From positions 7,041 to 71,040 of the IMG/VR virus record IMGVR_UViG_2713896899_000007: a stretch of 64,000 nt of DNA, one strand, 5' to 3'. Numbering within the stretch: the first letter of the stretch is position 1; every line of letters begins with the position of its first letter. The notes under the pieces were generated by a model that saw only the letters and a list, made by a program, of their open reading frames with translations, was not told the origin of the DNA and ran no database searches. Made by a program: the position numbers and the translations under genes. This stretch comes from a virus. Lineage: Duplodnaviria > Heunggongvirae > Uroviricota > Caudoviricetes. Positions 1-64,000 of the stretch are shown one piece after another.

Positions 1-1448
1 TCCGACTCCATTCTGGCGGTATACAAAAGCCACAAACCAACTCGGTGAGCCTGGCCTCGGCTTGTACATCCAAATGCTACGACTTCTGTTTTACGCTCAC
101 CATAACGGCGCATTGCGTCCTGATCTTCAACGTACTCGATATTTTGCTTATAACCGTCCTCCTTGTTGTTGTAGGTTACGAGCGCAACGGATGGGCGATC
201 TTTACGCGCAGAACCTTTATAGGTAAACAGTCCATCTTTGACGTTGGAGTTGGTAAACATCATTACCGGATCTGATGGGCTATCCTGCATGATGTTAACC
301 ATGCCACCAGCCCAAAACACCATGCCGCGGAATGCACCGGCAATATCCTGAATTAATCGGTATGCGTCTTGTCGACTGGTGATCTGCGTATTGATTGCAA
401 AGCGTTTCTCTTTACCCCCAAAGCCATCATCGACCTCTTCGTCACAATATCGACCAATCTGGTAGAGCTGGCCGAGGTCAATCATGGATTCCGACACAAA
501 TTGCCCAAGACCATACCGAGTATTGGTAAGCAAATCGTAGAGAATCCACGCAGGGTTTGAAGAAGACAACAGCTTAAAAGTACCGTCCCATACGCCGACA
601 TAAGTATTGGTGTATTCGTTGTAGTTTGACGGTACTCGGATTTTGATACCGCGCACCAAATACGAACGGGAAGGCATTGTGCTACCAAACTGCTCTGAAT
701 TGACCTTCAAGCCAACAAGAGCAGAGTTAGGGTAGTTCATTGGCGTGTCGACAATCTCACCGATGGAATCAACCCATGTGTCGTTGTAGAGGTACTGGCT
801 ACTGTTATCATCTGTAAGACGAATTACCCTAACCTTGTATGCACGACCAGGCTTAGGCAGTTTCAGCTCATAGCTACGGTAATACACGCCGGTTTTCTTT
901 GCCGTTAGCGTGATATCAACGCTTTTCTCACCTTCTGCCACTACATCAGAAAATGTTGCGTCTCCGTTGGCGATCTGGAATTTGTACTTCACCGTAGTGC
1001 CGTTTGTATCGCCAGAGCTTTTATCAACGCTACGTAAAGAGGGGAATTTCATGATGACACGAACGCGATCAGCTTCATCGTTATCGATTGAAACCGTAAC
1101 GTCGTGTGTTTTTTTAAGCTGAATATTTACGGACTTAGGCGTTTCGACAAAATCAAAACCAGCCATTGGCGTCTGGTCTTGTGAGCCGTCACGAAAATCC
1201 CATGTAATACCGCTGAAGTTGGAAGAGCCATCTTCATTCAAGATCGGTAAATCGTCGATGAAGATCGACTTTGCGCCATTTACCAGGCCACCGATAACCC
1301 CCTCGCCAAGAAGGTCGAGGATGGCTGCCATAGCACGAGAATTGACAGTATCATCAGCTTCAACCGGTGTACGGCTGGAGCTTTTACTTTTCTTGCCACC
1401 AGCACCGGCAATAAGAAGCGGTAATTTTTTCTTCTTGAACTGTTCCAT
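1..1448 (-). CDS. tail tip / host-specificity protein, lambda J-like (N-terminal part; continues past left edge)
   Basis: My own translation from ATG 1448 (AAGGA RBS) gives MEQFKKKKLPLLIAGAGGKKSKSS...SNPAWILYDLLTNTRYGLG...AFGCTSRGQAHRVGLWLLYTA. The frame stays open to nt 1. It follows the I-like gene as in the lambda M-L-K-I-J order. It is absent from the ORF track because it has no stop in the window. Confidence 0.75.
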   Translation of the reverse strand, partial: MEQFKKKKLPLLIAGAGGKKSKSSSRTPVEADDTVNSRAMAAILDLLGEGVIGGLVNGAKSIFIDDLPILNEDGSSNFSGITWDFRDGSQDQTPMAGFDFVETPKSVNIQLKKTHDVTVSIDNDEADRVRVIMKFPSLRSVDKSSGDTNGTTVKYKFQIANGDATFSDVVAEGEKSVDITLTAKKTGVYYRSYELKLPKPGRAYKVRVIRLTDDNSSQYLYNDTWVDSIGEIVDTPMNYPNSALVGLKVNSEQFGSTMPSRSYLVRGIKIRVPSNYNEYTNTYVGVWDGTFKLLSSSNPAWILYDLLTNTRYGLGQFVSESMIDLGQLYQIGRYCDEEVDDGFGGKEKRFAINTQITSRQDAYRLIQDIAGAFRGMVFWAGGMVNIMQDSPSDPVMMFTNSNVKDGLFTYKGSARKDRPSVALVTYNNKEDGYKQNIEYVEDQDAMRRYGERKTEVVAFGCTSRGQAHRVGLWLLYTARMES

Positions 1449-1465
1449 GTCCAAAAAATCCTTGA

Positions 1466-2059
1466 TTACATAAGCTGGTCGATGGTGATAGAAGAACTCA
1501 CGACCTGTGAGCCAACTAAAATTTCCTCGCCATAGATAAGCTGTACAGGGTTCCCCTGGTTTGTTGTGTTTTGAGGTCCATCAAAGTAATAAGAGTTCGA
1601 GTTATCCGCCTGCCTCACACTTTCGTTAGTGGCTTGCGGAGATATGATTTGCGCTATACCGCCCATCATCAGTGACAAACCGAGAGGCGCAAGAGCGGGC
1701 AAGCCAAAAAAAGATGCCACCAATAAAGTGGCTCCAACAACCGTCTGAAACCACCCAAAAGCAGATCCGCCGCTTCCTCGCGGAACAGGGGTAATGCGAA
1801 TTTTGGCAATGTTTTCAGACTGCCCCATCATCTGATATTCACTCTCGTCCACAGACCACTTGTGGCCTTGTTTATTGGTGATCTGGATGTGGTATCTGTC
1901 ATAGGTTTTGATGTTGCGCTTCATCCATGCTTTAAACCCAGGCTTGTTGGCCTCAATTAAATCCAGAGCCTGTTTTGTATTGCGCACCTTTAGATGCCAG
2001 TGGCGGCCAAAATGTTTGGCCATAGGGCCGCCAAGCTGCACATGAACTAACTCAGACAC
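1466..2059 (-). CDS. tail assembly protein, lambda I-like
   Basis: 197 aa. C-terminal hydrophobic Gly-rich segment (GGSAFGWFQTVVGATLLVASFFG) typical of gpI. Sits between the K-like and J-like genes. Confidence 0.8.
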   Translation of the reverse strand: MSELVHVQLGGPMAKHFGRHWHLKVRNTKQALDLIEANKPGFKAWMKRNIKTYDRYHIQITNKQGHKWSVDESEYQMMGQSENIAKIRITPVPRGSGGSAFGWFQTVVGATLLVASFFGLPALAPLGLSLMMGGIAQIISPQATNESVRQADNSNSYYFDGPQNTTNQGNPVQLIYGEEILVGSQVVSSSITIDQLM

Positions 2060-2844
2060 GTCTCATCTCCCTTGAGCAAGTCTCTGTGACGCAAGTGATG
2101 CGTCGTATGTTTCTGATACATCCCGCCGTAATAAGCACGACAACTTAGGCGGTCGATCTGGTGATGAAGAATCATTCCATCGCCGATATAAACCGCGCAG
2201 TGGTCAGGCATTTTCCCGTATTGGATAAAGAAGATGTCCCCACGTTGAGGCTCTGTTCCGGGCGCAAGACGCACCAATCCCTCGTTACGGTAGTTCTGAT
2301 CGAGAATGTCGTTATCGCCGGTGTACCACGATGGAATATGCAGGTGTGCGTTCGGGTTTAGTTCGACGTTAAACTCACGCTTCAAATAGTCCCGACACAA
2401 CATCCAGCAATCGAATACGCCAAATACATACGGTCTGCCCAGGTATGGCATTTCGAAACCATCAGGTGTGATCACATTCATCTCGCTAAAATGGAAAGGG
2501 GCATCTCCCTCAACATTCTTGCGAATAGCCAGAATCATCCACGGAACTTCCGTCGCTTCGCAGCCTGCACGATCGGCATCAGATGCTTCTGCTGATTCAT
2601 CAGTATGTGAATGCCAGATTGCGATAACATCACCCGCATCCTCTGCCGCCATAATGTCGTCAACGTGCATTACAAAAGTGTTCTGCGGGTTCTCCGAAAC
2701 ATTCCGCGCTTCCATAAAGCGATATTTGTCGCCATTAGTTCTAACCAGAAAGCCACACGCTTCATTAGGGTAGCGATTTATGGCGCAGAGATAGATTTGC
2801 TGCATAACGTCAGAGCCAAGCTCAGGGATTGCTTTATTACCCAT
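2047..2844 (-). CDS. tail tip assembly protein, lambda K-like (MPN/JAB + NlpC/P60)
   Basis: Motifs NEACGF, HSHTDES and DCWMLCRDY...HCAVYIGDG align to my recollection of lambda K. ATG 2844 has a GGAG RBS. The ORF-track start at 2871 is a TTG. Confidence 0.8.
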   Translation of the reverse strand: MGNKAIPELGSDVMQQIYLCAINRYPNEACGFLVRTNGDKYRFMEARNVSENPQNTFVMHVDDIMAAEDAGDVIAIWHSHTDESAEASDADRAGCEATEVPWMILAIRKNVEGDAPFHFSEMNVITPDGFEMPYLGRPYVFGVFDCWMLCRDYLKREFNVELNPNAHLHIPSWYTGDNDILDQNYRNEGLVRLAPGTEPQRGDIFFIQYGKMPDHCAVYIGDGMILHHQIDRLSCRAYYGGMYQKHTTHHLRHRDLLKGDETCLS

Positions 2845-3535
2845 ACCGCGTAGCTCCAATAAATCCGCCAAAATGGATCACACCGTCGGCAAAATAATTC
2901 CGACGCGCATTACAGGCGTCATAACGTTTTGTGCAGTAATCCGCACCAGACATAGACGTCTGCTGGTTATTTTTGTCGAAATATGGACCGGTATAGCCGC
3001 ATTCTGGCCCTCGGTATTTCCACGGGCAGGTGTTTTTAATGATCTGACGATACGGCAGTTGCACCCCCATCAAATCGAACACACTGGACAATTCAAACTC
3101 GACAACCTGATGAGTTTCGAGAGTTTTCTGTTCGATAAACCACATTTCATCCGGGAAATGTTGGTTTGGATCTGCTGTTGGGTTGCCGTCTTTAAAATTA
3201 ACGGCATCGAGGAAGCGAGCCAGCGTCATCTTGCGAATAATGCGGCAGCCAACAAGATCGTCGTTTGCCTGAACTTCCGCAGAGACGGTTCCGGCAAAGT
3301 TCGACACCTGAATTTTTGGACGTGGCAACGTTCCCTGGCCAGTTTTGTCAAAGCCTGATGCTTTGATTGGCCACGGCTCGTATGTCACTCCTTGCCAGAC
3401 GACCGGTTGCATCAGTTCGTTTGTTCCGGCATGGAAGAATAGCTTCCCCCCTGAAGTTGTGTTCGACATATCCAGTACGAACAACTCAATGAGTGCAGAG
3501 GGAGATAAGCTCTGAATATCAGCTTTAATTCCCAT
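2837..3535 (-). CDS. minor tail protein, lambda L-like
   Basis: ARFLDAVNFKDGNPTADP and the Cys cluster (CPWKYRGPECGY...C..C) resemble lambda L. ATG 3535 has an AAGGA RBS. Confidence 0.85.
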   Translation of the reverse strand: MGIKADIQSLSPSALIELFVLDMSNTTSGGKLFFHAGTNELMQPVVWQGVTYEPWPIKASGFDKTGQGTLPRPKIQVSNFAGTVSAEVQANDDLVGCRIIRKMTLARFLDAVNFKDGNPTADPNQHFPDEMWFIEQKTLETHQVVEFELSSVFDLMGVQLPYRQIIKNTCPWKYRGPECGYTGPYFDKNNQQTSMSGADYCTKRYDACNARRNYFADGVIHFGGFIGATRYG

Positions 3536-3617
3536 TGTTTCATCCTTGAAATAAGTAGGCGCTAACATCCTGTCAGCGCCACAATAATAGTAAATTAGTA
3601 CTTACTTATCCAGATAC

Positions 3618-3953
3618 TTAAGCCTCAAATACTTGTCTGAATGGAGCGGTTAATACTGCGTACCCTTGATATCGCTTGACCGTATGACTGTCGCATACAA
3701 CTACAATCCGTTTTCCTCTTGGATTAACCCAATAGAACGACTCAACACCTGCTCGCTCAGTCAGGAAGTCATCGATTGCATTAATTTCGTTGTATGATCT
3801 GGTAAAGGTTAACGACCATTCTTCTTTAATACGATTAAGACCTTGAGCCTGTCGCTGCTCGTAGTCATCACCAAAATTAAGTACCGTTACATTCGGTTTT
3901 ACGCTTTTTTCAGATTCGTAATCTGGATACCAATTAAACGTTTGTCTTTCCAT
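3618..3953 (-). CDS. minor tail protein, lambda M-like
   Basis: 111 aa. FGDDYEQRQAQGLN and FLTERAGVESFYW align with lambda M as I recall it. Confidence 0.8.
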   Translation of the reverse strand: MERQTFNWYPDYESEKSVKPNVTVLNFGDDYEQRQAQGLNRIKEEWSLTFTRSYNEINAIDDFLTERAGVESFYWVNPRGKRIVVVCDSHTVKRYQGYAVLTAPFRQVFEA

Positions 3954-3995
3954 CTCACATCCTTGTGAGACAGCCCCGACCGGGGCAGTCGATAG

Positions 3996-6900
3996 TTAGT
4001 TACGTTGAGTGTTTGGGTTGAGTGATCCGCCAGGGCGTTTTTCTTGAGCGATAGTCTCAAGTACGACGGCTTTCACCCGTTTAGCAGCATTGTTCCATAT
4101 GCTTTCTGTATCGCCGGATTCTGTCGTGCTACCGTCACTATGGACGTTGATCTCAATTGATACAGGAGAAAGAACATTTCCGCCTCCACTCATACCATCG
4201 GTACTGAGCGTTACAGGGATTGTTCGGCCATCAGGCAATGGAACATACGCCTCATTCATAGAACCTTCCCCAAACAACGCTAATTGAGGTGAGTTAGCAA
4301 TACCGCCTTTCTGGTATGCCCGGAGCGGGATCACGCCGTCTTTTCCGAATATTCCTCCATTTGCAAACTTCGGGATTGCAGGAATGCCTTTAGTTCCGTC
4401 AGCCACACTGCTAGTTGCGGTTTTAGCAGAGCTTGATGTCACACTGTCGAAACCACCACCTGCCCATACTGAAACCAACCCAGATGCAACTGTCGCGCCG
4501 AAATTCAACCACTTATTACCAGAGCCGGAAGCATTAGCTCCAAGCATTGCAAACGCGGCAGACAGAGCACCGGTAACAGAGCTGAGGTTCTGCATCGAGA
4601 AGATGGAATCCTTCACTGCTTTTGTCTCAGCATCTTTGGCTTCGGTGCTATCAAATAGCCCTGATACCCAGCTACCAATCGCATTTGTTGCTGTGCCAAT
4701 TGCGCTGGTGGTCTGCTGTGTCGTTTGCCCCAATCCAGTTACCGAACTGGACGTCTCCTTCGTGGCTTCTCCTACCGACTTGTCGCCGTTAACAGTGTTG
4801 CCCATTCGTACCCCTTGATTGGCAACGGCGGAAGCAACCCCGGTCAGCAAATTACCACTCTGTGAACTACCAGCTGCGGTGGTTCCCATCCCCAACATGT
4901 TCATTAGAGGCAGCGTGATCTGCGACTTCACGACCATATTGGTGATATCTTTCAAAATGGACTGAGACAGGCTGGAGAAGCTCATCTTCCCGTTAATAAC
5001 GAAATCAGTCAGGACATCAGTTAAGCCACTAAACAAATCAGTCCAGGTGCTTTCGATCTGCTCTGCCAGGTTTTCGTATTCCAGTGCCAACTTCTGCGTC
5101 GCAGTCCCCGTCTCTTTAATAAGCGCGGTATTGCCAGCAGCAATAAGTTGATTGATTTTCTTTGTATAAAGCGCCACGACTTTAGGATCAGACGCCTTAT
5201 CACGAAGTTCTATCAACGCTTTGAGATTGCGGTTGTAGGTGTCTTCGAAATCAGCAACTTTCTCTTCACGAGACGGCGTATAGCCAGCACTAATAATGGA
5301 ATCCGCCTCCGGTGCCCAAGTGGAGATCATCTGCTCAACATTGCGGCGATTAAACATCTCGCGATATTCAGGTGTCGCATTTTTGAGGTCCTCAAGACGT
5401 TTTTTCGCCTTGTCGATCATCTCTTGAGTGATGAACTCGTTAGGAACCGCATTAGCCAAATCTGTCAGCGATTTCGTTGTATCGCGAAGAGACTGATCAA
5501 ACGATACCGTAGCCTTAGAGCTTTCACCCATTTGCCCCATAAGCTGATCGGCTTTGTCCAGAGCCTTCTGGTATCCGGCTGCCAGTTTCTGTTGCGCTGC
5601 CTGTTCCTTCTTGGCCGCACGCTGCGAGGCGTTAGCTGATCGTTGGGCTGCTTTCTCGGCAGCTGCTGCATCCTGTTCACGAGCTTTAGTCAGTGCAGCA
5701 ATGGCTGCGGCACGCTCTTCATCGCTCATTTTCTCCAGAGAGCTGGCACTGGATGCTTTCTGCAAATTAAGCTGCGTCTTGAGTTGTTTAGGCCCAATAA
5801 TCGGCTTACCTTCGAAGTCCATCATCGGAGTGCCGTCAGGCAAAGTACGTTGATAAGTCGCAGAATCCATCTGGTTTCGCATATATTGCGCCAGCGCCTT
5901 CTGAGCTGCTTTATCAGTTGTACCTAACCCCAGAACAGTCCCCTGGTTTGACATTACGCCCTTACCAGTTTTGGCAGCGTTATCTCTCTCGAACTCTGCC
6001 TGAGTCAGTTCCTGAGCGACGACTTCCAAATTCTCCTGATAACCACGAATACTGCCTTGCAGTTTCTTGATCTGCTCGGTGTTTCCTTCCTTTTTCGCTT
6101 TTTCAAGCTGATCATTAAGAGTGGCTATTTGCCCCTCGACAGCATTCTTACGAGAAGAAAGTGAATCAACCAGTTTTTGCGCAGGCTCCAGATAGCTTTT
6201 GTTTACCGTTTCACGTAACGGTGCCAATAGTTTGTTCTTTTCGTCATCAGAAAGTGAATCGTCATCATTGATTTTTTGGATCTTCTCCAGAGCCTCTTGA
6301 CGAGCTTTAGCGAATGTTGCCGCAAAGTCTCTATTCTCTTCCCGTATTTTCTCTATCTGTGATTCTGCCGCATCTTTTGCAAGACGTTTGGCTACAGCAA
6401 TGTCTCCGCGTTCAATTGCCCCAGTAGTTTTATCGCGTTTCTTACGAAGGTCATTTAGCTCATTTTCTATACGCTTACGTTCATCCTGATTAATCTTTAC
6501 TGTAGTTCCGGCCATACCCGGCCCATAAACCACCTTTTCGCCAGATTTTAACTCTTGTTCCTTTTGCGTGATTTGTTGCTCAAGACGCGCTTTATACTCC
6601 GCCATCTGTGCACGTTTGGCCGCTGTCATCGCCTCTGGTATTTTCCTAATCTCGTCAACGACCTTTGAAGTTTCGCTGCGGAGCATGGTCATGTACGTGA
6701 TTAGGCCAGCAACAGCTACAGTGGCAACTGTAAATGCTGCCCCTATAGGGTTTGCTGCAATGAACGCCGTTAATCCAGCAAAAGCGCCTTTAAGCCCCGT
6801 AATCGCCCCACGGATGGCGAAAATAAGAGAGGGGATCGGAGCCAGCCCCATACGTGCCGCACGATTGAATCGAGTTACTGCTGTAGCGCCGAGGTTAAAT

Positions 6901-8582
6901 GGAGTCTGTATGGCGGTCGCCATCGTGGCAAAGGTGCTAACCATCTGGCTGCCAGCGCCAACTCCCCCCATGATCCCTGCTCGCATCAGTTTGAACGCAA
7001 CCATCGCGGCCACGACCTTACCGAGATTAATTACCAGCTCTTGGTTCTTTGCTAACCATTGAGCAAGCTGACGCAACCCATCGATTGCCGTCGTTAACCC
7101 CGAACCTAAAGAATTGGCAAACGAAATCCCTTCGGCGCTATTCATGATTGAAGCCAGTTCTTTCATCCCCTTTGATAGAGAATCCAGATATCCGGCCTGA
7201 CCAACTCGATCAGCAAATAACGTGAATGACGTCTGAAGTTGCGCCAGCGCACCTGTGTAGGTTTGCATCATGTCTTTCGCTGCGTTCTCGTTCTCCGCAC
7301 GCAGACCAACAAACATCAGAGACAACGCCTGCTTTGCCTCAACCGTACCGCTGGCAACGGCTTTAGTTAGTTCCCCCATAGTGATGCCTGCGGCGTCTGC
7401 CATTGCCTGCATCGCGTTAGGAACGGCTTCACCTAATTGCTGACGTAGCTCTTCCATTGACACGACGCCCTTACCGGACATCTGCTGAACGGCCACAGCC
7501 GCACGTTTCAACAGCTCACTATCACCACCAAAACGAGCAACGGAGTCCACCAGCGCCTTCAGAGAACCATCGGTTGGATCTAAGCCAGCAGAACGAAACT
7601 TCACGAAGGAGTCTGTTAACGCCTGCATCGCGAACGGCGCATTTTGAGCCATGTCTACGATGTACTTCATATCATCAGCGGCAGCCTGGCCAGGGTTGGA
7701 CTTCTCCTTATTCAACCCTCGAAGCATCACCCGCATACGTTCCATTTCGGCCGCAGCTTCAACAATAGGCTTCTGCCACCCAAACATGATGTCAGTAACC
7801 GTTCTGGCTGCATCTCCGATCTCGCCAAGCAGGAAAATGTTGCCACGAAGGCCAGAGAACATACCTCCTTCGTTATTTTTACCGCTGTGGCCAGAAGCGC
7901 CGCTACGCTGCCTGCTACCGCTACCACCATCGCCACTTCCAGATGTACGAACGCGTACCGGCTTGCTAATCAGTTGCTGACGTCCGATAACTTCGTCCAT
8001 CTGCTCACGAACCTTTTTCAGTCCCTCGGCAGCCTGACTCGTTGTGACACCCCAATTACTGAGTCGCTTCGTCGTGGTATTAAGGCGCGTATTCATGCCA
8101 CTCACGGACGCAGAGGCTTCTTTGACCTCCGTACCAAAGCGGCTTGCGCTTTTGCTTGCATAGGTCGCCCAATCAGAGAAATCATTTAGCTCTGATTGCA
8201 CTTTACGTAATGACGCGGTGAGTTTATCTACTGAAGAAGTTGTCGTATCGACGCGCTCAATCAGGGCTTTAAGACCAGAATTGAGGCTGGTGATGTTGCC
8301 ACGCATTTTACGCGTAGCATCTGAAGCAAGCTCAAAACCGGCAGCTACATCCTGTAGTTTATCTGCCGTAGAATCGAGCTTGCTTTCCAGAACGCCAATG
8401 ATACGGGCGACCGAACCCAAAGAGCGTTCAAAGGTTTGGATTTTTTGAGCAGGCTTTGTTACCTGCTCACCAAATCGAGTAAGCAGTTTCCCCGCACGAT
8501 CGATTGACGCTGTAAACTGTTTGTCTTCCAGCGACAGGATAAACTCTACGTTTTGTGACATTCCCTTGTCATCCTCTGCCAA
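3996..8582 (-). CDS. tail tape measure protein
   Basis: 1528 aa, coiled-coil rich with central hydrophobic/Gly-rich segments. Lies between the chaperone genes and the M-like gene. The start is ambiguous (TTG 8582 or ATG 8561). Confidence 0.9.
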   Translation of the reverse strand: MAEDDKGMSQNVEFILSLEDKQFTASIDRAGKLLTRFGEQVTKPAQKIQTFERSLGSVARIIGVLESKLDSTADKLQDVAAGFELASDATRKMRGNITSLNSGLKALIERVDTTTSSVDKLTASLRKVQSELNDFSDWATYASKSASRFGTEVKEASASVSGMNTRLNTTTKRLSNWGVTTSQAAEGLKKVREQMDEVIGRQQLISKPVRVRTSGSGDGGSGSRQRSGASGHSGKNNEGGMFSGLRGNIFLLGEIGDAARTVTDIMFGWQKPIVEAAAEMERMRVMLRGLNKEKSNPGQAAADDMKYIVDMAQNAPFAMQALTDSFVKFRSAGLDPTDGSLKALVDSVARFGGDSELLKRAAVAVQQMSGKGVVSMEELRQQLGEAVPNAMQAMADAAGITMGELTKAVASGTVEAKQALSLMFVGLRAENENAAKDMMQTYTGALAQLQTSFTLFADRVGQAGYLDSLSKGMKELASIMNSAEGISFANSLGSGLTTAIDGLRQLAQWLAKNQELVINLGKVVAAMVAFKLMRAGIMGGVGAGSQMVSTFATMATAIQTPFNLGATAVTRFNRAARMGLAPIPSLIFAIRGAITGLKGAFAGLTAFIAANPIGAAFTVATVAVAGLITYMTMLRSETSKVVDEIRKIPEAMTAAKRAQMAEYKARLEQQITQKEQELKSGEKVVYGPGMAGTTVKINQDERKRIENELNDLRKKRDKTTGAIERGDIAVAKRLAKDAAESQIEKIREENRDFAATFAKARQEALEKIQKINDDDSLSDDEKNKLLAPLRETVNKSYLEPAQKLVDSLSSRKNAVEGQIATLNDQLEKAKKEGNTEQIKKLQGSIRGYQENLEVVAQELTQAEFERDNAAKTGKGVMSNQGTVLGLGTTDKAAQKALAQYMRNQMDSATYQRTLPDGTPMMDFEGKPIIGPKQLKTQLNLQKASSASSLEKMSDEERAAAIAALTKAREQDAAAAEKAAQRSANASQRAAKKEQAAQQKLAAGYQKALDKADQLMGQMGESSKATVSFDQSLRDTTKSLTDLANAVPNEFITQEMIDKAKKRLEDLKNATPEYREMFNRRNVEQMISTWAPEADSIISAGYTPSREEKVADFEDTYNRNLKALIELRDKASDPKVVALYTKKINQLIAAGNTALIKETGTATQKLALEYENLAEQIESTWTDLFSGLTDVLTDFVINGKMSFSSLSQSILKDITNMVVKSQITLPLMNMLGMGTTAAGSSQSGNLLTGVASAVANQGVRMGNTVNGDKSVGEATKETSSSVTGLGQTTQQTTSAIGTATNAIGSWVSGLFDSTEAKDAETKAVKDSIFSMQNLSSVTGALSAAFAMLGANASGSGNKWLNFGATVASGLVSVWAGGGFDSVTSSSAKTATSSVADGTKGIPAIPKFANGGIFGKDGVIPLRAYQKGGIANSPQLALFGEGSMNEAYVPLPDGRTIPVTLSTDGMSGGGNVLSPVSIEINVHSDGSTTESGDTESIWNNAAKRVKAVVLETIAQEKRPGGSLNPNTQRN

Positions 8583-9236
8583 ATATTTGCATCAGTTGCT
8601 CTTTGGCGTCAGGGTCTGCCTTATCCTGGCTTGGATCGTAGACTTTATCTGTTACGACTGGTCTTCCAATCCTGAGTTGCAAACCCTCCATGAACGCCTT
8701 CACAGCCTCGCCATCCGCCTGGGACGCACGGGCGACTTGTAAGTTGCGGACATCCTCTTCCGCACGCAGACGGTCTATATTGCGACTGAGCATCCAGAAC
8801 ATCGTGAGAGGTATGTTCAATAGCTCTAATGGCGACACGGCGTAGTGAGCAACTACACGACTGAAATAGAATCCGAGATCTATTGAGACGGTCCTTGTCC
8901 CGGATTCATCACGGGAAATTACTTTGCCCCTTCGCCAGCCGCTTTTTCGTTTTCTTCATCAATCACTTCCATAGCGAAGGTGAAGATCTGCTGGAGTTGC
9001 GGAACAGTCAGTTTTTCAAGAATTTCGTCAGGTACTGAAGGGATAACCTTACGAACCAGATCTGCATAAGCTGTCACTTGCTCAACAGGAGACATGTTCA
9101 TGAGATCTTTTCCTTCCATCTGCTTGATGGAAACGAACAGACCTACCGTCATTTCAACGATGGGATATTCCTGACCGCCAAATTTGATGCTTTTCTTCGG
9201 AGGCAGAATGGAATCTAGATCGAGTAATTTGGTCAT
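8569..9236 (-). CDS. tail assembly chaperone, -1 frameshift product (G-T-like)
   Basis: The -1 frame is open from the GAAAAAG site (8942-8948) through ORF 8569..8838. That ORF lacks its own ATG (its first codon is GTG). My frame arithmetic (codon low ends 0 mod 3 going to 1 mod 3) equals a -1 shift. Confidence 0.6.
8919..9236 (-). CDS. tail assembly chaperone (lambda G-like)
   Basis: 105 aa acidic protein directly upstream of the tape measure gene. AAGGA RBS. Confidence 0.7.
   Translation of the reverse strand: MTKLLDLDSILPPKKSIKFGGQEYPIVEMTVGLFVSIKQMEGKDLMNMSPVEQVTAYADLVRKVIPSVPDEILEKLTVPQLQQIFTFAMEVIDEENEKAAGEGAK
8942..8948 (-). promoter_or_regulatory. candidate -1 ribosomal slippery site GAAAAAG
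   Basis: A-rich heptamer 7 codons before the G stop. Its position is analogous to the lambda G/GT frameshift. Confidence 0.5.
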
Positions 9237-9291
9237 TGGTTAAAATCCTTTTAAAAGAGAGGCCCATCCTGAGCCTCTGCTTAATTACTGA

Positions 9292-10038
9292 TTAATCTGC
9301 GGGGTTAATCGTTACTGACTTAGTTGCCTTCTTACCACCGCTATTGCTGGTGAAGGAGATATTTGTAGAACCCTGCGCCACACCACGTACCAGACCCGTT
9401 TGATCTACCGTGGCCTTTTCCTGGTCTTCGGATTCCCAAACACCGGTTTTGTCTGCGGCATCAGCTGGAGTGATTTCGGCTGTCAGTTGCACAGTTTCTC
9501 CAGCTTTTACGGTTGGAGATTCCGGTGAGATCGACACAGTTTTTACCGGTTTAGGGCCGCTCATTCTTCCCAGAACGCCTTCGTCATCAGGGTACGCACT
9601 GAACTGAACAGAGAACACACGAACATCATCAGACTGGTAAGTCATGGTGAAGTTACCTGCGGTCGCAGCTTTCGGGATAGTCAGAACGTAGTCGGTAGTG
9701 TCCTGCGGAGTCAGAACCAGCTCTTTGGCTACGTCGATCAGGTTGACACCCTGTGCGGAAGTGATGGTCACCGCATTGTCGTCTTCGTTCAGAGTAGACC
9801 CCGGCATCAGATCGACCATATTTTTCAACACAGACTCGGCCAGCGGCGCAGTAATGGTAATGTTACGACCCTGCACCAGCTCGGACATAATTGTCTGGCC
9901 GTGCTGGTCGACGGTGACTTTCAGCGTTTCAGTGGCTACTTCAACCTGAACACCACCTTTGGTGTAACCCAAATCCACACCACCAAACGACACCTTACAG
10001 GCACCAAGTTTGATGTTTTTTACATGGGTATTAGACAT
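9292..10038 (-). CDS. major tail protein with C-terminal Ig-like (Big_2) domain
   Basis: The C-terminal VSISPESPTVKAGETVQLTAEITPADAADKTGVWESEDQEKATVDQTGLVRGVAQGSTNISF is a Big_2 pattern. ATG 10038 has a GGAG RBS. Confidence 0.85.
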   Translation of the reverse strand: MSNTHVKNIKLGACKVSFGGVDLGYTKGGVQVEVATETLKVTVDQHGQTIMSELVQGRNITITAPLAESVLKNMVDLMPGSTLNEDDNAVTITSAQGVNLIDVAKELVLTPQDTTDYVLTIPKAATAGNFTMTYQSDDVRVFSVQFSAYPDDEGVLGRMSGPKPVKTVSISPESPTVKAGETVQLTAEITPADAADKTGVWESEDQEKATVDQTGLVRGVAQGSTNISFTSNSGGKKATKSVTINPAD

Positions 10039-10112
10039 TGATGGAAAACTCCTTTTTCCGTTAATTCTACGCATTCATTGCGCTAATGGTAAGTATATAC
10101 TTACCGATTAAC

Positions 10113-10496
10113 TTAATTCAATAAATAGCCAGCAAATTCAACAGGAATGCCTGCTTCTATTAATGCCCCATCATTTTTGGGATAAATGATTGGCATCGCC
10201 ATCGGTCGTACAAGTCGAAAATAAACACCACCAGATTCCGTTTCCTCTACTGGAAGCATCTCAATGATTTTATTGGCTTTCTCAACCGTCGTAGTGATTG
10301 ACGAACCACGCACAATGATTGTGAATGATTCGTGATAAAAGCCCTGTAGCTCATGATCGATGCTGATGCCGGTATTTGGGTTAATAAGCAGGACGCCAGA
10401 TTTCACATTGGCAGGCAAGTAGTGACAGAAAATGTCAGTCCCGACCGTGCCAATCTTTGCCTTCTGCATCAAACTTGCAAACGCTTCGATAAACAC
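10113..10496 (-). CDS. tail terminator / completion protein (position of lambda U)
   Basis: Called by synteny only. GTG 10496 has a GAGG RBS just after the upstream stop. The longer ORF overlaps the upstream gene. Confidence 0.5.
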   Translation of the reverse strand: MFIEAFASLMQKAKIGTVGTDIFCHYLPANVKSGVLLINPNTGISIDHELQGFYHESFTIIVRGSSITTTVEKANKIIEMLPVEETESGGVYFRLVRPMAMPIIYPKNDGALIEAGIPVEFAGYLLN

Positions 10497-10497
10497 A

Positions 10498-10971
10498 TTA
10501 ACCTCTCGTAAAACCGGCTTTTCTGGCAGCCTCAAGAATCGCTTCTGAGAACTGCTTCTCGCTAATTTCCACCGCTCTTTCCAGAAAGTGTGGCCCAACA
10601 CGGGGTTTAACACCGGCAATTGGTGGGTTTGTCACGTTCTTCATTCGAGAAAGATAACCGAGTCGGTATTTACCCAGCTCCATGTACTTAGCATAGTCAC
10701 CTACTTCTACGCCCGGATGCCCCTGACGTGGTTTTGCTCCAGACACAGAAAGCTCAATACGCAGCCCTGAATAACCTTCTTTAATCACCCTGGCAAAGAT
10801 GGCTGTCTCCAGAGATCCGGTTTCCAGCGGGGCCATTGCACGGCTGAGACGCTCAACCAAACGCGCCAGCTTTTCCATGTCCCGAATAAGATATCGCTTA
10901 AATGCTTTCTGGCTGTTGTTGAGTCGATTCCCCGCACGTTTGAACTGATGCGCATCGTATTTCAGACCCAT
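10498..10971 (-). CDS. HK97 gp10-like tail completion protein
   Basis: 157 aa. Called from the family-like N-terminus and its position between the connector genes and the tail genes. Confidence 0.6.
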   Translation of the reverse strand: MGLKYDAHQFKRAGNRLNNSQKAFKRYLIRDMEKLARLVERLSRAMAPLETGSLETAIFARVIKEGYSGLRIELSVSGAKPRQGHPGVEVGDYAKYMELGKYRLGYLSRMKNVTNPPIAGVKPRVGPHFLERAVEISEKQFSEAILEAARKAGFTRG

Positions 10972-11306
10972 ATATTCGCCCCTACTTCAAGATGCCCTGG
11001 TCTTCCTCGTAGTCCCCAGCGGCGATGAACACTGGACACCTTTAATTTTTGACCTTCAAGGATCAGTACATCATCAAGTTGTACAGCCGCTCCCAAAGGG
11101 ACAACTAACACAGCATCAAACAGCTCCAGACTCGCCTTACCACGACTACCAGAGCTATCAGCACGAACTGACGATTTCTCATTACTCTGTTCGAACTTAA
11201 CCACGCCGACATTCGTCTTCCTGACGAATTGTAATTGCGCCTCACCGTAAACGTTCTTTGCGCCAAAGCGGTAGATCGCAATTTCTGTTTGCCATGAAAT
11301 ATTCAT
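10962..11306 (-). CDS. head closure / head-tail joining protein
   Basis: ATG 11306 has a GGAGAG RBS. About 114 aa. Called from synteny. Confidence 0.5.
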   Translation of the reverse strand: MNISWQTEIAIYRFGAKNVYGEAQLQFVRKTNVGVVKFEQSNEKSSVRADSSGSRGKASLELFDAVLVVPLGAAVQLDDVLILEGQKLKVSSVHRRWGLRGRPGHLEVGANIWV

Positions 11307-11385
11307 GCTCTCTCCCTGTTGTTGTCGGTCGCTCTCATTACTGGCCAAAAAACCTTTCGACCAAAAGTAAATAATGCGACTGGCG

Positions 11386-12219
11386 TTACGCACGGCGAAC
11401 AATCATACGGTTGTTGATGTAACTGACCAGCAAGCGCCAGGTACTGCGAGCCACATGCACGTTTGCAGCTTTGCCGGTACGGTACATGTTGGTTGTTTCA
11501 CCGATGGACTCTGACAAAATGCCATCTTCTCGTGCTGCGGCAACATCATTGCCATTTGCGATCTCACACGCTTCGTTGACAACGGCAAGCATCAACGCTT
11601 CTTTGAAGTAGTCAGGGAACTCTTCAAACTTCTCCTGCGTCATCTTTTCCCAATCGACTAAATCATGCCGGTACGCTCCATCTGCTCCCCACGGAATGTC
11701 ATACACATTCAGCATATTTTGAGGGCGATCGTATCGGTCAAAGTCGATACGTAGAATTTTGCGGATTGAGAACGGTAAAGTTTTAATTCGTCTGGTAGCC
11801 TCAATGAGACGCTTGCGCATTAAGCCTTCACCATCCGACAGCAAAGTGTCCCCATTCAGCATATCGATCGCCTGCATTTGAGCATCAGCGACAGTTGCAA
11901 ACGACTGTTCTGGTATCGACAGTTCAAAACTATTCAGCAGAACATACATTTGCCGCTCTTCATGCGTCAGACCCGATGCAACAGCCTTCACAATGACGTA
12001 CCGCAGATCGCGTTCTTTCTCAGAGAGCTGGTTATATTCAGCCGACACGACAACCGGAATCGACATTTGACCGCTGGTAATTTCTAGCGGCTCGCCATCA
12101 ACGAGAATAGCCCCGGTGCTGTCCTTTACTGTGTAGGTGGCAGATTCGATATCCAGCACGTTGAAGGCAAATGAAAGAGAAACAGCTTCACCGCTACGAT
12201 ACGAGTCGATCTGCGCCAT
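11386..12219 (-). CDS. putative head-tail adaptor / head completion protein
   Basis: 277 aa ORF in the head-to-tail junction block. No motif recognised. Confidence 0.45.
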   Translation of the reverse strand: MAQIDSYRSGEAVSLSFAFNVLDIESATYTVKDSTGAILVDGEPLEITSGQMSIPVVVSAEYNQLSEKERDLRYVIVKAVASGLTHEERQMYVLLNSFELSIPEQSFATVADAQMQAIDMLNGDTLLSDGEGLMRKRLIEATRRIKTLPFSIRKILRIDFDRYDRPQNMLNVYDIPWGADGAYRHDLVDWEKMTQEKFEEFPDYFKEALMLAVVNEACEIANGNDVAAAREDGILSESIGETTNMYRTGKAANVHVARSTWRLLVSYINNRMIVRRA

Positions 12220-12653
12220 TACTCACCGCCTTGTGCTTTCAGGATGCCTTCAATCATCTCGACAATTCCTTTCGCTTTGACACCAACCTGATTACCAATC
12301 ACACGTAGACCGGCAATGCCTTCATTGTCTGCAATTGACTCCAACTCTTCTCGTGTGAAAGTCTGGATCTGTTTGGCCGGTTCATCTGGTGTCCCACGTT
12401 TCATTGGCACAATGTCAGGTGCTGCTGGCTCGGTAATCAGGTCTGCGGTCAACTCGCCACGATCACTGTATGCGGCAGACGGAGAAACATTTTTGCCCTC
12501 GACTGTTGATGCTCGCATTGAGGCACAAATCCTTTGCTGATCGATAAAAGGCAACTCCGCTACGGACACCCCGTTCTCGAACTGAACGCCGCACAACATT
12601 CCCGAATAACCGGAAAATTGCGGTTCTAATAAAACAATTTTTGCTGGTTTCAT
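12219..12653 (-). CDS. hypothetical structural-module protein
   Basis: 144 aa. ATG overlaps the downstream start. Lies in the head module. Confidence 0.5.
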   Translation of the reverse strand: MKPAKIVLLEPQFSGYSGMLCGVQFENGVSVAELPFIDQQRICASMRASTVEGKNVSPSAAYSDRGELTADLITEPAAPDIVPMKRGTPDEPAKQIQTFTREELESIADNEGIAGLRVIGNQVGVKAKGIVEMIEGILKAQGGE

Positions 12654-12697
12654 AACGCATTCTCTCTACATGGGCGGCTTTCGCCGCCCAATATTGA

Positions 12698-13618
12698 TTA
12701 TTCCTTTGCAGCAGTGACTTCTACGGTCGCTGTCGCTTTGTGGCTACCATCTTGGGTAGTAACCTCGATTGTGGCAGTACCAGCCGCAACGCCAGTTACA
12801 ACACCGGTTTCGCTATCCACCGTTGCAAATTCGGTATTTTTGGATTCCCAAGTAACGGTTTTATTTGTTGCTCCTGCCGGCTCGACATTTGCGGTCAGCT
12901 GAACAGTTTTGTTTGCCTCAACGGTTGTGCTATTTGGGTCGATTTCGACGCCGGTAACAGCCACAACAGGCGCAGTTACTTCCACCGTTGCAGTTGCCTT
13001 TTTGCTGCCATCTTGGGAAACGATCTCAATCGTCGCAGTGCCAACTTCTACACCAGTAACGTTCCCGCTCTGGTCTACCGTTGCCTTATCTTCATTTTTG
13101 GAAGACCAGGTAACAGTCTTATTCGTCGCATTTGACGGCTGAACATTCGCTTTCAGACTGACTGATTTCCCTTTCTCAACAGAGGTTGAGTCTGGCGTTA
13201 CCGTTACGGATTGAACGGCTACCGGATTTACGGTGACTTCCACTGAAGCGGAAAGCTGGGTTTCCTGATCAGTTGCAGTAATTTTTACTTTGCCTGGGGC
13301 TACGCCAGTTACTAATCCAGTGCCGTTAACGGTTGCAATTTGATCATTGGCTGACTTCCAGGTGAATGAACTGGCACTCTTACCCATACTAATACCTGCA
13401 CTAAGTTGAACAGTTTTCCCAACCAAAACTGATGGTGAAGCCGGAGTTATGTTTACGGATTGGGAGAGGGGAACCGCCTGCAAACAAGCAGATAGCTGAC
13501 TTTGTTGCCGCTCGGTTAAAGGTTCATCGGAGATAGAATTGGTAAATCCGGCACGGCACATATGCCCCGTAAAATCCGAAAATGCCTCTTCCGTAATCTT
13601 CATCTTTTGTTCTGGCAT
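12698..13618 (-). CDS. Ig-like (3x Big_2) head decoration-type protein
   Basis: Three repeats of the ...V.P.S..V..GK.V.L.A.V.P..ATNKTVTW.SKN...ATVD..G.VTGV..GTATI pattern, each ending ATATVEVTA. Directly downstream of the capsid gene. Confidence 0.75.
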   Translation of the reverse strand: MPEQKMKITEEAFSDFTGHMCRAGFTNSISDEPLTERQQSQLSACLQAVPLSQSVNITPASPSVLVGKTVQLSAGISMGKSASSFTWKSANDQIATVNGTGLVTGVAPGKVKITATDQETQLSASVEVTVNPVAVQSVTVTPDSTSVEKGKSVSLKANVQPSNATNKTVTWSSKNEDKATVDQSGNVTGVEVGTATIEIVSQDGSKKATATVEVTAPVVAVTGVEIDPNSTTVEANKTVQLTANVEPAGATNKTVTWESKNTEFATVDSETGVVTGVAAGTATIEVTTQDGSHKATATVEVTAAKE

Positions 13619-13625
13619 TTCTCGC

Positions 13626-13660
13626 TCCTACAAAAAGGGTGGGCGTATAGCCCACCCTTT
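13626..13660 (-). terminator. rho-independent terminator after capsid gene
   Basis: Stem aagggtgggc/gcccaccctt followed by a T-run on the minus strand. Confidence 0.7.
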
Positions 13661-13691
13661 AACATAGATAACTACCTATCTACTACACTGA

Positions 13692-14567
13692 TTAAATTTT
13701 TACATTGGTCAGTGCAGCGATAGCCTTATCGTGCTTATTCGCCAGAGAGCAGTACCACTTCACACGGGTACGTACTGCGTCTTTGTTCTGTACAGTACCA
13801 ATGTTTTCAACAACGATACCTGCGTTGTCGCCGCCATACAGACCAGTAACGCCGTTCTCTTCTGACAGATGCAGGCAGTAGATGCTTGCTTTGCCAGCAT
13901 CGGTCGGGATGAAGTCGTTGATGATGAACGGAACGCCGTTATGACACAGCATCGGACGACCGAAGTTCTCCATCATGATTTCAGACGGACCTACGTTTAC
14001 TGTACGCAGCAGCGCACGGTAAGCACGAAGGTGCTCTGAACGCATCATGATGCAGTCAGCACCAAGATCTTTCACCGCATCGACCAGTTCGTCGAACATA
14101 GAGAAAGTCATAGATGCACCGGCGATATCGATCTTCTGATCTGCGTGCATCAGGCGTGGAATGCCGTCAAACGCTTTGTTGTTGGTGCTGGAGTCACCCA
14201 AAATCAGATTGCGACGGAACGCACGAGCCAGACCTTTAACTTTCTGACGAACCTGAATAGCCAACTGGTTATTGGTGTCGGCCATAGTGGTCGCCAGGAA
14301 TTTATCAACGTCTACGTCACCAGCCAGAATACGCAGTTTCGCAACGCATTCTTCGAAGGTTGCTGCACCTTCCGGGATGGTGTCGTTAACGTCGATGAAG
14401 GTAGCTTCACTCAGCGTTTTTTCACGGTTGTACAGATATGCCTTTGAATTAATTTTCATAAAAGGCAGGATGGCAAACAGGTCATCGCGATCAATGATAG
14501 TTTCGATCACACCCTGTTCGAGTTCGTTGTTAGACAGCTTTTCAGCTTCTTCACGCAGTAATGGCAT
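13692..14567 (-). CDS. major capsid protein
   Basis: 291 aa. Sits after the scaffold and portal genes and is followed by a strong terminator. Composition is typical of HK97-fold capsid proteins. Confidence 0.8.
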   Translation of the reverse strand: MPLLREEAEKLSNNELEQGVIETIIDRDDLFAILPFMKINSKAYLYNREKTLSEATFIDVNDTIPEGAATFEECVAKLRILAGDVDVDKFLATTMADTNNQLAIQVRQKVKGLARAFRRNLILGDSSTNNKAFDGIPRLMHADQKIDIAGASMTFSMFDELVDAVKDLGADCIMMRSEHLRAYRALLRTVNVGPSEIMMENFGRPMLCHNGVPFIINDFIPTDAGKASIYCLHLSEENGVTGLYGGDNAGIVVENIGTVQNKDAVRTRVKWYCSLANKHDKAIAALTNVKI

Positions 14568-14592
14568 CTATCAATTCCCTTTGATTTAGATG

Positions 14593-15480
14593 TTACTTAA
14601 GTCCAATTTTCCCCAGACCGGAGGCCAACTTATCCATAGTCGACTTGTTCTTCGGTTGGGATATTGTGTAGGTCGATTTGGAATGTGAGCCTACACCCTG
14701 CTTGGCTTCGCTACGCATCAATGCGTCAGCTTCCGGATCTGCCCGCACAATGCGTTCAATCGCGGATTCAAACGGCAACGGCTTACCTTCACCGTCAACC
14801 AGAACAGCTCGTTCTTTATGACCTGCCGGTTTGTCATAACCCACTACGCTACCGTCTTCACCCACTTCAAAATGAGAACCGTAGATCACGCGGGCTTTTG
14901 CCGGAGTCATCAGAACTTTGTCACGTAGGAAGAGAGAGTTACTGAAGGAAGCGCCCACGGTCATCTCGACTAATTGAGATTTCAGTGATGCGTTTTCACT
15001 TTCCAGTGCTGCATAACGTTCGTCACGCTGTGCCAGCTCTGCCTGGTGTGCTTCGATCATCTGTTTTTTAACAGCATCGAACTCACCACGACGCTCCAGT
15101 TCAGCTTGCTCCGCCTCACGACGTGCGTTTTCTGCGGCCTGTTCAGCTTCTAAAAGCTGGCGAGCACGCGCCGGATCGATATCACCGTACTGAGCAAGCT
15201 GATCGGCCAATGTGCGCTCTTTCTCTTTGCGCTTCATGTTCTCCTTCAGCAGTTCAGCACCAGCTTTCTTGGTTTTACGAAGTTCGGCCAGTAACTCTTC
15301 CTGAGTCATGCCAGCGTATTCGTCATCGCCCTTCGGCTGCTCTTTTTGTTCACCCTGTTTGTCAGGATCTTGTGTACTCTGCTCATTATCAGCAGCTACA
15401 CCGCCAGCGCCTCCACGCTCATGCGCCTCAGCGACATCCATCAGACCACGACGGGCCAAAAGCATTTGCCACAGATTCAT
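14593..15480 (-). CDS. scaffolding protein
   Basis: Highly charged coiled-coil (EQAAENARREAEQAELERRGE...) between the portal and capsid genes. Confidence 0.7.
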   Translation of the reverse strand: MNLWQMLLARRGLMDVAEAHERGGAGGVAADNEQSTQDPDKQGEQKEQPKGDDEYAGMTQEELLAELRKTKKAGAELLKENMKRKEKERTLADQLAQYGDIDPARARQLLEAEQAAENARREAEQAELERRGEFDAVKKQMIEAHQAELAQRDERYAALESENASLKSQLVEMTVGASFSNSLFLRDKVLMTPAKARVIYGSHFEVGEDGSVVGYDKPAGHKERAVLVDGEGKPLPFESAIERIVRADPEADALMRSEAKQGVGSHSKSTYTISQPKNKSTMDKLASGLGKIGLK

Positions 15481-15501
15481 AAAAATTCCTTTTGTTACTT
15501 A

Positions 15502-17076
15502 TCACTCGTTCTCTTGAGTAGATGAGTCCCCATTCCCTCGGGGTTGATCTTGCCCGCTTTCTTGGGCTGCACCACGATCATAAGTAAGTGCTGACTTATT
15601 TTCAAGGGTATTTAGATCATTTTTTGGCGGAAAATTCAAGAGATCTTTATCAAATTCCTTTTTCATCGCCTCAGTAATGTTCGGGAAAATCTTCTCAATA
15701 AGCATTTCCATCTGGTGACGACGTACAGAGTCCGGTGCCTGAAGTAATGACAGTTTCTCGGCAACAGAAAATTCATCTGTAAGGCCACGAATATCGAAAC
15801 TTTCTGGATACGCTATTAAAGAGTGGTCTTCGTCCAGATCTACCCCCATCCATTTCGCAACCAGTAGCATGATTTGGCGTTCAGCCCTTTCCAGACGCTC
15901 TGCTTTTGTGACAAGCAAGCTATTTACACGCTGGAAGTCATACATTTTTGCGGCACCAGATGAGTTATCGATTCCCTGTGCGTTGTCCTGCTTCGTTCGC
16001 TCACCAGCTACACCAACTGAATGGTAGATTTCGTTAATCACCGTCTTAATCGTAGTGATGATCATCTGAGCTTGTTTCGGGTCTGGTGACAGATAAAACG
16101 GCTGGTTTCCACCTTCAGAATCGTAGGTGAAGACTCGCTTTGTGCCCATTTCAAGCACTTTAGTGTGGTTTTCATCACCAGGTAAAAGCGACTGTACCGG
16201 TATAGCCAACTGGCTAAATGTCTGATCCTGAATAATGGCATCAAGGTTTGACAGATAGTTTGCAACCGCACGATCAAGATAAGCGATATCATCGATCAAC
16301 GATGGGCTGAAATACGGTGATTCACTTTCTCCAATACAATCAACAGGAAACACAGGAACTACGCCGAGATTATGCTCACCGCTATCCTCTAAAATAACTT
16401 TTGCCTGACGGCGACCTGCTCCACCAGCGCCCTTCTTCACTTCCTCACGGAACAGATACCACTCGTTTTGTGTCCACAGACGATAACGTTGGTATTCCTG
16501 ACCTGTAGAAGTAAAAGGATCTGCGTCATCACGAGCGACTTCCACAATTAACGCCCACAACATATTCCCGTCGTCGTCCCATGCCACATCCAGCATTTGC
16601 TGAGGTGAAATCCAGTAGGCGTAGGCGCGAGCATCTTTCTTTTTCTCGTCAGCTACTGACTCAACATCACCACTCATCGTGCTATCGACAACAACCCATA
16701 TGCGACCGTAAATAGACGACTGCAAATCAATAGCGGCCATAAATGAGTCAATAGAGGCATTCTGGCGAGTCGCACGTTTCCAGAAATTGCGGATCTGCTC
16801 TGGTGCCTCTTCGATATTTCTATGAATGTCTTCTTTAAAGAGATATTTGTTGATGAGGTTTACCACCTCACGAGTGTGGTTGAAGCGATAAGCACGCTCA
16901 ACTCGCTCCTTAAACTCCTGATCTCCCTCTTTAAAGTAACGAAAGATATTGTCTGTAAACCAACCACGCCCGCCAGCGTAAGTGCTGGCGAGGAAGTCCC
17001 AATGTTCTTTTTTCTTTTCGTATTCCGGGTGGCGTCGCGCCACCAGATCCTTAATTTGTTTGTCGTTCAATTCCAT
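15502..17076 (-). CDS. portal protein
   Basis: 524 aa, immediately downstream of the large terminase. Confidence 0.8.
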   Translation of the reverse strand: MELNDKQIKDLVARRHPEYEKKKEHWDFLASTYAGGRGWFTDNIFRYFKEGDQEFKERVERAYRFNHTREVVNLINKYLFKEDIHRNIEEAPEQIRNFWKRATRQNASIDSFMAAIDLQSSIYGRIWVVVDSTMSGDVESVADEKKKDARAYAYWISPQQMLDVAWDDDGNMLWALIVEVARDDADPFTSTGQEYQRYRLWTQNEWYLFREEVKKGAGGAGRRQAKVILEDSGEHNLGVVPVFPVDCIGESESPYFSPSLIDDIAYLDRAVANYLSNLDAIIQDQTFSQLAIPVQSLLPGDENHTKVLEMGTKRVFTYDSEGGNQPFYLSPDPKQAQMIITTIKTVINEIYHSVGVAGERTKQDNAQGIDNSSGAAKMYDFQRVNSLLVTKAERLERAERQIMLLVAKWMGVDLDEDHSLIAYPESFDIRGLTDEFSVAEKLSLLQAPDSVRRHQMEMLIEKIFPNITEAMKKEFDKDLLNFPPKNDLNTLENKSALTYDRGAAQESGQDQPRGNGDSSTQENE

Positions 17077-17102
17077 TTGAATAACCTTAGATAATTACTT
17101 AC

Positions 17103-18359
17103 CTATCTAGAACCACCAAGAATAACACGGTTTTTGACTGGATACCTACGATGTACTGGATAGCCCAATGCGTCTGCACTATGCTCAATGCCACCTGTCT
17201 TATCCATATCTCGTGTTCCAGGCTTGTAGATGACTTTTTCCAGTGAATCAATCAAATGCTTGCACTTCGGATCGATATACAACCGGATATCTCCAGATGC
17301 GGTCATCAGCATTCGGTTAACAGCATTAACACGATCCGCAATTGGCGGGTGCTTTTTCGAATAATCGACACGTAAGAATCCCTTCTCTTTGAAAATGTCG
17401 ACGTCAGACTCCCCGCGAGCATGTTGGCGATAAGCACCTGCCGGATCTGGAAATACCGTTATCTGTGATTTCCAGCGCCAGAAGCGTCTCTCAAGCTCAT
17501 CACAAACCTCTGCCGTGTTAGAGGAAAAGAGCACCAATTCATCAATTGCCCATAGCTCACCATTTGGCTGAGGTTGCAAAATTACTGAAGACATCGGGTC
17601 AATGTTGAAGTCCTGCCCTACCCATATAGGCAACCGAGGGTTGAACTGAAGCGGTTTTACATGCACGTTACGATCGAACGGGTAGTAAACGCGCCCGGAC
17701 ATGTTCTCAAAGCTCGCCAGGTACTCCTGAGCGAACGATTTCGGGTCCATATCGTTCTTAGCAGCTTCAATTTCCGCCGTAGGTACAAACGGAGAATCGG
17801 CAGTTACAAACTGCCAGCTCTTCCACTGTCCCTTTCTTTGCAGCTCTACGTTCTGGCCTATAGTCCACAGTTTGTGAAATTCCGAGAAGCCTTTTGGCGT
17901 ACCAATGATCAGTGCACCGCCGCGTGTCGATGAAAGAGTAGGTCGTAACACCTTGTACCAGGTGTCAGCCTTCATATCCTGAAATTCATCAAGCACTACA
18001 AAATGCAACGCTACGCCGCGCAGAGTGTCAGGCTTATCAGCACCTTTGAGGGCGATCTCCGAACCGTTCTTCAACACGATTGTCATCGTGGTGTCGTTCT
18101 TTTTCCTAACCCACTTACGAGGCAGAACTTCCTGTAGATCGTCCCACAAAATCTGGCGAGCCATCTGGTAAGTAGGAGCGACATACCAGACTCTTTGCTT
18201 TTTTTCCTTTGCCGCCGCACGAATAATAGTGGAGATCGACAACCGGGATTTTCCCCAGCGTCGACCAGCACAAACAACTTTAAATCGATGCGGAGACTGG
18301 AAGACTTTCATCTGTCCAGAATGCAGTTGCACAAGACTGAGCGAGGACGGGATTGCCAT
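17103..18359 (-). CDS. terminase large subunit
   Basis: Walker A GRRWGKS and Walker B HFVVLDEF, with a C-terminal nuclease-like half. ATGA overlap with the upstream gene. Confidence 0.9.
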   Translation of the reverse strand: MAIPSSLSLVQLHSGQMKVFQSPHRFKVVCAGRRWGKSRLSISTIIRAAAKEKKQRVWYVAPTYQMARQILWDDLQEVLPRKWVRKKNDTTMTIVLKNGSEIALKGADKPDTLRGVALHFVVLDEFQDMKADTWYKVLRPTLSSTRGGALIIGTPKGFSEFHKLWTIGQNVELQRKGQWKSWQFVTADSPFVPTAEIEAAKNDMDPKSFAQEYLASFENMSGRVYYPFDRNVHVKPLQFNPRLPIWVGQDFNIDPMSSVILQPQPNGELWAIDELVLFSSNTAEVCDELERRFWRWKSQITVFPDPAGAYRQHARGESDVDIFKEKGFLRVDYSKKHPPIADRVNAVNRMLMTASGDIRLYIDPKCKHLIDSLEKVIYKPGTRDMDKTGGIEHSADALGYPVHRRYPVKNRVILGGSR

Positions 18360-18991
18360 TATTCGTCCTCCCCTTCACTTCCATCATCTGTCGCATCAAA
18401 TTCGCTTAGAGCTTCTTCTTCCAACGTCTCAAGCAATTCGTCATCGATGATTTCAGGCTCGTCGTCTTCCTGACGTAATTTCGCCACCTGGGAAGGCGTA
18501 AGCTCACCAAATACCAGGTTCGGAATTTCTTCCTCGTCATTTTCAGCATGATCCATGCCCAATGCTTTGGACGAAACTTCAAAGCATTTTGCAAGGGTAT
18601 TACTGGCTCTCTGTAAGCTCTTGAGAGAATCCTCAATCGCCCCTAAAGGCTTACCATCACGTTTGGCCGTAGTGACTTCGACCATCACCATCTGCCCCAA
18701 CGCATACGCCCAGCCGTCATAACGTGTACGACGTTCTTCTATCTTTTCCGCACGGGCTTTAGCGCGAAGCTCTGCGTCAGATTTAAGAGACTCACGAACC
18801 ATCTTCCCAACAGAGTCCGCGCCTTTCTCTAATCCTCGCTTTTTGAAATGTCTGGAGAGTGTTTCACGACGAATGCCGTACTCTTCCTCCAGCTTTGAGA
18901 GTGTATATTCGCCTGACGTCCATTTGGCTTCAGCTTCGGCCCACTCCGCTGGTGTCAGGCGAGTTTTTACCTCGTCTTTTTCGACCGTCAT
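18359..18991 (-). CDS. terminase small subunit (HTH, acidic tail)
   Basis: N-terminal HTH-like YTLSKLEEEYGIRRETLSRHFKKRG and an acidic C-terminus. Translationally coupled to TerL. Confidence 0.65.
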   Translation of the reverse strand: MTVEKDEVKTRLTPAEWAEAEAKWTSGEYTLSKLEEEYGIRRETLSRHFKKRGLEKGADSVGKMVRESLKSDAELRAKARAEKIEERRTRYDGWAYALGQMVMVEVTTAKRDGKPLGAIEDSLKSLQRASNTLAKCFEVSSKALGMDHAENDEEEIPNLVFGELTPSQVAKLRQEDDEPEIIDDELLETLEEEALSEFDATDDGSEGEDE

Positions 18992-19086
18992 AGATCCCTC
19001 TAAAACACACAGAGCGCGTCCATGCGCTCTAAAACAACTTGTTTACTGCGTATGCTAACCAACTTGTTTTCTGGGGTGTTTAATTA

Positions 19087-19185
19087 GGTCTGGGCATGTC
19101 TTACTAAGCCTGCTTCCGTATATATTTAATAAGTTACTTATTATTTATATATACGGAAGCAGGTCTTTAAATAAGCTCCCAGACC
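19087..19185. repeat. nested inverted repeat (17-bp perfect arms inside 8-bp outer arms)
   Basis: cctgcttccgtatatat (19109-19125) pairs with atatatacggaagcagg (19147-19163). Outer arms are ggtctggg (19088-19095) and cccagacc (19178-19185). A second copy lies at 50158-50210. Confidence 0.85.
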
Positions 19186-19187
19186 GA

Positions 19188-19454
19188 TTACATCACCAGT
19201 AACTTCGCTTTGGCTCGACCTAAAGTGGTTAACCCAAGAGTCCGGCGGTGATAGCGATTGTCACTGCGTTGGCGCGTATGCCCTTTCTCCACCAGCCCCT
19301 TTTTTATCAGAGCGCGAATTGAGAACTGAATACTTTGCTTGGTTGTCTTGTACGGCAAAACTTCAAGCAATTCGTCCAGATCAAGTAGATGACCTCGCTC
19401 ATAACCGAGATTGAGCGTTTTGATGATGTCCTTTTGTTTATCGGTTAACGTCAT
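19188..19454 (-). CDS. small winged-helix-like DNA-binding protein
   Basis: 88 aa. TTKQSIQFSIRALIKKGLVEK resembles an HTH-wing. Last gene of the ParB operon. Confidence 0.5.
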   Translation of the reverse strand: MTLTDKQKDIIKTLNLGYERGHLLDLDELLEVLPYKTTKQSIQFSIRALIKKGLVEKGHTRQRSDNRYHRRTLGLTTLGRAKAKLLVM

Positions 19455-19463
19455 GGCAAATCC

Positions 19464-20354
19464 TTATGCCGGTAAAGCAATTTCTAACGGTTTATCCAAA
19501 GGTTGTTTGTCGAATGCCAGCAGTGGCAGCGTGTCAGGCAGTCGACGACCAAAGTCAGGGTTTCGATACACACCATACAACGGAGACGTAAAGCTCAGGT
19601 TGTGAATGTCCTTGAGCAGCTTCACAATGCTGGCCTCGTCCACCAGACTGTCGGCAATGTCCTGAATCGTCGTGCCACGATTCCGCCCAGCTTTTGCCAG
19701 GGAACTGTTCTTGTGGTAGTCCGCCACCAGATCACGCAGTGCACGGCGACGACGAGACTCGCTCATTGCGAACAACTCTTTGACGATCGCCTCGTTATCA
19801 CCCGGGTCAGAACGGAAATGGCGCTGGAATACACGCAGTGCACTTTCATAGCTCTTCGGTCGCTCAGGGCGGATGAACTTAAACCCCGCTTTCATGGCGA
19901 AGGGATTGTATTTGCTCATCGAGGACTGGATCTCAATGATTGGCCGGTCATGCATCCTGCTAACCAGGTTAATCATTCGATAAGAGACGCCTACGCCACG
20001 ATACTGAGTATCCACAACTGAGCGACTGATCACCGCAAAGTTGTTATTCACGTACCGACCCCAGTACTGGTTAGCCACGGTGGTATTAGTGGTTGGTTTC
20101 AACTTAGGAAACATGCGGTGGCGAGGTGCCAACAGTAGTTTCGGGTAAGCCATAACCACGACGCCCACCAGACGGTCATCAAGTTCGCAGCGATAGTAAG
20201 TTGGCGCGAAAGGTTTGCCGTCTGTTTTGTAGTGAAGCGACTTAAGAGCGTGCCAGTCCTCTACAGTTCCCTTTGTAACAGTCATTCGCTCCAGAAAGTC
20301 CAGATGACGCGGAAACTCTTCAGGGCGGTAGCGTTTAATGATGATGTCCGTCAT
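19464..20354 (-). CDS. GNAT-like acetyltransferase-domain protein
   Basis: VVDTQYRGVGVSYRMI fits the GNAT Q/RxxGxG/A acetyl-CoA loop. 296 aa. ATGA-coupled to the upstream ATPase. Confidence 0.5.
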   Translation of the reverse strand: MTDIIIKRYRPEEFPRHLDFLERMTVTKGTVEDWHALKSLHYKTDGKPFAPTYYRCELDDRLVGVVVMAYPKLLLAPRHRMFPKLKPTTNTTVANQYWGRYVNNNFAVISRSVVDTQYRGVGVSYRMINLVSRMHDRPIIEIQSSMSKYNPFAMKAGFKFIRPERPKSYESALRVFQRHFRSDPGDNEAIVKELFAMSESRRRRALRDLVADYHKNSSLAKAGRNRGTTIQDIADSLVDEASIVKLLKDIHNLSFTSPLYGVYRNPDFGRRLPDTLPLLAFDKQPLDKPLEIALPA

Positions 20355-21016
20355 GAATGGACCTCATCGTGACTACCATTGTGATATTCCACCTTCACGC
20401 GTTCTTTGTAGTGCTTGGTGATCTGCATATCCGGGCGCAGCGCGTTCTTCAGGTCTTCGTGAGTCGTCGCCACCATTACCGTCGCACCAACCTTTCGAGC
20501 GGCACGCTGGAGGTTAGACGCCACAACCTGAGCGGTTACACGGTCGAGAACAGCGCCGAACTCGTCAGCAGCCCACACTTTAGCGTCTGACTCAATCAGT
20601 TTGGCAATCTTGAGACGATATTTCTGGCCGTCTGACATTTCAGAAGGCTTGCGAACAAACAGATATGCATCGTTCAGACCAGCCATAGATAACAACCCAA
20701 GCGCATCACTGGTCGTTTTGCCCAACTGATCGATGACGTTAACCTCATTATCGAAGGTAAAATCATCGATGGAGGCTACAGACAGCCCTTCATCCTTCAT
20801 CTGTCGTTGCAACTCGCGCAGCACAACGGATTTGCCGGAACCGGATTGGCCGGTGATGTACACCACATCGCCCTGCTTCACTTCCAGCTCCAGATTGTCG
20901 TAAAGCGTCCACTCTTTTTCGTCCAGGCCAAGCCCGAACGACTCAGCGATTTCCAATGTGCGCGTGGTTTTATTTACGCGTGTCTGAAACGATACGTTGA
21001 TGATGTATTTGCTCAT
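20351..21016 (-). CDS. ABC-type ATPase (stand-alone nucleotide-binding domain)
   Basis: Walker A GQSGSGKS, signature MSDGQKYRL, Walker B VWAADEF. Confidence 0.8.
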   Translation of the reverse strand: MSKYIINVSFQTRVNKTTRTLEIAESFGLGLDEKEWTLYDNLELEVKQGDVVYITGQSGSGKSVVLRELQRQMKDEGLSVASIDDFTFDNEVNVIDQLGKTTSDALGLLSMAGLNDAYLFVRKPSEMSDGQKYRLKIAKLIESDAKVWAADEFGAVLDRVTAQVVASNLQRAARKVGATVMVATTHEDLKNALRPDMQITKHYKERVKVEYHNGSHDEVHS

Positions 21017-21681
21017 GCAGCCATCTCCCCGGAAGAGATCTTCTCCGCATATGCCACAAATGCGTCTACCCCGCTTTCTCCCGTCATTTCTTCCATGTGG
21101 GCAAGCAAATCACCAACAACAATGGCAGAGCCAGCAGGGAGCGTTTTAAAGCCCAATACGTCGACAACACGTACTTCTTCCGCTGCAACTTCACGACTGA
21201 TCTCGGTGTGTTCATCCTTCTGTCGTTTAGTTTCTTCGCCAAGATCGATAACTAGCGAGTCGGTGTCCATTTCTTCTGTCATACTGCCAACGAGAACATT
21301 CAACTCACGCTCTTCAAAGCCGAAAACCTCGATATCGTCCAGAACAAGCGACTCAAGCTCTTTCTGTAGCTTAATTGCATCGTAATCAATGCTGGCAAGT
21401 CGGTTATCTTCAAGGCGCTTCGCACGAACCTCGTCATCACTGAGATCATCGCGAACAATAACCGGTACGCGCTCAAGTCCAGCAAAAATTGCAGCCTCAC
21501 GGCGGCCGTGGCCAGTAATAATTACGTCGTTCTTATCGACCGTAATTGGCTGGTCAAATCCGCGCTTTTTAATGGCTGCGGCTAGATCTCGGATCTGCTG
21601 TTCATCATGCTTTTTGGCATTCATCTCATAGGGAATAAGATCTGCCGGGTCGCGATATACGATTTCAAACTTTTTGGTCAT
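21013..21681 (-). CDS. ParB-like nuclease (ParB/Srx) domain protein
   Basis: ITGHGRREAAIFAGLERVPVIV motif. ATG 21681 overlaps the upstream TAA (TAATG). Confidence 0.8.
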   Translation of the reverse strand: MTKKFEIVYRDPADLIPYEMNAKKHDEQQIRDLAAAIKKRGFDQPITVDKNDVIITGHGRREAAIFAGLERVPVIVRDDLSDDEVRAKRLEDNRLASIDYDAIKLQKELESLVLDDIEVFGFEERELNVLVGSMTEEMDTDSLVIDLGEETKRQKDEHTEISREVAAEEVRVVDVLGFKTLPAGSAIVVGDLLAHMEEMTGESGVDAFVAYAEKISSGEMAA

Positions 21682-22361
21682 TACATACGCTCCTTGTAGT
21701 AGTCGACCAGCCACACCAGAGCCTCACCAGCGTTCTCCATTTCATTACCGGTGTTAATAGCCTGCTCTTTGATGATGTTTTTTATGGTTTCTGCAACACG
21801 ATCTGACGCATCGAAAGTTACTTTGAAGCGCATGGTCTGATGTTCCGCACCCACACGTTCGGTTTTCTCCCGTTTGTCGGTATCGACAGGCTCATCACTA
21901 CCACGAGACAACGCCTCCAGTGCTTCAAGGTCGATTGCCGCCTCTTTTGCTAAAACCATCGAGATTTCGTCGTCATACGGGGCGATTTCAGACAGTTGAT
22001 AGTCAAGTTCTGACTGAATTTCTTCAATGAAGCGTTGCAATGCGATTTGGTCGTCTTCACCGTATCGCTCGTTGTCCACCAGTGACATCTGTTTTGCCAC
22101 GACATCGCTAATTTTGCCCACAGAAAGCACCGGAACCGTTGAAATTCCTTGCTCAATAGCAGCACGCCAGCGATGTTCGCCGCCGAGGATTTCAAAAAAT
22201 CCATCTTCAAGTTCACGAGCCAAAATTGGCTTAAAAAAGCCCAATTTTTCGATAGAACCTTTCAGTTTTTCAAAATTCTGCGCACCAACCGAATTGGTGT
22301 TCCAGGTATTCGGGCGAAGGTTGGCAACATCAACCTGCAAAATCGTGATTTTTACATCCAT
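21681..22361 (-). CDS. ParB-like nuclease (ParB/Srx) domain protein
   Basis: ILGGEHRWRAAIEQGISTVPVLSV motif. ATG 22361 is preferred over GTG 22379. Confidence 0.8.
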   Translation of the reverse strand: MDVKITILQVDVANLRPNTWNTNSVGAQNFEKLKGSIEKLGFFKPILARELEDGFFEILGGEHRWRAAIEQGISTVPVLSVGKISDVVAKQMSLVDNERYGEDDQIALQRFIEEIQSELDYQLSEIAPYDDEISMVLAKEAAIDLEALEALSRGSDEPVDTDKREKTERVGAEHQTMRFKVTFDASDRVAETIKNIIKEQAINTGNEMENAGEALVWLVDYYKERM

Positions 22362-22379
22362 TTTATTGCTACAATCCAC

Positions 22380-22397
22380 TAAGTAACTGCTTACTTA
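22380..22397. promoter_or_regulatory. TAAGTA-type palindrome in divergent promoter region
   Basis: TAAGTAActgcTTACTTA is immediately followed by TATAAT (22397-22402), between the parB-like gene and the helicase gene. Confidence 0.6.
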
Positions 22398-22443
22398 TTA
22401 TAATAGCCAAATAACATACAAAAGGCACTAAGGAAAGAGGTTT

Positions 22444-24003
22444 ATGACTGTTCGGATTGTATCTAACGCAGTTAATGCGCTTATTTCTGGCGCAGATGAC
22501 AAGGTAAAGCAACTGGTGCAGCAAATGTTGAGCTACGAAGTCGAGACTGGCGACTGGAAGGGCACAAGCACGATGTTCAACTGGAGTAAAAACTCGTTCC
22601 CTGCTGGCTTTGCCAAGCCTGTAGCGGCGAACTTGAACAAGGCGGGCATCAAATGTGTTCATATCCGCAAAGACAAAGCCCCGGCGCTTGGTAAACCAAA
22701 TCCGGCGGTTAACCCATTCCCATACAATCCTGATTATGCGTATCAGGATCAGACTGTGGAAACACTGGTTCGAGAGGGAATGATGATTGCGCAGATCGCT
22801 ACTGGTGGCGGGAAATCTAACGTTGCCTGCAAAGCAGCTGCACGTATCGGTCGAATGACATTATTTTTAACAACCCGCTCTGTTCTGATGTTTCAAATGG
22901 CCGAAAACTTCCAGAGATCCATCGACTACCGCGCCGAAAATGGCGAACCGTGGTTAAAAGACCAAAAGGTTGGAGTCATTGGCTCGGGTGAGTTCCAGGT
23001 ATCACGACATATCAACGTCGCTACAGTTCAAACTCTTGCAAGTTTCCTCGAAGAACCACCACGCGATGCAACACCAGATAAGAAAAGCTACCACCTCAAA
23101 CGTCGGGAGTTGGTGAAACGCTTCCTTTCAAGTGTCTCTCTTCTTATTCTGGAAGAGGCGCATGAGTCTTCAGGCTCAAATTTCTATGACATCGCCAGAT
23201 TATGTGTGAACGCAGACTATCGTCTGGCGCTTACAGCCACGCCGTTCATGAAGGATTCGACGGAAGCCAACATGCGCCTGATGGCGGTGGCCGGGCGAAT
23301 TGAAATTAAAGTCACAGAAAAGTACCTGATTGATCGAGGCATTCTGGCAAAGCCGTACTTCCTTTATCATAAAGTTGCCTACAAACCAGACGAGGCCAGA
23401 ATCAAGGCAGAACTTGCCAACAAACACCTCAATTTTAGAGTAGGTATGAGTACTGCCTACCAAAAGGCTTATCAGTTGGGGATCGTGTATAATTTGGGAC
23501 GTAACGAGGCCATTGTTCGCGAAGCATTGCTCTATAAGCAACATTCTCTCAATTGTATGACTCTGGTTCGCCTTAAACGCCACGGGCAAATCCTGATGGA
23601 AATGATGAAAGAGTCCGGCCTTAGAGTTGACTTCATCTATGGGGAATCTAACCAGGCGACAAGGCAAGCAAAGCTGAACAGTTTAGCGTCTGGAGAAATA
23701 GATGTTTTAATAGGCTCGACTATTCTGGATGTCGGTGTTGATGTGCCAAGCGTTGGTGCGGTCATTCTTGCTGGTGGTGGGAAAGCAGAAGTTGAAATGA
23801 GGCAGCGTGTCGGTCGTGGCTTACGAGCCAAGAAGAATCAGGCAAACGTGTGTTTTATCACTGATTTCATTGACACTAGCAACAAATACCTGTTGTCTCA
23901 CTCTTATGAGCGAAAACACATCATCGACACCACACCTGGCTTTGCAGAAGGTGTATTGCCTATTGATGGCGCATTCGATTTTGGAGTTCTGAAACGAGAT
24001 TAG
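22444..24003 (+). CDS. SF2 DEAD/DEAH-box helicase
   Basis: Motif I ATGGGKS, motif II LILEEAHE, motif III LTATP, motif VI QRVGRGLR. AAGGAAAGAGG RBS. Confidence 0.85.
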   Translation: MTVRIVSNAVNALISGADDKVKQLVQQMLSYEVETGDWKGTSTMFNWSKNSFPAGFAKPVAANLNKAGIKCVHIRKDKAPALGKPNPAVNPFPYNPDYAYQDQTVETLVREGMMIAQIATGGGKSNVACKAAARIGRMTLFLTTRSVLMFQMAENFQRSIDYRAENGEPWLKDQKVGVIGSGEFQVSRHINVATVQTLASFLEEPPRDATPDKKSYHLKRRELVKRFLSSVSLLILEEAHESSGSNFYDIARLCVNADYRLALTATPFMKDSTEANMRLMAVAGRIEIKVTEKYLIDRGILAKPYFLYHKVAYKPDEARIKAELANKHLNFRVGMSTAYQKAYQLGIVYNLGRNEAIVREALLYKQHSLNCMTLVRLKRHGQILMEMMKESGLRVDFIYGESNQATRQAKLNSLASGEIDVLIGSTILDVGVDVPSVGAVILAGGGKAEVEMRQRVGRGLRAKKNQANVCFITDFIDTSNKYLLSHSYERKHIIDTTPGFAEGVLPIDGAFDFGVLKRD

Positions 24004-24005
24004 TT

Positions 24006-24284
24006 ATGAGCGAAAAGAAAACAACTTATTGCCAAGTGGCATTGTCTGATAAGGCCAATGAAAAACTTGGAAAATTTCAAATAAAACTCAAAGAGAAAAA
24101 AATCAAGATGTCTAAGGCTGAAGTTATCAATGCCATTCTGGAGACGATGACTATGGCTGAATTTGACAAAGTCACATCTGCCGTTGGGGTTTCCGCTAAG
24201 ACGCGTGAGAAAATCATGCGCATCTATGAAAACTCCAATATGACAAAAAAAGATCTAGAGGAAATACTGAGCAGGTTGCCGTAA
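24006..24284 (+). CDS. small hypothetical protein (possible ribbon-helix-helix)
   Basis: 92 aa. Starts 2 nt after the helicase stop. KMSKAEVINAILE resembles an RHH helix. AT-rich. Confidence 0.4.
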   Translation: MSEKKTTYCQVALSDKANEKLGKFQIKLKEKKIKMSKAEVINAILETMTMAEFDKVTSAVGVSAKTREKIMRIYENSNMTKKDLEEILSRLP

Positions 24285-24349
24285 CATTTCATATTTACCC
24301 CCTATCAACTAATTCTATGATGTGCTCACTTGTTAGAAAGGAGCACATC

Positions 24350-24916
24350 ATGAGTTGGTTAAAAGAATTATCATTTGTTGACACCACTGGCGCTAAGAAA
24401 AATCATTCTTTCTGGAAAGTCAGCGATCCTTCTGATTTTCTTGTTGGTGCTAATGCTGCTTTTGAATTGCTTAACTTTTATCAACGTTATCCTGAAATGA
24501 AACACAGTCCACTCCTGTACAGAATAACAAACGATATGAATAGGTCTGGTTTATTATCAAGTGAGTCAGCGAAAGGCTTTTTTAGCAAAATTACGCCACA
24601 CATATCATTCGATGCAGCAAACGAAATTGATTGTCTATCCACGAAACCTCAAGAACAATTATCTGTACCACCTGAGAAAAAACAAAGACGAATTGCCAGC
24701 ATTGAAAATATATCGAAAGAGCTTCGCACAACAACGTTGAGGCTGCTGAACTTTCTTACGCTACTTAATTGGATAGATGATCAAACATTGATTCCATCAA
24801 CCGATGCGTTGGATAACAGAGTACTTAGGCTGAACAAAAAATCGCAATTTGGTTTTGTGTTCACCAAAAAAGGTGAAGATTTAATCAAAAGAAAATATAG
24901 ATTATTGAATGATTAA
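24350..24916 (+). CDS. hypothetical protein
   Basis: ATG 24350 has an AGGAG RBS. Followed by hairpin acatgcaggtg...cacctgcatgt. No recognisable domain. Confidence 0.55.
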   Translation: MSWLKELSFVDTTGAKKNHSFWKVSDPSDFLVGANAAFELLNFYQRYPEMKHSPLLYRITNDMNRSGLLSSESAKGFFSKITPHISFDAANEIDCLSTKPQEQLSVPPEKKQRRIASIENISKELRTTTLRLLNFLTLLNWIDDQTLIPSTDALDNRVLRLNKKSQFGFVFTKKGEDLIKRKYRLLND

Positions 24917-25061
24917 TAGTCTACATGCAGGTGTATGAGAGCACCTGCATGTGATATTCATCACATTTTTTGAAGTACACACCTCCGGCTGAAAAAATTT
25001 CTTGATTGGCAGAACGATATTTGTAGGCTTTTCAATTGATAACTAAGGTCGGATACTGTAG

Positions 25062-25550
25062 ATGAGTATTTCCATAAACAAAATAATTAACTCTTTACGA
25101 CATAAAATATCACATGGAAAAGATGTTCTTTTTAAAGACAAATATTATCTATTCAACCTAGAGTTGTACAAATGCACAAAATTTTATATCACTCGGAACC
25201 GTAAATATTCAGCTTCAATCACAAAAGACATGAAGAAAATCTCTTCAGAAGAGTACTTCATATCACATATTTATATCTACCCATTTAAATTAGAACCATT
25301 AAATATAATTCTTCCAACAATAAAAGGGGTTGAACTTGAAGGTTATACTTTAAGCTCTAACTTTAATGATATGGGTGTACAAAAACCAGGGACAAGGTCA
25401 TACTACGCCTACAAAGTAAAATGCAATAACTACAACGCACTTAACATGCTAATCAGCAAACTTGAAACGGAGATAGTCGAAGGAAATCTAAATGATGATC
25501 ATGAAAAATTAGAACAAATAGAAAAACTTAGAAAGTGTGATGTTAAATAA
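25062..25550 (+). CDS. hypothetical protein (Lys/Asn/Ile/Tyr-rich)
   Basis: 162 aa ORF, first gene of a 3-gene AT-rich operon. Confidence 0.5.
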   Translation: MSISINKIINSLRHKISHGKDVLFKDKYYLFNLELYKCTKFYITRNRKYSASITKDMKKISSEEYFISHIYIYPFKLEPLNIILPTIKGVELEGYTLSSNFNDMGVQKPGTRSYYAYKVKCNNYNALNMLISKLETEIVEGNLNDDHEKLEQIEKLRKCDVK

Positions 25551-25565
25551 TTGGATTATCATGAT

Positions 25566-26165
25566 ATGAAAATGAAAATTTCGTTACTCCTTGCTTGTAT
25601 ATGCCTCCCGGCGTTTTCCGCCAACGCATTATCAGATTTCGTCTCTGACATGCAAAAAACGTACAGCATGTTTACCTCCGAAGACGTAGTAGAATACAAA
25701 TCACGAGGTCTGAATCAGCCAGTTTGGTTCAGATTCTCAGACAACGCAGAAGAAACAATACTTAATGGAGGAAAAGAAAGATTACGGTTGCAAATTAACG
25801 GGACCGCTGTACCAGAAAACGTTAATGTAAACTCTGACGAAGCCATGAAGCCATCTGGAATTGTTTTAGAAGTTCAAGACGGCACACTTTACTGTGATGA
25901 AATGGCTACAACAGGTTGCCAAGTAAACATTAGGGTTGGCAATGAAGAGCCTATCGTTACTTACGCCAAGGCTGAAGGGAATACAAGTGGAAAGGTATTG
26001 TTTATCGATGAAAATATCTCAAAACGTATCGTTCGTGACATACAGAAAACAGCTAACTCTAAATCCGTCGATAAAAAAATCTATGTTGAGGTTCCCTTCT
26101 TTGTCGTTGGTAACAAAGAATTTAAATTTGGGTTGCTGAAAACACCTCTAAGAGTATCAGAATGA
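25566..26165 (+). CDS. secreted/periplasmic hypothetical protein
   Basis: The N-terminus MKMKISLLLACICLPAFSANA looks like a Sec signal peptide. ATG 25566 is preferred over TTG 25551. Confidence 0.6.
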   Translation: MKMKISLLLACICLPAFSANALSDFVSDMQKTYSMFTSEDVVEYKSRGLNQPVWFRFSDNAEETILNGGKERLRLQINGTAVPENVNVNSDEAMKPSGIVLEVQDGTLYCDEMATTGCQVNIRVGNEEPIVTYAKAEGNTSGKVLFIDENISKRIVRDIQKTANSKSVDKKIYVEVPFFVVGNKEFKFGLLKTPLRVSE

Positions 26166-26686
26166 GAACATTGGACATCACCTACGGCATACCGGCTGAA
26201 GTCTGGCCGCGAGACTACGAACATGCTGAAAACATACTTATGTTCTGGCGGAAGAACAACATTCCTGTAAGAGTCACGCTTGAAGACGGTCAGGTGTTTT
26301 GCATGTACGTTCAGGGGACAATGCCTTCCCGCAATAAGCTAGATTTATGCCCGCTTCCATATGATAAAGAAAATCGTATAAGACTCCCACTTGAGCGCAT
26401 TAGCACAATTGAATCAGGTGTAATCGATGGCATTGCTCGCGAGTTCAAAGGTAGGCTAACAATACATCCAGACTATGTTGACAATCAGCCATCACGCCGT
26501 GACTTTTTTGCGATATGTCGCAAGGCTTATCAAAACGACCAATCTATAAGGGTCTACATGGCAGACGGTCGTGAAATTGAAGGGGTGTCAAGAGGCGTTG
26601 ATGCTTGCCAGGTCACTCTTAAGTTAGAAGACGGCAGAAAAATACTTGTTTTCTTCGATTGGGTTGAACGAATCCTTCCATTTTAA
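26162..26686 (+). CDS. hypothetical protein with two Sm/LSm-like repeats (pattern level only)
   Basis: ATGA overlap with the upstream gene. VRVTLEDGQVF..YVQG and IRVYMADGREIEGVSRGVDACQVTLKLEDGRKILVFFDWVERI fit the Sm-fold pattern V.V.L.dG..i.G...g.D...l.L. Confidence 0.5.
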   Translation: MRTLDITYGIPAEVWPRDYEHAENILMFWRKNNIPVRVTLEDGQVFCMYVQGTMPSRNKLDLCPLPYDKENRIRLPLERISTIESGVIDGIAREFKGRLTIHPDYVDNQPSRRDFFAICRKAYQNDQSIRVYMADGREIEGVSRGVDACQVTLKLEDGRKILVFFDWVERILPF

Positions 26687-26697
26687 ATCTATAAGGG

Positions 26698-26728
26698 TAA
26701 TAACCGGCTAAGCCCGGTTATTATTTTA
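26698..26728 (+). terminator. rho-independent terminator
   Basis: gtaataaccgg / ccggttattat stem followed by a T-run. Confidence 0.75.
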
Positions 26729-26878
26729 CATGCCATTCATTTAAAACTCTTTCAATGCCACTCTGTATAAATATATAAGGTTAAAGGCCCGAATTGATTA
26801 TTTATTTAGGGAACACCTTCGACGATCTCGCTTTTATTTCTAGGACTTTCACCCCTGCAAAAAATTTAAAAAAAACAC

Positions 26879-26906
26879 TTGCAATCTTTTTTCACGTATC
26901 GATAAT
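26879..26906 (+). promoter_or_regulatory. sigma70-type promoter (TTGCAA-16 nt-GATAAT)
   Basis: Read directly from the sequence. About 70 nt upstream of the 26982 start, in an AT-rich gap. Confidence 0.55.
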
Positions 26907-26981
26907 TGAACTCGTCGAAAGCGAGCTGGCTAACGACAGTAAAAAATAAATTCATTTTAATTTTTCGTAAGGATGTCCATC

Positions 26982-27632
26982 ATGGCTAACATTATCATTT
27001 CTAAAAAATCCATCATTGAAGCTGCTTCCATTGTATCCGATGAACTGCGCGAAAAAGCAGATCTGGCAACTCAAACATATAACGAACATTATAAAAATGG
27101 TACGCACACTAAAGCAGACAAAGCAAATATGCAAGCTGCGACCACTAAACTTGCTTACTTCATCAACAACGTCGTAAACGCAGTAGAAGACGAAAAATTA
27201 TGCTCTGTTTTCTACTATGCGATTAAAGCAAGCAAACAAGCGCCAGAAGTATTTTTCCGTGATGCTATGACTAATAGTTATTCACTGGAAAAACTGGTTT
27301 ATCTGGTTAAATCCATTAAAGCTGGTAAATGCGTTTATTCCGTCGCTGATATGTCAGGATCTCGTGTATTCGCTTTAATCGATATGATTAACGACGAGAT
27401 CGACACGTTCACCAATGGCGCTGTTTTCGATTTAATGAATGAAGCTAAAAAAGCGTGCGAAATTAAATTGGACGCTGGCTATACTCAAGCCAACCAGTTG
27501 ATCAATCTTTGCGAACGTCTCGGACTTGTTGAAAAAGTCAAAGGAGCTGGGAGCGCCAAAGCTGGTACGCAGCAATATCGCTTCATTAAAAATGATTTCT
27601 ACAATTATTTAGCTGATGCTTTTAAAGCGTAA
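26982..27632 (+). CDS. hypothetical protein (possible C-terminal winged helix)
   Basis: ATG 26982 lies 8 nt after AAGGA. 216 aa. YTQANQLINLCERLGLVEKVKG is HTH-like. Confidence 0.55.
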   Translation: MANIIISKKSIIEAASIVSDELREKADLATQTYNEHYKNGTHTKADKANMQAATTKLAYFINNVVNAVEDEKLCSVFYYAIKASKQAPEVFFRDAMTNSYSLEKLVYLVKSIKAGKCVYSVADMSGSRVFALIDMINDEIDTFTNGAVFDLMNEAKKACEIKLDAGYTQANQLINLCERLGLVEKVKGAGSAKAGTQQYRFIKNDFYNYLADAFKA

Positions 27633-27681
27633 TTAATGAAATCAAGCGCCCACTATGGGCGCTTTAAAGGAGCTTTCAAAA

Positions 27682-27885
27682 ATGGTCAGCTATGACAAGA
27701 TCCGCGCGGAATATCGCGCAAAGTATCGCGCTTATAAACTGGAATTAATCGACGATTTGATCGCGCAACGCGACCAATTAAATTTTACGTTTTCTGATTT
27801 GCTTAACAGTAAACGAGATTGTAAGCGTAAGCGTGAATATTTACGTTTAAGCGCATTAATCGGAAAACTTCAAAATTCTATTTAA
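27682..27885 (+). CDS. small basic coiled-coil hypothetical protein
   Basis: ATG 27682 follows an AAGGAG RBS. The track start at 27655 lies inside a hairpin. Confidence 0.45.
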   Translation: MVSYDKIRAEYRAKYRAYKLELIDDLIAQRDQLNFTFSDLLNSKRDCKRKREYLRLSALIGKLQNSI

Positions 27886-27905
27886 TTTTTTTAAGGAGCT
27901 TAATC

Positions 27906-28133
27906 ATGGTTATTTTCATCTCTGGCGTAAATATCAATAATCATACTCTTGTTTATGATATTGCTGGTTTAGCTGGATATGCTCTAAGTTCTGAAGTGGT
28001 TGATGAAACAACGTTTAAAATAAACATCAATGACGTAGAACATAGAGCGCGCGTAGGAATCAATGAAGCTGATGTTACTTTAATGCTTCAAGAATTTTTA
28101 AACGCTGGCTTTAATATTCACTTAGAAAAATAA
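27906..28133 (+). CDS. small hypothetical protein
   Basis: 75 aa, AAGGAG RBS, followed by a strong terminator. Confidence 0.5.
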   Translation: MVIFISGVNINNHTLVYDIAGLAGYALSSEVVDETTFKININDVEHRARVGINEADVTLMLQEFLNAGFNIHLEK

Positions 28134-28140
28134 AAACAAT

Positions 28141-28165
28141 AGCGCCCACTATGGGCGCTTTTTTC
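28141..28165 (+). terminator. rho-independent terminator (agcgcccactatgggcgct + T6)
   Basis: Perfect hairpin plus a T-run. The identical 21-mer also occurs at 27643-27663. Confidence 0.8.
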
Positions 28166-28625
28166 GTTTACAATACACCCACCATAACGCGCCAATAATG
28201 GCGCTTTTTTATTGTCTTTAACTCACTCCAACAACATAAAAATAAGCGCCAAAATAACGCCATAGACGCGCTTTTATATCCTTGTCAGTACATACCCATT
28301 ACTTAACACATTAACGCGCTTAAAATGCGTTATATTGCGCTATAACGTATGGCTAATCATTAATTTTTATTCTTGCTATGTGATCCGCGTTTAATTGTCG
28401 GCGCGGATCGGCATTTTGTTTTGTTCCGTATCCGCTCGCGTATTATGTGCGCGTGATTTTTCACATAATCACACCACTTAATCACGTATGTGATTATGCT
28501 ACGAAAGAAATCTGGATGTCTCAGGCGACGAAAGTCATCATAATTTTCCCCGCTCACCTGTCCGACAACCGCTGGTTGGATTCCACCAGCTTCCCGATGT
28601 TTTTTCTACATAAAGGCGAATGCAG

Positions 28626-28738
28626 CCGTTTCCCGAAAAAATCCTGGCCGTTTCCCGTCGGCTCATGAATGCGTTCCTTGCCGTTTCTGAAAATTTCCCT
28701 GCGGCAGCTGGTGGCTATAGAGAAAGGGCCGTTTCTGG
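28626..28738 (+). repeat. iteron cluster A (CCGTTTCCCGAAAA-type)
   Basis: Copies at 28626, 28648 (22 bp apart) and 28681. A further copy at 28729 lies inside a hairpin. Confidence 0.6.
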
Positions 28739-28750
28739 CCCTCTTCTCAG

Positions 28751-29233
28751 TTACACGCCATCAAGGATGTGGATGCGGTTGCTTGCGTATACATTCAGCA
28801 TAAAGTTAGCGCAAAACAGTTTCCATGTATCAACGCCAGCGGTATACGTAATGTTTTTGCATTTAATTGCATTGTTGGCGATCTGCGTAGCCAGTGATAT
28901 GGCTTCATGGTCAGTAAAGCCGTATGACGTTTGGGTCTTCATCCAGACAGAAATCTGCGTAGCGAACTCAATCAGCTTGGACTGGCAGAATCGCCCGGAG
29001 CGCACCGGAAAGACGAACGTTCCGAATCCAGAATTTACCACATACGCTTTCTCAAATACCCGAGAGTAACGACGATTGCCAATGATGTCGCGTGCAATAA
29101 TGCATTTTTCTTGTTCTGACAGTTCTACCGTCTCATTGTGACGCCAGGCACCAAGTACTCGTTTTTCAATGTCAGAGAACGTTACAGCGATATTGCCATG
29201 TGCGGGTGCGTTTACAGTAGCGATAAAATTCAT
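28751..29233 (-). CDS. hypothetical protein
   Basis: 160 aa. Has its own conserved promoter (29251-29287) and a hairpin terminator (28726-28743). Confidence 0.6.
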   Translation of the reverse strand: MNFIATVNAPAHGNIAVTFSDIEKRVLGAWRHNETVELSEQEKCIIARDIIGNRRYSRVFEKAYVVNSGFGTFVFPVRSGRFCQSKLIEFATQISVWMKTQTSYGFTDHEAISLATQIANNAIKCKNITYTAGVDTWKLFCANFMLNVYASNRIHILDGV

Positions 29234-29250
29234 GATTAATTCCTTATCGT

Positions 29251-29287
29251 AAATAACAAATTGTTTTCTTGTTGGCGTTAATTATCG
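29251..29287 (-). promoter_or_regulatory. conserved early promoter/leader element
   Basis: Minus strand reads CGATAATTAACGCCAACAAGAAAACAATTTGTTATTT, a member of the roughly 10-copy family. Confidence 0.55.
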
Positions 29288-29438
29288 TTGTACGAATAAG
29301 GCGTCAAAGTGGAAAGTTGCGGTAGCCGGACGGGAACAGGTGGGTTTGTCGGTTGCCTGGAGGTAAGAGGTTGGTGTTTTTAGCCTGCGGGGAACAGGAT
29401 GGTCATTTAAGGCCACCAGCGTTAACTGGTGGCGTTTG

Positions 29439-30137
29439 TCATGCTGGAATCATATCTAATTGAAAAGATTCCATTATATATGTTGGTTCATCGATGTAGT
29501 CCTTCAGCCTATTGTCAAATGACTCAAGCGGATTGTATGGCGGATGATGCCGCTCCGAGTATTCATTTAAAAGATGCCCCATTATCAGTTCGATACCCAT
29601 CTCTACTCCTGAAACTCCGAACCATACATTGTGCGTTAGTTGCTGGGCGTCTGTATCCAGTACGCGAACGCCATCAACAAGATTTATTAGATTCCTGTGG
29701 TTTTCGTGTACTGTAACCTCTCCGCTGGTTAAGTCTATTTCAGCGAGAAAATATGGTCTTTTGCTTCCGTCGGACTTTTTGAAATGACCGTCATAAGCGA
29801 TAGCAAACCACGCTTTACTAAAGTCCTTGTTGGCGTAAGTGGTGCACATACAACTAGGATAATCATCAATGTTAAACCAATCAGGAAACGGATCATCTTT
29901 AGACGAGCCAGCAAAATCATCAGCTAGTTCGTAGCTAATGTCTGGGTTGTACTTGCTGACAAAATCATCTACATCCTCTACATCCTCAACACCTTTCCAA
30001 ACTTTACATCTCTCCGACCAAAAGAATCTCGCAATATCCGAAATGACTGGGAAACGTTTTTCAATTGAATTTATCAACTCTGCATGTTCTTTAAGAGATT
30101 TACGCTTGTTGATAAGCTTCTGAAGATGCGTACTCAT
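29439..30137 (-). CDS. hypothetical protein
   Basis: 232 aa ORF. GATAAT-type promoter at about 30165 with an upstream palindrome at 30188-30210. Confidence 0.6.
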   Translation of the reverse strand: MSTHLQKLINKRKSLKEHAELINSIEKRFPVISDIARFFWSERCKVWKGVEDVEDVDDFVSKYNPDISYELADDFAGSSKDDPFPDWFNIDDYPSCMCTTYANKDFSKAWFAIAYDGHFKKSDGSKRPYFLAEIDLTSGEVTVHENHRNLINLVDGVRVLDTDAQQLTHNVWFGVSGVEMGIELIMGHLLNEYSERHHPPYNPLESFDNRLKDYIDEPTYIMESFQLDMIPA

Positions 30138-30251
30138 TTTTAATTCCTCGTTTGTTTTTGATGTGATAATTATCGCAGTCAGATTAAGGCAGAAAACAAA
30201 TTGTTATCGGGCATAAGAAAATGGCGCGGTTTACGCGCCATTTAAAGAGGA

Positions 30252-30647
30252 TTAAGCGAATACGCTTTCAGGGATTAAGGTGTCAGCAGGAATGCCGGAG
30301 GTAATACGCAGACCGTACTGACCAATCCAGGTGGTGCTGGTGTTCAGGCTGGAGGTGAATACGGAATTAACCATATTCATCATGGTTTCAAACACCTCTT
30401 CATCAACCTGGCGGAAGTAGTTCTCGATTTTCAGCAGCAGCGGGTCAGTTGCATCGAGAATGGACTGGTATTGCGTCGCGTACTCGCCGCCGGAGGCATC
30501 ACCTTTACGCACGATCGTACTGGCCTGTACTTCGGCACCAGTTTCGGTGTTGTACGTAACAACGGTGATTTTTGCCACATTCTTACCTTCGGCGGTTTCA
30601 GAGGCATAGTAAACATCAACTGTCAGTTTTTCGCGTTTAACGGTCAT
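30252..30647 (-). CDS. hypothetical protein
   Basis: 131 aa ORF followed by hairpin aatggcgcg...cgcgccatt (30221-30243). Confidence 0.6.
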   Translation of the reverse strand: MTVKREKLTVDVYYASETAEGKNVAKITVVTYNTETGAEVQASTIVRKGDASGGEYATQYQSILDATDPLLLKIENYFRQVDEEVFETMMNMVNSVFTSSLNTSTTWIGQYGLRITSGIPADTLIPESVFA

Positions 30648-30690
30648 TTCACTCTCCGTAGTGTCTTGGTTATTTTTCTATTTTATAGCC

Positions 30691-30706
30691 GTAAGTATGT
30701 ACTTAC
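30691..30706. repeat. TAAGTA-type palindrome GTAAGTAtgTACTTAC
   Basis: Perfect 7-bp arms, upstream of the 30647 start. Confidence 0.6.
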
Positions 30707-30773
30707 AATACAAAAAAGCCCCGTAAGGATGGCGGGGCTGTCGTACTGTCGACTAATTACCACTTGCACATTA

Positions 30774-31085
30774 TCAGGCTATTGCCATCACTGATGCTCT
30801 CTGAATTTCTTGTTGGGCCACGCGGTTAACTTCCATCAAAGCCAGTTCGAGCTGATGTTCCGGCCACATTCTTTGAAATGCCACCCAGCCTTTTCCACGC
30901 TGGCGACGAACATTCATTACATAACGAGTAAAGGTGTTTTTATCGAAAGACACCGCTGTTTCACGGAACAGACGAATAGAGGTTCCATTGGCAACGATGT
31001 CCAGCAAAGTTAATTGAGCAACTAGCGCAGGCTTCTCTTTTCGCTTCTGGTCTTTGTCCAGACCAAGAACCAATGATTTTTTCAT
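30774..31085 (-). CDS. hypothetical protein
   Basis: ATG 31085 has a GGAG RBS. About 103 aa. Conserved promoter at 31095-31131. Confidence 0.55.
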   Translation of the reverse strand: MKKSLVLGLDKDQKRKEKPALVAQLTLLDIVANGTSIRLFRETAVSFDKNTFTRYVMNVRRQRGKGWVAFQRMWPEHQLELALMEVNRVAQQEIQRASVMAIA

Positions 31086-31094
31086 CACAACTCC

Positions 31095-31131
31095 GTAAAC
31101 AACTTGTTTTCTCAATGGCGTAAATAATACC
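31095..31131 (-). promoter_or_regulatory. conserved early promoter/leader element
   Basis: Minus strand reads GGTATTATTTACGCCATTGAGAAAACAAGTTGTTTAC. Confidence 0.55.
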
Positions 31132-31238
31132 AGTAAGAAAACGGCTACAAAGCATAATGATCAGGTGCATGATCGATATGCAGGTTCCTCCCTGCGGCTA
31201 TAGAGAAATTAAGCCAGCATTGCTGGCTTTGGTTGAGG

Positions 31239-31568
31239 TTACGCGAATACTTCAAGAAACTCCTGAACGTCCCAATGCTGGACAAGGTGAAGATAGACCT
31301 TAGAAATCACGTCATTCTCGCTATCGCATGTGAAGTAGTACTTCTGGCTGCGGTTGTATGTGTCCACACAAAATTCGCTCATATCCATAAAGTCAGCATC
31401 TTCTCCCATGTCGCAAATCATCAAAGCAGGTGCGTCATCACGAGTCATCAGCTCAAGCACCCACCGCGAATTGATCAGAGTGGAAGACCAACCTTCCAGC
31501 TCACAGAACTGGTCAAACTCTTTTTGAGTCAATTTCTTAATTTGGTTGATGTCGATATGTGCAAACAT
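31239..31568 (-). CDS. hypothetical acidic protein
   Basis: ATG 31568 has a TAAGGA RBS. ATG 31589 lies inside the promoter motif. Confidence 0.55.
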   Translation of the reverse strand: MFAHIDINQIKKLTQKEFDQFCELEGWSSTLINSRWVLELMTRDDAPALMICDMGEDADFMDMSEFCVDTYNRSQKYYFTCDSENDVISKVYLHLVQHWDVQEFLEVFA

Positions 31569-31578
31569 AAAGCAATCC

Positions 31579-31614
31579 TTAAACAACATGTTTTCTTATT
31601 GGTGTTATTATCGC
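31579..31614 (-). promoter_or_regulatory. conserved early promoter/leader element
   Basis: Minus strand reads GCGATAATAACACCAATAAGAAAACATGTTGTTTAA. Confidence 0.55.
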
Positions 31615-31928
31615 AATAACGCACAGGCGAAAAAGGATTTTATTCCGGTGAATGTGGTTTTGGCAGTGAGTTTTCAGGTTCAGTACCGAGTACACTTTTT
31701 ACATTATTCTGATTTAGTGGCCGAAGATGGCTGGTGGGCAGAATAATCCTCTCCCCGAAAACCTACTGAAATCGATTGTGACCCGCTGGCTGTCTGGCAC
31801 AATTACGCTGTAGCTGGGCATTCAGAGGGAATCCAGCGGTAAGTTCGCCTGCACGTGAGCGCCTCTCTTCTTACCGCACATTACAGGTGGGTAGCCGCAA
31901 CTCTCCCTCACGCTATACCGGTACGCCA

Positions 31929-32060
31929 CCGTTCCTGAACCGGCATCGAGCCTTTTCCCGAAATCCACACAGGCAACTCTACCGTTTCCCTGAAAATCCC
32001 CAGCCGTTCCCCGAAGGCAACCCAGCCGTTTCTGTAGCGGGATGCAGCCTTTCCCTGTAT
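31929..32060 (+). repeat. iteron cluster B, six copies phased at 22 bp
   Basis: Copy starts at 31929, 31951, 31982, 32004, 32026 and 32048. Consensus is cAGCCGTTTCCCtGAAAA. Confidence 0.75.
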
Positions 32061-32119
32061 GGACCGAAGGCTGACCGTAGGGGTGTTACGGGGGATAAAA
32101 TCAGGAGTTGAATAAATAC

Positions 32120-32990
32120 GAAAAAGGAGGCGACACCCCTACTTCCCTCTCCACTTATACATACCAGGCTTCTTCGCTATACATGTTGTGTTTTCTTCGT
32201 GTTTTATCTGTCTCAACCTCTCTATAGGCGTTAATGCTCACTCCTACCAGAACGTTCTATACGGCGACTATTTCTGTTGGTGGATTAGGTGTGTTGTTTT
32301 CTCTGTCGGTGTATGTGGTTTCGTTCGTTTTGCGGTGGTTCTTCTATGGGGTGTTCTCGTCGTTTTGGTGATTGTTCTTCTCCGTATATGGAGTAATGGC
32401 AGGTGGGCGATTGCTTTCGTTATTGTGTTTGAGTTGTTTGTCTGGAGTGTGTGAAAGGCTTTTGTAGTTATTCGTGTATTGGGTAATGGCGTTTCCCGTG
32501 ATTGTTATGTTTCGTGTCTTTTGGGATTGAGAGAAACCTTGCGGTTACAGGCTTCGTTGGGGTTTCAGTGATTCTGGTGTTTCTTCGCTGTTTGGGGAAT
32601 GGCGTGTCGTGGGTATCGCGCGTGTGAATGTTTTCGGATTGCCTGTGAAAGTTAGGTTGGTTATCCGGTAGCCTGGGAAGAAGAGGTGGGTCTTTTCGGT
32701 AGCCTGCCATAAAGAGGTTGGTTGTTTTTGGGAATGGCATGTGTGTTATTTAGTTGTTTTGTTATGCCTGAAAATAAGTTGTTTATATGGTTGTGTAACG
32801 CAACGGGAGCGATTTTGAGCGTGTGTTTTTGTTGGTAGTGTGTTGAGTCGTCTGTGGTGAAAATTGGACGCTGTGGAGCTGTCTGCTGCGTAGGATTACG
32901 GGTATAAGAAGTGATGTGTGAAAACGTCAATTTTTTAGACCAAATCGGGAGAAAGCGTTGATGTTTCGTTGATCTGTTATTTAGTTGTTT
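32120..32990 (-). ncRNA. candidate long C+A-rich untranslated transcript (hypothetical)
   Basis: A family promoter at 32974-33006 points into a stretch with no credible ORF. The plus strand is 72-85% G+T in the three 60-nt lines I counted. The ends are not defined. Confidence 0.25.
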
Positions 32991-33006
32991 TCTTATTGGT
33001 ATAAAC
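32974..33006 (-). promoter_or_regulatory. conserved early promoter/leader element with no downstream ORF
   Basis: Minus strand reads GTTTATACCAATAAGAAAACAACTAAATAACAG. A partial second copy lies at 32745-32765. Confidence 0.5.
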
Positions 33007-33136
33007 AACTGTAACCTATTGATATTTAAGGATGTGATTGCAGGCATGGAAGGGGAGTAGTGGCGATCAACGGATTCTTATAGAAAAGAATCAAATTGTG
33101 ACCGCCATTATCAACGGTTTGAATATGTTTGCAGAT

Positions 33137-33436
33137 TTACCAGTTCCAGCACTCAAGCCCTTCAACGACCGGCGCACCACAATCAAAATGTACAGAGTCA
33201 AAGCCTACATCAAGTACTTTCTGAATGTTAGCAATCGCGCCTTCGGATATACCATATCGACGCAAGTCGTCTTTCCAGACATCATCCTGTAACCCGGCGT
33301 GGACAATACAACCGCCATCAATTTGTGAAACCCAATCCAGCTCATTGCTTGCGATCATGAATCGGCGAGCATCTTCCTCTGATGTATGAGATGAACTGAT
33401 CAATGCCACCTGGTAGGCTTGGGTAATGTTCAACAT
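33137..33436 (-). CDS. DUF5983-like small protein (recollection of plasmid/prophage family)
   Basis: The ALISSSHTSEED...VHFDCGAPVVEGLECWNW pattern (ISTSH...HFD....L.G...W end) fits the family as I recall it. ATG 33436 has a GGAG RBS. Confidence 0.55.
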   Translation of the reverse strand: MLNITQAYQVALISSSHTSEEDARRFMIASNELDWVSQIDGGCIVHAGLQDDVWKDDLRRYGISEGAIANIQKVLDVGFDSVHFDCGAPVVEGLECWNW

Positions 33437-33447
33437 TTCAACCACTC

Positions 33448-33517
33448 CAAAACAAGTTGTTTTCTTATGTGGCTTATTATCTCTAACAACAAAAGGCAGA
33501 AAACAAATTGTTTTAGG
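33448..33517 (-). promoter_or_regulatory. early promoter with two AAAACAAnTTGTTTT palindromes flanking GATAAT
   Basis: Minus strand reads CCTAAAACAATTTGTTTTCTGCC...GAGATAATAAGCCACATAAGAAAACAACTTGTTTTGG. Confidence 0.6.
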
Positions 33518-33636
33518 TACTGTGTAAATCAGAAGGGATTGTGTCTATATGAAAATGCCCGGCGTGTTGCCGGGCATTGCGAAGAGAGGTTGTTTAATTA
33601 CTTAACCTGGTGGCCAGGTTTAGCACCGGCATCCGG
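33496..33636 (-). repeat. diverged copy of metG 3' end (12 codons + stop) + terminator + phage palindrome
   Basis: Aligns without gaps to 34364-34504 with 18 mismatches. The remnant encodes [12 protein letters not shown]. Confidence 0.9.
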
Positions 33637-34315
33637 CTGCAGGATGGGAGGTTACGTTCGCGCTATGTTGATATTCTGATTGACGCCATTTGTGCCAAAT
33701 CATCTCCTTATAGGATTCATATTGCGTTCGGTACTCTGGCTTCAAGTCAGATATGCCTTTATTCACTACCGCTCGTACGTTTACTAATAATTCGTGCTCA
33801 ATGCCTTTACTCTCTAAATATTCTACAACACCAGCATCGGGGCCAATTGCCCTGCCGTTAAAGACCATTTCCAGCATAAGCTCTGTTTCAGCAAAATAGA
33901 TAGGTGAGGAACCAGGTGCACACAGCTTAATAGCAGTAAGATTGTCCAACAGGTCGGCCAATTTAATCATTCGCGTCTGCATATCCAACGTCTTTTGCAA
34001 TTCGCGAACATTAATAATGAATCTCGCAAGACTATCGCCGTCGTCTGGTTTGGCAACGTTTGCCAGCGCCAGTACCATCTCAGCTACACGATTCCCGAAA
34101 TACTCGCGTACCATTTCGATAGTGATATGGGTATCTTCAATAACACCATGTAATAATGCAGCAGCCTGCATTTCGACAGTGCCTCCGTGCCAAGCAACAA
34201 TCTCACGCACAGAAACTGGGTGTGTAACGTAGTCTTCCCCCGTATATCTACGCTTCTTACCTACACCACCATACACTCCAACGGCAAACATATGAGCTTT
34301 ATCAACAATCGACAT
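33620..34315 (-). CDS. HD-domain (SpoT/Mesh1-like alarmone hydrolase family) protein, HD motif changed to HG
   Basis: GEDYVTHPVSVREIV...AALLHGVIEDT. Paralog of 42687..43328. ATG 34315 has a GGAG RBS. The C-terminal tail runs into the metG remnant. Confidence 0.75.
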   Translation of the reverse strand: MSIVDKAHMFAVGVYGGVGKKRRYTGEDYVTHPVSVREIVAWHGGTVEMQAAALLHGVIEDTHITIEMVREYFGNRVAEMVLALANVAKPDDGDSLARFIINVRELQKTLDMQTRMIKLADLLDNLTAIKLCAPGSSPIYFAETELMLEMVFNGRAIGPDAGVVEYLESKGIEHELLVNVRAVVNKGISDLKPEYRTQYESYKEMIWHKWRQSEYQHSANVTSHPAAGCRC

Positions 34316-34363
34316 AATTTGCTCCATTATTTTGTTAATACTGTTACTCTAACTGATAATAGA

Positions 34364-34504
34364 ACGCAGAAAACAAATTGTTTTAGGGGCTGAGTAAATC
34401 AGAAGGGATTGCGTCTATATGAAAATGCCCAGCAATACGCTGGGCATTGTGAAGAATGGTTGTTTAGTTACTTAACTTGGTGGCCTGGTTTAGCACCAGC
34501 ATCC
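34364..34504 (-). repeat. phage palindrome + metG terminator + metG 3' end (partner of 33496-33636)
   Basis: See the alignment for the partner repeat. The terminator stem is aatgcccagc/gctgggcatt (34422-34446). Confidence 0.9.
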
Positions 34505-36501
34505 GGGCTTAACAGGAAGATATCTTTCCCGCCGGGGCCAGCAGCCATCACCATGCCTTCGGAGATACCGAAGCGCATTTTACGCGGAGCCAGGTTAGCC
34601 ACCATAATTGTGTGACGACCAATCAGTGCCTGTGGGTCTGGATAAGCAGAACGGATGCCTGAGAAGACATTACGCTTTTCACCACCGAGATCCAGTGTCA
34701 GGCGCAACAGTTTGTCAGAACCTTCAACAAACTCCGCGTTTTCAATCAGCGCCACACGCAGGTCAACTTTGGCGAAGTCGTCAAAGGTGATGGTTTCCTG
34801 AATCGGGTCGTCAGCCAGTGGGCCAGTAACTGGCGCGGCAGTAGCTTTCACTTCTTCTTTGGATGCTTCCACCAGTGCTTCCACCTGTTTCATATCGATA
34901 CGGTTATACAGTGCCTTGAACGGATTCACTTTATGGCCCAGCAGCGGTTGCTGGATACCATCCCAGGTCAGTTCTGTATTCAGGAATGCTTCTGCACGTT
35001 CAGTCAGTTTCGGCAGTACCGGTTTCAGATACGTCATCAGCACGCGGAACAGGTTAATGCCCATAGAGCAAATCGCCTGCAGATCTGCATCGCGACCTTC
35101 CTGCTTCGCCACCACCCACGGAGCCTGTTCATCGACATAGCGGTTAGCCAGGTCAGCCAATGCCATGATTTCACGGATAGCTTTACCAAATTCGCGGCTT
35201 TCCCATGCTTCGCCAATCACTTCAGCGGCATCAGTAAAGGTTTTGTACAGTTGCGGGTCAGCCAGTTCGCTTGCCAGCACGCCGTCAAAACGCTTGTTGA
35301 TAAAGCCTGCATTACGGGAGGCCAGGTTAACCACTTTGTTAACAATATCGGCATTCACTCGCTGAACGAAATCCTCCAGGTTGAGATCGATATCATCAAT
35401 GCGCGAAGAGAGTTTCGCAGTGTAGTAGTAACGCAGGCTGTCAGCGTCAAAATGATTCAGCCAGGTGCTGGCTTTAATAAAGGTGCCGCGAGACTTGGAC
35501 ATCTTCGCACCGTTCACCGTCACATAGCCATGAACAAACAGGTTGGTCGGCTTGCGGAAGTTGCTGCCTTCCAGCATGGCAGGCCAGAACAGACTGTGGA
35601 AGTAAACGATATCTTTACCGATGAAGTGGTACAGCTCGGCGGTGGAGTCTTTCTTCCAGTATTCATCGAAGCTGGTGGTATCGCCGCGCTTGTCGCACAG
35701 ATTCTTGAAGGAACCCATGTAGCCAATCGGTGCGTCCAGCCAGACGTAGAAATATTTACCCGGCGCGTTCGGAATTTCAAAACCGAAGTAAGGTGCGTCG
35801 CGGGAGATATCCCACTGTTGCAGACCAGATTCAAACCACTCCTGCATTTTGTTTGCCACCTGCTCCTGCAACGCACCGCTGCGGGTCCATGCCTGCAACA
35901 TTTCGCTGAAAGAGGGCAGATCAAAGAAGAAGTGTTCAGAATCACGCATTACCGGGGTAGCACCAGAAACCACCGATTTCGGCTCGATCAGTTCAGTCGG
36001 GCTGTAGGTCGCGCCACAAACTTCACAGTTATCGCCGTATTGATCTGGCGCTTTACATTTCGGGCAGGTGCCTTTCACAAAACGATCCGGCAGGAACATG
36101 CCTTTTTCCGGGTCGTACAACTGAGAGATAGTGCGGTTTTTAATAAAACCGTTCTCTTTCAGGCGAGTATAAATAAGCTCAGACAGCTGGCGGTTCTCTT
36201 CGCTGTGCGTCGAGTGATAGTTGTCATAGCTGATGTTAAAGCCTGCGAAATCAGTCTGGTGTTCCTGACTCATTTCGCCAATCATCTGCTCCGGTGTGAT
36301 ACCAAGTTGCTGTGCTTTCAGCATGATCGGCGTACCGTGGGCATCGTCGGCACAGATGAAATTAACCTCGTGGCCGCGCATTCGCTGGTAACGAACCCAG
36401 ACATCAGCCTGGATGTGCTCCAGCATATGGCCGAGGTGGATTGAGCCGTTAGCGTACGGCAGCGCGCACGTCACCAGAATTTTCTTCGCGACTTGGGTCA
36501 T
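34468..36501 (-). CDS. metG: methionine--tRNA ligase
   Basis: 677 codons from ATG 36501 ([25 protein letters not shown]...KMSKS...). Near-identical to E. coli MetG as I recall it. The 43-codon upstream extension in the track is spurious. Confidence 0.97.
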
Positions 36502-36658
36502 AGTAGGCATTACTTCTTTGTAGTGAAAAGGGGCTTGATAGTAACAAAATGGCCTTATGTCTGCCATGTGATAACAGCATTTCTCATAAATGATTAAATG
36601 TCGTAGCTGGAGTACACTACAAGGCGACAATTGCGCAAATTAAAATAAAGGAGACGGG

Positions 36659-37759
36659 ATGAGCGAGTCCAAATCGCCGGATGCCCTGAGAGCAATGGTA
36701 GCCGGTACGCTGGCTAATTTTCAGCACCCAACCCTGAAACACAACCTGACTACGCTTAAAGCGTTACACCATGTTGCGTTGATGGATGACACACTGCATG
36801 TCGAACTAATCATGCCTTTCGTGTGGAATAAGCCTTTTGAAGACCTGAAAGAGCAATGTAGTGGTGATCTGCTCCGTATCACTGGCGCAAAGGCTATTGA
36901 CTGGAAGCTGTCGTACAACATTGCCACGCTTAAGCGCGTCAAAAACCAACCAGGCATTAATGGTGTTAAGAATATTATCGCCGTAAGCTCAGGCAAGGGC
37001 GGTGTAGGCAAATCGTCCACAGCAGTAAACTTGGCACTGGCGTTGGCTGCTGAAGGTGCGAAAGTTGGTATTTTGGATGCCGATATCTACGGGCCATCAA
37101 TACCAACCATGCTGGGCGCGGAAAACCAACGTCCAACCTCACCGGACGGTACTCACATGGCACCTATCATGTCTCATGGCCTGGCAACCAATTCAATTGG
37201 CTATCTGGTCACCGACGACAATGCAATGGTGTGGCGTGGACCGATGGCCAGCAAGGCGCTGATGCAGATGTTGCAGGAAACACTGTGGCCTGATCTGGAC
37301 TATCTCGTTCTCGATATGCCGCCGGGCACTGGTGATATTCAGTTGACGCTGGCGCAGAACATTCCTGTAACTGGTGCGGTTGTGGTAACTACGCCGCAAG
37401 ACATCGCGCTGATCGATGCGAAGAAAGGCATTGTGATGTTCGAAAAAGTCGAAGTGCCAGTACTGGGTATCGTTGAAAACATGAGTGTGCATATTTGCAG
37501 TAACTGCGGTCATCACGAGCCAATTTTTGGCACCGGTGGCGCACAGAAACTGGCCGAGAAATACAACACGCAGTTGTTAGGCCAAATGCCACTTCATATC
37601 TCTCTTCGTGAAGATCTGGATAACGGAACACCAACCGTTATTAGTCGTCCAGATAGTGAATTTACGGCTATTTATCGTGACCTCGCAGATCGCGTTGCTG
37701 CCCAAATGTATTGGCAAGGTGAAGTAATACCTGGCGAAATCGCATTCCGCGCAGTGTGA
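36659..37759 (+). CDS. apbC: Fe-S cluster carrier ATPase Mrp/ApbC
   Basis: AVSSGKGGVGKSS P-loop and a CSNCGHH motif. Divergent from metG as in the E. coli chromosome. Confidence 0.95.
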   Translation: MSESKSPDALRAMVAGTLANFQHPTLKHNLTTLKALHHVALMDDTLHVELIMPFVWNKPFEDLKEQCSGDLLRITGAKAIDWKLSYNIATLKRVKNQPGINGVKNIIAVSSGKGGVGKSSTAVNLALALAAEGAKVGILDADIYGPSIPTMLGAENQRPTSPDGTHMAPIMSHGLATNSIGYLVTDDNAMVWRGPMASKALMQMLQETLWPDLDYLVLDMPPGTGDIQLTLAQNIPVTGAVVVTTPQDIALIDAKKGIVMFEKVEVPVLGIVENMSVHICSNCGHHEPIFGTGGAQKLAEKYNTQLLGQMPLHISLREDLDNGTPTVISRPDSEFTAIYRDLADRVAAQMYWQGEVIPGEIAFRAV

Positions 37760-37762
37760 TAA

Positions 37763-37787
37763 AAAGGTGGTGCATTGCACCACCTAA
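37763..37787. terminator. bidirectional hairpin between mrp and humD-like gene
   Basis: aggtggtgca t tgcaccacct. Confidence 0.6.
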
Positions 37788-37796
37788 ACAGTTCTC

Positions 37797-38186
37797 CTAC
37801 ATCACAGGACAATCATCAAACTCGCCACTTCTTGCGTCGTTGATAATGTGAGTGATCACACCAAACACGGCATTGCTGCCCGTGCATCCATCGTCATCCT
37901 TTGGCAATGCTTCCTTCTTACCAGTTCTTAAATCCTCCAGATGCTGACGTGGATACTTCCGGTATCTTTTTACGCGATATTCCCCATCCAGAGCGCATAC
38001 AAGCAGAGAACCATCAACCGGGGTAAGTGAGGAATCGACCACCAGCAATGCGCCCTGCAATATTCCCTCACGATGATGGCTGTCAGCCGCTCTCATGAAG
38101 TAGGTCGCTGAAGGATGTCTAATTATCTGCTGATCAAGAGAAATACGGCTCTCAGCATAATCCGCCGCAGGAGAAGGGAAGCCCAT
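37797..38186 (-). CDS. humD: UmuD'-like S24 peptidase-fold protein lacking the cleavable N-terminus (phage P1 HumD-like)
   Basis: Starts MGFPSPAADY, which aligns to the residues just after the UmuD Cys24-Gly25 cleavage site. The Ser (ADSH) and Lys (VKRY) positions are retained. A LexA box lies upstream. Confidence 0.8.
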   Translation of the reverse strand: MGFPSPAADYAESRISLDQQIIRHPSATYFMRAADSHHREGILQGALLVVDSSLTPVDGSLLVCALDGEYRVKRYRKYPRQHLEDLRTGKKEALPKDDDGCTGSNAVFGVITHIINDARSGEFDDCPVM

Positions 38187-38202
38187 AGCGTTTTGCCCTC
38201 AA

Positions 38203-38222
38203 TACTGTTCATTTATACAGTA
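38203..38222 (-). promoter_or_regulatory. LexA (SOS) box TACTGTATAAATGAACAGTA
   Basis: Perfect CTG-N10-CAG with TA-rich spacer, 17 nt upstream of the humD-like ATG and overlapping -10-like TATACT/TATAAA. Confidence 0.8.
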
Positions 38223-38358
38223 TACATGAAAGAAGCTCACTCAGTGCAACTGATCGGTACATAGCACCAGACAAAGGAACATTATTTTCTCGAACAAGAA
38301 AAGGTAGAAAACAAATTGTTTAAGGCCACAGCTAGTGGCCTTAATGGAGAAGGGATGC

Positions 38359-38883
38359 TTATTGGCTATGGCTAAAAATCAAATGAGACACTTCATTTGG
38401 TTGTAGCTCGTCAAGATCCGGGGCCACAAAACCTTTTCCGAAAGACTTCACAAGTGATTCACCTGCCGCATCATTGTCACCTATTACGCGAAAGTCATAC
38501 GGCAGCATTGCCAGTTGACGACGTAATCCTGCTGAGAAAGTCGAACCTAACAGCGCCCACGAATTTCCGCCCGCGTTGTGCACTGCTGCACTTTTAAAAA
38601 TCGACTCAGTTATCCATATCGGTCCATCTTTTAAAGGAAGATAGGTTCCCCATAGTAGCTGTCTGCCGTGCGCACGTGTGAAATACCGGGCCATCTTCGG
38701 ATTGCTATGCTGCTTAGGAGCGCCTGGTCTGTATGTCTGATACCCGGCCAACATCCCATCAAACCTGTATAGAGGGAATGTAACAACTCCTTCGCTTTCA
38801 TCGATCCACTGTCTATATGGATGCACATCATGGCGGTAGTTACGAGTTAGCAAATGAGCTTCCAGCTTTCCAAATTTAGTCAT
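38359..38883 (-). CDS. Toprim-domain protein
   Basis: The ITESIFKS...VIGDNDAAGE pattern (E...DxD). ATG 38883 has a GAGGGA RBS. Confidence 0.6.
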   Translation of the reverse strand: MTKFGKLEAHLLTRNYRHDVHPYRQWIDESEGVVTFPLYRFDGMLAGYQTYRPGAPKQHSNPKMARYFTRAHGRQLLWGTYLPLKDGPIWITESIFKSAAVHNAGGNSWALLGSTFSAGLRRQLAMLPYDFRVIGDNDAAGESLVKSFGKGFVAPDLDELQPNEVSHLIFSHSQ

Positions 38884-38896
38884 AACTTCGCATCCC

Positions 38897-39751
38897 TCAT
38901 AACACTTCCCATTTATCACCATATTTCTCCATAGCTCTTAGCCAATAAACATGGCCACTAGGCATAGTGATGTGAGGCTCGCCAAACTCTTCTCCATGCA
39001 CATCAAAGATGTCCCCAACAGAGAATTGGGGGATTTCTGTGCCGTTTTCACCTATATGCGTAATTCGTATACGTTTCGGTTGAGATTCGCCCCCTTTGAG
39101 CGAGTTGTTCACGGCTCTTGCAATCTTCTCCCGCAATTGCTGCGTTCCGTGATACGTAACCGCAATATCCCTCAACTCGTTCACCAGTTCTCGAATCTGG
39201 TGATCTTTAAGCTCATTATTTGAGTGATTGGCAACAACTCTGGTTAATTCACCCTTGTCTTTTGCTCTTACGTATGCAGCTCTTGTGCATTCGACCCATG
39301 TATTACCGCCTACATTAACTTCGTAGATTAGGCTGGACTTATCTGTCAATTCGGAACAAATACGGGCCGTGGTCTGGCAACTAGAGCATTCGCAGTTATC
39401 GCGGAAACCGTGGTCTACTGGCTTCGGTTTCACATCATCAACTTTTTCTACCCTATTGGAATTTAAATACTTCGAAGCCTTGCTATGCCAATCGCTGGTT
39501 TTAGGATCTTGTCCATCCATCAAACGCCAGGCTTCAGCGATTAACTCATAACTAGTGACTGTAGCTTCCTGAGCATCACCAATAAGTCGTGTAATCTCTC
39601 TTTCAAGCCGACCGCCTAACTCCGTTTTAGTGCAATGTTCTGACCAATCGCCAGCCTCAAGAAGCGCGAGAATGTTTAAAATATCGTCCAATAGAACGGT
39701 AGTATTTTCGACTTCCTTCTGAAGCTCTCCGGCTGCTGATTTATGCGTCAT
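38897..39751 (-). CDS. hypothetical protein
   Basis: 284 aa ORF in the early operon. Confidence 0.6.
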   Translation of the reverse strand: MTHKSAAGELQKEVENTTVLLDDILNILALLEAGDWSEHCTKTELGGRLEREITRLIGDAQEATVTSYELIAEAWRLMDGQDPKTSDWHSKASKYLNSNRVEKVDDVKPKPVDHGFRDNCECSSCQTTARICSELTDKSSLIYEVNVGGNTWVECTRAAYVRAKDKGELTRVVANHSNNELKDHQIRELVNELRDIAVTYHGTQQLREKIARAVNNSLKGGESQPKRIRITHIGENGTEIPQFSVGDIFDVHGEEFGEPHITMPSGHVYWLRAMEKYGDKWEVL

Positions 39752-40002
39752 TCATCATCCTCATCACAGGTTGAGAGTAGTGGGTTAGTCATTCGTCCTA
39801 CTTGAGTGGCGTAGCCACGCCGACAGAGATTGCGCAGCACACTGTATATTTCGAACATCTCGGTTCGTTCATCGCCAACATCAAGCTCAGATGCCATAGC
39901 GTGGCATTCAGCCGCGAGAGCCGATATTTTCTGAAATAACTCTGCTTTATTCACTGTTCGACTCCTGCGGCGGTTCTGGTAGTGGCATCCAGTGTGTGAC
40001 AT
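39748..40002 (-). CDS. hypothetical protein
   Basis: 84 aa, ATGA-type overlap. Confidence 0.45.
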   Translation of the reverse strand: MSHTGCHYQNRRRSRTVNKAELFQKISALAAECHAMASELDVGDERTEMFEIYSVLRNLCRRGYATQVGRMTNPLLSTCDEDDE

Positions 40003-40246
40003 TGCTAATCAGACCATATTCATTAGTTTGAGGATGATTGCCGTTATCGTCTCCGTATTTAAGACTCTCCATAAAGCCATAATGCCTATCACCATTAACG
40101 CTCACAAAGCCGTAATAAGCAGGTATAACGCCGATCTCACACGTAACCAGCAAAGGAAAACTAGTTCTCCAATTTAGCTCGCCGATTACAGGCATCTGCT
40201 CACTACAGCTTATCCAACCATCAGGAGTAACCGGATAGTTGCGCAT
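39947..40246 (-). CDS. DUF551-like protein
   Basis: The C-terminal ...VTHWMPLPEPP motif is typical of DUF551 as I recall it. Confidence 0.6.
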   Translation of the reverse strand: MRNYPVTPDGWISCSEQMPVIGELNWRTSFPLLVTCEIGVIPAYYGFVSVNGDRHYGFMESLKYGDDNGNHPQTNEYGLISNVTHWMPLPEPPQESNSE

Positions 40247-40545
40247 TGCGACCTTAAATGCCTCATTTTCAGATTATTGAACTGACGCCCGTTTAGAGGG
40301 CCATGTTCTGTCAACATGTTGTGTAATTTCCATGCCGCGTCGTTAACTTCGTTGGATGATCTGGGAGGCAACTTGCAAGTTTGGCTTACAGGTTCTGCAC
40401 TATCAGCTTCGCGCCGCTTCTGTAGCTCTGCTGCCATCGCTCTCACGACTTCAACTGGTGCCCTTGCAGCAAACTCTATGTTGGTGATCAGCTCATTAAG
40501 ATATTGCTCGCCTGGATACTGTTTCTTATCGGTTATAGTAGTCAT
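40210..40545 (-). CDS. hypothetical protein
   Basis: ATG 40545 directly follows the upstream stop. Confidence 0.5.
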   Translation of the reverse strand: MTTITDKKQYPGEQYLNELITNIEFAARAPVEVVRAMAAELQKRREADSAEPVSQTCKLPPRSSNEVNDAAWKLHNMLTEHGPLNGRQFNNLKMRHLRSQCATIRLLLMVG

Positions 40546-40546
40546 A

Positions 40547-40969
40547 TCACTCTCCTTTTCCCTGAAGCATAGCGGCACGGCAGGCGTTCCATCCATCTGC
40601 GTAACAATCTCTGTGCGTCTTGAAATTTGTCACCGCTCTTGGTACATCCTTTACATCTATTTCATCAGGCACAATCGGCGCTGGAGGGGCTGCGTAGACC
40701 TCAATAACTCCATTATCAATAGGCCACTCCCCATCCTTGATGTAGTCACTTGTGCCGTCAACTTGCTGTTCTGCAATGTGGAATGCACCTATTGGTTTTG
40801 CTTCCAGCGAGGCCAGTGCAATTCGTGCCAGTTTTAGATCTCGTTCAACCATCTCAATAACAACTTTGCAGTCCGCACCTTCTTTACTAACACGTCCTTT
40901 CAAGTCTTCCAGATAACTAACGCTTTCGCGTGCATGGGAGATTAACTGTTCTTTGGTTAAGGTGGTCAT
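40547..40969 (-). CDS. ead/Ea22-like protein
   Basis: Coiled-coil N-terminus and a C-terminal ...CYADGWNACRAAMLQ motif common in lambdoid Ea22-region proteins (from memory). Confidence 0.5.
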   Translation of the reverse strand: MTTLTKEQLISHARESVSYLEDLKGRVSKEGADCKVVIEMVERDLKLARIALASLEAKPIGAFHIAEQQVDGTSDYIKDGEWPIDNGVIEVYAAPPAPIVPDEIDVKDVPRAVTNFKTHRDCYADGWNACRAAMLQGKGE

Positions 40970-41154
40970 TAGGCAGCTCTCTCAACAACAAGCAATTCGT
41001 CGTAGTCATAATCAGTTTCGGAACCATCCGTACCGAACAGAGTCACTTTGTCATCTTCCATCCAAAAAGATTTAACCGCACATTGTTGACCTTTAGATGT
41101 TATGAGCACATCACCAGGGATTACGTCTTCAGCGCGAACTTCTAGTGTTCTCAT
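40969..41154 (-). CDS. hypothetical protein
   Basis: 61 aa, coupled starts and stops. Confidence 0.45.
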   Translation of the reverse strand: MRTLEVRAEDVIPGDVLITSKGQQCAVKSFWMEDDKVTLFGTDGSETDYDYDELLVVERAA

Positions 41155-41696
41155 CGTGCTGACCCCTCTTTGGTTAAAATGCCTGCTGCAATGCTGTTTA
41201 TGATGCTGTCAGTGCATGGAGTAGAAAGCTGGGCATCTCCAGCAATTTTCATGACTTCGACATCCGCATATCGAATACCGAGGTGTATCAGACCTGCTAT
41301 ACCTGACTTAAGTCGAACATTTTCCATAAACAGATCCTTTTCCCGCTGTTTAACGGTCTCCAGCTCAACACGCAGTTTCTCAAGCGTTAGGGCCATCTCT
41401 ACGTTCTCCTGCTCAAGACGTCGGATGTGTTGCTGTCTTTTATCCATTTCGTCCAGCAGTGCAATCACATCGGGATCACTATCATCAACTACTGTTACGC
41501 GTGATTTTTCATAATGTTCGTCTGCAAAAGTACGCCCTATCTTAAAATATCCGTCATCACCCTCACCGGAACAGGCATAAACAACATGTGCTCCAGATAT
41601 GCGCTGTATTGACATTTCCTCGCCACAAACAGAGCATTTAGGCGCTGGTTTTGGTGAATAACGTTCACGTAACGTCAGGTAGTAAATCTCGCTCAC
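41151..41696 (-). CDS. ead/Ea22-like protein (zinc ribbon + coiled coil)
   Basis: CSVCGEEM...YAC followed by a long heptad region. Confidence 0.55.
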   Translation of the reverse strand: MSEIYYLTLRERYSPKPAPKCSVCGEEMSIQRISGAHVVYACSGEGDDGYFKIGRTFADEHYEKSRVTVVDDSDPDVIALLDEMDKRQQHIRRLEQENVEMALTLEKLRVELETVKQREKDLFMENVRLKSGIAGLIHLGIRYADVEVMKIAGDAQLSTPCTDSIINSIAAGILTKEGSAR

Positions 41697-42148
41697 TGTT
41701 TATTTCCTTTGCGAAGATCAGCGGCGAAGGCTACTGCGTGATCATGATGTTCAAGTGTGTATGCACACTCAGCAAACATCTCCACGCCCTGCGCACGTAC
41801 TTCAGCCAGAAAAGCATCGGTGGCTGGAGTCTCCGTTAATTCGCTAACCCAATTATCTCCGTGTTCCTCGGCACACATCGCATCGAATGCTCGCTCAGAT
41901 TCTTTCAGGGCTGCATTCTCCGCCGCTAATGCGTCTCTCTGCGCCCGCAACTTCTCAATTTCGGCAGCCATGTAGTAACCAACCATAGCGAAAGTGGCGA
42001 AAGGGTAGTCCGAATCATCAGGAGATACGGAGGCCATTAGCAGACCATCGTGCATGTTCTGGCTTCCATCAGTGATAGATACCGCATAAGAATCGCTGGT
42101 TTCCCGCTTATACAATACGACGACCGGGTTCTTGATTTTCTCTCTCAT
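41693..42148 (-). CDS. ead/Ea22-like protein
   Basis: ETPATDAFLAEVRAQGVEMFA motif. Confidence 0.55.
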   Translation of the reverse strand: MREKIKNPVVVLYKRETSDSYAVSITDGSQNMHDGLLMASVSPDDSDYPFATFAMVGYYMAAEIEKLRAQRDALAAENAALKESERAFDAMCAEEHGDNWVSELTETPATDAFLAEVRAQGVEMFAECAYTLEHHDHAVAFAADLRKGNKQ

Positions 42149-42690
42149 TACGATGCCTCTAACTTGTCTAACTCTTTCAGCCCTTCACGTACCGCGTTCA
42201 CAATGCGTTCCAGATACTGGTATTTCGGGTTTGGTACCGTTGGCCAGTCGGCATACCACGGATCATCACCAAAGAGATTCAGTAGTTTGTTACCGACGCC
42301 GAAACAGCAGCAGCTTTCTTTTACGTCATCGGCGTTTTCCGCCTCGTCCCACATTTCGCGAGCCAGTACGGCGTCTATTTCTCTCTCTCTTCGTAACTTT
42401 ATGATTTCTGACTTCACGAAAAGCAGATTTGCATCGTTGTCATCGTCGACCGTGCTTCGCAGTTGAGGGTCGAAATAGCCGATTAGATACTCGTTGCTGA
42501 CCCGCTTAATGAACGTCTGCACATCATCACCGCCCATAGCAAACCAAGCCGCAGTCCACGCTTTTCCGTAGCAGGTGATGGTGATTCTTCCCTTACCAGG
42601 TTCGTAGTTTTCAATCATCACTCGAACCGGATCGAGGCGTTCCAGATCCGTCAGCACAAAGGAAAGAACATCTATTTTTTCGATCTTCAT
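42148..42690 (-). CDS. hypothetical protein
   Basis: ATG 42690 overlaps the HD gene stop (ATGA). GGGAGG RBS. Confidence 0.55.
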   Translation of the reverse strand: MKIEKIDVLSFVLTDLERLDPVRVMIENYEPGKGRITITCYGKAWTAAWFAMGGDDVQTFIKRVSNEYLIGYFDPQLRSTVDDDNDANLLFVKSEIIKLRREREIDAVLAREMWDEAENADDVKESCCCFGVGNKLLNLFGDDPWYADWPTVPNPKYQYLERIVNAVREGLKELDKLEAS

Positions 42691-43328
42691 GCAGCCTCCC
42701 ACGCGCTCCAGATCAGCGATTTGTGTTTTTCATAACGTTTGATGTGTACCGGTTTCAGAAGCGCAATACCTTCAGTGACTTTCGCCATTGCGCTTAATAA
42801 CAACGGGTGTTCTATACCTATCCTCTCCATGTACTCGACAACATCAGCGTTGGCACCAATCTCCTTCCCGTTAAAAAGTACGTCCAGCATCAGCTCTTTC
42901 TCTGCAAGGTAGATAGCTGAAAACTCAGGATCGCGACTCACGATAGAAGAGGTATTGTCGAGCAGGTCAGCCAGCTTGATCATGCGCGTCTGCATGTCGA
43001 GATTTTGCTCCAGCTCCCGGACATTGATGATGAAACGCTGTATTCGATTGCCGTCTTCTGGCCTTGCGATGTTGGTCAGAGCCTGAACCATTTCAGCTAC
43101 GCGCTCACCGAAGTGATCACGAACCATCTCTATGGTTACATTGGTGTCTTCGACCACATCATGCAGAAGCGCCGCGATTTGCATCTCCACGGTTCCGTCA
43201 TGCAATGCAACAATCTCTCGGACAGCAACCGGGTGGTTGATGTAGTCTTCGCCGGTATATTTTCTTTTCTGACCAACGCCACCATGAGCGCCAGCGGCGA
43301 ACATATGTGCTTCGGAAATACTAGACAT
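42687..43328 (-). CDS. HD-domain (SpoT/Mesh1-like small alarmone hydrolase family) protein
   Basis: GEDYINHPVAVREIV...AALLHDVVEDT...RMIKLADLLDN. The HD dyad is intact. Confidence 0.8.
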   Translation of the reverse strand: MSSISEAHMFAAGAHGGVGQKRKYTGEDYINHPVAVREIVALHDGTVEMQIAALLHDVVEDTNVTIEMVRDHFGERVAEMVQALTNIARPEDGNRIQRFIINVRELEQNLDMQTRMIKLADLLDNTSSIVSRDPEFSAIYLAEKELMLDVLFNGKEIGANADVVEYMERIGIEHPLLLSAMAKVTEGIALLKPVHIKRYEKHKSLIWSAWEAA

Positions 43329-43447
43329 TCTTAACTCCGTTGTTTTCTAGTTGTGGTTATTTTCACAAATAAGAAAAGGTAGAAAACAATTTATTTAAGG
43401 CCACAACTTATGGCCTTTATTTATTCATGCAGAAGAATTTGTAGCGT

Positions 43448-43828
43448 CTAATTGCCGGATAAAATGGGGTGAGGTGCTTGCCAGTAGGCTCCACCGTTCC
43501 ATGTGAACCCCATGCGAATAAGAGTGTTTATTGCGGCTTTGGTAGACTCCGATTCGACACTGGCTTTTCGAAACTCTTGAACCTCTTTCGCCAACTTGTA
43601 TGTAATTGTGCAGGGTACGATTGCAGCCCAGCCTTTCTCATGACTGTTAATGACCATCTGGATGTGACCATCCAGAATAGGTTGATCAGGCATGTTATTG
43701 AAAACGTCTGCCTGTTTTTGAATGTGAAGAAAAAGCCTTGCCAGCTCCATTTGCTCACTACGAGACAAGGGATTATCAAGAGGGCTTTTTGCAAAAGCGG
43801 CTATACGCTGTGCGTCAATGCCAAACAT
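43448..43828 (-). CDS. hypothetical protein
   Basis: 126 aa ORF. Confidence 0.5.
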   Translation of the reverse strand: MFGIDAQRIAAFAKSPLDNPLSRSEQMELARLFLHIQKQADVFNNMPDQPILDGHIQMVINSHEKGWAAIVPCTITYKLAKEVQEFRKASVESESTKAAINTLIRMGFTWNGGAYWQAPHPILSGN

Positions 43829-44532
43829 CAGCGCACCTCACCATCTTTATGGCTGGAGTTAACTTCCGCCATTAAATGTCTGACGTAATCGACAAGAGAG
43901 CCACCTGGTGGAATCTGGCATTCCTCAACTAACTGGAAGTAGATATCCGCTGCATTACGTGTATTGCTACCCGCGCATATTCTTTCTTCCCGAAGTGCAT
44001 GAAGCTCGTTGACCAAACGGTCACACTCTCCGTTACGCTGATCCACAACGGCCTCAAGCTCTGCGACGCGTTCACCTGGCGTCTTACCTTCTTTGCGTTG
44101 GATGGTAACGACGAAATCGCCAATTGCAGGGACGTTGTAATCCAGCTCAAGGTAGTTTTTGGCACCGCTGCGGACGAACTCACCCGCGAACATGGTGGCG
44201 AACATCGCAGAGGCCACTTCGCCGTTGAAAAGTGACTCCAGATCTAACGGAGTCCCGGCAGCAATAGCCTCTTTTGCTGTATCCATTGCATCCATGAACC
44301 GATCAAACTCACTAGCGCGCTTTTCCAGGTCTTTCCATTGCTCGCTCCAACGTTTGGCAACGAAGTCTATGAATGTTTTCGCGGATTCATCAAAATTCCC
44401 CTCAAACTTAACGATGCCTTTATCAATAATGATCTGGCCTACCGCATCCTCTGCATAACCTTTCAATGTAAACTTGAAAGGAAAATCAGAATGGCCTGTG
44501 ACGTTAAAATGCTCTAACTGGAGGTCGTTCAT
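43828..44532 (-). CDS. hypothetical protein
   Basis: 234 aa ORF. Confidence 0.55.
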   Translation of the reverse strand: MNDLQLEHFNVTGHSDFPFKFTLKGYAEDAVGQIIIDKGIVKFEGNFDESAKTFIDFVAKRWSEQWKDLEKRASEFDRFMDAMDTAKEAIAAGTPLDLESLFNGEVASAMFATMFAGEFVRSGAKNYLELDYNVPAIGDFVVTIQRKEGKTPGERVAELEAVVDQRNGECDRLVNELHALREERICAGSNTRNAADIYFQLVEECQIPPGGSLVDYVRHLMAEVNSSHKDGEVR

Positions 44533-44593
44533 GTGTTTTTCTCTTATCGTTTAGTTACTACATTCTTACACAAATTAAGTAAGTATTTACCTA

Positions 44594-46279
44594 TCATTTA
44601 ACGCGTTTGAAAACGTATACGCTGACTGTGATCCCTGTGTCTTCAAACTCGTTGGTAAACGACTTCCCTCTGGCATAAACGTAATTATCCATCGTCATCC
44701 AGTCCAGTATTGGCGCAGTGCCCGGCAATACTGCTACAAGACGCCCGCCGACTTTCAGATGCCCCAGCGCAGCCATCGTGTGCTCTCTATGACGACCAAG
44801 CGAGTACGGCGGGTTCATAACGATTTTGTCGAACTGATAACCTGCGTTGTCCTCAGACCACTTTATGAAGTCGCAGCAAATCGTGTTCGTATACCCTTTT
44901 CCACGCAGGATATCAGCGAAGAGAGGTGCGATTTCTATGCAGGTAACATCTTCCAGATCGGCGTTAATATAGGCCAGAAGATCCCCACGTCCGGCTTGAG
45001 GCTCCAGCAGCTTCTCACCAGGCTTCAATTCAGTGGCTCTGGCAACGTACTCAGCAATCAAGCGTGGGGTAGGGTAGAACTGGTGTGATTTTGTATCCGG
45101 TATTAAACCGGTAGCCACAATCGTATTTAGCGTATGGCCGATGTCATACGGGAACTGCCAGTGCTTTTTCTCCTGCACGCCGCCAATGAAGCTCAGTGTG
45201 CGCTCAAGCTCTTCCACCTGCGACTTCTGGAGAGCTGAATCAGAGAAGTACCATACGCCTTTGTCTTTGCTCAATCGCCCGTCACGAAGCGCAGTGCGAA
45301 CCGGCACGGAGATCGTCTTCTGGATTAACCCGAACTGCTTTGGTGCCCGTGTTTTTGGCGCAGTGCGGCATGGCGCGGGGATTGCAGCAGGCATACTGTA
45401 AGCCAGCACCTCATTCAACTTCCAGGCCACGTCAGGATGTATTTCAAAGTGAACGTTGCCGTTCTTGAACATCTTCACGCGCATCAGATTTCCATCGACG
45501 TTCATCCAGTCACCGGTCTGGCAGTCGTTTGCCCGATACGCAGCTGATAGCACCTCAGCAGTGCGGTTGATGGTAATAAATTCTTTGTGCGCGAAGAAAT
45601 GAAGCAAGACACGCAGATCGTCGATGTAGTCCTCTTTGCGATAGTTCACGCTAACGCTGTCCCGCCAGAAATCAGAAATGCAGTCAGCGATTATCAGCCG
45701 CTCGCTGAAACCGTTTGTCTTATTCGTCTTGTGCGCAGGACTCAGCGCCTTAAACAAGCCATACACGCGCTCAGAGAGATATTTGTGCCTGTCATTCAGC
45801 AAATTAAGCATCGTGGGTATGACCGTTTCTGCTTTGAACTCCGGTACACCAACGAACTCTTTAACCTTCATCTGGTAGCCGGTTCTGTCAGTTTTGATGA
45901 CTTCCTGTTTGCCCTCTATAAACTGCTCGCGCCACTCATCTCGACGGGAAGCTGGCATGATCAGCAAAACGTTAGTCATGTCCGTGACCTTCCTCCAGTA
46001 CTCGGCCCAAATATTCTGTTTCACCCATTCCAGATCGACTTTATCCAACCAACCTCGATTTAAACGCGAGCGATCTTCATCTGGTCGATGGTTTAGTCGC
46101 AGCAGGCGATTAATCATGTTGTGGCGTTCGTCGCCATAAACGAAGTCGTGTACCTGATACATGAAGGCGATCTCTTTCTCGCACTCGGCCACGATTTCGT
46201 GGATGACATTCATTTCCTGACGATAGTCGATAGCCGTGTTTGAGCTGGCATCGTCGATGATGGAAAGGGCTGTATTCAT
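44594..46279 (-). CDS. N6-adenine-type DNA methyltransferase with large N-terminal domain (DUF4942-like)
   Basis: Motif I LEPQAGRG and motif IV NPPY in the C-terminal third. Confidence 0.7.
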   Translation of the reverse strand: MNTALSIIDDASSNTAIDYRQEMNVIHEIVAECEKEIAFMYQVHDFVYGDERHNMINRLLRLNHRPDEDRSRLNRGWLDKVDLEWVKQNIWAEYWRKVTDMTNVLLIMPASRRDEWREQFIEGKQEVIKTDRTGYQMKVKEFVGVPEFKAETVIPTMLNLLNDRHKYLSERVYGLFKALSPAHKTNKTNGFSERLIIADCISDFWRDSVSVNYRKEDYIDDLRVLLHFFAHKEFITINRTAEVLSAAYRANDCQTGDWMNVDGNLMRVKMFKNGNVHFEIHPDVAWKLNEVLAYSMPAAIPAPCRTAPKTRAPKQFGLIQKTISVPVRTALRDGRLSKDKGVWYFSDSALQKSQVEELERTLSFIGGVQEKKHWQFPYDIGHTLNTIVATGLIPDTKSHQFYPTPRLIAEYVARATELKPGEKLLEPQAGRGDLLAYINADLEDVTCIEIAPLFADILRGKGYTNTICCDFIKWSEDNAGYQFDKIVMNPPYSLGRHREHTMAALGHLKVGGRLVAVLPGTAPILDWMTMDNYVYARGKSFTNEFEDTGITVSVYVFKRVK

Positions 46280-46289
46280 AATTACACCA

Positions 46290-46325
46290 TTAAATAATTT
46301 GTTTTCTTATTGGTGTAATTATCGC
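46290..46325 (-). promoter_or_regulatory. conserved early promoter/leader element
   Basis: Minus strand reads GCGATAATTACACCAATAAGAAAACAAATTATTTAA. Confidence 0.55.
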
Positions 46326-46420
46326 AAACTTGAAAAGGCATAAAAGCTGCATTCATAGGCGTTACAGCAGATTTAAGGCGTAAAAATGGGGGCTTTCGCC
46401 CCCTGTCGACTGGTGCAGTA

Positions 46421-46987
46421 TTAGAGTGCGTATTGCGTTTTGTGCGGCTGCTTATTCAAGTCATGGCGATGCGTGAGCTCCCGCATCATGTCTTCAAGGC
46501 GACTCTTTGTGTCGTCGAGCTGGTCGGCCATTGCACCTAAAAGCTGGCGAACGGCCATCGGATTGTCGCTGTTTAGTGATGGCATTTTATAACCTGCTTT
46601 AGAAGACATAAGGTTAATTGCAGACATCAACATCGTTAGAGAGGATTTAAGCCCGGCAATTTCACGATCTTTGCTGGCAATAATCGTCTCACTTTTGTTA
46701 CCGTCATGAGTTCCTTGAGTCTCGCTCACCATATCCAAAGTCGCTTGCAACTTATCGGCTCTCTCTTTTTCAGCAAGGTAATGAACGCCGAAATGATGTG
46801 CTAAAGCTACAACCTGAGTTGGTTCTTCAAAGGTGGAATTAAAATTAAGTACTGTAAACAGTCTCTCAAATATGGAAACGTCTTCTGTTCCCCGAACAAT
46901 GCCTAACATTTTGACAAGTTCATTAGCATCCATTTCTTCGAATAGGGCGTTTTGTTCATCAGCTATTGCTTTGCATTTCTCGCACAT
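46421..46987 (-). CDS. hypothetical protein
   Basis: 188 aa ORF. Promoter element at 47004-47037. Confidence 0.55.
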   Translation of the reverse strand: MCEKCKAIADEQNALFEEMDANELVKMLGIVRGTEDVSIFERLFTVLNFNSTFEEPTQVVALAHHFGVHYLAEKERADKLQATLDMVSETQGTHDGNKSETIIASKDREIAGLKSSLTMLMSAINLMSSKAGYKMPSLNSDNPMAVRQLLGAMADQLDDTKSRLEDMMRELTHRHDLNKQPHKTQYAL

Positions 46988-47126
46988 GTGTTTTCCTTAA
47001 TGCTTAAACAAGTTGTTTTCTTATTGGCTTTATTGTGATGTGGCATATAAGGGGAGCAAGCTAAACGTAAAGGTGCAAACTCTCTATTTTGGTCAACGAA
47101 ACACAAGGGCCATTTGGCCCTTGTCA

Positions 47127-47285
47127 TTAACACTTTGCTTTACGGACTAGCGGATAGGCGAAGTAGATCGCCAAACCAATGAGGACGCCATCAGAAATGA
47201 CAGACATCATCTTTCCCGTAAAATCCACCAACACCGCCATCACCAGAAGAGCAATGACGGTCACAAGCCGGAATCTCTCAAGCAT
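47127..47285 (-). CDS. small two-TM membrane protein (52 aa, not in ORF track)
   Basis: My translation gives MLERFRLVTVIALLVMAVLVDFTGKMMSVISDGVLIGLAIYFAYPLVRKAKC. The ATG overlaps the TerB stop (TAATG). Followed by hairpin 47103-47124. Confidence 0.4.
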   Translation of the reverse strand: MLERFRLVTVIALLVMAVLVDFTGKMMSVISDGVLIGLAIYFAYPLVRKAKC

Positions 47286-47710
47286 TAGAGATAAGCATCC
47301 AGTGACAACTGAAGCGCCTGGGCGATCTTTTTCAGTGCCTGCTCTTCTTGTTCACCAATGCCGTCCTGGTCGGCAATATCAAGGCACAGACACAGAACAT
47401 CGACCGCCTCTGGAGTGCCCGCAATATCAGCCAGCTCACGCATAGCCTGTGCATTAGCGGAACGAGGGGACGCTTCGTAACGAGCACGGATATTGGCGCT
47501 CATTTGGGCAATCTCACCAGCAAACGGAGAAAACGCAGGCAGAGCTGCAATTGTCTTCTCAAGAATGGCAATTTCTTTTGCGTCACATGTGCCGTCGGCA
47601 TAGGAGATCATGTACGCGCCCCACACGGTGGCCTCAACCGCATCACGGTTCTCCATTTTTTTGACTTCGATAACTGCTTTACGAGTTTTCTTTTTGAAGA
47701 AACCTAACAT
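47285..47710 (-). CDS. TerB-like (tellurite-resistance family) protein
   Basis: 141 aa. ADGTCDAKEIAILEK...DQDGIGEQEEQALKKIAQAL shows the two-repeat TerB pattern. Confidence 0.65.
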   Translation of the reverse strand: MLGFFKKKTRKAVIEVKKMENRDAVEATVWGAYMISYADGTCDAKEIAILEKTIAALPAFSPFAGEIAQMSANIRARYEASPRSANAQAMRELADIAGTPEAVDVLCLCLDIADQDGIGEQEEQALKKIAQALQLSLDAYL

Positions 47711-47803
47711 GTGTTTTCCTTTTGTTATTTGTCAAAACAAGTTGTTTTCTAGTTAAATAAATTGCTTACGCAAAGACGGTCAATGCATATGCACTAACAA
47801 CCG

Positions 47804-47992
47804 TCAGAAGTAACCAAGTACCGAACCGACTGGAAAAATAAAAATCCCAACTACACGAGCCAAGGTCATGCCAGCCTGAAACTGGAGATCGCCAGAGCAA
47901 ACAAGTTTTATAATGTTCGATACCCAACCGGCGGCCATGAGGGCCAGAATTGCCAGCCAAATTTTTCCAAAGTGATTTGAAAACCAGTTCAT
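47804..47992 (-). CDS. small membrane protein (2 TM)
   Basis: TAAGG RBS 7 nt upstream. Hydrophobic segments IWLAILALMAAGW and VVGIFIFPVGSVLGYF. Confidence 0.5.
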   Translation of the reverse strand: MNWFSNHFGKIWLAILALMAAGWVSNIIKLVCSGDLQFQAGMTLARVVGIFIFPVGSVLGYF

Positions 47993-48001
47993 ACAACCGC
48001 C

Positions 48002-48496
48002 TTAGTCACAGCATGATCCTGAGTAACTGGATGAATTTGAGGTATCGCATCCACCGCCATCCCATCCAGAGTGACAGGACGCTCCACTGGAGTGGTGGTA
48101 ATTGTCGTCGACGAAGGTGTGGTGATGGATGAATCCGGCATCAAAAGGCTCTGACCGGCTGGAACTGCTACCGTCGCCAGTGAAACTATAATGAGAACGT
48201 AGGCCATTGGTTTCAGCCTCTTTCTTTGAAAATTTTCCATTCGAACTGTCCTTGTTGTTTTTCTCCTTCACTAAAGGCCGTGCATTTTTCGCTTCGCGTG
48301 AAGAACCAGAGGCAACAATCGCCCCCACGTTCGCAACAACTGACGCTTGATTATCTAAACGTTCATTCAGCAACCGAACGGTAGTCTCTAGTTCATCAAG
48401 ACGTGACATAACACGACCGCTAAATAATTCGGCCAAAATTTGACGTAAAGAACGAGGACGTTTAGTTGCAGAAGTGAAATAGGTTTGACGTGCCAT
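48002..48496 (-). CDS. hypothetical protein with Cys/His/Ser/Gly-rich C-terminal tail
   Basis: GGAG RBS. Coiled-coil N-terminus. The tail reads HHHTFVDDNYHHSSGASCHSGWDGGGCDTSNSSSYSGSCCD. Confidence 0.45.
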   Translation of the reverse strand: MARQTYFTSATKRPRSLRQILAELFSGRVMSRLDELETTVRLLNERLDNQASVVANVGAIVASGSSREAKNARPLVKEKNNKDSSNGKFSKKEAETNGLRSHYSFTGDGSSSSRSEPFDAGFIHHHTFVDDNYHHSSGASCHSGWDGGGCDTSNSSSYSGSCCD

Positions 48497-48644
48497 GTGG
48501 ACTCCATCCAGTGTCAGAAAGAGTTGCGGCTGGCGATTGCCAGCCGCCTTTCTCGTTCCATCCTGGAACTGTGTCTTACCGACACATTGTCATCCTGACG
48601 CCGATAAGATACATGATTTAAAATAATAGGTAAATACTTACTTA

Positions 48645-49235
48645 CTAATTGTTATAAACAAAACCAATATCTTTCTTGTGAGGCATATCTGCTGCTGAAA
48701 AAGCTGCGATCTTCGCGAGTCGATCACATATTTCATTTTCACGATGCCCGGCGTGACCTTTAACCCACTTCCAGCGAACATTATGTCGACTTGCGGCCTC
48801 ATCCAGACGCTTCCACAGATCAACATTCTTTACCGGTTTTTTGTCAGAAGTCATCCATCCATTGCGTTTCCACCATTTCATCCACTGTGTCATGCCGTTT
48901 TTCAGATACTGGCTATCAGAGTGCAAAATAACGTTGCATGGATATTTCAAACGCTCCAGCCCGATAAGTGCCCCCATCATCTCCATGCGGTTATTGGTGG
49001 TGCTATGAAAACCATCTGAGAACTCGCGTTCCTCACCACGATACTGGAGAACTATACCGTAACCGCCCGGGCCACCCGGATTTTTAAGGCAAGAGCCATC
49101 ACTGAAGATTTTCACGGTTTTAAGCTGGGGATTGAACTCTACGACAGGCGTTGTGGGATTGGTGCGGGGAGAATTTTTGTTTTTGTCTTTTTTGCGAGTT
49201 TTTGCTTGCGATCGGGCTGGTGTCTTCGACGTCAT
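48645..49235 (-). CDS. rnhA: ribonuclease HI
   Basis: The SDGSC...NNRMEMM...HSDSQY...[18 protein letters not shown] motifs. ATG 49235 has an AGGAG RBS. Confidence 0.9.
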
Positions 49236-49399
49236 ATAAACTCCTGAATCAAGCGCCGCGCCGATTTTTTTCCTCGCGCGTGCGCACACGCGTGCGTGTA
49301 ATAATTATTAAAATAAACAAATTACTTCCCAGTACAGGTTTTTATAAACCTGAACTGAACGAACGAAGTGAGTGAAGTTCACCTCGAACGAAGTGAGAG

Positions 49400-49700
49400 G
49401 TTGTCTTTTCAGGTAATACTCTCCCAGGGAGGTGAGTATAAAATTCCTCACCAACCTGGTCGTTTCATAACCTGAAAAGCTATGGTCTAAGTCTACTGCC
49501 AGCTTAGACTTGGGAAGTTATGGATGACAGCACCCCAGAACCGAGATCTTCCCACACTTTATGAAGGGGAGTACTGGATTCAACCTCTCGAAACACCCCA
49601 GACTCGACAATCATAAAGTGACCCTTGTCTCTGCTCACTTTGGTTCCCCCTTCCCCGACACCTAAACGGCACCGGTTCTACGCTGGTAGTGAGCTTTTTT
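49400..49700 (+). ncRNA. candidate structured RNA (hypothetical; strand uncertain)
   Basis: Nested helices: 49405-49414/49470-49479 (10 bp), 49555-49564/49611-49620 (10 bp), 49537-49543/49671-49677. A further helix, 49633-49639/49688-49694, is followed by T6. Confidence 0.3.
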
Positions 49701-49817
49701 AAACCTGACGCCAGTGACGCTTACCCCCACCCATCAGGTCGAGTCTCCAGTCTATGACTGGAAACTATCAGATCTTAGCACTTACAATTCATCTTATGAA
49801 TAGTTTGTACTTATCTA

Positions 49818-50048
49818 TCATTTCGATTGATTATTTTCTCGACCATGTAGTTGAACATTCAAGGCAAACACCTCGTTGATCAACTCACCTAAAAGCTGTT
49901 CAACAAGTTCGCGATGCTCCCCAAGATGCAAGCACTTAATTGCCCATTCGTACAAGTTGAAAGCCTGCTCGCGATCTTTCATCATTTCACGAGCCTTAGC
50001 CAGAAAATCGCTCTCTACGAGCGCAACAACATTGGTCGGGTATGACAT
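49818..50048 (-). CDS. hypothetical protein
   Basis: 76 aa ORF. Confidence 0.5.
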   Translation of the reverse strand: MSYPTNVVALVESDFLAKAREMMKDREQAFNLYEWAIKCLHLGEHRELVEQLLGELINEVFALNVQLHGRENNQSK

Positions 50049-50157
50049 GTTAGTTTTCCTTAAAGTGGTTCATAAAATCGATTTTAAAGCGTCTGAGAAG
50101 GGGTTCTAGTGGATTCTGTAGTGGTGTTCAGGTCTGGGAGTCTCTGATACAAAACAG

Positions 50158-50210
50158 CCTGCTTCCGTATATTAATAATTAATATGTAGTTATTTATATA
50201 CAGAAGCAGG
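50158..50210. repeat. second copy of the cctgcttccgtatat inverted repeat
   Basis: 15-bp arms with 1 mismatch. ggtctggga lies upstream at 50131, as in the first copy at 19087. Confidence 0.8.
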
Positions 50211-50233
50211 TTAATTACACTCGCCAGAACAAA

Positions 50234-50827
50234 CTAAGCAGCCTTCTTTGATGGTCTTTTTTTCCTGACCACATTCGCAGGATCATACCCTCCCAGACTT
50301 TTCATTACGTCCAAAGGGATCTTGCTTATAGAGTGCCCAGCGTCCTGACAGAATCCTCGAAAAACAACGAGCATACTGCCACCGGGGTTGATGTTTACTT
50401 CTACCTGACCCAAATTGACGTCAGGCTCGACAAACGCTACGCGGCCACCAGACAGAATAATCGTCTCATTCGCATACTCTGTTGCACGCTCATACCACTT
50501 TGTATCGAGGGATTGAGGAATTAGCATCACTGTTGTAACTCCGCGAGCCTGCTCACGTATAGCAGCATCAATCCAGGGGGAGATTTTGGAGTAGGGTGGA
50601 TTGAGGAAGGCAATTGTACCTGGCTGTCCCCATTCAGATTTCAAAGCATCGCGCTCAACGCCTATGAAATTAGGCAGCTTTGCATTGTCCTTGTTGCAGG
50701 CAACGTCAACATCAAATGTCACTCCAAGATAACGTTGAATGGCAGAAAACAGCCAATCAGGTGTTCTCCAGAGGTCACGAAGAGAGTTGTCGCGCTTTCG
50801 CTGTTTGATTTTTTCGGCTGCAATCAT
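50234..50827 (-). CDS. phage-type DNA N6-adenine methyltransferase
   Basis: WRTPDWLF and FLNPPYS motifs. 197 aa. Confidence 0.85.
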   Translation of the reverse strand: MIAAEKIKQRKRDNSLRDLWRTPDWLFSAIQRYLGVTFDVDVACNKDNAKLPNFIGVERDALKSEWGQPGTIAFLNPPYSKISPWIDAAIREQARGVTTVMLIPQSLDTKWYERATEYANETIILSGGRVAFVEPDVNLGQVEVNINPGGSMLVVFRGFCQDAGHSISKIPLDVMKSLGGYDPANVVRKKRPSKKAA

Positions 50828-50837
50828 CTTCTTTCTC

Positions 50838-50857
50838 GATAGGTAAGTGATTACCTA
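50838..50857. repeat. TAAGTA-type palindrome ATAGGTAAgtgaTTACCTAT
   Basis: Perfect 8-bp arms directly upstream of the MTase start. Confidence 0.65.
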
Positions 50858-51009
50858 TTTTTGCATTTGATTTTATGTATGGCAATCAAATAAAACACGC
50901 CAGAAATGCGAACAAGAAGCTCTCTGGCGCGTTTTTGTGGTGCTGGGTATGGGTTAGCTTACCCAGCACTATAAAGCTCTCTATGGGCTTTATTTTCAGT
51001 AGGGGAACG

Positions 51010-51819
51010 TCATCCAATAGTGTACTCCGCGACAAACTTCTTAACGATCGGTGATTCTTCGTTCAATGTTAGATTTCCACCGTCTCTAACAGCAATTCCT
51101 GTAGCTGGAAATACAGCCATCATTTGCCCAGCCTGAGTTGACGCAGTGTTAAGCGGATACGGTTTTTCTGGATTGCTCATTAAAGCAATCTTAATACTAT
51201 TACTTGTAGCCTTCCTTTCTGTGAGAAGGTGTCTCATGGAAATTACCGTGTAAACACTAATATCTGGACCTCCGCTAAACCAATTAAGAAGGTTTAATAT
51301 CTTATCCTTTGCTTTGACAGGCGCGTTTTCGTAAGCGTCTAAGAAAATATCTTTTTCTAAGCCTGCTTTATTGAAAAACGAATCATCTTTATCACTTAAA
51401 GTAAAACGAGGACCTCTTGCAGTACGAGCTTTTTTATTTGTATTGCTATCATTTGACTGTTGAACTTTTAATTCATCATTAACCTCAACACAATCTTCAA
51501 CCTCAATAAATCCCAATTGTTCTGGCTCGTTTTCGGCAGCTTCACCACTTTCAGTGTTAATTACGTTTATAGGCTCATGCGCTAACTCCAACTCATTTAA
51601 AGCGGAGCTGAAATCACCTGCTTTTTCTTCATTGAACAGTTCTTCGGCAACATCATCAGAACTCATGGCTACGCCAGCATCGAGGCCTAGAAGCAGATCG
51701 TCAATATCATCAGTATTCTCAACCTGTGCAGCTTTTTTTACCGGTTCATCAAGTGATTGCAACATAGCTGTCAGTTCGTCCAGATCATCATTTGTCATTA
51801 CATTTTCAACCGAACTCAT
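51010..51819 (-). CDS. hypothetical protein with highly acidic N-terminal half
   Basis: 269 aa. The first 110 or so residues are D/E-rich. Confidence 0.55.
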   Translation of the reverse strand: MSSVENVMTNDDLDELTAMLQSLDEPVKKAAQVENTDDIDDLLLGLDAGVAMSSDDVAEELFNEEKAGDFSSALNELELAHEPINVINTESGEAAENEPEQLGFIEVEDCVEVNDELKVQQSNDSNTNKKARTARGPRFTLSDKDDSFFNKAGLEKDIFLDAYENAPVKAKDKILNLLNWFSGGPDISVYTVISMRHLLTERKATSNSIKIALMSNPEKPYPLNTASTQAGQMMAVFPATGIAVRDGGNLTLNEESPIVKKFVAEYTIG

Positions 51820-51979
51820 GTAAGTCTCCTTCTGTTTGGTTACATTTGCGTTTCGATGGCTACATTTTGACTAAACCTATCAGGCGGAAAAGTATTAAAT
51901 ACAGGCAGGAAATGATTGAAAGGCGACTGTTCTTTAAAAGAAAGCCTACTTTAAACTCTCTTTAAAGTAGGCTTTTGCT

Positions 51980-52537
51980 TTACACAATTTCAGAGGGTAA
52001 TTTAAAAAATCCGTACTTATTACGTGCCTTAAAGAAGCATTGCATCATTAAGTTTGTGTCATATAAGGCACTATGTGCTTTGGCATGATCGTATATAAAG
52101 CCAAGAGAGAAGGCCAACTCTTCAAGGCGGGGACGTTTACCGTCTTCTGTGGCCCACAATCCCGATAACATAGTATCTATAACAGGAACGTCTGGCAGTC
52201 TTACTCCATACCCTGAAAACTCGTGTCGAATAAATGGTATATCAAACGCTTCACCGTTATGAGCAATCCACGCACTACATGCCCCCATATAAGCGCCAAT
52301 TTCGCTGGCATGATTTGACAACAAAGGTTCAGCTGCGAGCTGTTCCAATGAAATGCCATGAACGGCTTGAGCTTTCGGATCTATGTTTCTGCGAGGGTTA
52401 AAACGCATCTCCAGACTATCAATATGTCTCTGTGTCTCCAGTTCATAGCGGGTAATTGCGATTTCAATAATTTTATGACCAGCAAGGAAATCCAGTCCCG
52501 TAGACTCGATATCGATGCCTGCAACAATCGTTGTCAT
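51980..52537 (-). CDS. DnaQ-like DEDDh 3'-5' exonuclease
   Basis: GIDIESTG, HNGEAFDIPF and HSALYD motifs. Confidence 0.8.
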   Translation of the reverse strand: MTTIVAGIDIESTGLDFLAGHKIIEIAITRYELETQRHIDSLEMRFNPRRNIDPKAQAVHGISLEQLAAEPLLSNHASEIGAYMGACSAWIAHNGEAFDIPFIRHEFSGYGVRLPDVPVIDTMLSGLWATEDGKRPRLEELAFSLGFIYDHAKAHSALYDTNLMMQCFFKARNKYGFFKLPSEIV

Positions 52538-52546
52538 CAGAACTCC

Positions 52547-52966
52547 TTACAACTTCTTAGCGCCCTTAAGTAGTGCGCTACGTACAAATTGAGCCGCTTT
52601 TTTCAAAGTTTCTTCACTGGTTTCACAGACAATCGGATCTTTCCACTTACCTGACGCAGTGTTGAGAATATTGATTTGGTTGCTATCCAGACAAACAGAG
52701 ATATAAAGCACCGTGCCACCAGCCAGCATCAAATGCATAGGAAACAGAGGCTTTTTACTGTCTTCACTGAACTGAGACATGGCGATGTTAATGGCTTCAC
52801 CTACTTGTGCGCCAACAAGCCCCTGCGCAGTTTCGAATATGGCACGAATAGCCAGACGAGCCTCTCGATCGGTCATAAGCGACCGGGAATGTTCGTCCGC
52901 TACACGAATCAAAGCCTCTGTTGTTTTCCGATCCAGTTCATCTTCAAGCAACATTTCACTAAACAT
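52547..52966 (-). CDS. hypothetical protein
   Basis: 139 aa ORF. Confidence 0.5.
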   Translation of the reverse strand: MFSEMLLEDELDRKTTEALIRVADEHSRSLMTDREARLAIRAIFETAQGLVGAQVGEAINIAMSQFSEDSKKPLFPMHLMLAGGTVLYISVCLDSNQINILNTASGKWKDPIVCETSEETLKKAAQFVRSALLKGAKKL

Positions 52967-53027
52967 TTTTTATCCTTAACCCATTTTGAGAGTTTTATTG
53001 TCGCAATGTCGAAGAGGCGAACAATTT

Positions 53028-53672
53028 CTAATGAACGGTTACTCGGCCACAGAACCGGTTTTCTATCTTTTCTACAGCGTTATCTAGCATTCTCATCACT
53101 GATCTGGCTCTTGCTTCAACCGTGCGATATCGGTTGGAAACGACGAAGGTTTGCAGATCTCCCCTTTGCGGATGCAGGTGAATTTTTGTCAGTTCCCCGC
53201 ACATCAACGCATCAATACGAGCGACATACAGACGGTCTAATGATGCTCGTTGTGATCGCAAGTAATCTCGCTCTGAGAGAGCGACTCCCGGGCGTAAGCC
53301 AGCAATGGCGTTAAAGTTTGAAATAGCAGTTTTGTGGCAAAACTTTTCGATATCGAGGGCTAACTCAATACACCGATCTTCATTTGTATGGCCGACCAAA
53401 TCCAACGTGTAGGCCATAACATCAGCAGGTGTGCGATCGATAACAAAGCCTTCAACACCACGCGTAAGTAGCTCTATATGCTTTGCTATTTCCATTTGAA
53501 TCTGAAGCCGCTCATATAGAGGCATAGACTCACCTACTCGAACACCGAGGCGGCTCATCAAACTTCCGACACCAGCATCCACGTAAGGGATTCCGTAATG
53601 TTTGTCGATATATTTAGCCAGGGTTGTTTTCCCACTGCCCTGAGCACCAGTGATCCCAATCCGGTAATCCAT
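53028..53672 (-). CDS. P-loop nucleotide kinase-like ATPase
   Basis: GAQGSGKTT Walker A at the N-terminus. Lies in the nucleotide-metabolism operon. Confidence 0.6.
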   Translation of the reverse strand: MDYRIGITGAQGSGKTTLAKYIDKHYGIPYVDAGVGSLMSRLGVRVGESMPLYERLQIQMEIAKHIELLTRGVEGFVIDRTPADVMAYTLDLVGHTNEDRCIELALDIEKFCHKTAISNFNAIAGLRPGVALSERDYLRSQRASLDRLYVARIDALMCGELTKIHLHPQRGDLQTFVVSNRYRTVEARARSVMRMLDNAVEKIENRFCGRVTVH

Positions 53673-54148
53673 TACGACCTTCTGTATACGATCTGCGAAA
53701 AGCCAGGCTCTTCCTCGCTGGCTCGTTGGGTATAAGCTGTTTCAACAGGCACAAAGCCTAAGTTACGCATCATGCTTGCCGGGAAGAATGCATCGGCGTT
53801 TGGTACATCAACGCCGATGTGGGAGAGCCAAATCTCTTCAACATGCGGCATGAATAGCGAGTAAATTTGTTCCCCGCCAATCACCCACACAGGCTCTGGT
53901 AATCGCAACACATCATCCACACCAGCAGGGTAGAATCCATTTGGTACAAAGCCATGAGAGCGCGTCAAAACGAGGTTATGACGCTCTGGAAGAGGGCGTT
54001 TGAGACTTTCCATCGTTTTACGCCCCATAACGACAGTGGCGTTTTTGGTGAGTCTCTTAAATAGCTTCAGATCGGTAGAACAACGCCAGGGCAGTTCGTT
54101 CGCTATGCCGATCTCATAGTTACGGCCAACAGCAGCTATCATCTTCAT
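53672..54148 (-). CDS. folA: dihydrofolate reductase
   Basis: MIAAV...LPW...VVMGRKT...VIGGEQIY pattern. 158 aa. Confidence 0.9.
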   Translation of the reverse strand: MKMIAAVGRNYEIGIANELPWRCSTDLKLFKRLTKNATVVMGRKTMESLKRPLPERHNLVLTRSHGFVPNGFYPAGVDDVLRLPEPVWVIGGEQIYSLFMPHVEEIWLSHIGVDVPNADAFFPASMMRNLGFVPVETAYTQRASEEEPGFSQIVYRRS

Positions 54149-54558
54149 TTGCTCACCTCATAGATGACCGGTCTATGATGAGAGTCAGCTAAAGCGGCAC
54201 GGAGTCGAGGATCGTGCACCAGCGCAGCGATAAGCAGATCGCCTTTATGCTCCGCTAATGTGCGCTTAATATGCTTCTCATAACTGGTGCCATTCGGTAC
54301 AAGATGAAGCCAGTCGTAATCAACGCCAAAATCTTTCAGCCATCGTTTAGTGGGCGCTTCAAGAGTTTCAGAGCGGCTACTGATAAGCACCACTTCAGCC
54401 CCTGAGCGAGCAAAACCACGCAACATACGGCTGGTGGGGAAAATGAGTTCATCACCGGCAATGAGCTGGCCTGCATCCGCGTCAGATACAGATTTACGAT
54501 GGCTGGTATTTGCCAGCACACCTTCAATTTCGCATAAGACATACATACCTCTTGCCAT
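54145..54558 (-). CDS. hypothetical protein (HAD-like N-terminus with Glu in place of Asp?)
   Basis: MYVLCEIEGVLAN resembles the HAD motif I DxDGVLA. ATG 54558 lies 1 nt after the thyA stop. Confidence 0.4.
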   Translation of the reverse strand: MARGMYVLCEIEGVLANTSHRKSVSDADAGQLIAGDELIFPTSRMLRGFARSGAEVVLISSRSETLEAPTKRWLKDFGVDYDWLHLVPNGTSYEKHIKRTLAEHKGDLLIAALVHDPRLRAALADSHHRPVIYEVSK

Positions 54559-54559
54559 A

Positions 54560-55663
54560 TCACACCGCCACTGGAACCTTGATCCACGGTAGAGGGTCAT
54601 AGCCAAGAATCAGAATATCGTCCCATTTGAAATCATCCAGCTCAGACCATTCATGAGGGAAAATAACGACCGGATCTGAATGCTCTGGAGCCTGTCGTTT
54701 CATTAGCTCACACACACTTTCCATGTGGTTATTGTATAAATGCACGTCAAAGCCAAAATGCACAAATGCACCGGCCATGTGACCCGTAATCTTCGCGAGA
54801 AAATGAGTGAGAATGCCATAGCCAGCAATATTGAATGGCATACCAACAAAAGTGTCTACGCTACGCTGTACGAGGCAGGAGTTGAGGATGCGTTTGGGGA
54901 TTCCAAGTTCATCCAGTTCAGTTTCAGTAACACTGCCGTCCATCTCCAGATCGTATAGCATCTTGGTGTAGATAGACTCGTAACCGAGGCGACTGTGTTG
55001 AAGACCAATGTCTGTTGCCATCGTTAAACGAGTTTCAAAATCAAGCTCACGACTCCACAAAGAGAAGGCAAAGTGGCAAGGTGGCAGTTTCATATCCTCA
55101 AGCTCGCCTACGTTCCATGCGTTAAGCATGATGCGACGATCGGTAGGGTTCGTGCGCAGTGTATCGACAATACGCTGTAGCTGATCGATTTCACGGGACA
55201 GCACTACGCGATCTTCACTGATACCCAGGTATCCCTCGACTTTGTACCCGCGTTCACGGAAAGTATCGATCTTGCTCAGATATTCACTATGGCTCACGAT
55301 GCGGGTATCTTCCCATCGACGCCACTGCTTACCGTAAACCGGCCCCAAATCGCCATTCTCATCGGCCCATGCATCCCAAATTTTAACGCCGTTATCCTTG
55401 AGAAATTGGATGTTGCCCGTGCCTTTCAGATACCACTCAAGTTCGACAAGTAGTGGCTTAAGATTTACCGCCTTTCCAGAAATAAGCGGCACAGTCCCAC
55501 CAGTAAGCATGTAGTAAGAGGGAACGTAGCAGGTGCTTAAAGTACCAGTGCCTGTGCGATCATCAGCCTGCACGCCGCTTTTAAGCACCGTCTCAATAAC
55601 TTTTGCATACGATGCGTTTGTTACCTGACCGTTCGTATGCTCACGATTCAAAAGGAGTGACAC
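54560..55663 (-). CDS. thyA: thymidylate synthase family protein with two large insertions
   Basis: DRTGTGT, GDLGPVYGKQWR, LPPCH and GMPFNIAGY motifs. The start is uncertain (GTG 55663 with a GAGG RBS, or GTG 55690). Confidence 0.8.
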   Translation of the reverse strand: MSLLLNREHTNGQVTNASYAKVIETVLKSGVQADDRTGTGTLSTCYVPSYYMLTGGTVPLISGKAVNLKPLLVELEWYLKGTGNIQFLKDNGVKIWDAWADENGDLGPVYGKQWRRWEDTRIVSHSEYLSKIDTFRERGYKVEGYLGISEDRVVLSREIDQLQRIVDTLRTNPTDRRIMLNAWNVGELEDMKLPPCHFAFSLWSRELDFETRLTMATDIGLQHSRLGYESIYTKMLYDLEMDGSVTETELDELGIPKRILNSCLVQRSVDTFVGMPFNIAGYGILTHFLAKITGHMAGAFVHFGFDVHLYNNHMESVCELMKRQAPEHSDPVVIFPHEWSELDDFKWDDILILGYDPLPWIKVPVAV

Positions 55664-55834
55664 AAAAACCTCACAAAGATAAGTAACCACTTATTCATTG
55701 CGTGAGTTTACATTCATTGAGAGAACAAGACCAGACAGATAAAAAAATGGTGGCCATAGGCCACCAAAAACGAATAGTTGTTTCAGAAATTTAACGCGCC
55801 AACGCAATATACACAGATAGATAACTACCTACAA

Positions 55835-56704
55835 TTATTTTTTGATCATTCCGTACATTGCTGAGGCTTTAGCTTGCTCAACAAAGGAGGATAAATCGAC
55901 ATCACTATAGGTTGGAGACTTCAGAATCTTTCCATCGGAAATTCGAAAACCGATCATCTTATCGGTGCCATCAGCATGGCGAAATCCCAGGTCAGAAGAG
56001 TCGTATTTGCAGTTGGCCACAGCATGGCGACGCTCTTCGGCATCTGCAGGCCATAATTTTGTCATGTTGGACCGATGAATTTCGCCAACCAGCTCGACGA
56101 CATTGATACCGAGGAAATCAGCCAGTCGATAGGTCATCATGCACGCCACATAGATTTTGTTCATTACACGGCGCAGTTCCTGAATCAGCTCAGAATCCTT
56201 AACAGTCTTGTTCTCAAGTTTATCTGCCAGCTCTTCGAGCATACATGACGCCTCACGAGCTTCCTGAAATGGCATTGCCATATCATCGAAAACAGTGTTA
56301 CCAGGCACAAAAATTGTCTGCATAAAGCGATCAATGCTCTGTTCCTGCGTGTAATAGGTCATGCCGGTAGAAATACCACCTTTGATGGCGACCATCGTAC
56401 CAACACCAACGTATAAAAAGTCGGCCATTGCATCCAGCAGTTGCTCAATATCCCCATTCATTGCGGCTGGAATACCTTCCACTACAGCTTCTTCATGAAT
56501 CAGGCTTGCACGGAGACGAAGCAGCTCTGGTGTCGGCATAACGCGTCTCGGATGCTGGAAGAGTTCATGAAACTGATCGACCATCTTGTAAATACTTTCA
56601 GTGGCTACACCATGGCCTTCATGCAACTCATATGGTTCTGGCTTAAATCCAATGAGTCGATCGGTGGCAAGTTTCAGGTGGTCAGTCAGTTTGGTAAAGT
56701 TCAT
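55835..56704 (-). CDS. all-alpha NTP pyrophosphohydrolase (MazG/HisE-like)
   Basis: LIHEEAVVE...DAMADFLYV and IHRSNMTKL motifs. Confidence 0.55.
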   Translation of the reverse strand: MNFTKLTDHLKLATDRLIGFKPEPYELHEGHGVATESIYKMVDQFHELFQHPRRVMPTPELLRLRASLIHEEAVVEGIPAAMNGDIEQLLDAMADFLYVGVGTMVAIKGGISTGMTYYTQEQSIDRFMQTIFVPGNTVFDDMAMPFQEAREASCMLEELADKLENKTVKDSELIQELRRVMNKIYVACMMTYRLADFLGINVVELVGEIHRSNMTKLWPADAEERRHAVANCKYDSSDLGFRHADGTDKMIGFRISDGKILKSPTYSDVDLSSFVEQAKASAMYGMIKK

Positions 56705-56781
56705 GCTAGTTTTGTTCCTTCTTAATTCTTGTGATCCATTGTGGCCCAGCGTTGCCAGGCCACATAATGCTTTGTATCGGT

Positions 56782-57924
56782 TTACAGGTCTGCAAACTGG
56801 CTTAGAGAAGCCTTATCCACAGTAGAATCGATCTGACCTACCAGATATGTGCTTTGCTCTGCCTCTTGTGGTGCAATTTGCAGTGTGTCGGTTAACAACC
56901 ACTTGTTCATCCAGACCAGCGGATCGGTGGTAACCTCTGGAAATAAAGCCTTCAGGCCAAGACGATTCATAGCCAGATTGGTGCGGTATTTTACATAGGT
57001 CTTCAGAATATCCGCGTTTAAACCAATCATCGAACCGTCTTTGAAGAGATAGTCTGCCCAGTTCATTTCTTGTTCGGCGACTGATTTCATGGTGTCGTAA
57101 ATGACGTTTTCTTCATCAGCAGCAATCTCTTTCCACAATAAACCTTCGCGACCGGTACGCATGAAGCGGATCATGCGTTCAGTTCCTTCGCAATGCAGAG
57201 CTTCATCACGGGCAATAAAGCGCATAATTTTGGTGTTACCCTCAAGCAACTTCCGTTCGCCAAAGGCAAACGTACATGCAAAACTTACATAGAAACGGAT
57301 CGCCTCAAGCGCATTAATGGACACCAACGTGCGGAAAAGCTGACGGTGCAAAGGGTATGGCTCCCAGCCATATTCATTTACGTACAGACGTTCAAACTCC
57401 TTCTCACCTAACGACTGGCGCTCGCAGGTCATCCCATAAAGCCTGTCATATTCAGCAGAGATACTGATCGCTCGGTTGATGATTTCTTCATCCGTAACAA
57501 TACCGTCAAAAACAATGCTCGGATCGTCCACCATGCCACGAATAATGTGGGTGTAGCTGCGGCTATGGATAGTCTCAGAGAAAGACCATGTTTCAACCCA
57601 CGTTTCCAGTTCAGGAATAGAGATAAGCGGCAGCAACGTTGCATTTGGGCTACGTCCCTGAACTGAATCGAGTAACGTTTGATAACGGAGATTGCTCAGA
57701 AAAATGTGACGTTCGTGGTCCCGCAGCTTCGTGTTGAAGTCGATACGATCGCTCGAAATATCAACTTCTTCCGGCCGCCAGAAGAAAGACAATTGACGTT
57801 CAATCAACTTTTCAAAATCACGGTATTTTTGCTGATCGTAACGTGCCACGTTGACAGATTGTCCGAGGAACATAGGCTCTTTGGTTGCATCATTAGCACC
57901 CAAACGGAACGTTGAATATGACAT
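56782..57924 (-). CDS. nrdB: ribonucleotide reductase class Ia beta subunit
   Basis: [34 protein letters not shown]... closely parallels E. coli NrdB. ATG 57924. Confidence 0.95.
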
Positions 57925-57950
57925 GTGTTTTTCCTTTTGCTTTTTGATGT

Positions 57951-57987
57951 GTTTAAACAAGTTGTTATCTTATTTGTTTAAACAAGG
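57951..57987 (-). promoter_or_regulatory. conserved early promoter/leader element
   Basis: Minus strand reads CCTTGTTTAAACAAATAAGATAACAACTTGTTTAAAC. Confidence 0.5.
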
Positions 57988-58029
57988 CTTACAAATCAAA
58001 GAGAAGGTGGGGATATACCCCACCATATG

Positions 58030-60345
58030 TCAGATTTTGCAGGCTCCGTCGCACTCATCTTCTGGCTCGACGGCAACAGCTTGCGTAAGTGGATTCTTCG
58101 GTTCGTCGTCATCACGCTTTCCTGCCCCATCTCTGGTGTTGTGGTAGTAAAGCGTTTTAACTCCCATCTTGTAGGCGAGAAGCAAATCTGACAGTAGCGT
58201 CATCATTGGGACTTTATCGCCTTCAAAGCGAGAAGGGTCATAGTTGGTATTGGCTGAAATAGCCTGGTCAAAGAACTTCTGGATGATCGCCACCTTTGTC
58301 AGATAGCCGCGGTTGTCCGGCATATCCCACAGGTATTCATACTGTTCCTTCAGTTTTTCAAACTCAGGCACGACCATCTTAACGATGCCGTCCTTAGAAG
58401 ATTTCACCGACACCGGTCCACGAGGCGGTTCGATGCCGTTGGTGGAATTAGTGATCTGGCTGGAAGTCTCGCATGGCATTTGTGCCGTCAGTGTGGAGTT
58501 GCGAAGACCGTATTTTGCAATACGTTCACGCAGTTCTTCCCACGGCATCTTTAACTCAAAGTTGGTTTCGCCACTTTCGTCTAATGAAGAACGGTAATGG
58601 TCGATCGGCAACTGACCAATTGCGTACTTGGTCTGCTCAAACCAGTCACACTCACCTTTTGCTTCAGCAAGTCGGCAGCTGGCATCAAGAAGGTAATACT
58701 GGATAGCTTCGAACGTTTCATGCACCAGTTTATTGCCAGCGGTATCAGAATAACGAACGCCATTCTTTGCCAGGTAATAAGCAAAGTTGGTTACACCGAT
58801 TCCCAGGCTACGACGAGCTTTGGCAGGCACTTCAGCTGCCTCCATCGGATAGTCTTGATAATCCAGTAACGAATCCAGTGCAGCAACGGCATAGAACGCC
58901 ACCTCTTTAAGAGACTCCAGTGAACGGATGGCTCCGAGGTTAAAAGCAGATAGAGTACACAACGCGATCTCACCGTTCGGGTCGTCGGTAAATGTCAGTG
59001 GACGGGTGGGTAGGGTGATCTCCATACACAGGTTTGACTGGCGGACAGGTGCAAGAGCAGGAATGAAAGCGCCATGCTCGTTAATATGATCGACGTTCGC
59101 AATATAAATTCGGCCCGTGGACGCTCGTTCCTGCATCAGAGATGAGAACAGCTCAATGGCAGGTACTGACTTCTTGCGAATTGAATCATCGGCTTCGTAT
59201 TTATGGTACAGCTTTTCAAACAGATCCTGGTCTGTGAAGAAGGCTTCGTACATATCAGGCACATCATGCGGGCTGAACAGAGTGATGTTCTCGCTTCTGA
59301 CGAGTCGACGGTACATTAGACGGTTACTCATGACGCCGTAATCAAGATGGCGAACGCGGTTTTCATCAATACCACGGTTATTTTTCACCACCAGCAGACT
59401 TTCAACTTCAAGATGCCAGATCGGGTAAAACGCTGTTGCTGCGCCACCACGAACACCACCTTGCGAACAAGATTTAACAGCAGTCTGGAAATGCTTCAGG
59501 AATGGAATAACTCCGGTATGGGTGGCTTCACCATTGCGGATCTCGCTGCCAAGCGCACGGATACGGCCAAAACCAATACCAATTCCAGCACGACGTGAAA
59601 CGTAGTCGATAATTGCGGCTGAAGCTGCACTAATACCTTTCAGACTATCGCCAGACTCAATCAGCACACAACTGGAGAACTGACGGGTTGGAGTACGGAC
59701 GCCGGCCATGATTGGTGTGGGCAGAGACAGTTTGAACGTACTTGTAATGTCATAGAAACCTTTGACCATCTCCATACGTGTTTTGCCCGCGCAGTCGTCT
59801 TCCCAATTCTGGAACAGACACATGCCAACCAGCATATAGATATGTTGCGGACCTTCGTGAATCTCACCAGTAACACGGTTTTGTACGAGATATTTGCTTT
59901 GCAGCTGCACCGTAGCCGCATAGCCAAAAAGATCGTCACGTTTAGGCTTAATGTAATTGCCGAGTTCTTCGATCTCTTCAAACGAATAATGTGTCAGCAA
60001 ATCCTTGTCATAAACGCCCTTGTTAACGTTCTTGACAATGTGTTGGTAGAAGTTCGGATAGTCGTAACGACCGAAGGCATCTTTGCGGATTTTAAAAATG
60101 TTCAGGCGGGCAGCCACCTGTGAGTAATTTGGTGCTTCTGGTGAGATCAAATCAGCGGCAGATTTAACCAAAGCCTCATGCAACTGGCTGGTGGTCATCC
60201 CATCAAAAATGCTGGCCACAGCTCCCATTGCTACAGCGGATGCGCTTACGCCACGAATGCCTTCTACGCCATACATTACGACGCGGTTGTATTTTTCTTC
60301 GGATAACGGCTCTGTTTGGCCGTTACGTTTTACGATGCTTATCAT
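58030..60345 (-). CDS. nrdA: ribonucleotide reductase class Ia alpha subunit
   Basis: 771 aa with an ATP-cone N-terminus, the NLCMEI motif and a C-terminal CDGACKI. Confidence 0.95.
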   Translation of the reverse strand: MISIVKRNGQTEPLSEEKYNRVVMYGVEGIRGVSASAVAMGAVASIFDGMTTSQLHEALVKSAADLISPEAPNYSQVAARLNIFKIRKDAFGRYDYPNFYQHIVKNVNKGVYDKDLLTHYSFEEIEELGNYIKPKRDDLFGYAATVQLQSKYLVQNRVTGEIHEGPQHIYMLVGMCLFQNWEDDCAGKTRMEMVKGFYDITSTFKLSLPTPIMAGVRTPTRQFSSCVLIESGDSLKGISAASAAIIDYVSRRAGIGIGFGRIRALGSEIRNGEATHTGVIPFLKHFQTAVKSCSQGGVRGGAATAFYPIWHLEVESLLVVKNNRGIDENRVRHLDYGVMSNRLMYRRLVRSENITLFSPHDVPDMYEAFFTDQDLFEKLYHKYEADDSIRKKSVPAIELFSSLMQERASTGRIYIANVDHINEHGAFIPALAPVRQSNLCMEITLPTRPLTFTDDPNGEIALCTLSAFNLGAIRSLESLKEVAFYAVAALDSLLDYQDYPMEAAEVPAKARRSLGIGVTNFAYYLAKNGVRYSDTAGNKLVHETFEAIQYYLLDASCRLAEAKGECDWFEQTKYAIGQLPIDHYRSSLDESGETNFELKMPWEELRERIAKYGLRNSTLTAQMPCETSSQITNSTNGIEPPRGPVSVKSSKDGIVKMVVPEFEKLKEQYEYLWDMPDNRGYLTKVAIIQKFFDQAISANTNYDPSRFEGDKVPMMTLLSDLLLAYKMGVKTLYYHNTRDGAGKRDDDEPKNPLTQAVAVEPEDECDGACKI

Positions 60346-60390
60346 GTATCACCAAATAAAGAGGGCCACTAAATATAGTGGCCCATGTTA

Positions 60391-60410
60391 ATAGATAAGC
60401 ACTTACCTAT
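60391..60410. repeat. TAAGTA-type palindrome ATAGATAAGcaCTTACCTAT
   Basis: Near-perfect arms between the RuvC-like stop and the nrdA start. Confidence 0.55.
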
Positions 60411-60418
60411 CAATGAAA

Positions 60419-60988
60419 TCAAATGAGAGACTTAAGAACATCGCGCACCTGGCGGAACTGATCCGTTTGCATACCGGTATGGATGGCAGCCACCGCATCA
60501 GCCAAATGTTCGTTTTTGTTCACGAGAACATCCTGTCCAGATTGCTTACGACGCAGCCACGGTGCTTTAGGGTGTTTTTTCGTAGCCCACTGGATAATCT
60601 CTTCTTTCGATGTAGTAAGTTTATTGCCGACAAAATGCTTAATTTCGTTTGGAGTAACCTGGATCAATGGCTTATCCACACACGCAAGTACACCGATACA
60701 AATACCGTAAGACGTCTGCGAACGAGAGTTTTGGCTCCCAACCGGTAGCTCACAAAAAACCATATTTGCCTTATCAATGATTGGCTTCGCAACACGCCAT
60801 ATTTCACTGGCCCGGCGCAGATCGTCACTGTTCACACGAACGGTCTTTTTGTTACTCCCCGCTTTAGTCTCAACAAGAGTAAGGCCGTTAATCTCAAGTT
60901 CGTCCGTCTCAAGGTCTAAAGTGCCCACAGCAAGCCCAAAGTTGCTCATTGAGGGATCAACACCAACTACGCTGATTTTTTTACTCAT
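60419..60988 (-). CDS. RuvC-like Holliday junction resolvase
   Basis: VGVDPS..., ...CELP... and NEHLADAV acidic motifs in RuvC order. Confidence 0.65.
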   Translation of the reverse strand: MSKKISVVGVDPSMSNFGLAVGTLDLETDELEINGLTLVETKAGSNKKTVRVNSDDLRRASEIWRVAKPIIDKANMVFCELPVGSQNSRSQTSYGICIGVLACVDKPLIQVTPNEIKHFVGNKLTTSKEEIIQWATKKHPKAPWLRRKQSGQDVLVNKNEHLADAVAAIHTGMQTDQFRQVRDVLKSLI

Positions 60989-60997
60989 ATAGTCTCC

Positions 60998-61741
60998 TTA
61001 CCATGTTCCCCATATAGGGTTTTCCAATAATCTCGCCTCCAACGAATTGGCTACTATTGCCGTTTGCAACGTTGGTTGGGGATAGTTTGTAAAACCTGAA
61101 TACTCATTTTCCTGCGTGACAAGTTTATCTGCGGCATGTTTAACGCCACTTGCTATGAAATGACGCATGATACCCAACAGCCTCCGACTGTCTGCACTAT
61201 CGTTTGCTAAAACATGAGGGAGCTGAAGTTCGATTTCTACCATTTCTCCATACTTACCAATAAACTGTAGTTTGTCCGCACTGTACTTTTTATCCCTCCT
61301 TTGGATAAGGAAATCAGTAAAAGCATCACCTGGCGATGCCAAACTATCCACCCGCTTATTGGCAAGTCGAATAAGGTTCGTGAAAGCCATACAGTGATGC
61401 GCCCCCATTCCCCCAAAGAACCCTTCGCTATTAATGTTAAGATCTTCAGTTTCATGGGATGCAATAAACCCAGGCCCGACGTTGGGAAGATATCCCCCCT
61501 CAACAAAAGGATTAATCAGGATCGGCGCAATACATCCAGGTGGTAGTGATTTCAAACTTTGCATCAATGGTGTCTCGGATATTAGACCAAGCAACGCGGC
61601 GAATTGTACTCCGTCAATATTGTTGCTGCCCCACAGAATACGTGGAGCCGCACCATTGGAAGTATGCCCATTGATCAGTTTTATCGACTGCATCACTGCA
61701 AATACCTGCAAAAACTGCGAGCGGCTTAATTTAAACGACAT
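60998..61741 (-). CDS. hypothetical protein
   Basis: 247 aa ORF overlapping the upstream stop. Confidence 0.55.
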   Translation of the reverse strand: MSFKLSRSQFLQVFAVMQSIKLINGHTSNGAAPRILWGSNNIDGVQFAALLGLISETPLMQSLKSLPPGCIAPILINPFVEGGYLPNVGPGFIASHETEDLNINSEGFFGGMGAHHCMAFTNLIRLANKRVDSLASPGDAFTDFLIQRRDKKYSADKLQFIGKYGEMVEIELQLPHVLANDSADSRRLLGIMRHFIASGVKHAADKLVTQENEYSGFTNYPQPTLQTAIVANSLEARLLENPIWGTW

Positions 61742-63647
61742 AGCTGCGCCCCTCTTTAACTTCCAGCGTAATAGTTTCCCGGAACCATGACTTCATCTCT
61801 TTATGGGAGATAATCAGCACAGTACCTCGCTCGCGAGCTTTGGACTCCAGAATACCCATGAGGCGTTCAAGACCGGCTGTATCGAGTGCATCGTCAATTT
61901 CGTCGCCGATAAACAAATCGATGTTTTTACTCGCCCGGTTACTAACCAGATCCTGCAATGCCAAAGAACACGCAATGCGAACCTTCCGCTTCTCACCACC
62001 AGAGAGGGTCTGGAACGACTTACTTGAACCTTTCTTCTGCACACTAATGTTGAATTTGTCGCGATACTCACCTTTTTTAGTGACATCCATCGTCGACCAC
62101 TCAGCAGTAATATTCCCGTCAGACAACGTATTGAGATACTCAGCTGTACGTGTATTCAGGAAAGGCGTAACAGACGTCAAAATATGAGAACGCCCCCCGG
62201 CAGGAGAGTAGACCTGACGAGCTTTTTCCAATAGCAACGTTTGTTCCTGAATAGCCTTCAACTCATCTTTTAAGGACTTGAAGGTAGACTTACTGGATGC
62301 CAGGTTATCTTCGTGTCTGGCGATAAGTGCAATAAACGGATTAACCTCTTTTGAGATACGATCTACCTCTGCACGAGCACGAGTAACAAGAGACTCAATA
62401 GCAACAACCTCCTTCTCACGATGACGCAAAGATGAGAGTTGTTTAGTAAGCTCCTCAATCCGGGCAATGATAGCCGTTACATCAGGTGTCGTTTTAACAA
62501 GGGCAGACTCAATGCTTAACGCTTTCTCAAGATTCGTTTTGTGTTTAGCCATTGCCTCTGCAAGTGTCTTCGCCTGACCAATTTCCTGACGTGCTTGTTC
62601 AATGAAATTCTCCTTCACCGTTGATAGATCTTCTTCGCAGTAGGCTTTGCCACAAGTAGGGCATGGCGATCCCACTTTAGTGCCAACCTCTTCTGCTTTA
62701 GTCTTAAAATTGCGCGCGCGGCTCATTGCATCAGCCTGACTATTTTCTGTAGCTTTGATGCTTGCCCGAATATCAGTTATCGCACCACGCACTTTGAGCA
62801 ACTTGGCGTCATGTTCTTCTTTTGAGGCTAACTTTTTGCGCTCACTTTCGATTGCCTTCTCGGTATCACGGATCTGTTCGGGAAGAGTGCGGATCTCAAG
62901 TTCAACTTCCGTTAACTCAACTTCGGCACTTGCCAGCCCAGCCAAGGCATCGTCATAACGTTTAGAACGCTCTTGTTCCCATGATTCAGAGGAGGCTTTC
63001 GCGGACTCAATTTCTGACTGTGTTGCCTCAATGGTCGAGATTGTCGACTCCAATTTGGTTTTAACCACATCCATACGTGCGGCAGCTGCATTAGCTCGCT
63101 CACGAGCAATAGCGTAGGCGCGTGTCAGTCTGTCAACGCCAGCGGCTTCTTCTACGATGGTTTTGAGGTTTTTGTCGGACATTCCAGGTAAATCTGGCAT
63201 AGCTTCTTGGCTCGCATAGATGGAAGCCATGAAAACCTCTTTAGATGCACCGATCAGACGCTCGACGAACTCCTGCGTCAGCGCATCTTTGCCTTTCGTC
63301 ATATCGCCATCTTCACCACGAACGATAAGACGATTTTTGAACTCTTTGTGTTTACGGTGACGAATGATCGCATATCTCTTGCCTTCATCCTCGATGGTTA
63401 CTGCAACACGACAGTTCTTTTCATGGTCGGTAGACAACACATCGTCACCCTTCACACTATGAGCTGTTTCGCCATAAAGACACCACATCAGGCTATTCAT
63501 TAGAGTTGACTTTCCAGAGCCATTACTTGATGCGGAACTATCATCACTATTAACGCCCTGAATTAGCACTAAACCACGCTGATCTAACTCGACCTCCGCG
63601 CTGGCGATAGCCATAAAATTCTCAACCTGGAGCTTTAAAAACTTCAT
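61731..63647 (-). CDS. Rad50/SbcC-like recombination ATPase
   Basis: Walker A NGSGKST, long coiled coil with a CPTCGK zinc hook, signature LSGGEKRKV, Walker B LFIGDEID. Confidence 0.85.
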   Translation of the reverse strand: MKFLKLQVENFMAIASAEVELDQRGLVLIQGVNSDDSSASSNGSGKSTLMNSLMWCLYGETAHSVKGDDVLSTDHEKNCRVAVTIEDEGKRYAIIRHRKHKEFKNRLIVRGEDGDMTKGKDALTQEFVERLIGASKEVFMASIYASQEAMPDLPGMSDKNLKTIVEEAAGVDRLTRAYAIARERANAAAARMDVVKTKLESTISTIEATQSEIESAKASSESWEQERSKRYDDALAGLASAEVELTEVELEIRTLPEQIRDTEKAIESERKKLASKEEHDAKLLKVRGAITDIRASIKATENSQADAMSRARNFKTKAEEVGTKVGSPCPTCGKAYCEEDLSTVKENFIEQARQEIGQAKTLAEAMAKHKTNLEKALSIESALVKTTPDVTAIIARIEELTKQLSSLRHREKEVVAIESLVTRARAEVDRISKEVNPFIALIARHEDNLASSKSTFKSLKDELKAIQEQTLLLEKARQVYSPAGGRSHILTSVTPFLNTRTAEYLNTLSDGNITAEWSTMDVTKKGEYRDKFNISVQKKGSSKSFQTLSGGEKRKVRIACSLALQDLVSNRASKNIDLFIGDEIDDALDTAGLERLMGILESKARERGTVLIISHKEMKSWFRETITLEVKEGRSYVV

Positions 63648-63927
63648 ATAACACCTTTGATACCGTGTGTTAGCTTTTGACCTTCTTTCAATCTGAACTC
63701 CGTATGCGCCGGGAAGGATCTGCGTCTCAATACGCCTTTTCTTGTTAACCTTCCAAGATAAAACGCTACGGGATTTCCTTGTGGCGGGTAGGGCTTGTGA
63801 AACATCACCGTCTGGCCTCGTTCAAGTCTTTTCATCGTGATGGCAAAGTCTCGAAAGCTCCCATAACGACTTTGCCTCACACAGCCTCCGAACTCTCCGC
63901 TTCGGTGAGGATTTCCTGACACAAAAT
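63644..63927 (-). pseudogene. 3' fragment of a gene truncated by IS insertion (position of the SbcD/Mre11 partner)
   Basis: The reading frame is ATGA-coupled to the Rad50-like start. It has only a GTG at the junction, and the IS end begins at 63928. Confidence 0.5.
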
Positions 63928-64000
63928 GGATTTGCCCCTATATTTCCAGACACCTGTTATCACTTAACCCATTACTGGCCTGCTGCCGCAGATATTCCCG
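63928..64000. mobile_element. IS2-like (IS3 family) terminal sequence, runs off right edge
   Basis: tggatttgcccctatatttccagacacctgttatcacttaacccattac...ctgccgcagatattcccg matches my recollection of the IS2 end with a few mismatches. Confidence 0.7.

Follow-up and report, generated by a model that had tools for sequence, protein, structure and literature searches.

The genes metG and apbC (mrp), which are predicted to encode a methionyl-tRNA synthetase (MetRS) and an iron-sulfur (Fe-S) cluster carrier, travel together on the pLF82/Cyrano-type phage-plasmids, where they probably form a long-resident auxiliary module for self-sufficiency that would be of benefit to the element. The pair was studied in a window of 64,000 nt, which is one strand of positions 7,041 to 71,040 of the record IMGVR_UViG_2713896899_000007, and all coordinates given here are those of the window. 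A first-pass annotation had drawn attention to the two genes as an insert within a phage backbone. The genes are already known in the sense that they are annotated in public records; a full-text search of the literature found no paper on metG or MetRS in SSU5-like phage-plasmids.

The window belongs to an SSU5-like phage-plasmid. The circular E. coli plasmid p009_B (110,182 bp) is 100% identical to it, and the features that define the SSU5-like type are present, namely SSU5-type genes for structural proteins, terminase and portal, carried by a circular replicon of about 100-115 kb that is not integrated. The structural region of SSU5 shows 81.5% nucleotide identity to the window, the structural genes of CMS-2020a, PhiR41_1 and Cyrano are 95-97% identical, and the gene order parallels SSU5 genes 091-100 and 105-109. 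The same backbone is found in SSU5, pHCM2, pMT1, the Klebsiella pKpn-type plasmids and the E. coli plasmids pLF82 (Cyrano), pECOH89 and p09EL50, but the metG-apbC module occurs only in the E. coli-group lineage and in a small Salmonella branch, and the SSU5, Klebsiella, Yersinia (pMT1) and pHCM2 branches are without it. Cyrano, which is the same element as pLF82, is a virion-forming, SOS-inducible plasmid with about 5.5 copies per chromosome, and its virion production has been demonstrated by qPCR and electron microscopy (PMC9928086). The replicon, for which the earlier annotation had asked whether it was a plasmid or a chromosome, is a plasmid, and its view that the flanks are a single phage-plasmid element and not chromosome holds, as phage motifs and phage genes lie on both sides of the module.

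Structurally, the module consists of metG (34468-36501, minus strand, an ORF of 677 aa) and apbC (36659-37759, plus strand, 366 aa), separated by a divergent promoter region of 157 bp (36502-36658) inside which no phage palindrome was found. Both ORFs are full length, and their placement between phage genes is as first described. On the left lies an HD-domain gene for a RelA/SpoT-type hydrolase (33620-34327, minus strand; NCBIfam spoT_relA hydrolase region), and on the right a HumD-family, UmuD-like gene (37797-38186, minus strand; NCBIfam HumD equivalog), with a LexA box (38203-38222) and a phage palindrome (38308-38322) upstream of it. The humD gene is 86-88% identical in nucleotide sequence to humD of P1/P7 and adjoins apbC in 34 of the 37 copies examined. 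A sub-lineage, represented by two of the E. coli genome records, carries der, the gene of a ribosome-assembly GTPase, next to apbC. The chromosomal forms of ApbC are 369 aa long, compared with 366 aa on the plasmid.

The HD gene is a paralogue of the SSU5 small alarmone hydrolase PaSpo, with 67.6% amino acid identity to SSU5_099; the positional PaSpo orthologue lies elsewhere in the window (42690-43328) and is 87% identical to SSU5_099. Besides this plasmid, very few have the gene next to metG, and it was not found at 95% identity or more in the 36 other module copies examined. The HD cassette beside metG is a later insertion, because the HD gene is bounded by a direct repeat of 180 nt (33457-33636 and 34327-34506, 81% identical) that carries a 46-bp relic of the metG 3' end. 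The second copy of this unit (33457-33636) holds palindromes, a hairpin and the relic of the last 46 or so nucleotides of metG (about 33597-33642), and a BLAST search matches 33597-33636 to the 3' end of K-12 metG. The 180-nt unit normally sits just past metG.

The borders of the module are marked by motifs of the element. The phage palindrome AAAACAAnTTGTTT was recovered at the places named for it (33449-33463, 33500-33514, 34370-34384, 38308-38322 and 43383-43396), with 26 strand-matches in the window against 0.27 expected. Palindromes of the TAAGTA type are likewise enriched on both flanks, as had been noticed (19 against 1.5 expected, with one to two mismatches allowed), and the three exact copies all lie to the left of the module. 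The left junction had been placed exactly at a promoter palindrome, and the comparison agrees: just to the right of the promoter-associated palindrome AAAACAAATTGTTTT (34370-34384), at about 34387, the homology to the SSU5 backbone stops, and in a related Salmonella plasmid it stops at the base equivalent to the junction between 34387 and 34388. From there to metG runs an element-specific spacer of 80 nt (34388-34467, minus strand, downstream of metG), which is common to the E. coli-group plasmids and the Salmonella plasmid and was not found in SSU5 or in the K-12, Salmonella and other chromosomes compared. It holds an intrinsic-terminator-like hairpin (34425-34447, fold -17.6 kcal/mol, z -3.9) that is followed by UUUUCAU on the metG transcript. 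A second hairpin (37765-37785, -15.8 kcal/mol, z -4.4) lies between the convergent apbC and humD, and is absent where der takes the place of humD.

The genes had been described as keeping their native intergenic region and both hairpin terminators, which is correct in part. The two hairpins exist, but neither is homologous to the chromosomal terminators, and the U-tract of the right one is on the humD (minus) strand. The intergenic spacer does measure 157 bp, but it is not of the E. coli type: E. coli conservation is confined to about 50 nt by metG and to the apbC Shine-Dalgarno region, and the central part is like that of Citrobacter and S. enterica, with 77-78% identity to Citrobacter. The spacer is identical in four of five plasmids compared, and homology to the chromosome ends at both stop codons. 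Rfam, tRNA and tandem-repeat scans of the window gave no matches, and a sigma-70 consensus scan of the window returned 9 sites against 6.7 expected, which is not above chance.

Judged from its translated sequence, the plasmid metG would encode a canonical methionyl-tRNA synthetase. It matches the NCBIfam equivalog NF001100 over residues 4-677 with 1019.8 bits (cutoff 587), and its C-terminal tRNA-binding domain matches TIGR00399 with 163 bits (cutoff 117). The HLGH motif at 22, KMSKS at 333 and the four zinc-knuckle cysteines Cys146/149/159/162 are present, and L13, Y15, W253, Y260, H301, N391, R395 and W461 (mature numbering), which in the E. coli enzyme are methionine-pocket and anticodon-recognition residues, are the same in the plasmid protein and in K-12. 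The plasmid MetRS of the window differs from that of K-12 by eight conservative changes (98.8% amino acid identity), and it shows only weak class-I similarity to the NCBIfam MupA and MupB models. The predicted product of apbC is likewise a canonical ApbC/Mrp-type carrier (NCBIfam equivalog NF008669, 759.3 bits against a cutoff of 348), with the deviant Walker A motif GKGGVGKS at residue 112 and the CXXC motif CSNC at 280; its differences from E. coli fall almost entirely within the N-terminal third and the C-terminal part and spare the motifs. Both genes are under strong purifying selection. Pairwise comparison of plasmid metG copies gives dN/dS of 0.005-0.02; the 25 copies of metG have 19 codons with amino acid variation and 275 with synonymous variation, and the respective figures for 36 copies of apbC are 9 and 96. 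Every full-length copy examined (25 metG, 36 apbC) has an intact reading frame. Gene conversion from the selected chromosomal copy could, on its own, hold metG intact.

The module is a constant feature of its lineage, and the idea of an insert particular to this replicon had to be given up, as the insert is old, lineage-wide and annotated in hundreds of records. PLSDB holds 189 plasmids with at least 95% identity to metG-apbC and 186 with at least 95% identity to portal/terminase; among 5,426 complete E. coli genomes the module is found in 216 (about 4%) and portal/terminase in 216 records. Essentially every member of the pLF82/Cyrano-type lineage has the module. The hosts of the lineage are E. 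coli, Shigella, E. albertii, E. fergusonii and E. marmotae, and of the 753 plasmids that match portal/terminase, nearly all those with metG-apbC come from Escherichia and Shigella. Backbones free of the insert, which the earlier annotation had proposed to look for, do exist in SSU5 and its Klebsiella relatives, and no MetRS was found in SSU5 or the Klebsiella phages examined. A second, chromosomal metG exists as well: a metG-apbC match was obtained in every one of the 5,426 complete E. coli genomes, at 5,430 chromosomal places, and the one same-strain plasmid and chromosome pair that was checked directly has chromosomal metG-apbC too. The suggestion that a synthetase is unusual phage cargo is supported by the rarity of MetRS in phage records. 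The phage collection has 28 records with any MetRS match, and a clearly phage-borne enterobacterial type is found in only four, all of this lineage. An apparent parallel capture in 'Pseudomonas phage Y5' proved to be ordinary bacterial chromosome in an UNVERIFIED record.

Contrary to what had been assumed, the plasmid genes are not the alleles of the present host: apbC is only about 82% identical, metG is a mosaic and the spacer is of another type. The apbC gene shows 81.5-82.8% nucleotide identity to E. coli with dS of 1.3-1.7, and in a tree it forms a long-branched clade that is sister to Escherichia (100% and 90% bootstrap); the chromosomal comparison was made with alleles other than those of E. 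albertii and E. fergusonii. Copies in PLSDB and metagenomes are either 96-100% or, for the chromosomal type, at most 82% identical to the window, with one PLSDB record between, and among the matches listed (genome contigs of 80 species, PLSDB and 80 metagenome loci) no donor at 82-96% identity was found except that one record. Part of the apbC divergence could be due to quicker evolution on the element and not to great age.

The history of metG differs from that of apbC (Fisher p = 8e-10). It is 93-95% identical to E. coli, with a mosaic pattern of 87-98% identity to K-12 per 100 nt, and the patches with 97-100% identity to K-12 sit at differing places between plasmids. The K-12-like states are clustered along the gene, 53% of site pairs fail the four-gamete test, and the observed neighbour compatibility was reached in 0 of 200 permutations. 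These patterns show metG as a patchwork in which old stretches alternate with E. coli-like ones. In the Salmonella plasmid CP053410.1, the gene bodies of the module are 98-99% identical to S. arizonae. The plasmid agrees with those of E. coli in the final 12 or so nucleotides of metG, in the 80-nt spacer downstream of it and in the hairpin; its insert lies between homologues of SSU5 genes 103 and 104. The same junction with Salmonella-like gene bodies therefore indicates that the cargo recombines with the host chromosome. That the Salmonella and E. coli modules have a common origin is suggested by their insertion slot and by what they share at and beyond the end of metG, namely the last codons, the spacer and the hairpin. 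The intergenic spacer of the Salmonella plasmid was considered as an ancestral Citrobacter-like relic and rejected, being 98% identical to a chromosomal spacer of S. Kentucky. A very recent in-situ conversion in strain AVS0575 found no support: the metG of its plasmid shows 94.2% identity to the chromosome of the strain and 94.4% to K-12, and the longest identical run between plasmid and chromosome, 269 bp, falls in a generally conserved stretch.

Expression data come from the related phage-plasmid Cyrano and not from the plasmid of the window. In RNA-seq of LF82 lysogens, apbC (CYRAN_99) lies about 9-fold above the prophage background (PMC9928086, Table 1 and S1 Table) and metG (CYRAN_100) about 1.6-fold above it (PMC9928086, S1 Table); apbC is listed as a moron, and it reached the 5-fold expression criterion that metG missed (PMC9928086).

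The following history would account for these observations. An ancestor may have taken up a chromosomal fragment of about 3.4 kb with the divergent metG-apbC and its own two-way promoter region, trimmed almost to both stop codons, and inserted it between the backbone genes 103 and 104 (SSU5 numbering), directly after an early-promoter palindrome. As the footprints show, the cargo has recombined with the chromosome because it is homologous to an essential chromosomal locus, and metG has become a patchwork; in the Salmonella branch, Salmonella alleles have replaced the gene bodies and left the element-specific junction in place. The benefit may be an own supply of Met-tRNA charging and Fe-S cluster delivery for plasmid carriage, lytic growth or both, and the module would belong to a self-sufficiency gene set with NrdAB, ThyA, DHFR, RNase HI and the PaSpo-type hydrolases. 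The enzymes appear ordinary, and any benefit must therefore lie in dose or timing.

Other readings were weighed against this one. An extra MetRS, together with ApbC and, in the sub-lineage, Der, might serve as counter-defence, keeping initiator and elongator Met-tRNA charging and ribosome and Fe-S maturation going when abortive-infection toxins of the host, or toxins of the element itself, strike tRNA or aminoacyl-tRNA. Toxins of the KacT-type acetyltransferase family act on aminoacyl-tRNA. Cyrano expresses one of this type (PMC9928086), the SSU5-family PaSpo hydrolase strips the pyrophosphate that toxSAS toxins put on the tRNA 3' end (PMC11559606), and of the two PaSpo homologues in the window one is the immediate neighbour of metG; to these the der addition next to apbC may be joined. 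This reading is unlikely, however, since MetRS is unable to reverse tRNA cleavage, pyrophosphorylation or acetylation, the sequence suggests no altered enzyme properties, metG is weakly transcribed in lysogens, and both the HD gene beside metG and der are rare. A wider form of it, in which metG-apbC, the occasional der and the PaSpo-type hydrolases insure translation and Fe-S supply under induction or toxin attack, and the element also shuttles metG alleles among Escherichia (and Salmonella) lineages by gene conversion, is conceivable but doubtful. The difference in transcription, the high constraint on apbC with no E. coli import in it, and the abundance of chromosome-like patches in metG would fit a selected apbC with metG as a passenger by adjacency, kept intact mostly by repeated chromosomal gene conversion. 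We hold this to be improbable, as an intact metG is found in 25 of 25 full-length copies and in almost every PLSDB record with annotation. The 3' end, which conversion has left untouched, and the last codons, which are specific to the plasmids, keep the reading frame, conservation extends to the terminator and the 5' leader of the gene, and none of the deletion variants around the module removes metG alone.

The homology itself could be what is selected, with the module acting in cis as an arm for integration or exchange at chromosomal metG (Campbell-type integration, chromosome mobilisation or allele shuttling). The part of this earlier proposal that stands is the clear recombination footprints with chromosomal alleles; integration finds no support, as plasmids account for every one of the 245 portal/terminase places that 5,426 complete E. 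coli genomes contain, and none is a chromosomal integrant. One IMG/VR scaffold links a chromosomal flank to the plasmid through a hybrid metG, but it was rejected as proof of integration: one join runs over a 10-base gap and the other is an assembler-type switch inside the repeat. Such an arm needs no constraint at the protein level, which is where selection is seen, and apbC at 82% is too diverged for efficient recombination, so that this reading is quite improbable. A resistance allele, that is, a second MetRS insensitive to a natural MetRS inhibitor, would be of a known kind, as plasmid-borne second synthetases confer resistance in the mupA/ileS2 manner and NCBIfam has models for MupA and MupB. 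It is very improbable here: the plasmid proteins carry 4-10 conservative substitutions relative to K-12 MetRS, several of them common to other Escherichia or Salmonella, and no change is seen in any residue of the pocket, the HIGH and KMSKS motifs, the zinc site or anticodon recognition. The two genes have the order and the divergent arrangement that they have on enterobacterial chromosomes, which would suit a chance capture from the present host in recent times, a remnant of specialised transduction or an assembly error that joined chromosome and prophage. The comparative data refute this and leave it next to no probability: the same junctions recur in about 190 independently sequenced closed plasmids, in four phage records and in contigs from IMG/VR (about 30) and from metagenomes (10), apbC reaches only 82% identity to E. 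coli, and the module has phage motifs and genes to its left and right.

As a self-sufficiency module, metG-apbC resembles several known systems without coinciding with any. Jumbo phages and giant viruses also carry full-length synthetases, and the phage collection has metG from Microcystis phage MaAM05 (274 kb) and from uncultured phages of more than 630 kb, but the jumbo-phage metG genes are at 24-29% identity and belong to strictly lytic giant genomes, whereas here the protein is 98.8% identical to K-12 on a 110-kb temperate phage-plasmid, and the gene, unlike jumbo-phage synthetases, has its neighbour from the chromosome beside it and undergoes sequence exchange with the host copy. Like prophage morons, the module has its own promoter region, outside the operon logic of the phage, and terminators on both sides; unlike the usual morons, it duplicates essential or core housekeeping genes that every host has and brings no new trait. 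With the plasmid synthetases of the mupA/ileS2 type it shares the extra-chromosomal duplication of an essential synthetase, but no altered active site is seen, no inhibitor is known, and it is linked to apbC and a phage. The PaSpo gene of SSU5 protects translation from the same variable early region, and the window has its orthologue (87% aa) and a second copy (68% aa); PaSpo is of another protein family with demonstrated anti-toxin activity, and the MetRS/ApbC pair has no such known activity.

The carrier strains include the Crohn's-associated LF82, O104:H4 and Shigella sonnei, and carriers thus hold a second, diverged synthetase and Fe-S carrier copy, several per cell. If the copies are active, they would offer a ready case for why temperate elements keep duplicates of core genes, and may affect phenotypes linked to MetRS, among them tolerance of antibiotics, the products of proofreading and how MetRS inhibitors act, on a mobile element shown to exchange sequence with an essential chromosomal gene. 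In practical terms, the metG repeat can mislead assemblers and allele typing.

Between phage genes, the window carries two divergent housekeeping genes: metG on the minus strand (34468-36501, 677 aa) and apbC, also known as mrp, on the plus strand (36659-37759, 366 aa), separated by a 157-bp spacer. Our own ORF readings agree with RefSeq for both. The 6.5 kb surrounding this module is 100% identical to the E. coli plasmid p009_B (NZ_CP048306.1, 110,182 bp, circular), in which RefSeq places an HD-domain protein, metG, apbC, an S24 peptidase and a toprim protein in that order. In profile searches both products were recognized at the NCBIfam equivalog level, the right neighbour product belongs to the HumD family, and the left neighbour product contains a RelA/SpoT-type HD hydrolase domain. 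Judged by homology and gene content, the rest of the window is an SSU5-like phage-plasmid. Its first 1-19 kb hold the tail, capsid, portal and terminase genes, and across this structural part the identity to Salmonella phage SSU5 is 81.5%. Next come a block of small early genes and then genes for a methylase, RNase HI, Dam, DHFR, ThyA and NrdAB. Over 9.4-34.4 kb, the backbone matches the Escherichia phages CMS-2020a, PhiR41_1 and Cyrano at about 94-97% identity, Cyrano being the phage form of the E. coli LF82 plasmid pLF82.

The module is common in these elements. In PLSDB, 189 plasmids contain the metG-apbC segment and 186 the portal/terminase genes, both at 95% identity or above; among 5,426 complete E. 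coli genomes, 216 records carry the module and 216 the portal/terminase genes. The insertion is a lineage trait, not private to one plasmid. Its hosts include E. coli, Shigella sonnei, E. albertii, E. fergusonii and E. marmotae, IMG/VR holds 34 module loci from about 30 contigs, and metagenomes yielded ten module-bearing contigs of about 108-112 kb. A portal/terminase match was found in 753 plasmids, 301 of them from Klebsiella, 90 from Enterobacter, 62 from Yersinia, 49 from Salmonella and the rest from other hosts; within this set metG-apbC is nearly restricted to Escherichia and Shigella, and the one Klebsiella "plasmid" with a metG-apbC match that was inspected is really a chromosomal fragment. 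The first-pass annotation had regarded the pair as cargo within a phage backbone. Related backbones without metG do exist, as SSU5 and the Klebsiella SSU5-like phages are devoid of MetRS, and a second, chromosomal metG-apbC is present in all 5,426 complete E. coli genomes (5,430 chromosomal places).

Compared with SSU5, the right side of the window retains genes 091-100, at 48.5 to 42.2 kb, and the left side retains genes 105 and 109, at 33.4 to 31.9 kb; the whole interval between the two sets is a variable block. In the Salmonella SSU5-like plasmid CP053410.1, the module sits exactly between homologues of SSU5 genes 103 and 104, and SSU5 homology ends at the end of a palindrome, equivalent to window position ~34387, which bears out the left junction proposed at a palindrome from the window alone. 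Homology to the chromosome ends at the stop codons of both genes. The 80 nt from the palindrome to the metG stop, hairpin included, is common to the E. coli-group and Salmonella plasmids, and was found neither in any chromosome compared nor in SSU5. In CP053410.1, plasmid-type sequence makes up the final ~12 nt of metG (TTACTTAAtttg) and the next 80 nt, and the shift to Salmonella sequence falls a few codons inside metG. Its metG and apbC are 98.2% and 98.9% identical to those of S. enterica subsp. arizonae, and its spacer matches the S. Kentucky spacer at 98% identity. This plasmid-type junction with a Salmonella-type body shows one ancestral insertion, the body of which was replaced by homologous recombination.

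The surroundings of the module have continued to vary. In the window's plasmid, the HD-gene cassette beside metG is a later addition. A 180-nt direct repeat flanks it (33457-33636 and 34327-34506, at 81% identity), within which a 46-bp remnant of the 3' end of metG survives. The cassette occurs in 0 of 36 other module copies examined, in which the usual left neighbour resembles the Cyrano gene CYRAN_101. Two homologues of PaSpo, the SSU5 small alarmone hydrolase, are present in the window, namely the positional orthologue at 42690-43328 (87% aa) and the copy beside metG at 33620-34327 (68% aa). The slot to the right of apbC is variable as well, with humD in 34 of 37 copies. Two IMG/VR contigs illustrate its variants (L113 6592-10224 and L107 6100-9231); one IMG/VR contig carries a 1,211-aa inverse autotransporter (intimin/invasin-like adhesin) there, and another has a deletion bringing a DUF4942 methylase block beside apbC. 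In a sub-lineage, humD is replaced by der (EngA, an essential ribosome-assembly GTPase), as in the E. marmotae plasmid NZ_CP146383.1 (L091, 8145-9617) and E. coli NZ_CP148383.1; the insert also includes the bamB 3' end, and its identity to the chromosomal E. coli sequence is about 90%. With der, a core gene related to translation has been captured for a second time at this spot. The window's own humD (37797-38222) has 86-88% DNA identity to the humD of P1 and P7, an indication that P1-like and SSU5-like phage-plasmids have exchanged DNA.

The two captured genes have separate histories. The metG gene is 93-95% identical in nucleotides to that of E. coli K-12 (dS 0.24-0.36) and is nested inside Escherichia in the tree, whereas apbC is only 81.5-82.8% identical (dS 1.3-1.7), is as distant from Citrobacter werkmanii as from E. 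coli, and forms a long-branched clade sister to Escherichia (100% and 90% bootstrap). Scaled by each gene's E. coli-Salmonella divergence, this contrast is significant (Fisher p = 8e-10). The pair had been read as the host's own genes with their native spacer; at no more than 82.8% identity to K-12 for apbC, and with a spacer centre of Citrobacter / S. enterica type, unlike E. coli, that reading does not hold. Among the matches listed for 80 species, PLSDB and 70 metagenome loci, no chromosome-type apbC was closer to the window than ~82%; plasmid-type copies are 96-100% identical to it, and a single PLSDB record among the matches listed lies in between. Identity to K-12 varies along metG, being 87% at the 3' end and reaching 97-100% in internal patches that are not the same in all plasmids, and K-12-like minority states are clustered along the gene.

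Recombination is also evident among the plasmid copies: the four-gamete test fails for 53% of informative site pairs in 25 full-length metG copies and for 28% in apbC, and no permutation out of 200 matched the observed neighbour compatibility of either gene. Together, these comparisons show ongoing sequence exchange between the module and the chromosomal locus. On the simplest reading, the capture was old and its source an unsampled lineage resembling Escherichia or Citrobacter; parts of metG would later have been overwritten by E. coli alleles, while apbC would have stayed too diverged for recombination. A faster clock on the element might also lie behind the divergence. The 13-kb scaffold IMGVR_UViG_2740892421_000017 (L119, L124, L138) joins a chromosomal flank, a hybrid metG (3' half chromosome-like, 5' half plasmid-like) and plasmid genes, followed after a 10-base gap by chromosomal metG-apbC-yehE; rather than a real recombinant, it is more probably a product of how the repeat was assembled or scaffolded.

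Both genes are under strong constraint. Pairwise dN/dS among plasmid metG copies is 0.005-0.02, and across 25 copies 19 codons vary in amino acid and 275 synonymously. For apbC, the first five plasmid-record copies differ by 0 or 1 nonsynonymous change at dS up to 0.20, and 36 copies show 9 amino-acid-variable and 96 synonymously variable codons. All full-length copies are open, and partial ones stop at contig edges. The window ApbC retains its Walker A and CXXC motifs; the MetRS retains HLGH, KMSKS, the zinc cysteines, the methionine pocket and the anticodon residues. Chromosomal conversion could help to keep metG clean; it cannot explain the constraint on apbC.

What these data establish is that a temperate phage-plasmid carries two canonical housekeeping genes as a pair that is conserved, under selection and equipped with its own promoters. 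Most likely, metG-apbC forms part of a wider set of self-sufficiency genes on the element (NrdAB, ThyA, DHFR, RNase HI and two PaSpo-type hydrolases) and would supply capacity to charge Met-tRNA and deliver Fe-S clusters, whether in carriage or in lytic growth. The SSU5 PaSpo strips the 3' pyrophosphate that toxSAS toxins add to tRNA (PMC11559606), and this activity makes a translation-protection theme plausible, putatively extending to MetRS. A dedicated counter-defence role is a rival to this supply role. Another rival holds apbC to be the sole selected gene. In LF82, whose phage-plasmid Cyrano forms virions, is induced 39-fold by ciprofloxacin and is present at ~5.5 copies per chromosome, the apbC homologue CYRAN_99 (labelled "septum site-determining protein" and named as a moron by the authors) reached ~92 normalised reads over a background of ~10, and the MetRS gene CYRAN_100 ~16, dropping in macrophages; MetRS is absent from the discussion in that paper (PMC9928086). 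The module might also serve as a cis-acting homology arm, a rival that the exchange with the chromosome favours and the coding constraint on the two genes speaks against. A resistance allele and an artefact are both poorly supported or refuted: the window MetRS differs from K-12 at eight positions, all conservative, with pocket and motif residues unchanged, and the module recurs in the 189 PLSDB plasmids, with 0 of 245 portal/terminase places in the 5,426 complete E. coli genomes being chromosomal.

Annotations of this element's metG and apbC already exist in RefSeq and ENA, and both enzymes seem ordinary; full-text literature searches found no paper on these plasmid genes. We file the module as a so far undiscussed case of host-derived auxiliary genes on temperate phages. 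It is unusual among such genes in being the duplicate of an essential synthetase gene with which it also recombines, and it is widespread and testable in the existing LF82/Cyrano system. Other MetRS matches in the phage collection are from giant phages (24-29% identity) or unverified records resembling bacterial contamination, several of them UNVERIFIED short contigs. "Pseudomonas phage Y5" (OQ572407.1, UNVERIFIED; L095) was rejected as a phage-borne metG-apbC, since its neighbours (glycosyltransferase, SDR reductases, sulfonate-binding protein) identify a bacterial chromosome.

Regulatory motifs surround the module. The AAAACAAnTTGTTT palindromes reported on both flanks are indeed there and strongly enriched, with 26 strand-matches in the window against 0.27 expected. 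Read on the minus strand, they occur in two fixed layouts, either just 3' of a GATAAT -10-like hexamer and 10-25 nt ahead of a start codon, or just 3' of a terminator hairpin and ahead of such a hexamer, which fits a promoter or operator element of the SSU5-like phage family. The fixed positions relative to hexamers, hairpins and starts suggest a single regulator over many early promoters. The AAAACAAnTTGTTTT palindrome has 16 sites between 19031 and 57968 (e.g. 29260, 31103, 33456, 33507, 34377, 38315, 43389 and 47741). The TAAGTA-type palindromes described on both sides show enrichment only if 1-2 mismatches are tolerated, with 19 found where 1.5 are expected. Both hairpins assigned as terminators of the pair are stable folds, and the metG-side one is followed by UUUUCAU on the metG transcript; the apbC-side U-tract is on the strand opposite apbC, making that hairpin more like a humD terminator. 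A consensus LexA box, TACTGTTCATTTATACAGTA, accompanies humD at 38203-38222, and fits the strong increase in macrophages of its Cyrano counterpart CYRAN_98 (~148 normalised reads, background ~10; PMC9928086).

Two further stretches of the window stand out. The block at 24001-28000 has a GC content of 0.35-0.40 against ~0.47 elsewhere, with plus-strand hypothetical genes and a transcriptional regulator, and may be a separately acquired island. At 31600-33130, about 1.5 kb is free of annotated genes, here and in related plasmids; scans against Rfam and for tRNAs and tandem repeats gave no match. This stretch is 68% alike in the Salmonella plasmid, the plus strand of its core at 32.2-32.9 kb has a strong G+T bias (GC skew +0.305, AT skew -0.347), and the stretch may represent an origin or encode a long non-coding transcript.

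Follow-up and report, generated by a model that had tools for sequence, protein, structure and literature searches.

Comparative evidence for a large structured non-coding RNA in SSU5/pHCM2-like phage-plasmids

The 64,000-nucleotide stretch of DNA analysed here (referred to as the window) belongs to an SSU5/pHCM2-like phage-plasmid of Escherichia coli. Within it, a region of ∼580 bp, delimited by the start codon of the RNase HI gene (rnhA; ATG at 49238) and the end of an ORF for a 76-aa protein (49818), is devoid of genes, as a preliminary description of the same DNA had noted, and no ORF in the gap is conserved across 15 diverse copies of the region. The site lies at the border between a conserved replication/nucleotide-metabolism module and a variable hotspot of defence, anti-defence and cargo genes; in SSU5/pHCM2 the accessory region 3′ of this edge includes a gene for an Ant/Rha anti-repressor-like protein. 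Adjoining the region is an intergenic palindrome of which further copies are found across the genome. The neighbouring 76-aa protein represents a narrow family and was modelled as a three-helix protein, with neither a Pfam domain nor a PDB fold match. No tRNA or tmRNA was found with ARAGORN. None of the annotated records that were inspected marks an RNA gene at this site; the region is either left unannotated, assigned to a hypothetical protein or overlapped in part by an rnhA call that extends too far. A literature search for a described non-coding RNA of SSU5/pHCM2 found none.

The preliminary description had listed six helices in the gap and proposed a candidate structured RNA or cis element. 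Five of these helices are correctly placed, exact reverse complements. The sixth, the long-range agaaccg/cggttct, exists as well, its 3′ arm lying at 49672–49678, one base away from where it had been put. Five of the helices are part of the covariation-supported consensus described below; agaaccg/cggttct falls outside it and was rejected, being broken without compensation in two divergent copies (L089 and L094). The folding energy of the region exceeds that expected by chance on both strands (z-scores of the minimum free energy: plus strand, −4.0; minus strand, −5.7), none of 100 shuffled sequences folding as well on either strand.

In 73 unique copies, the 132 pairs of the consensus are 99.7% paired. 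Double changes occur in 14 of these pairs, as compared to 2–4 in slid controls, and amount to 192 alignment cells versus 48.5±7.9 in shuffled alignments (none of 500 reaching the observed value). When 15 diverse copies were considered, including those 68–70% identical, compensatory double changes were observed in 34 of the 125 predicted pairs; slid controls yielded 4–10 and shuffles 11.4±2.4, again with none of 500 as high. A covariance model of a 140-nt domain (R1, 49483–49622) recovered the divergent copies at 126–154 bits. The covariation thus argues strongly for the structure presented here. The family is phylogenetically narrow, being confined to SSU5-like elements of Enterobacteriaceae, and the covariation is therefore drawn from few lineages; the main clade is so highly conserved that independent support for helices P6/P7, P14 and P16 is slight or absent. 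A GAAGGGG/CCCCUUC pseudoknot was judged by eye and is not claimed, the variation being insufficient.

The preliminary description had taken the stem followed by T6 to be oriented for the plus strand, antisense to the operon. The comparative evidence instead assigns the RNA to the minus strand, in the sense of the operon. When the alignment is read as the minus strand, G·U cells outnumber A·C cells by ∼80:1 (1248 versus 16), the consensus folding energy is −143.2 kcal/mol versus −106.9 kcal/mol for the plus strand (−115 versus −84 on alignment A3), and compensatory pairs are more common; a conserved sigma-70 promoter, described next, has the same orientation. The assignment rests on these comparisons and not on the LF82 RNA-seq.

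All features below are on the minus strand and are described from 5′ to 3′. The putative promoter consists of a −35 element at 49795–49800 (TTCATA here, TTnAnn in all copies), a spacer that is 17 nt long in every group while its sequence is free, and an extended −10 element, TGnTAnnAT (TGCTAAGAT here), at 49772–49780, with the hexamer at 49777–49772. Positions T18 and T19 (row 1 of the alignment) are invariant in the 73 unique copies within an otherwise variable stretch; so are T38, T41, A42, A45 and T46, with the third and fourth hexamer positions varying freely (TAAGAT, TAAAAT, TACAAT, TAGAAT, TAATAT, TAGGAT and TAACAT). Each of the 15 diverse copies retains the extended −10, the 68%-identical ones among them; one copy has TAAACT. 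Since the invariant upstream positions coincide with the key sites of the TTnAnn, 17 nt, TGnTAnnAT arrangement, we assign them to a sigma-70 promoter. A simple promoter/terminator scan reported no minus-strand promoter at its threshold of 9/12 matches, which is why it missed this one, visible solely by its pattern of conservation.

Judging from the distance to the −10 element, transcription would start at ∼49765–49766 and the RNA would open with hairpin P1 (49743–49765), the sequence of which is wholly different between lineages with the pairing always kept (double changes in three of the six pairs). It is followed by P2 (49702–49740), a long G·U-rich hairpin (GACCUGAUGGGUGGGG.../...CGUCAGGUU) with 15 pairs that are 97–100% paired, five of them showing compensatory changes in alignment A3. 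P2 is separated from P3 by a single-stranded linker, A6 in the window (49695–49700) and A5 to A8 across copies. This corresponds to the plus-strand T6 run of the preliminary description; the run is present, but on the minus strand it reads as a linker between two helices and not as the tail of a terminator. The next domain, P3–P5 (49633–49694), comprises the closing stem GCUCAC/GUGAGC, an inner hairpin CCGGUGCC/GGUGUCGG and a G-rich unpaired segment GGGGAAGGGGGAA. In P3, UA pairs change to CG via U·G intermediates, and L089 has a wholly different yet pairing sequence. The unpaired UACCAGCG of this domain is kept even in the 68%-identical copies.

The central multi-branch domain (49395–49631) has four arms, P8–P10 (49620–49555), P11–P12 (49554–49511), P13 (49509–49485) and P14–P15 (49478–49406), with compensatory changes found in P8, P9, P11, P12, P13 and P15. 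For example, UGGGAAG/CUUCCCA is replaced by AGGAAGG/CCUUCCU and, considering paired columns only, GUCUAAGCUG/UAGCUUAGAC by ACCGGGACUG/UAGUCUCGGU. The arms are predicted to be joined by the closing helix P6/P7, which is unproven, since it does not vary within the main clade and pairs imperfectly in L089 and L094. A hairpin CAUARC/GYUAUG that would compete with P14 overlaps it.

Downstream of the central domain lie two direct repeats CUCACUUCGUUCG (49360–49397), drawn as hairpin P16 (49390–49360), a pairing unsupported in divergent copies. On the plus strand the exact repeats cgaacgaagtgag occupy 49360–49372 and 49385–49397, the former starting one position before the 49361 reported earlier and the latter where it had been placed. 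The CUCACUYCGUUCG motif is kept in 2–3 copies in L089. A ToxI-like antitoxin of a type III toxin-antitoxin system would show a tandem array of ∼36-nt repeats ahead of an endoribonuclease toxin gene; here there are only two repeats of 13 nt, their units do not match over the full length, and the next gene, by general annotation, encodes RNase HI or another variable product. The 3′ hairpin P17 (49328–49359; UUCAG..CAGG/CCUG..CUGGG) contains two compensatory pairs, with, for example, GGUUU/AAACC changing to GGGG/CCCC and to GGGAU/UUCCUU. It is followed by the near-invariant CUGGGAAGUAA and an A/U-rich tract, the sequence of which varies with its composition kept (49299–49332). Conservation declines past 49322, and this zone is probably where the RNA ends or is processed. 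No canonical intrinsic terminator closes the RNA, the U-run beginning 7–8 nt beyond the stem. The remaining segment, 49239–49298, is a variable rnhA leader that is probably outside the RNA; it consists of the alternating purine-pyrimidine tract of 23 nt at 49276–49298, correctly located in the preliminary description, an A-run, a GC-rich segment and a Shine-Dalgarno sequence. Six loci have other cargo in place of RNase H; in these, the alternating tract is shorter and homology ends just past the A-run.

The core of the element (49324–49720) has a mean pairwise identity of 0.90–0.98 among 11 diverse loci, at which the flanking genes reach 0.78–0.89 (RNase H) and 0.80–0.89 (the 76-aa ORF). Sequence comparison thus shows the non-coding core, in copies from Escherichia, Klebsiella, Enterobacter and Salmonella, to be conserved above the neighbouring protein genes. 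The conservation of several unpaired segments equals that of the helices; the UACCAGCG segment, UUGUC, AUCUCGRUUCUG and the GCAG loop are retained in the most divergent copies. The element was found in 687 PLSDB plasmids, 12 phage records and 79 IMG/VR contigs, as well as in 232 of 5426 complete E. coli genomes (4%), and is nearly always present as a single copy (689 places in the 687 plasmids; 234 in 233 E. coli records). Hundreds of the plasmids are from Klebsiella, Enterobacter and Salmonella, and some carry ESBL or carbapenemase genes. One locus (L093) was left out as a bisulfite-converted assembly. In two loci of a related lineage (L095 and L096) the neighbouring gene is present and the sequence of the gap is different, with no homologue of the RNA detected there by blastn, nhmmer or the covariance model. 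It follows that the elements can do without the RNA or replace it.

The Rfam search suggested in the preliminary description returned no known family. None of the 4227 models of Rfam 15, which include ROOL, GOLLD, OLE, raiA, 6S, CsrB, tmRNA, RNase P, RNAI and group I/II introns, matched anywhere in the 64-kb window at the gathering score. With relaxed filters, a few matches overlapping the gap or its edges were obtained between 48500 and 50800, at 15–20 bits and thus far under gathering.

A GTG-initiated ORF of 44 aa lies inside the RNA (49504–49638). It corresponds to CYRAN_81 (CDS 78657–78791, annotated as a hypothetical protein) of the phage-plasmid Cyrano, which is 96.7% identical to the window over the RNA region, and is regarded as spurious, being absent or truncated in seven of the 15 diverse copies. 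The annotation provides a readout of the locus in published lysogen RNA-seq, which covers five conditions with two replicates each (PMC9928086). In LB cultures of the lysogen, CYRAN_81 is 12-fold over the Cyrano prophage background (PMC9928086). Across the conditions its Log2(5+FPKM) values range from 6.8 to 10.35, as compared to 3.1–5.8 for the 76-aa gene and 2.6–5.0 for rnhA; the signal is 6–40-fold over both neighbouring genes, and the downstream gene stays at background while the level of the RNA shifts ∼10-fold (PMC9928086). The RNA locus is among the few expressed in the lysogen, and expression in the plasmid-prophage state is abundant and discrete in this close relative. The 5′ and 3′ ends given above are predicted ones, and the abundant species could have been processed from a longer transcript, as a stable fragment of it. 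Together, the strong covariation and the abundant discrete transcript bear out the structured RNA that had been suggested from the helices. The 76-aa protein was considered as a partner of the RNA and rejected: its family is narrow, it has no Pfam or PDB match, and it stays at background level in the lysogen while the RNA is high.

Taking into account the promoter, the fold and the expression, it is very probable that the gap contains, on its minus strand, an independent gene for an autonomous structured non-coding RNA. The sigma-70 promoter (−35 at 49800–49795, extended −10 at 49780–49772) would start a transcript near 49765, and the product, of ∼440–470 nt, would be ended or processed in the A/U-rich zone at ∼49300–49322. 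In its folded form, a protective hairpin at the 5′ end would be followed by the long G·U-rich hairpin, a domain of three helices, the four-arm multi-branch domain and a 3′ hairpin. How such an RNA acts is a more tentative matter. We suggest that it may work in trans as a folded molecule, in a structure-dependent manner, rather than as the leader of the next gene, for example as a protein-binding scaffold or decoy or in another structure-dependent role for the lysogenic plasmid state. The full statement, an autonomous structured RNA of the lysogenic phase that most likely acts in trans, appears to us reasonably likely, with most of that confidence falling on the identity of the RNA. The gene downstream differs between copies: it encodes RNase H here, it is betT cargo in L007 and L013, a DUF7557-like protein with a Tad2-like protein in L089, and a Gabija-like pair on the opposite strand in L097.

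Plasmid prophages P1, P4 and N15 control anti-repressor operons by leader-encoded RNAs (c4, CI and CA). By analogy, the promoter described here might drive the accessory operon, and the RNA, either whole or as a processed fragment, might silence that operon in the lysogen through attenuation or early termination of transcription; we consider such a cis-acting, immunity-type leader unlikely. Like P1/P7 c4, P4 CI and N15 CA, the RNA is encoded by a phage-plasmid, has a constitutive-type promoter in lysogeny and is situated 5′ of an accessory region (with the Ant/Rha anti-repressor-like gene in SSU5/pHCM2). Its transcript level likewise drops sharply beyond the RNA, by 6–40-fold before the next gene, and it is expressed in the lysogenic plasmid state (the CYRAN_81 region, in all five conditions; PMC9928086). 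The CUCACUUCGUUCG repeats and many GUGAG/CUCAC segments could give alternative pairings, as could the CAUARC/GYUAUG hairpin that competes with P14. The known immunity RNAs are, however, tRNA-like, RNase P-processed molecules of ∼80 nt, whereas the one described here is a multi-branch RNA of ∼450 nt, some six times larger, and it has no Rfam match and hence none to the c4-type antisense families held there. Complementary target sites were not found in the window, the longest complementarity within its 64 kb being 12 nt, equal to that of shuffles, and pairing with the rnhA leader, estimated crudely with RNAduplex, is weaker than for shuffles. Neither a constant target nor a constant downstream anti-repressor operon exists, since the downstream genes are lineage-dependent and in L097 on the opposite strand, and downstream levels remain at background despite the ∼10-fold change of the RNA. 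A riboswitch or attenuator leader of rnhA does not fit either: a canonical terminator is lacking, the gene that follows varies between copies, and the RNA is made from a conserved promoter of its own, at a level 6–40-fold above that of rnhA.

Primer transcripts such as ColE1 RNA II, those of T4 oriF/oriG and the mitochondrial CSB primers provide another model, in which a G-rich structured RNA would form a persistent R-loop in the AT-rich region downstream, be processed by RNase H and prime lytic replication. As with RNA II, we are dealing with a structured plasmid RNA of ∼0.5 kb with its own promoter, which in this window lies beside an RNase H gene, inside the replication/nucleotide-metabolism block; downstream of it come an AT-rich tract whose composition is kept and a Z-DNA-prone tract, and the sense RNA carries the G-runs GGGUGGGGG and GGGGAAGGGGG. 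The two 13-mers are iteron-like. We nevertheless hold this reading to be very unlikely. The linkage to RNase H is not conserved, several lineages having other neighbours; the RNA is stable, discrete and abundant in non-induced lysogens; and there is no conserved RNA I-like antisense partner, the plus strand folding worse and having fewer compensatory pairs, nor any match to the RNAI model or other sequence or model similarity to RNA II. The repeats are only two, 25 bp apart, cumulative GC skew shows no inflection at the site, and the replicon, typed as IncFIB with MOB-suite, is separate and located elsewhere. An iteron-type origin would combine an array of several phased repeats with an AT-rich unwinding element and an initiator gene; the region contains an AT-rich tract and two exact 13-mers (2–3 copies in L089), and no initiator gene adjoins it.

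It is highly improbable that the region acts at the level of DNA, as a recombination or module-boundary site, a protein-binding array or a cruciform with incidental hairpins. The element does mark the border of the cargo hotspot, with homology stopping just downstream where RNase H is replaced, and it is abutted by the genome-recurrent palindrome. However, the changes proceed via G·U and not A·C and are strongly strand-asymmetric, which DNA hairpins would not show, and the region carries the signature of a promoter and gives rise to an abundant transcript. The cis element of the preliminary description similarly fails to explain the RNA-specific covariation and is possible for the 3′ flank, with its repeats, AT-rich tract and alternating CG/CA tract. 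Least credible of all is a small protein gene, the 44-aa ORF that is annotated in Cyrano (OV696614) and counted there as a 'moron', given its GTG start, its loss or truncation in seven of the 15 diverse copies, and an alignment in which it is crossed by indels of one nucleotide and by covariation of the RNA type.

Among the closest parallels are also GOLLD and ROOL, which are likewise large, multi-junction, strongly covarying RNAs carried by phages and prophages, with highly conserved unpaired segments and no known function. The present RNA does not match their covariance models (Rfam 15) and is shorter (∼450 nt versus ∼580–800 nt); it differs from them also in residing in phage-plasmids of Enterobacteriaceae, in having its own sigma-70 promoter and in being abundant in lysogeny. 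It is conceivable, if rather doubtful, that it is the first representative of a novel class of large bacterial RNAs with multiple junctions, the role of which would depend on the three-dimensional fold and not on base-pairing and would serve the maintenance or protection of the plasmid-prophage of the SSU5 family. It might, for example, serve as the scaffold of an RNP, act as a decoy for a protein of host defence or RNA metabolism, self-assemble in the manner of ROOL/GOLLD or be catalytic.

The results correct a recurrent mis-annotation, represented by CYRAN_81 and the over-long rnhA calls, and provide in the sequence of the RNA a specific typing marker for the SSU5/pHCM2-like phage-plasmid family. 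In contrast to the majority of large RNAs with no known function, this one has tractable hosts in E. coli, Salmonella and Klebsiella and is carried, among others, by a phage that infects K-12 (PhiR41_1); it would add a large structured RNA to the best-developed genetic systems, in which knock-outs, pull-downs, chemical probing and cryo-EM can readily be done. Phage-plasmids of the SSU5/pHCM2 type are frequent in clinical Enterobacteriaceae, and the control of their lysogeny is essentially unstudied. Because it is conserved above the neighbouring proteins and expressed in the lysogen, the RNA is a prime candidate for a function in maintenance, immunity or anti-defence of these elements.

The element lies in a minus-strand gene block in which ribonucleotide reductase, thymidylate synthase, DHFR, a DnaQ-like exonuclease, a 269-aa protein and Dam are followed by a 76-aa protein, the gap itself, RNase HI and small accessory genes. 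Because RNase HI starts at ATG 49238 and the 76-aa ORF stops at 49818, the true gap is 49239–49817. In several records rnhA is annotated from an upstream start (GTG 49289 here, giving 48645–49289; 765 nt in SSU5), the over-long calls including SSU5_090 (L002) and KPHS_p101180 (L009); such a call spans an alternating purine-pyrimidine tract and an A-run, and the conserved ATG, with its GGAG Shine-Dalgarno, fits better as the start of the gene than the upstream GTG. Region 49200–49900 matches plasmid NZ_CP048306.1 at 100% identity, the E. coli SSU5-like phage-plasmids CMS-2020a, PhiR41_1 and Cyrano at 97–99%, and Salmonella phage SSU5 at 87%. An AT-rich imperfect inverted repeat (50156–50214; CCTGCTTC.GTATAT...ATATAC.GAAGCAGG) in the interval from dam to the 76-aa gene went undetected by the exact-seed repeat finder and gave only spurious microRNA-type matches in Rfam. 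With CUGUUUUGU coming next on the minus strand, it looks like a putative intrinsic terminator after dam.

The element was found in 687 PLSDB plasmids (from Klebsiella, Escherichia, Enterobacter, Salmonella, Citrobacter, Cronobacter and others), 12 phage records, 232 of 5426 complete E. coli genomes and, as a single copy in each, 79 IMG/VR contigs. Among 11 diverse loci its core (49324–49720) showed a mean pairwise identity of 0.90–0.98, versus 0.78–0.89 for the flanking coding sequences, the most variable parts of the gap being its two edges. The non-coding core is thus more conserved than the adjoining genes and therefore under selection of its own. The 76-aa protein belongs to a narrow family (29 clusters, every one at least 61% identical) and offered no functional clue; through it we reached divergent copies in homologous loci L089/L091 and L094 (68–70% identity), L092 (85%), and L097 and L098 (87–90%). 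In the L095/L096 lineage a 71% identical 76-aa gene precedes an unrelated 713-nt gap (3226–3938) followed by two RNase H-domain genes, and no homologue of the RNA was found in this gap by blastn, nhmmer or a covariance model. One apparent divergent homologue, L093 (Logan contig SRR8137545), was dropped: essentially every C across the locus is replaced by T, and the contig therefore derives from a bisulfite-converted library. Such assemblies can pass for divergent homologues and generate false G·U 'covariation'.

The helices, direct repeat and alternating tract listed in the preliminary description are all present, two coordinates being off by one base, and its suggestion of a structured RNA is borne out. 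On either strand the gap folds more stably than dinucleotide-shuffled sequence (plus, z = −4.0; minus, z = −5.7). For 73 unique copies aligned in operon-sense orientation, RNAalifold predicted 20 helices with 132 pairs, standard pairs making up 99.7% of all cells. Changes on both sides occurred in 14 pairs, compared with 2–4 when partners were slid by 1–3 columns, and double-change cells numbered 192 versus 48.5±7.9 in shuffles (0/500 as high). The same alignment does not bear out the plus-strand, antisense orientation originally proposed: the consensus energy is −143.2 kcal/mol in the minus-strand reading against −106.9 in the plus-strand one, and the former contains 1248 G·U cells versus 16 A·C cells. 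Read in the minus sense, compensated states are bridged by U·G or G·U pairs (UA:45/CG:18/UG:10; GU:44/GC:22/AU:7). Taken as plus strand or as DNA, these intermediates would amount to A·C mismatches; what folds is therefore an RNA read from the minus strand.

Helices without variation in the main clade are altered on both strands in L089, with pairing kept: UGGGAAG/CUUCCCA becomes AGGAAGG/CCUUCCU, GUCUAAGCUG/UAGCUUAGAC (paired columns only) becomes ACCGGGACUG/UAGUCUCGGU, and CACUUUAUGA/UCAUAAAGUG becomes CACUGUA-GG/UCCUACAGUG. Across an alignment of 15 sequences including such changes, 34 of 125 pairs carried double changes, against 4–10 in slid controls and 11.4±2.4 in shuffles (0/500), so that the covariation expected of a structured RNA was indeed found. 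Numbering the predicted helices 5′ to 3′ on the minus strand, P1, P2, P3, P4, P8, P9, P11, P12, P13, P15 and P17 are directly supported; divergent copies lent no support to P6/P7, predicted as a closing helix, or to P16, the hairpin drawn from the repeat, and the long-range agaaccg/cggttct helix of the preliminary description is disrupted in L089 and L094 without compensation. For P14 a CAGG/CCUG to CUGG/CCAG change was judged by eye, at a place where the alignment needs redoing. A competing hairpin, CAUARC/GYUAUG, covaries as well. Several unpaired segments (UACCAGCG, UUGUC, AUCUCGRUUCUG, a GCAG loop and CAUAGY) are kept at 68% overall identity; such conservation outside helices is typically seen in RNAs that make tertiary contacts or bind partners.

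The 50 nt past the 76-aa stop are variable, yet T18, T19, T38, T41, A42, A45 and T46 (row 1 of the alignment) are invariant, as are a recurrent TAAGTA palindrome block and two isolated bases. The former positions are the key sites of a predicted sigma-70 promoter, namely a −35 TTnAnn and, beyond a spacer fixed at 17 nt but free in sequence, an extended −10 TGnTAnnAT, whose hexamer variants (TAAGAT, TAAAAT, TACAAT, TAGAAT, TAATAT, TAGGAT and TAACAT) differ at tolerant positions only. This places the predicted start near 49765, the first base of 5′ hairpin P1, the sequence of which differs among lineages while its pairing is always kept. On the 3′ side, hairpin P17 is followed by near-invariant CUGGGAAGUAA and then by an A/U-rich tract of which only the composition is conserved; a terminator check ruled out a canonical intrinsic terminator, and we infer that the RNA ends in this region, at an approximate position. 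The palindrome, of ∼14–18 bp and close to TAGGTAAGTACTTACCTA, recurs in the window, mostly at short intergenic junctions of minus-strand operons (3593–3610, 10088–10105, 17090–17103, 28283–28296, 30694–30707, 44578–44595, 48629–48642, 49802–49815, 50842–50855 and 60394–60407), one copy separating the 76-aa stop codon from the −35 element; GRTAAGTACWWAC with up to two mismatches matched 26 times versus 5.7±2.3 expected (0/100 shuffles). It could be a dispersed, 'stoperator'-like operator, a processing hairpin or an attenuator.

Expression data exist for Cyrano, which is carried by E. coli LF82 as its SSU5-like phage-plasmid and matches the window here at 96.7% identity; in it a 135-nt 'hypothetical protein' gene, CYRAN_81, is annotated inside the RNA and corresponds to a 44-aa GTG ORF (49504–49638). 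Few Cyrano genes are transcribed in the lysogen; CYRAN_81 is one of them, 12-fold above local background, comparable to the putative repressor at 10-fold (Misson et al., PMC9928086). We took log2(5+FPKM) values, in duplicate for each condition, from S1 Table of that study, the conditions being our reading of sample names BLB, B1, B6, MB1 and MB6. In LB overnight, medium at 1 h, medium at 6 h, macrophages at 1 h and macrophages at 6 h, respectively, CYRAN_81 reached 6.82/6.92, 9.34/9.02, 6.94/6.89, 8.97/8.23 and 10.35/10.30, the 76-aa gene (CYRAN_80) 3.36/3.13, 4.62/4.20, 4.10/4.07, 5.81/5.14 and 5.22/5.01, and rnhA (CYRAN_82) 2.59/3.44, 3.87/3.83, 4.42/4.27, 4.70/4.01 and 5.02/4.78 (PMC9928086). 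A discrete transcript thus exceeds either neighbour 6–40-fold while the upstream operon is silent, these being per-gene values from a library that is possibly not strand-specific; an RNA abundant under such circumstances requires its own promoter. A small-protein gene was rejected as the source, since the CYRAN_81 reading frame is not kept among copies, and the signal is therefore that of the RNA. The most expressed Cyrano locus is another 'hypothetical protein', CYRAN_43 (OV696614 40268–40822, outside the window), which adjoins the integrase and putative repressor and lies 723-fold above prophage background (log2 11.5–14.9; PMC9928086).

A link to RNase H was rejected, as other genes lie downstream in several copies: a 200-aa DUF7557-like protein and a Tad2-like anti-Thoeris protein in L089/L091 (L089 3829–4916), an oppositely oriented Gabija-like OLD-TOPRIM ATPase/UvrD helicase pair in Buttiauxella plasmid L097 (3895–6231), betT cargo in L007 and L013 (174–2171), and a further part of this variable hotspot in L098 (5937–6225). 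Its contents vary by element and also include a Mrr-type restriction gene and TerB/DUF3927 genes. Where RNase H has been replaced, homology stops just past the A-run, before the ribosome-binding site of rnhA is reached, which puts the RNA where the conserved replication module gives way to a variable hotspot of defence, anti-defence and cargo genes; it travels with the replication-module side. In the six loci concerned (L006, L007, L051, L055, L071 and L088, compared with window region 49250–49298) homology ends a few bases beyond the A-run, and the 23-nt alternating, Z-DNA-prone tract is shortened in five, which suggests a recurrent recombination junction.

Neither Rfam, in which the gap had been proposed to be searched, nor ARAGORN gave a match, none of the inspected RefSeq and GenBank records, including the sampled RefSeq records of E. 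coli genomes carrying the element, annotates an RNA, and no published description was found in the searchable literature. We file it as a new family among the known kinds of phage-borne structured non-coding RNAs, differing in defining features from each named relative (c4/CI/CA immunity RNAs, GOLLD/ROOL and ColE1 RNA II). The main rival reading makes the element a leader RNA, or one of the immunity type to which c4, CI and CA of other plasmid prophages belong. Lysogenic expression and the sharp drop in signal past the RNA agree with this, but the size of the RNA, the absence of targets (no complementarity beyond chance length within the window) and the variable downstream genes do not. For the 3′ flank, a primer or origin transcript of the ColE1 kind is a possible but poorly supported reading; the site has no origin-like turn in GC skew, and the direct repeat is found nowhere but at its two sites.

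What is secure is that SSU5-family phage-plasmids carry, specifically, an undescribed minus-strand RNA gene of ∼450 nt that is strongly structured, autonomously transcribed and expressed in lysogeny. We favour a trans-acting, fold-dependent role, for instance as a protein-binding scaffold or decoy, on four grounds: the large size and multi-domain build of the RNA, the conservation of its unpaired segments to the same degree as its helices, the lack of a detectable antisense target, and an RNA level uncoupled from that of the downstream genes.
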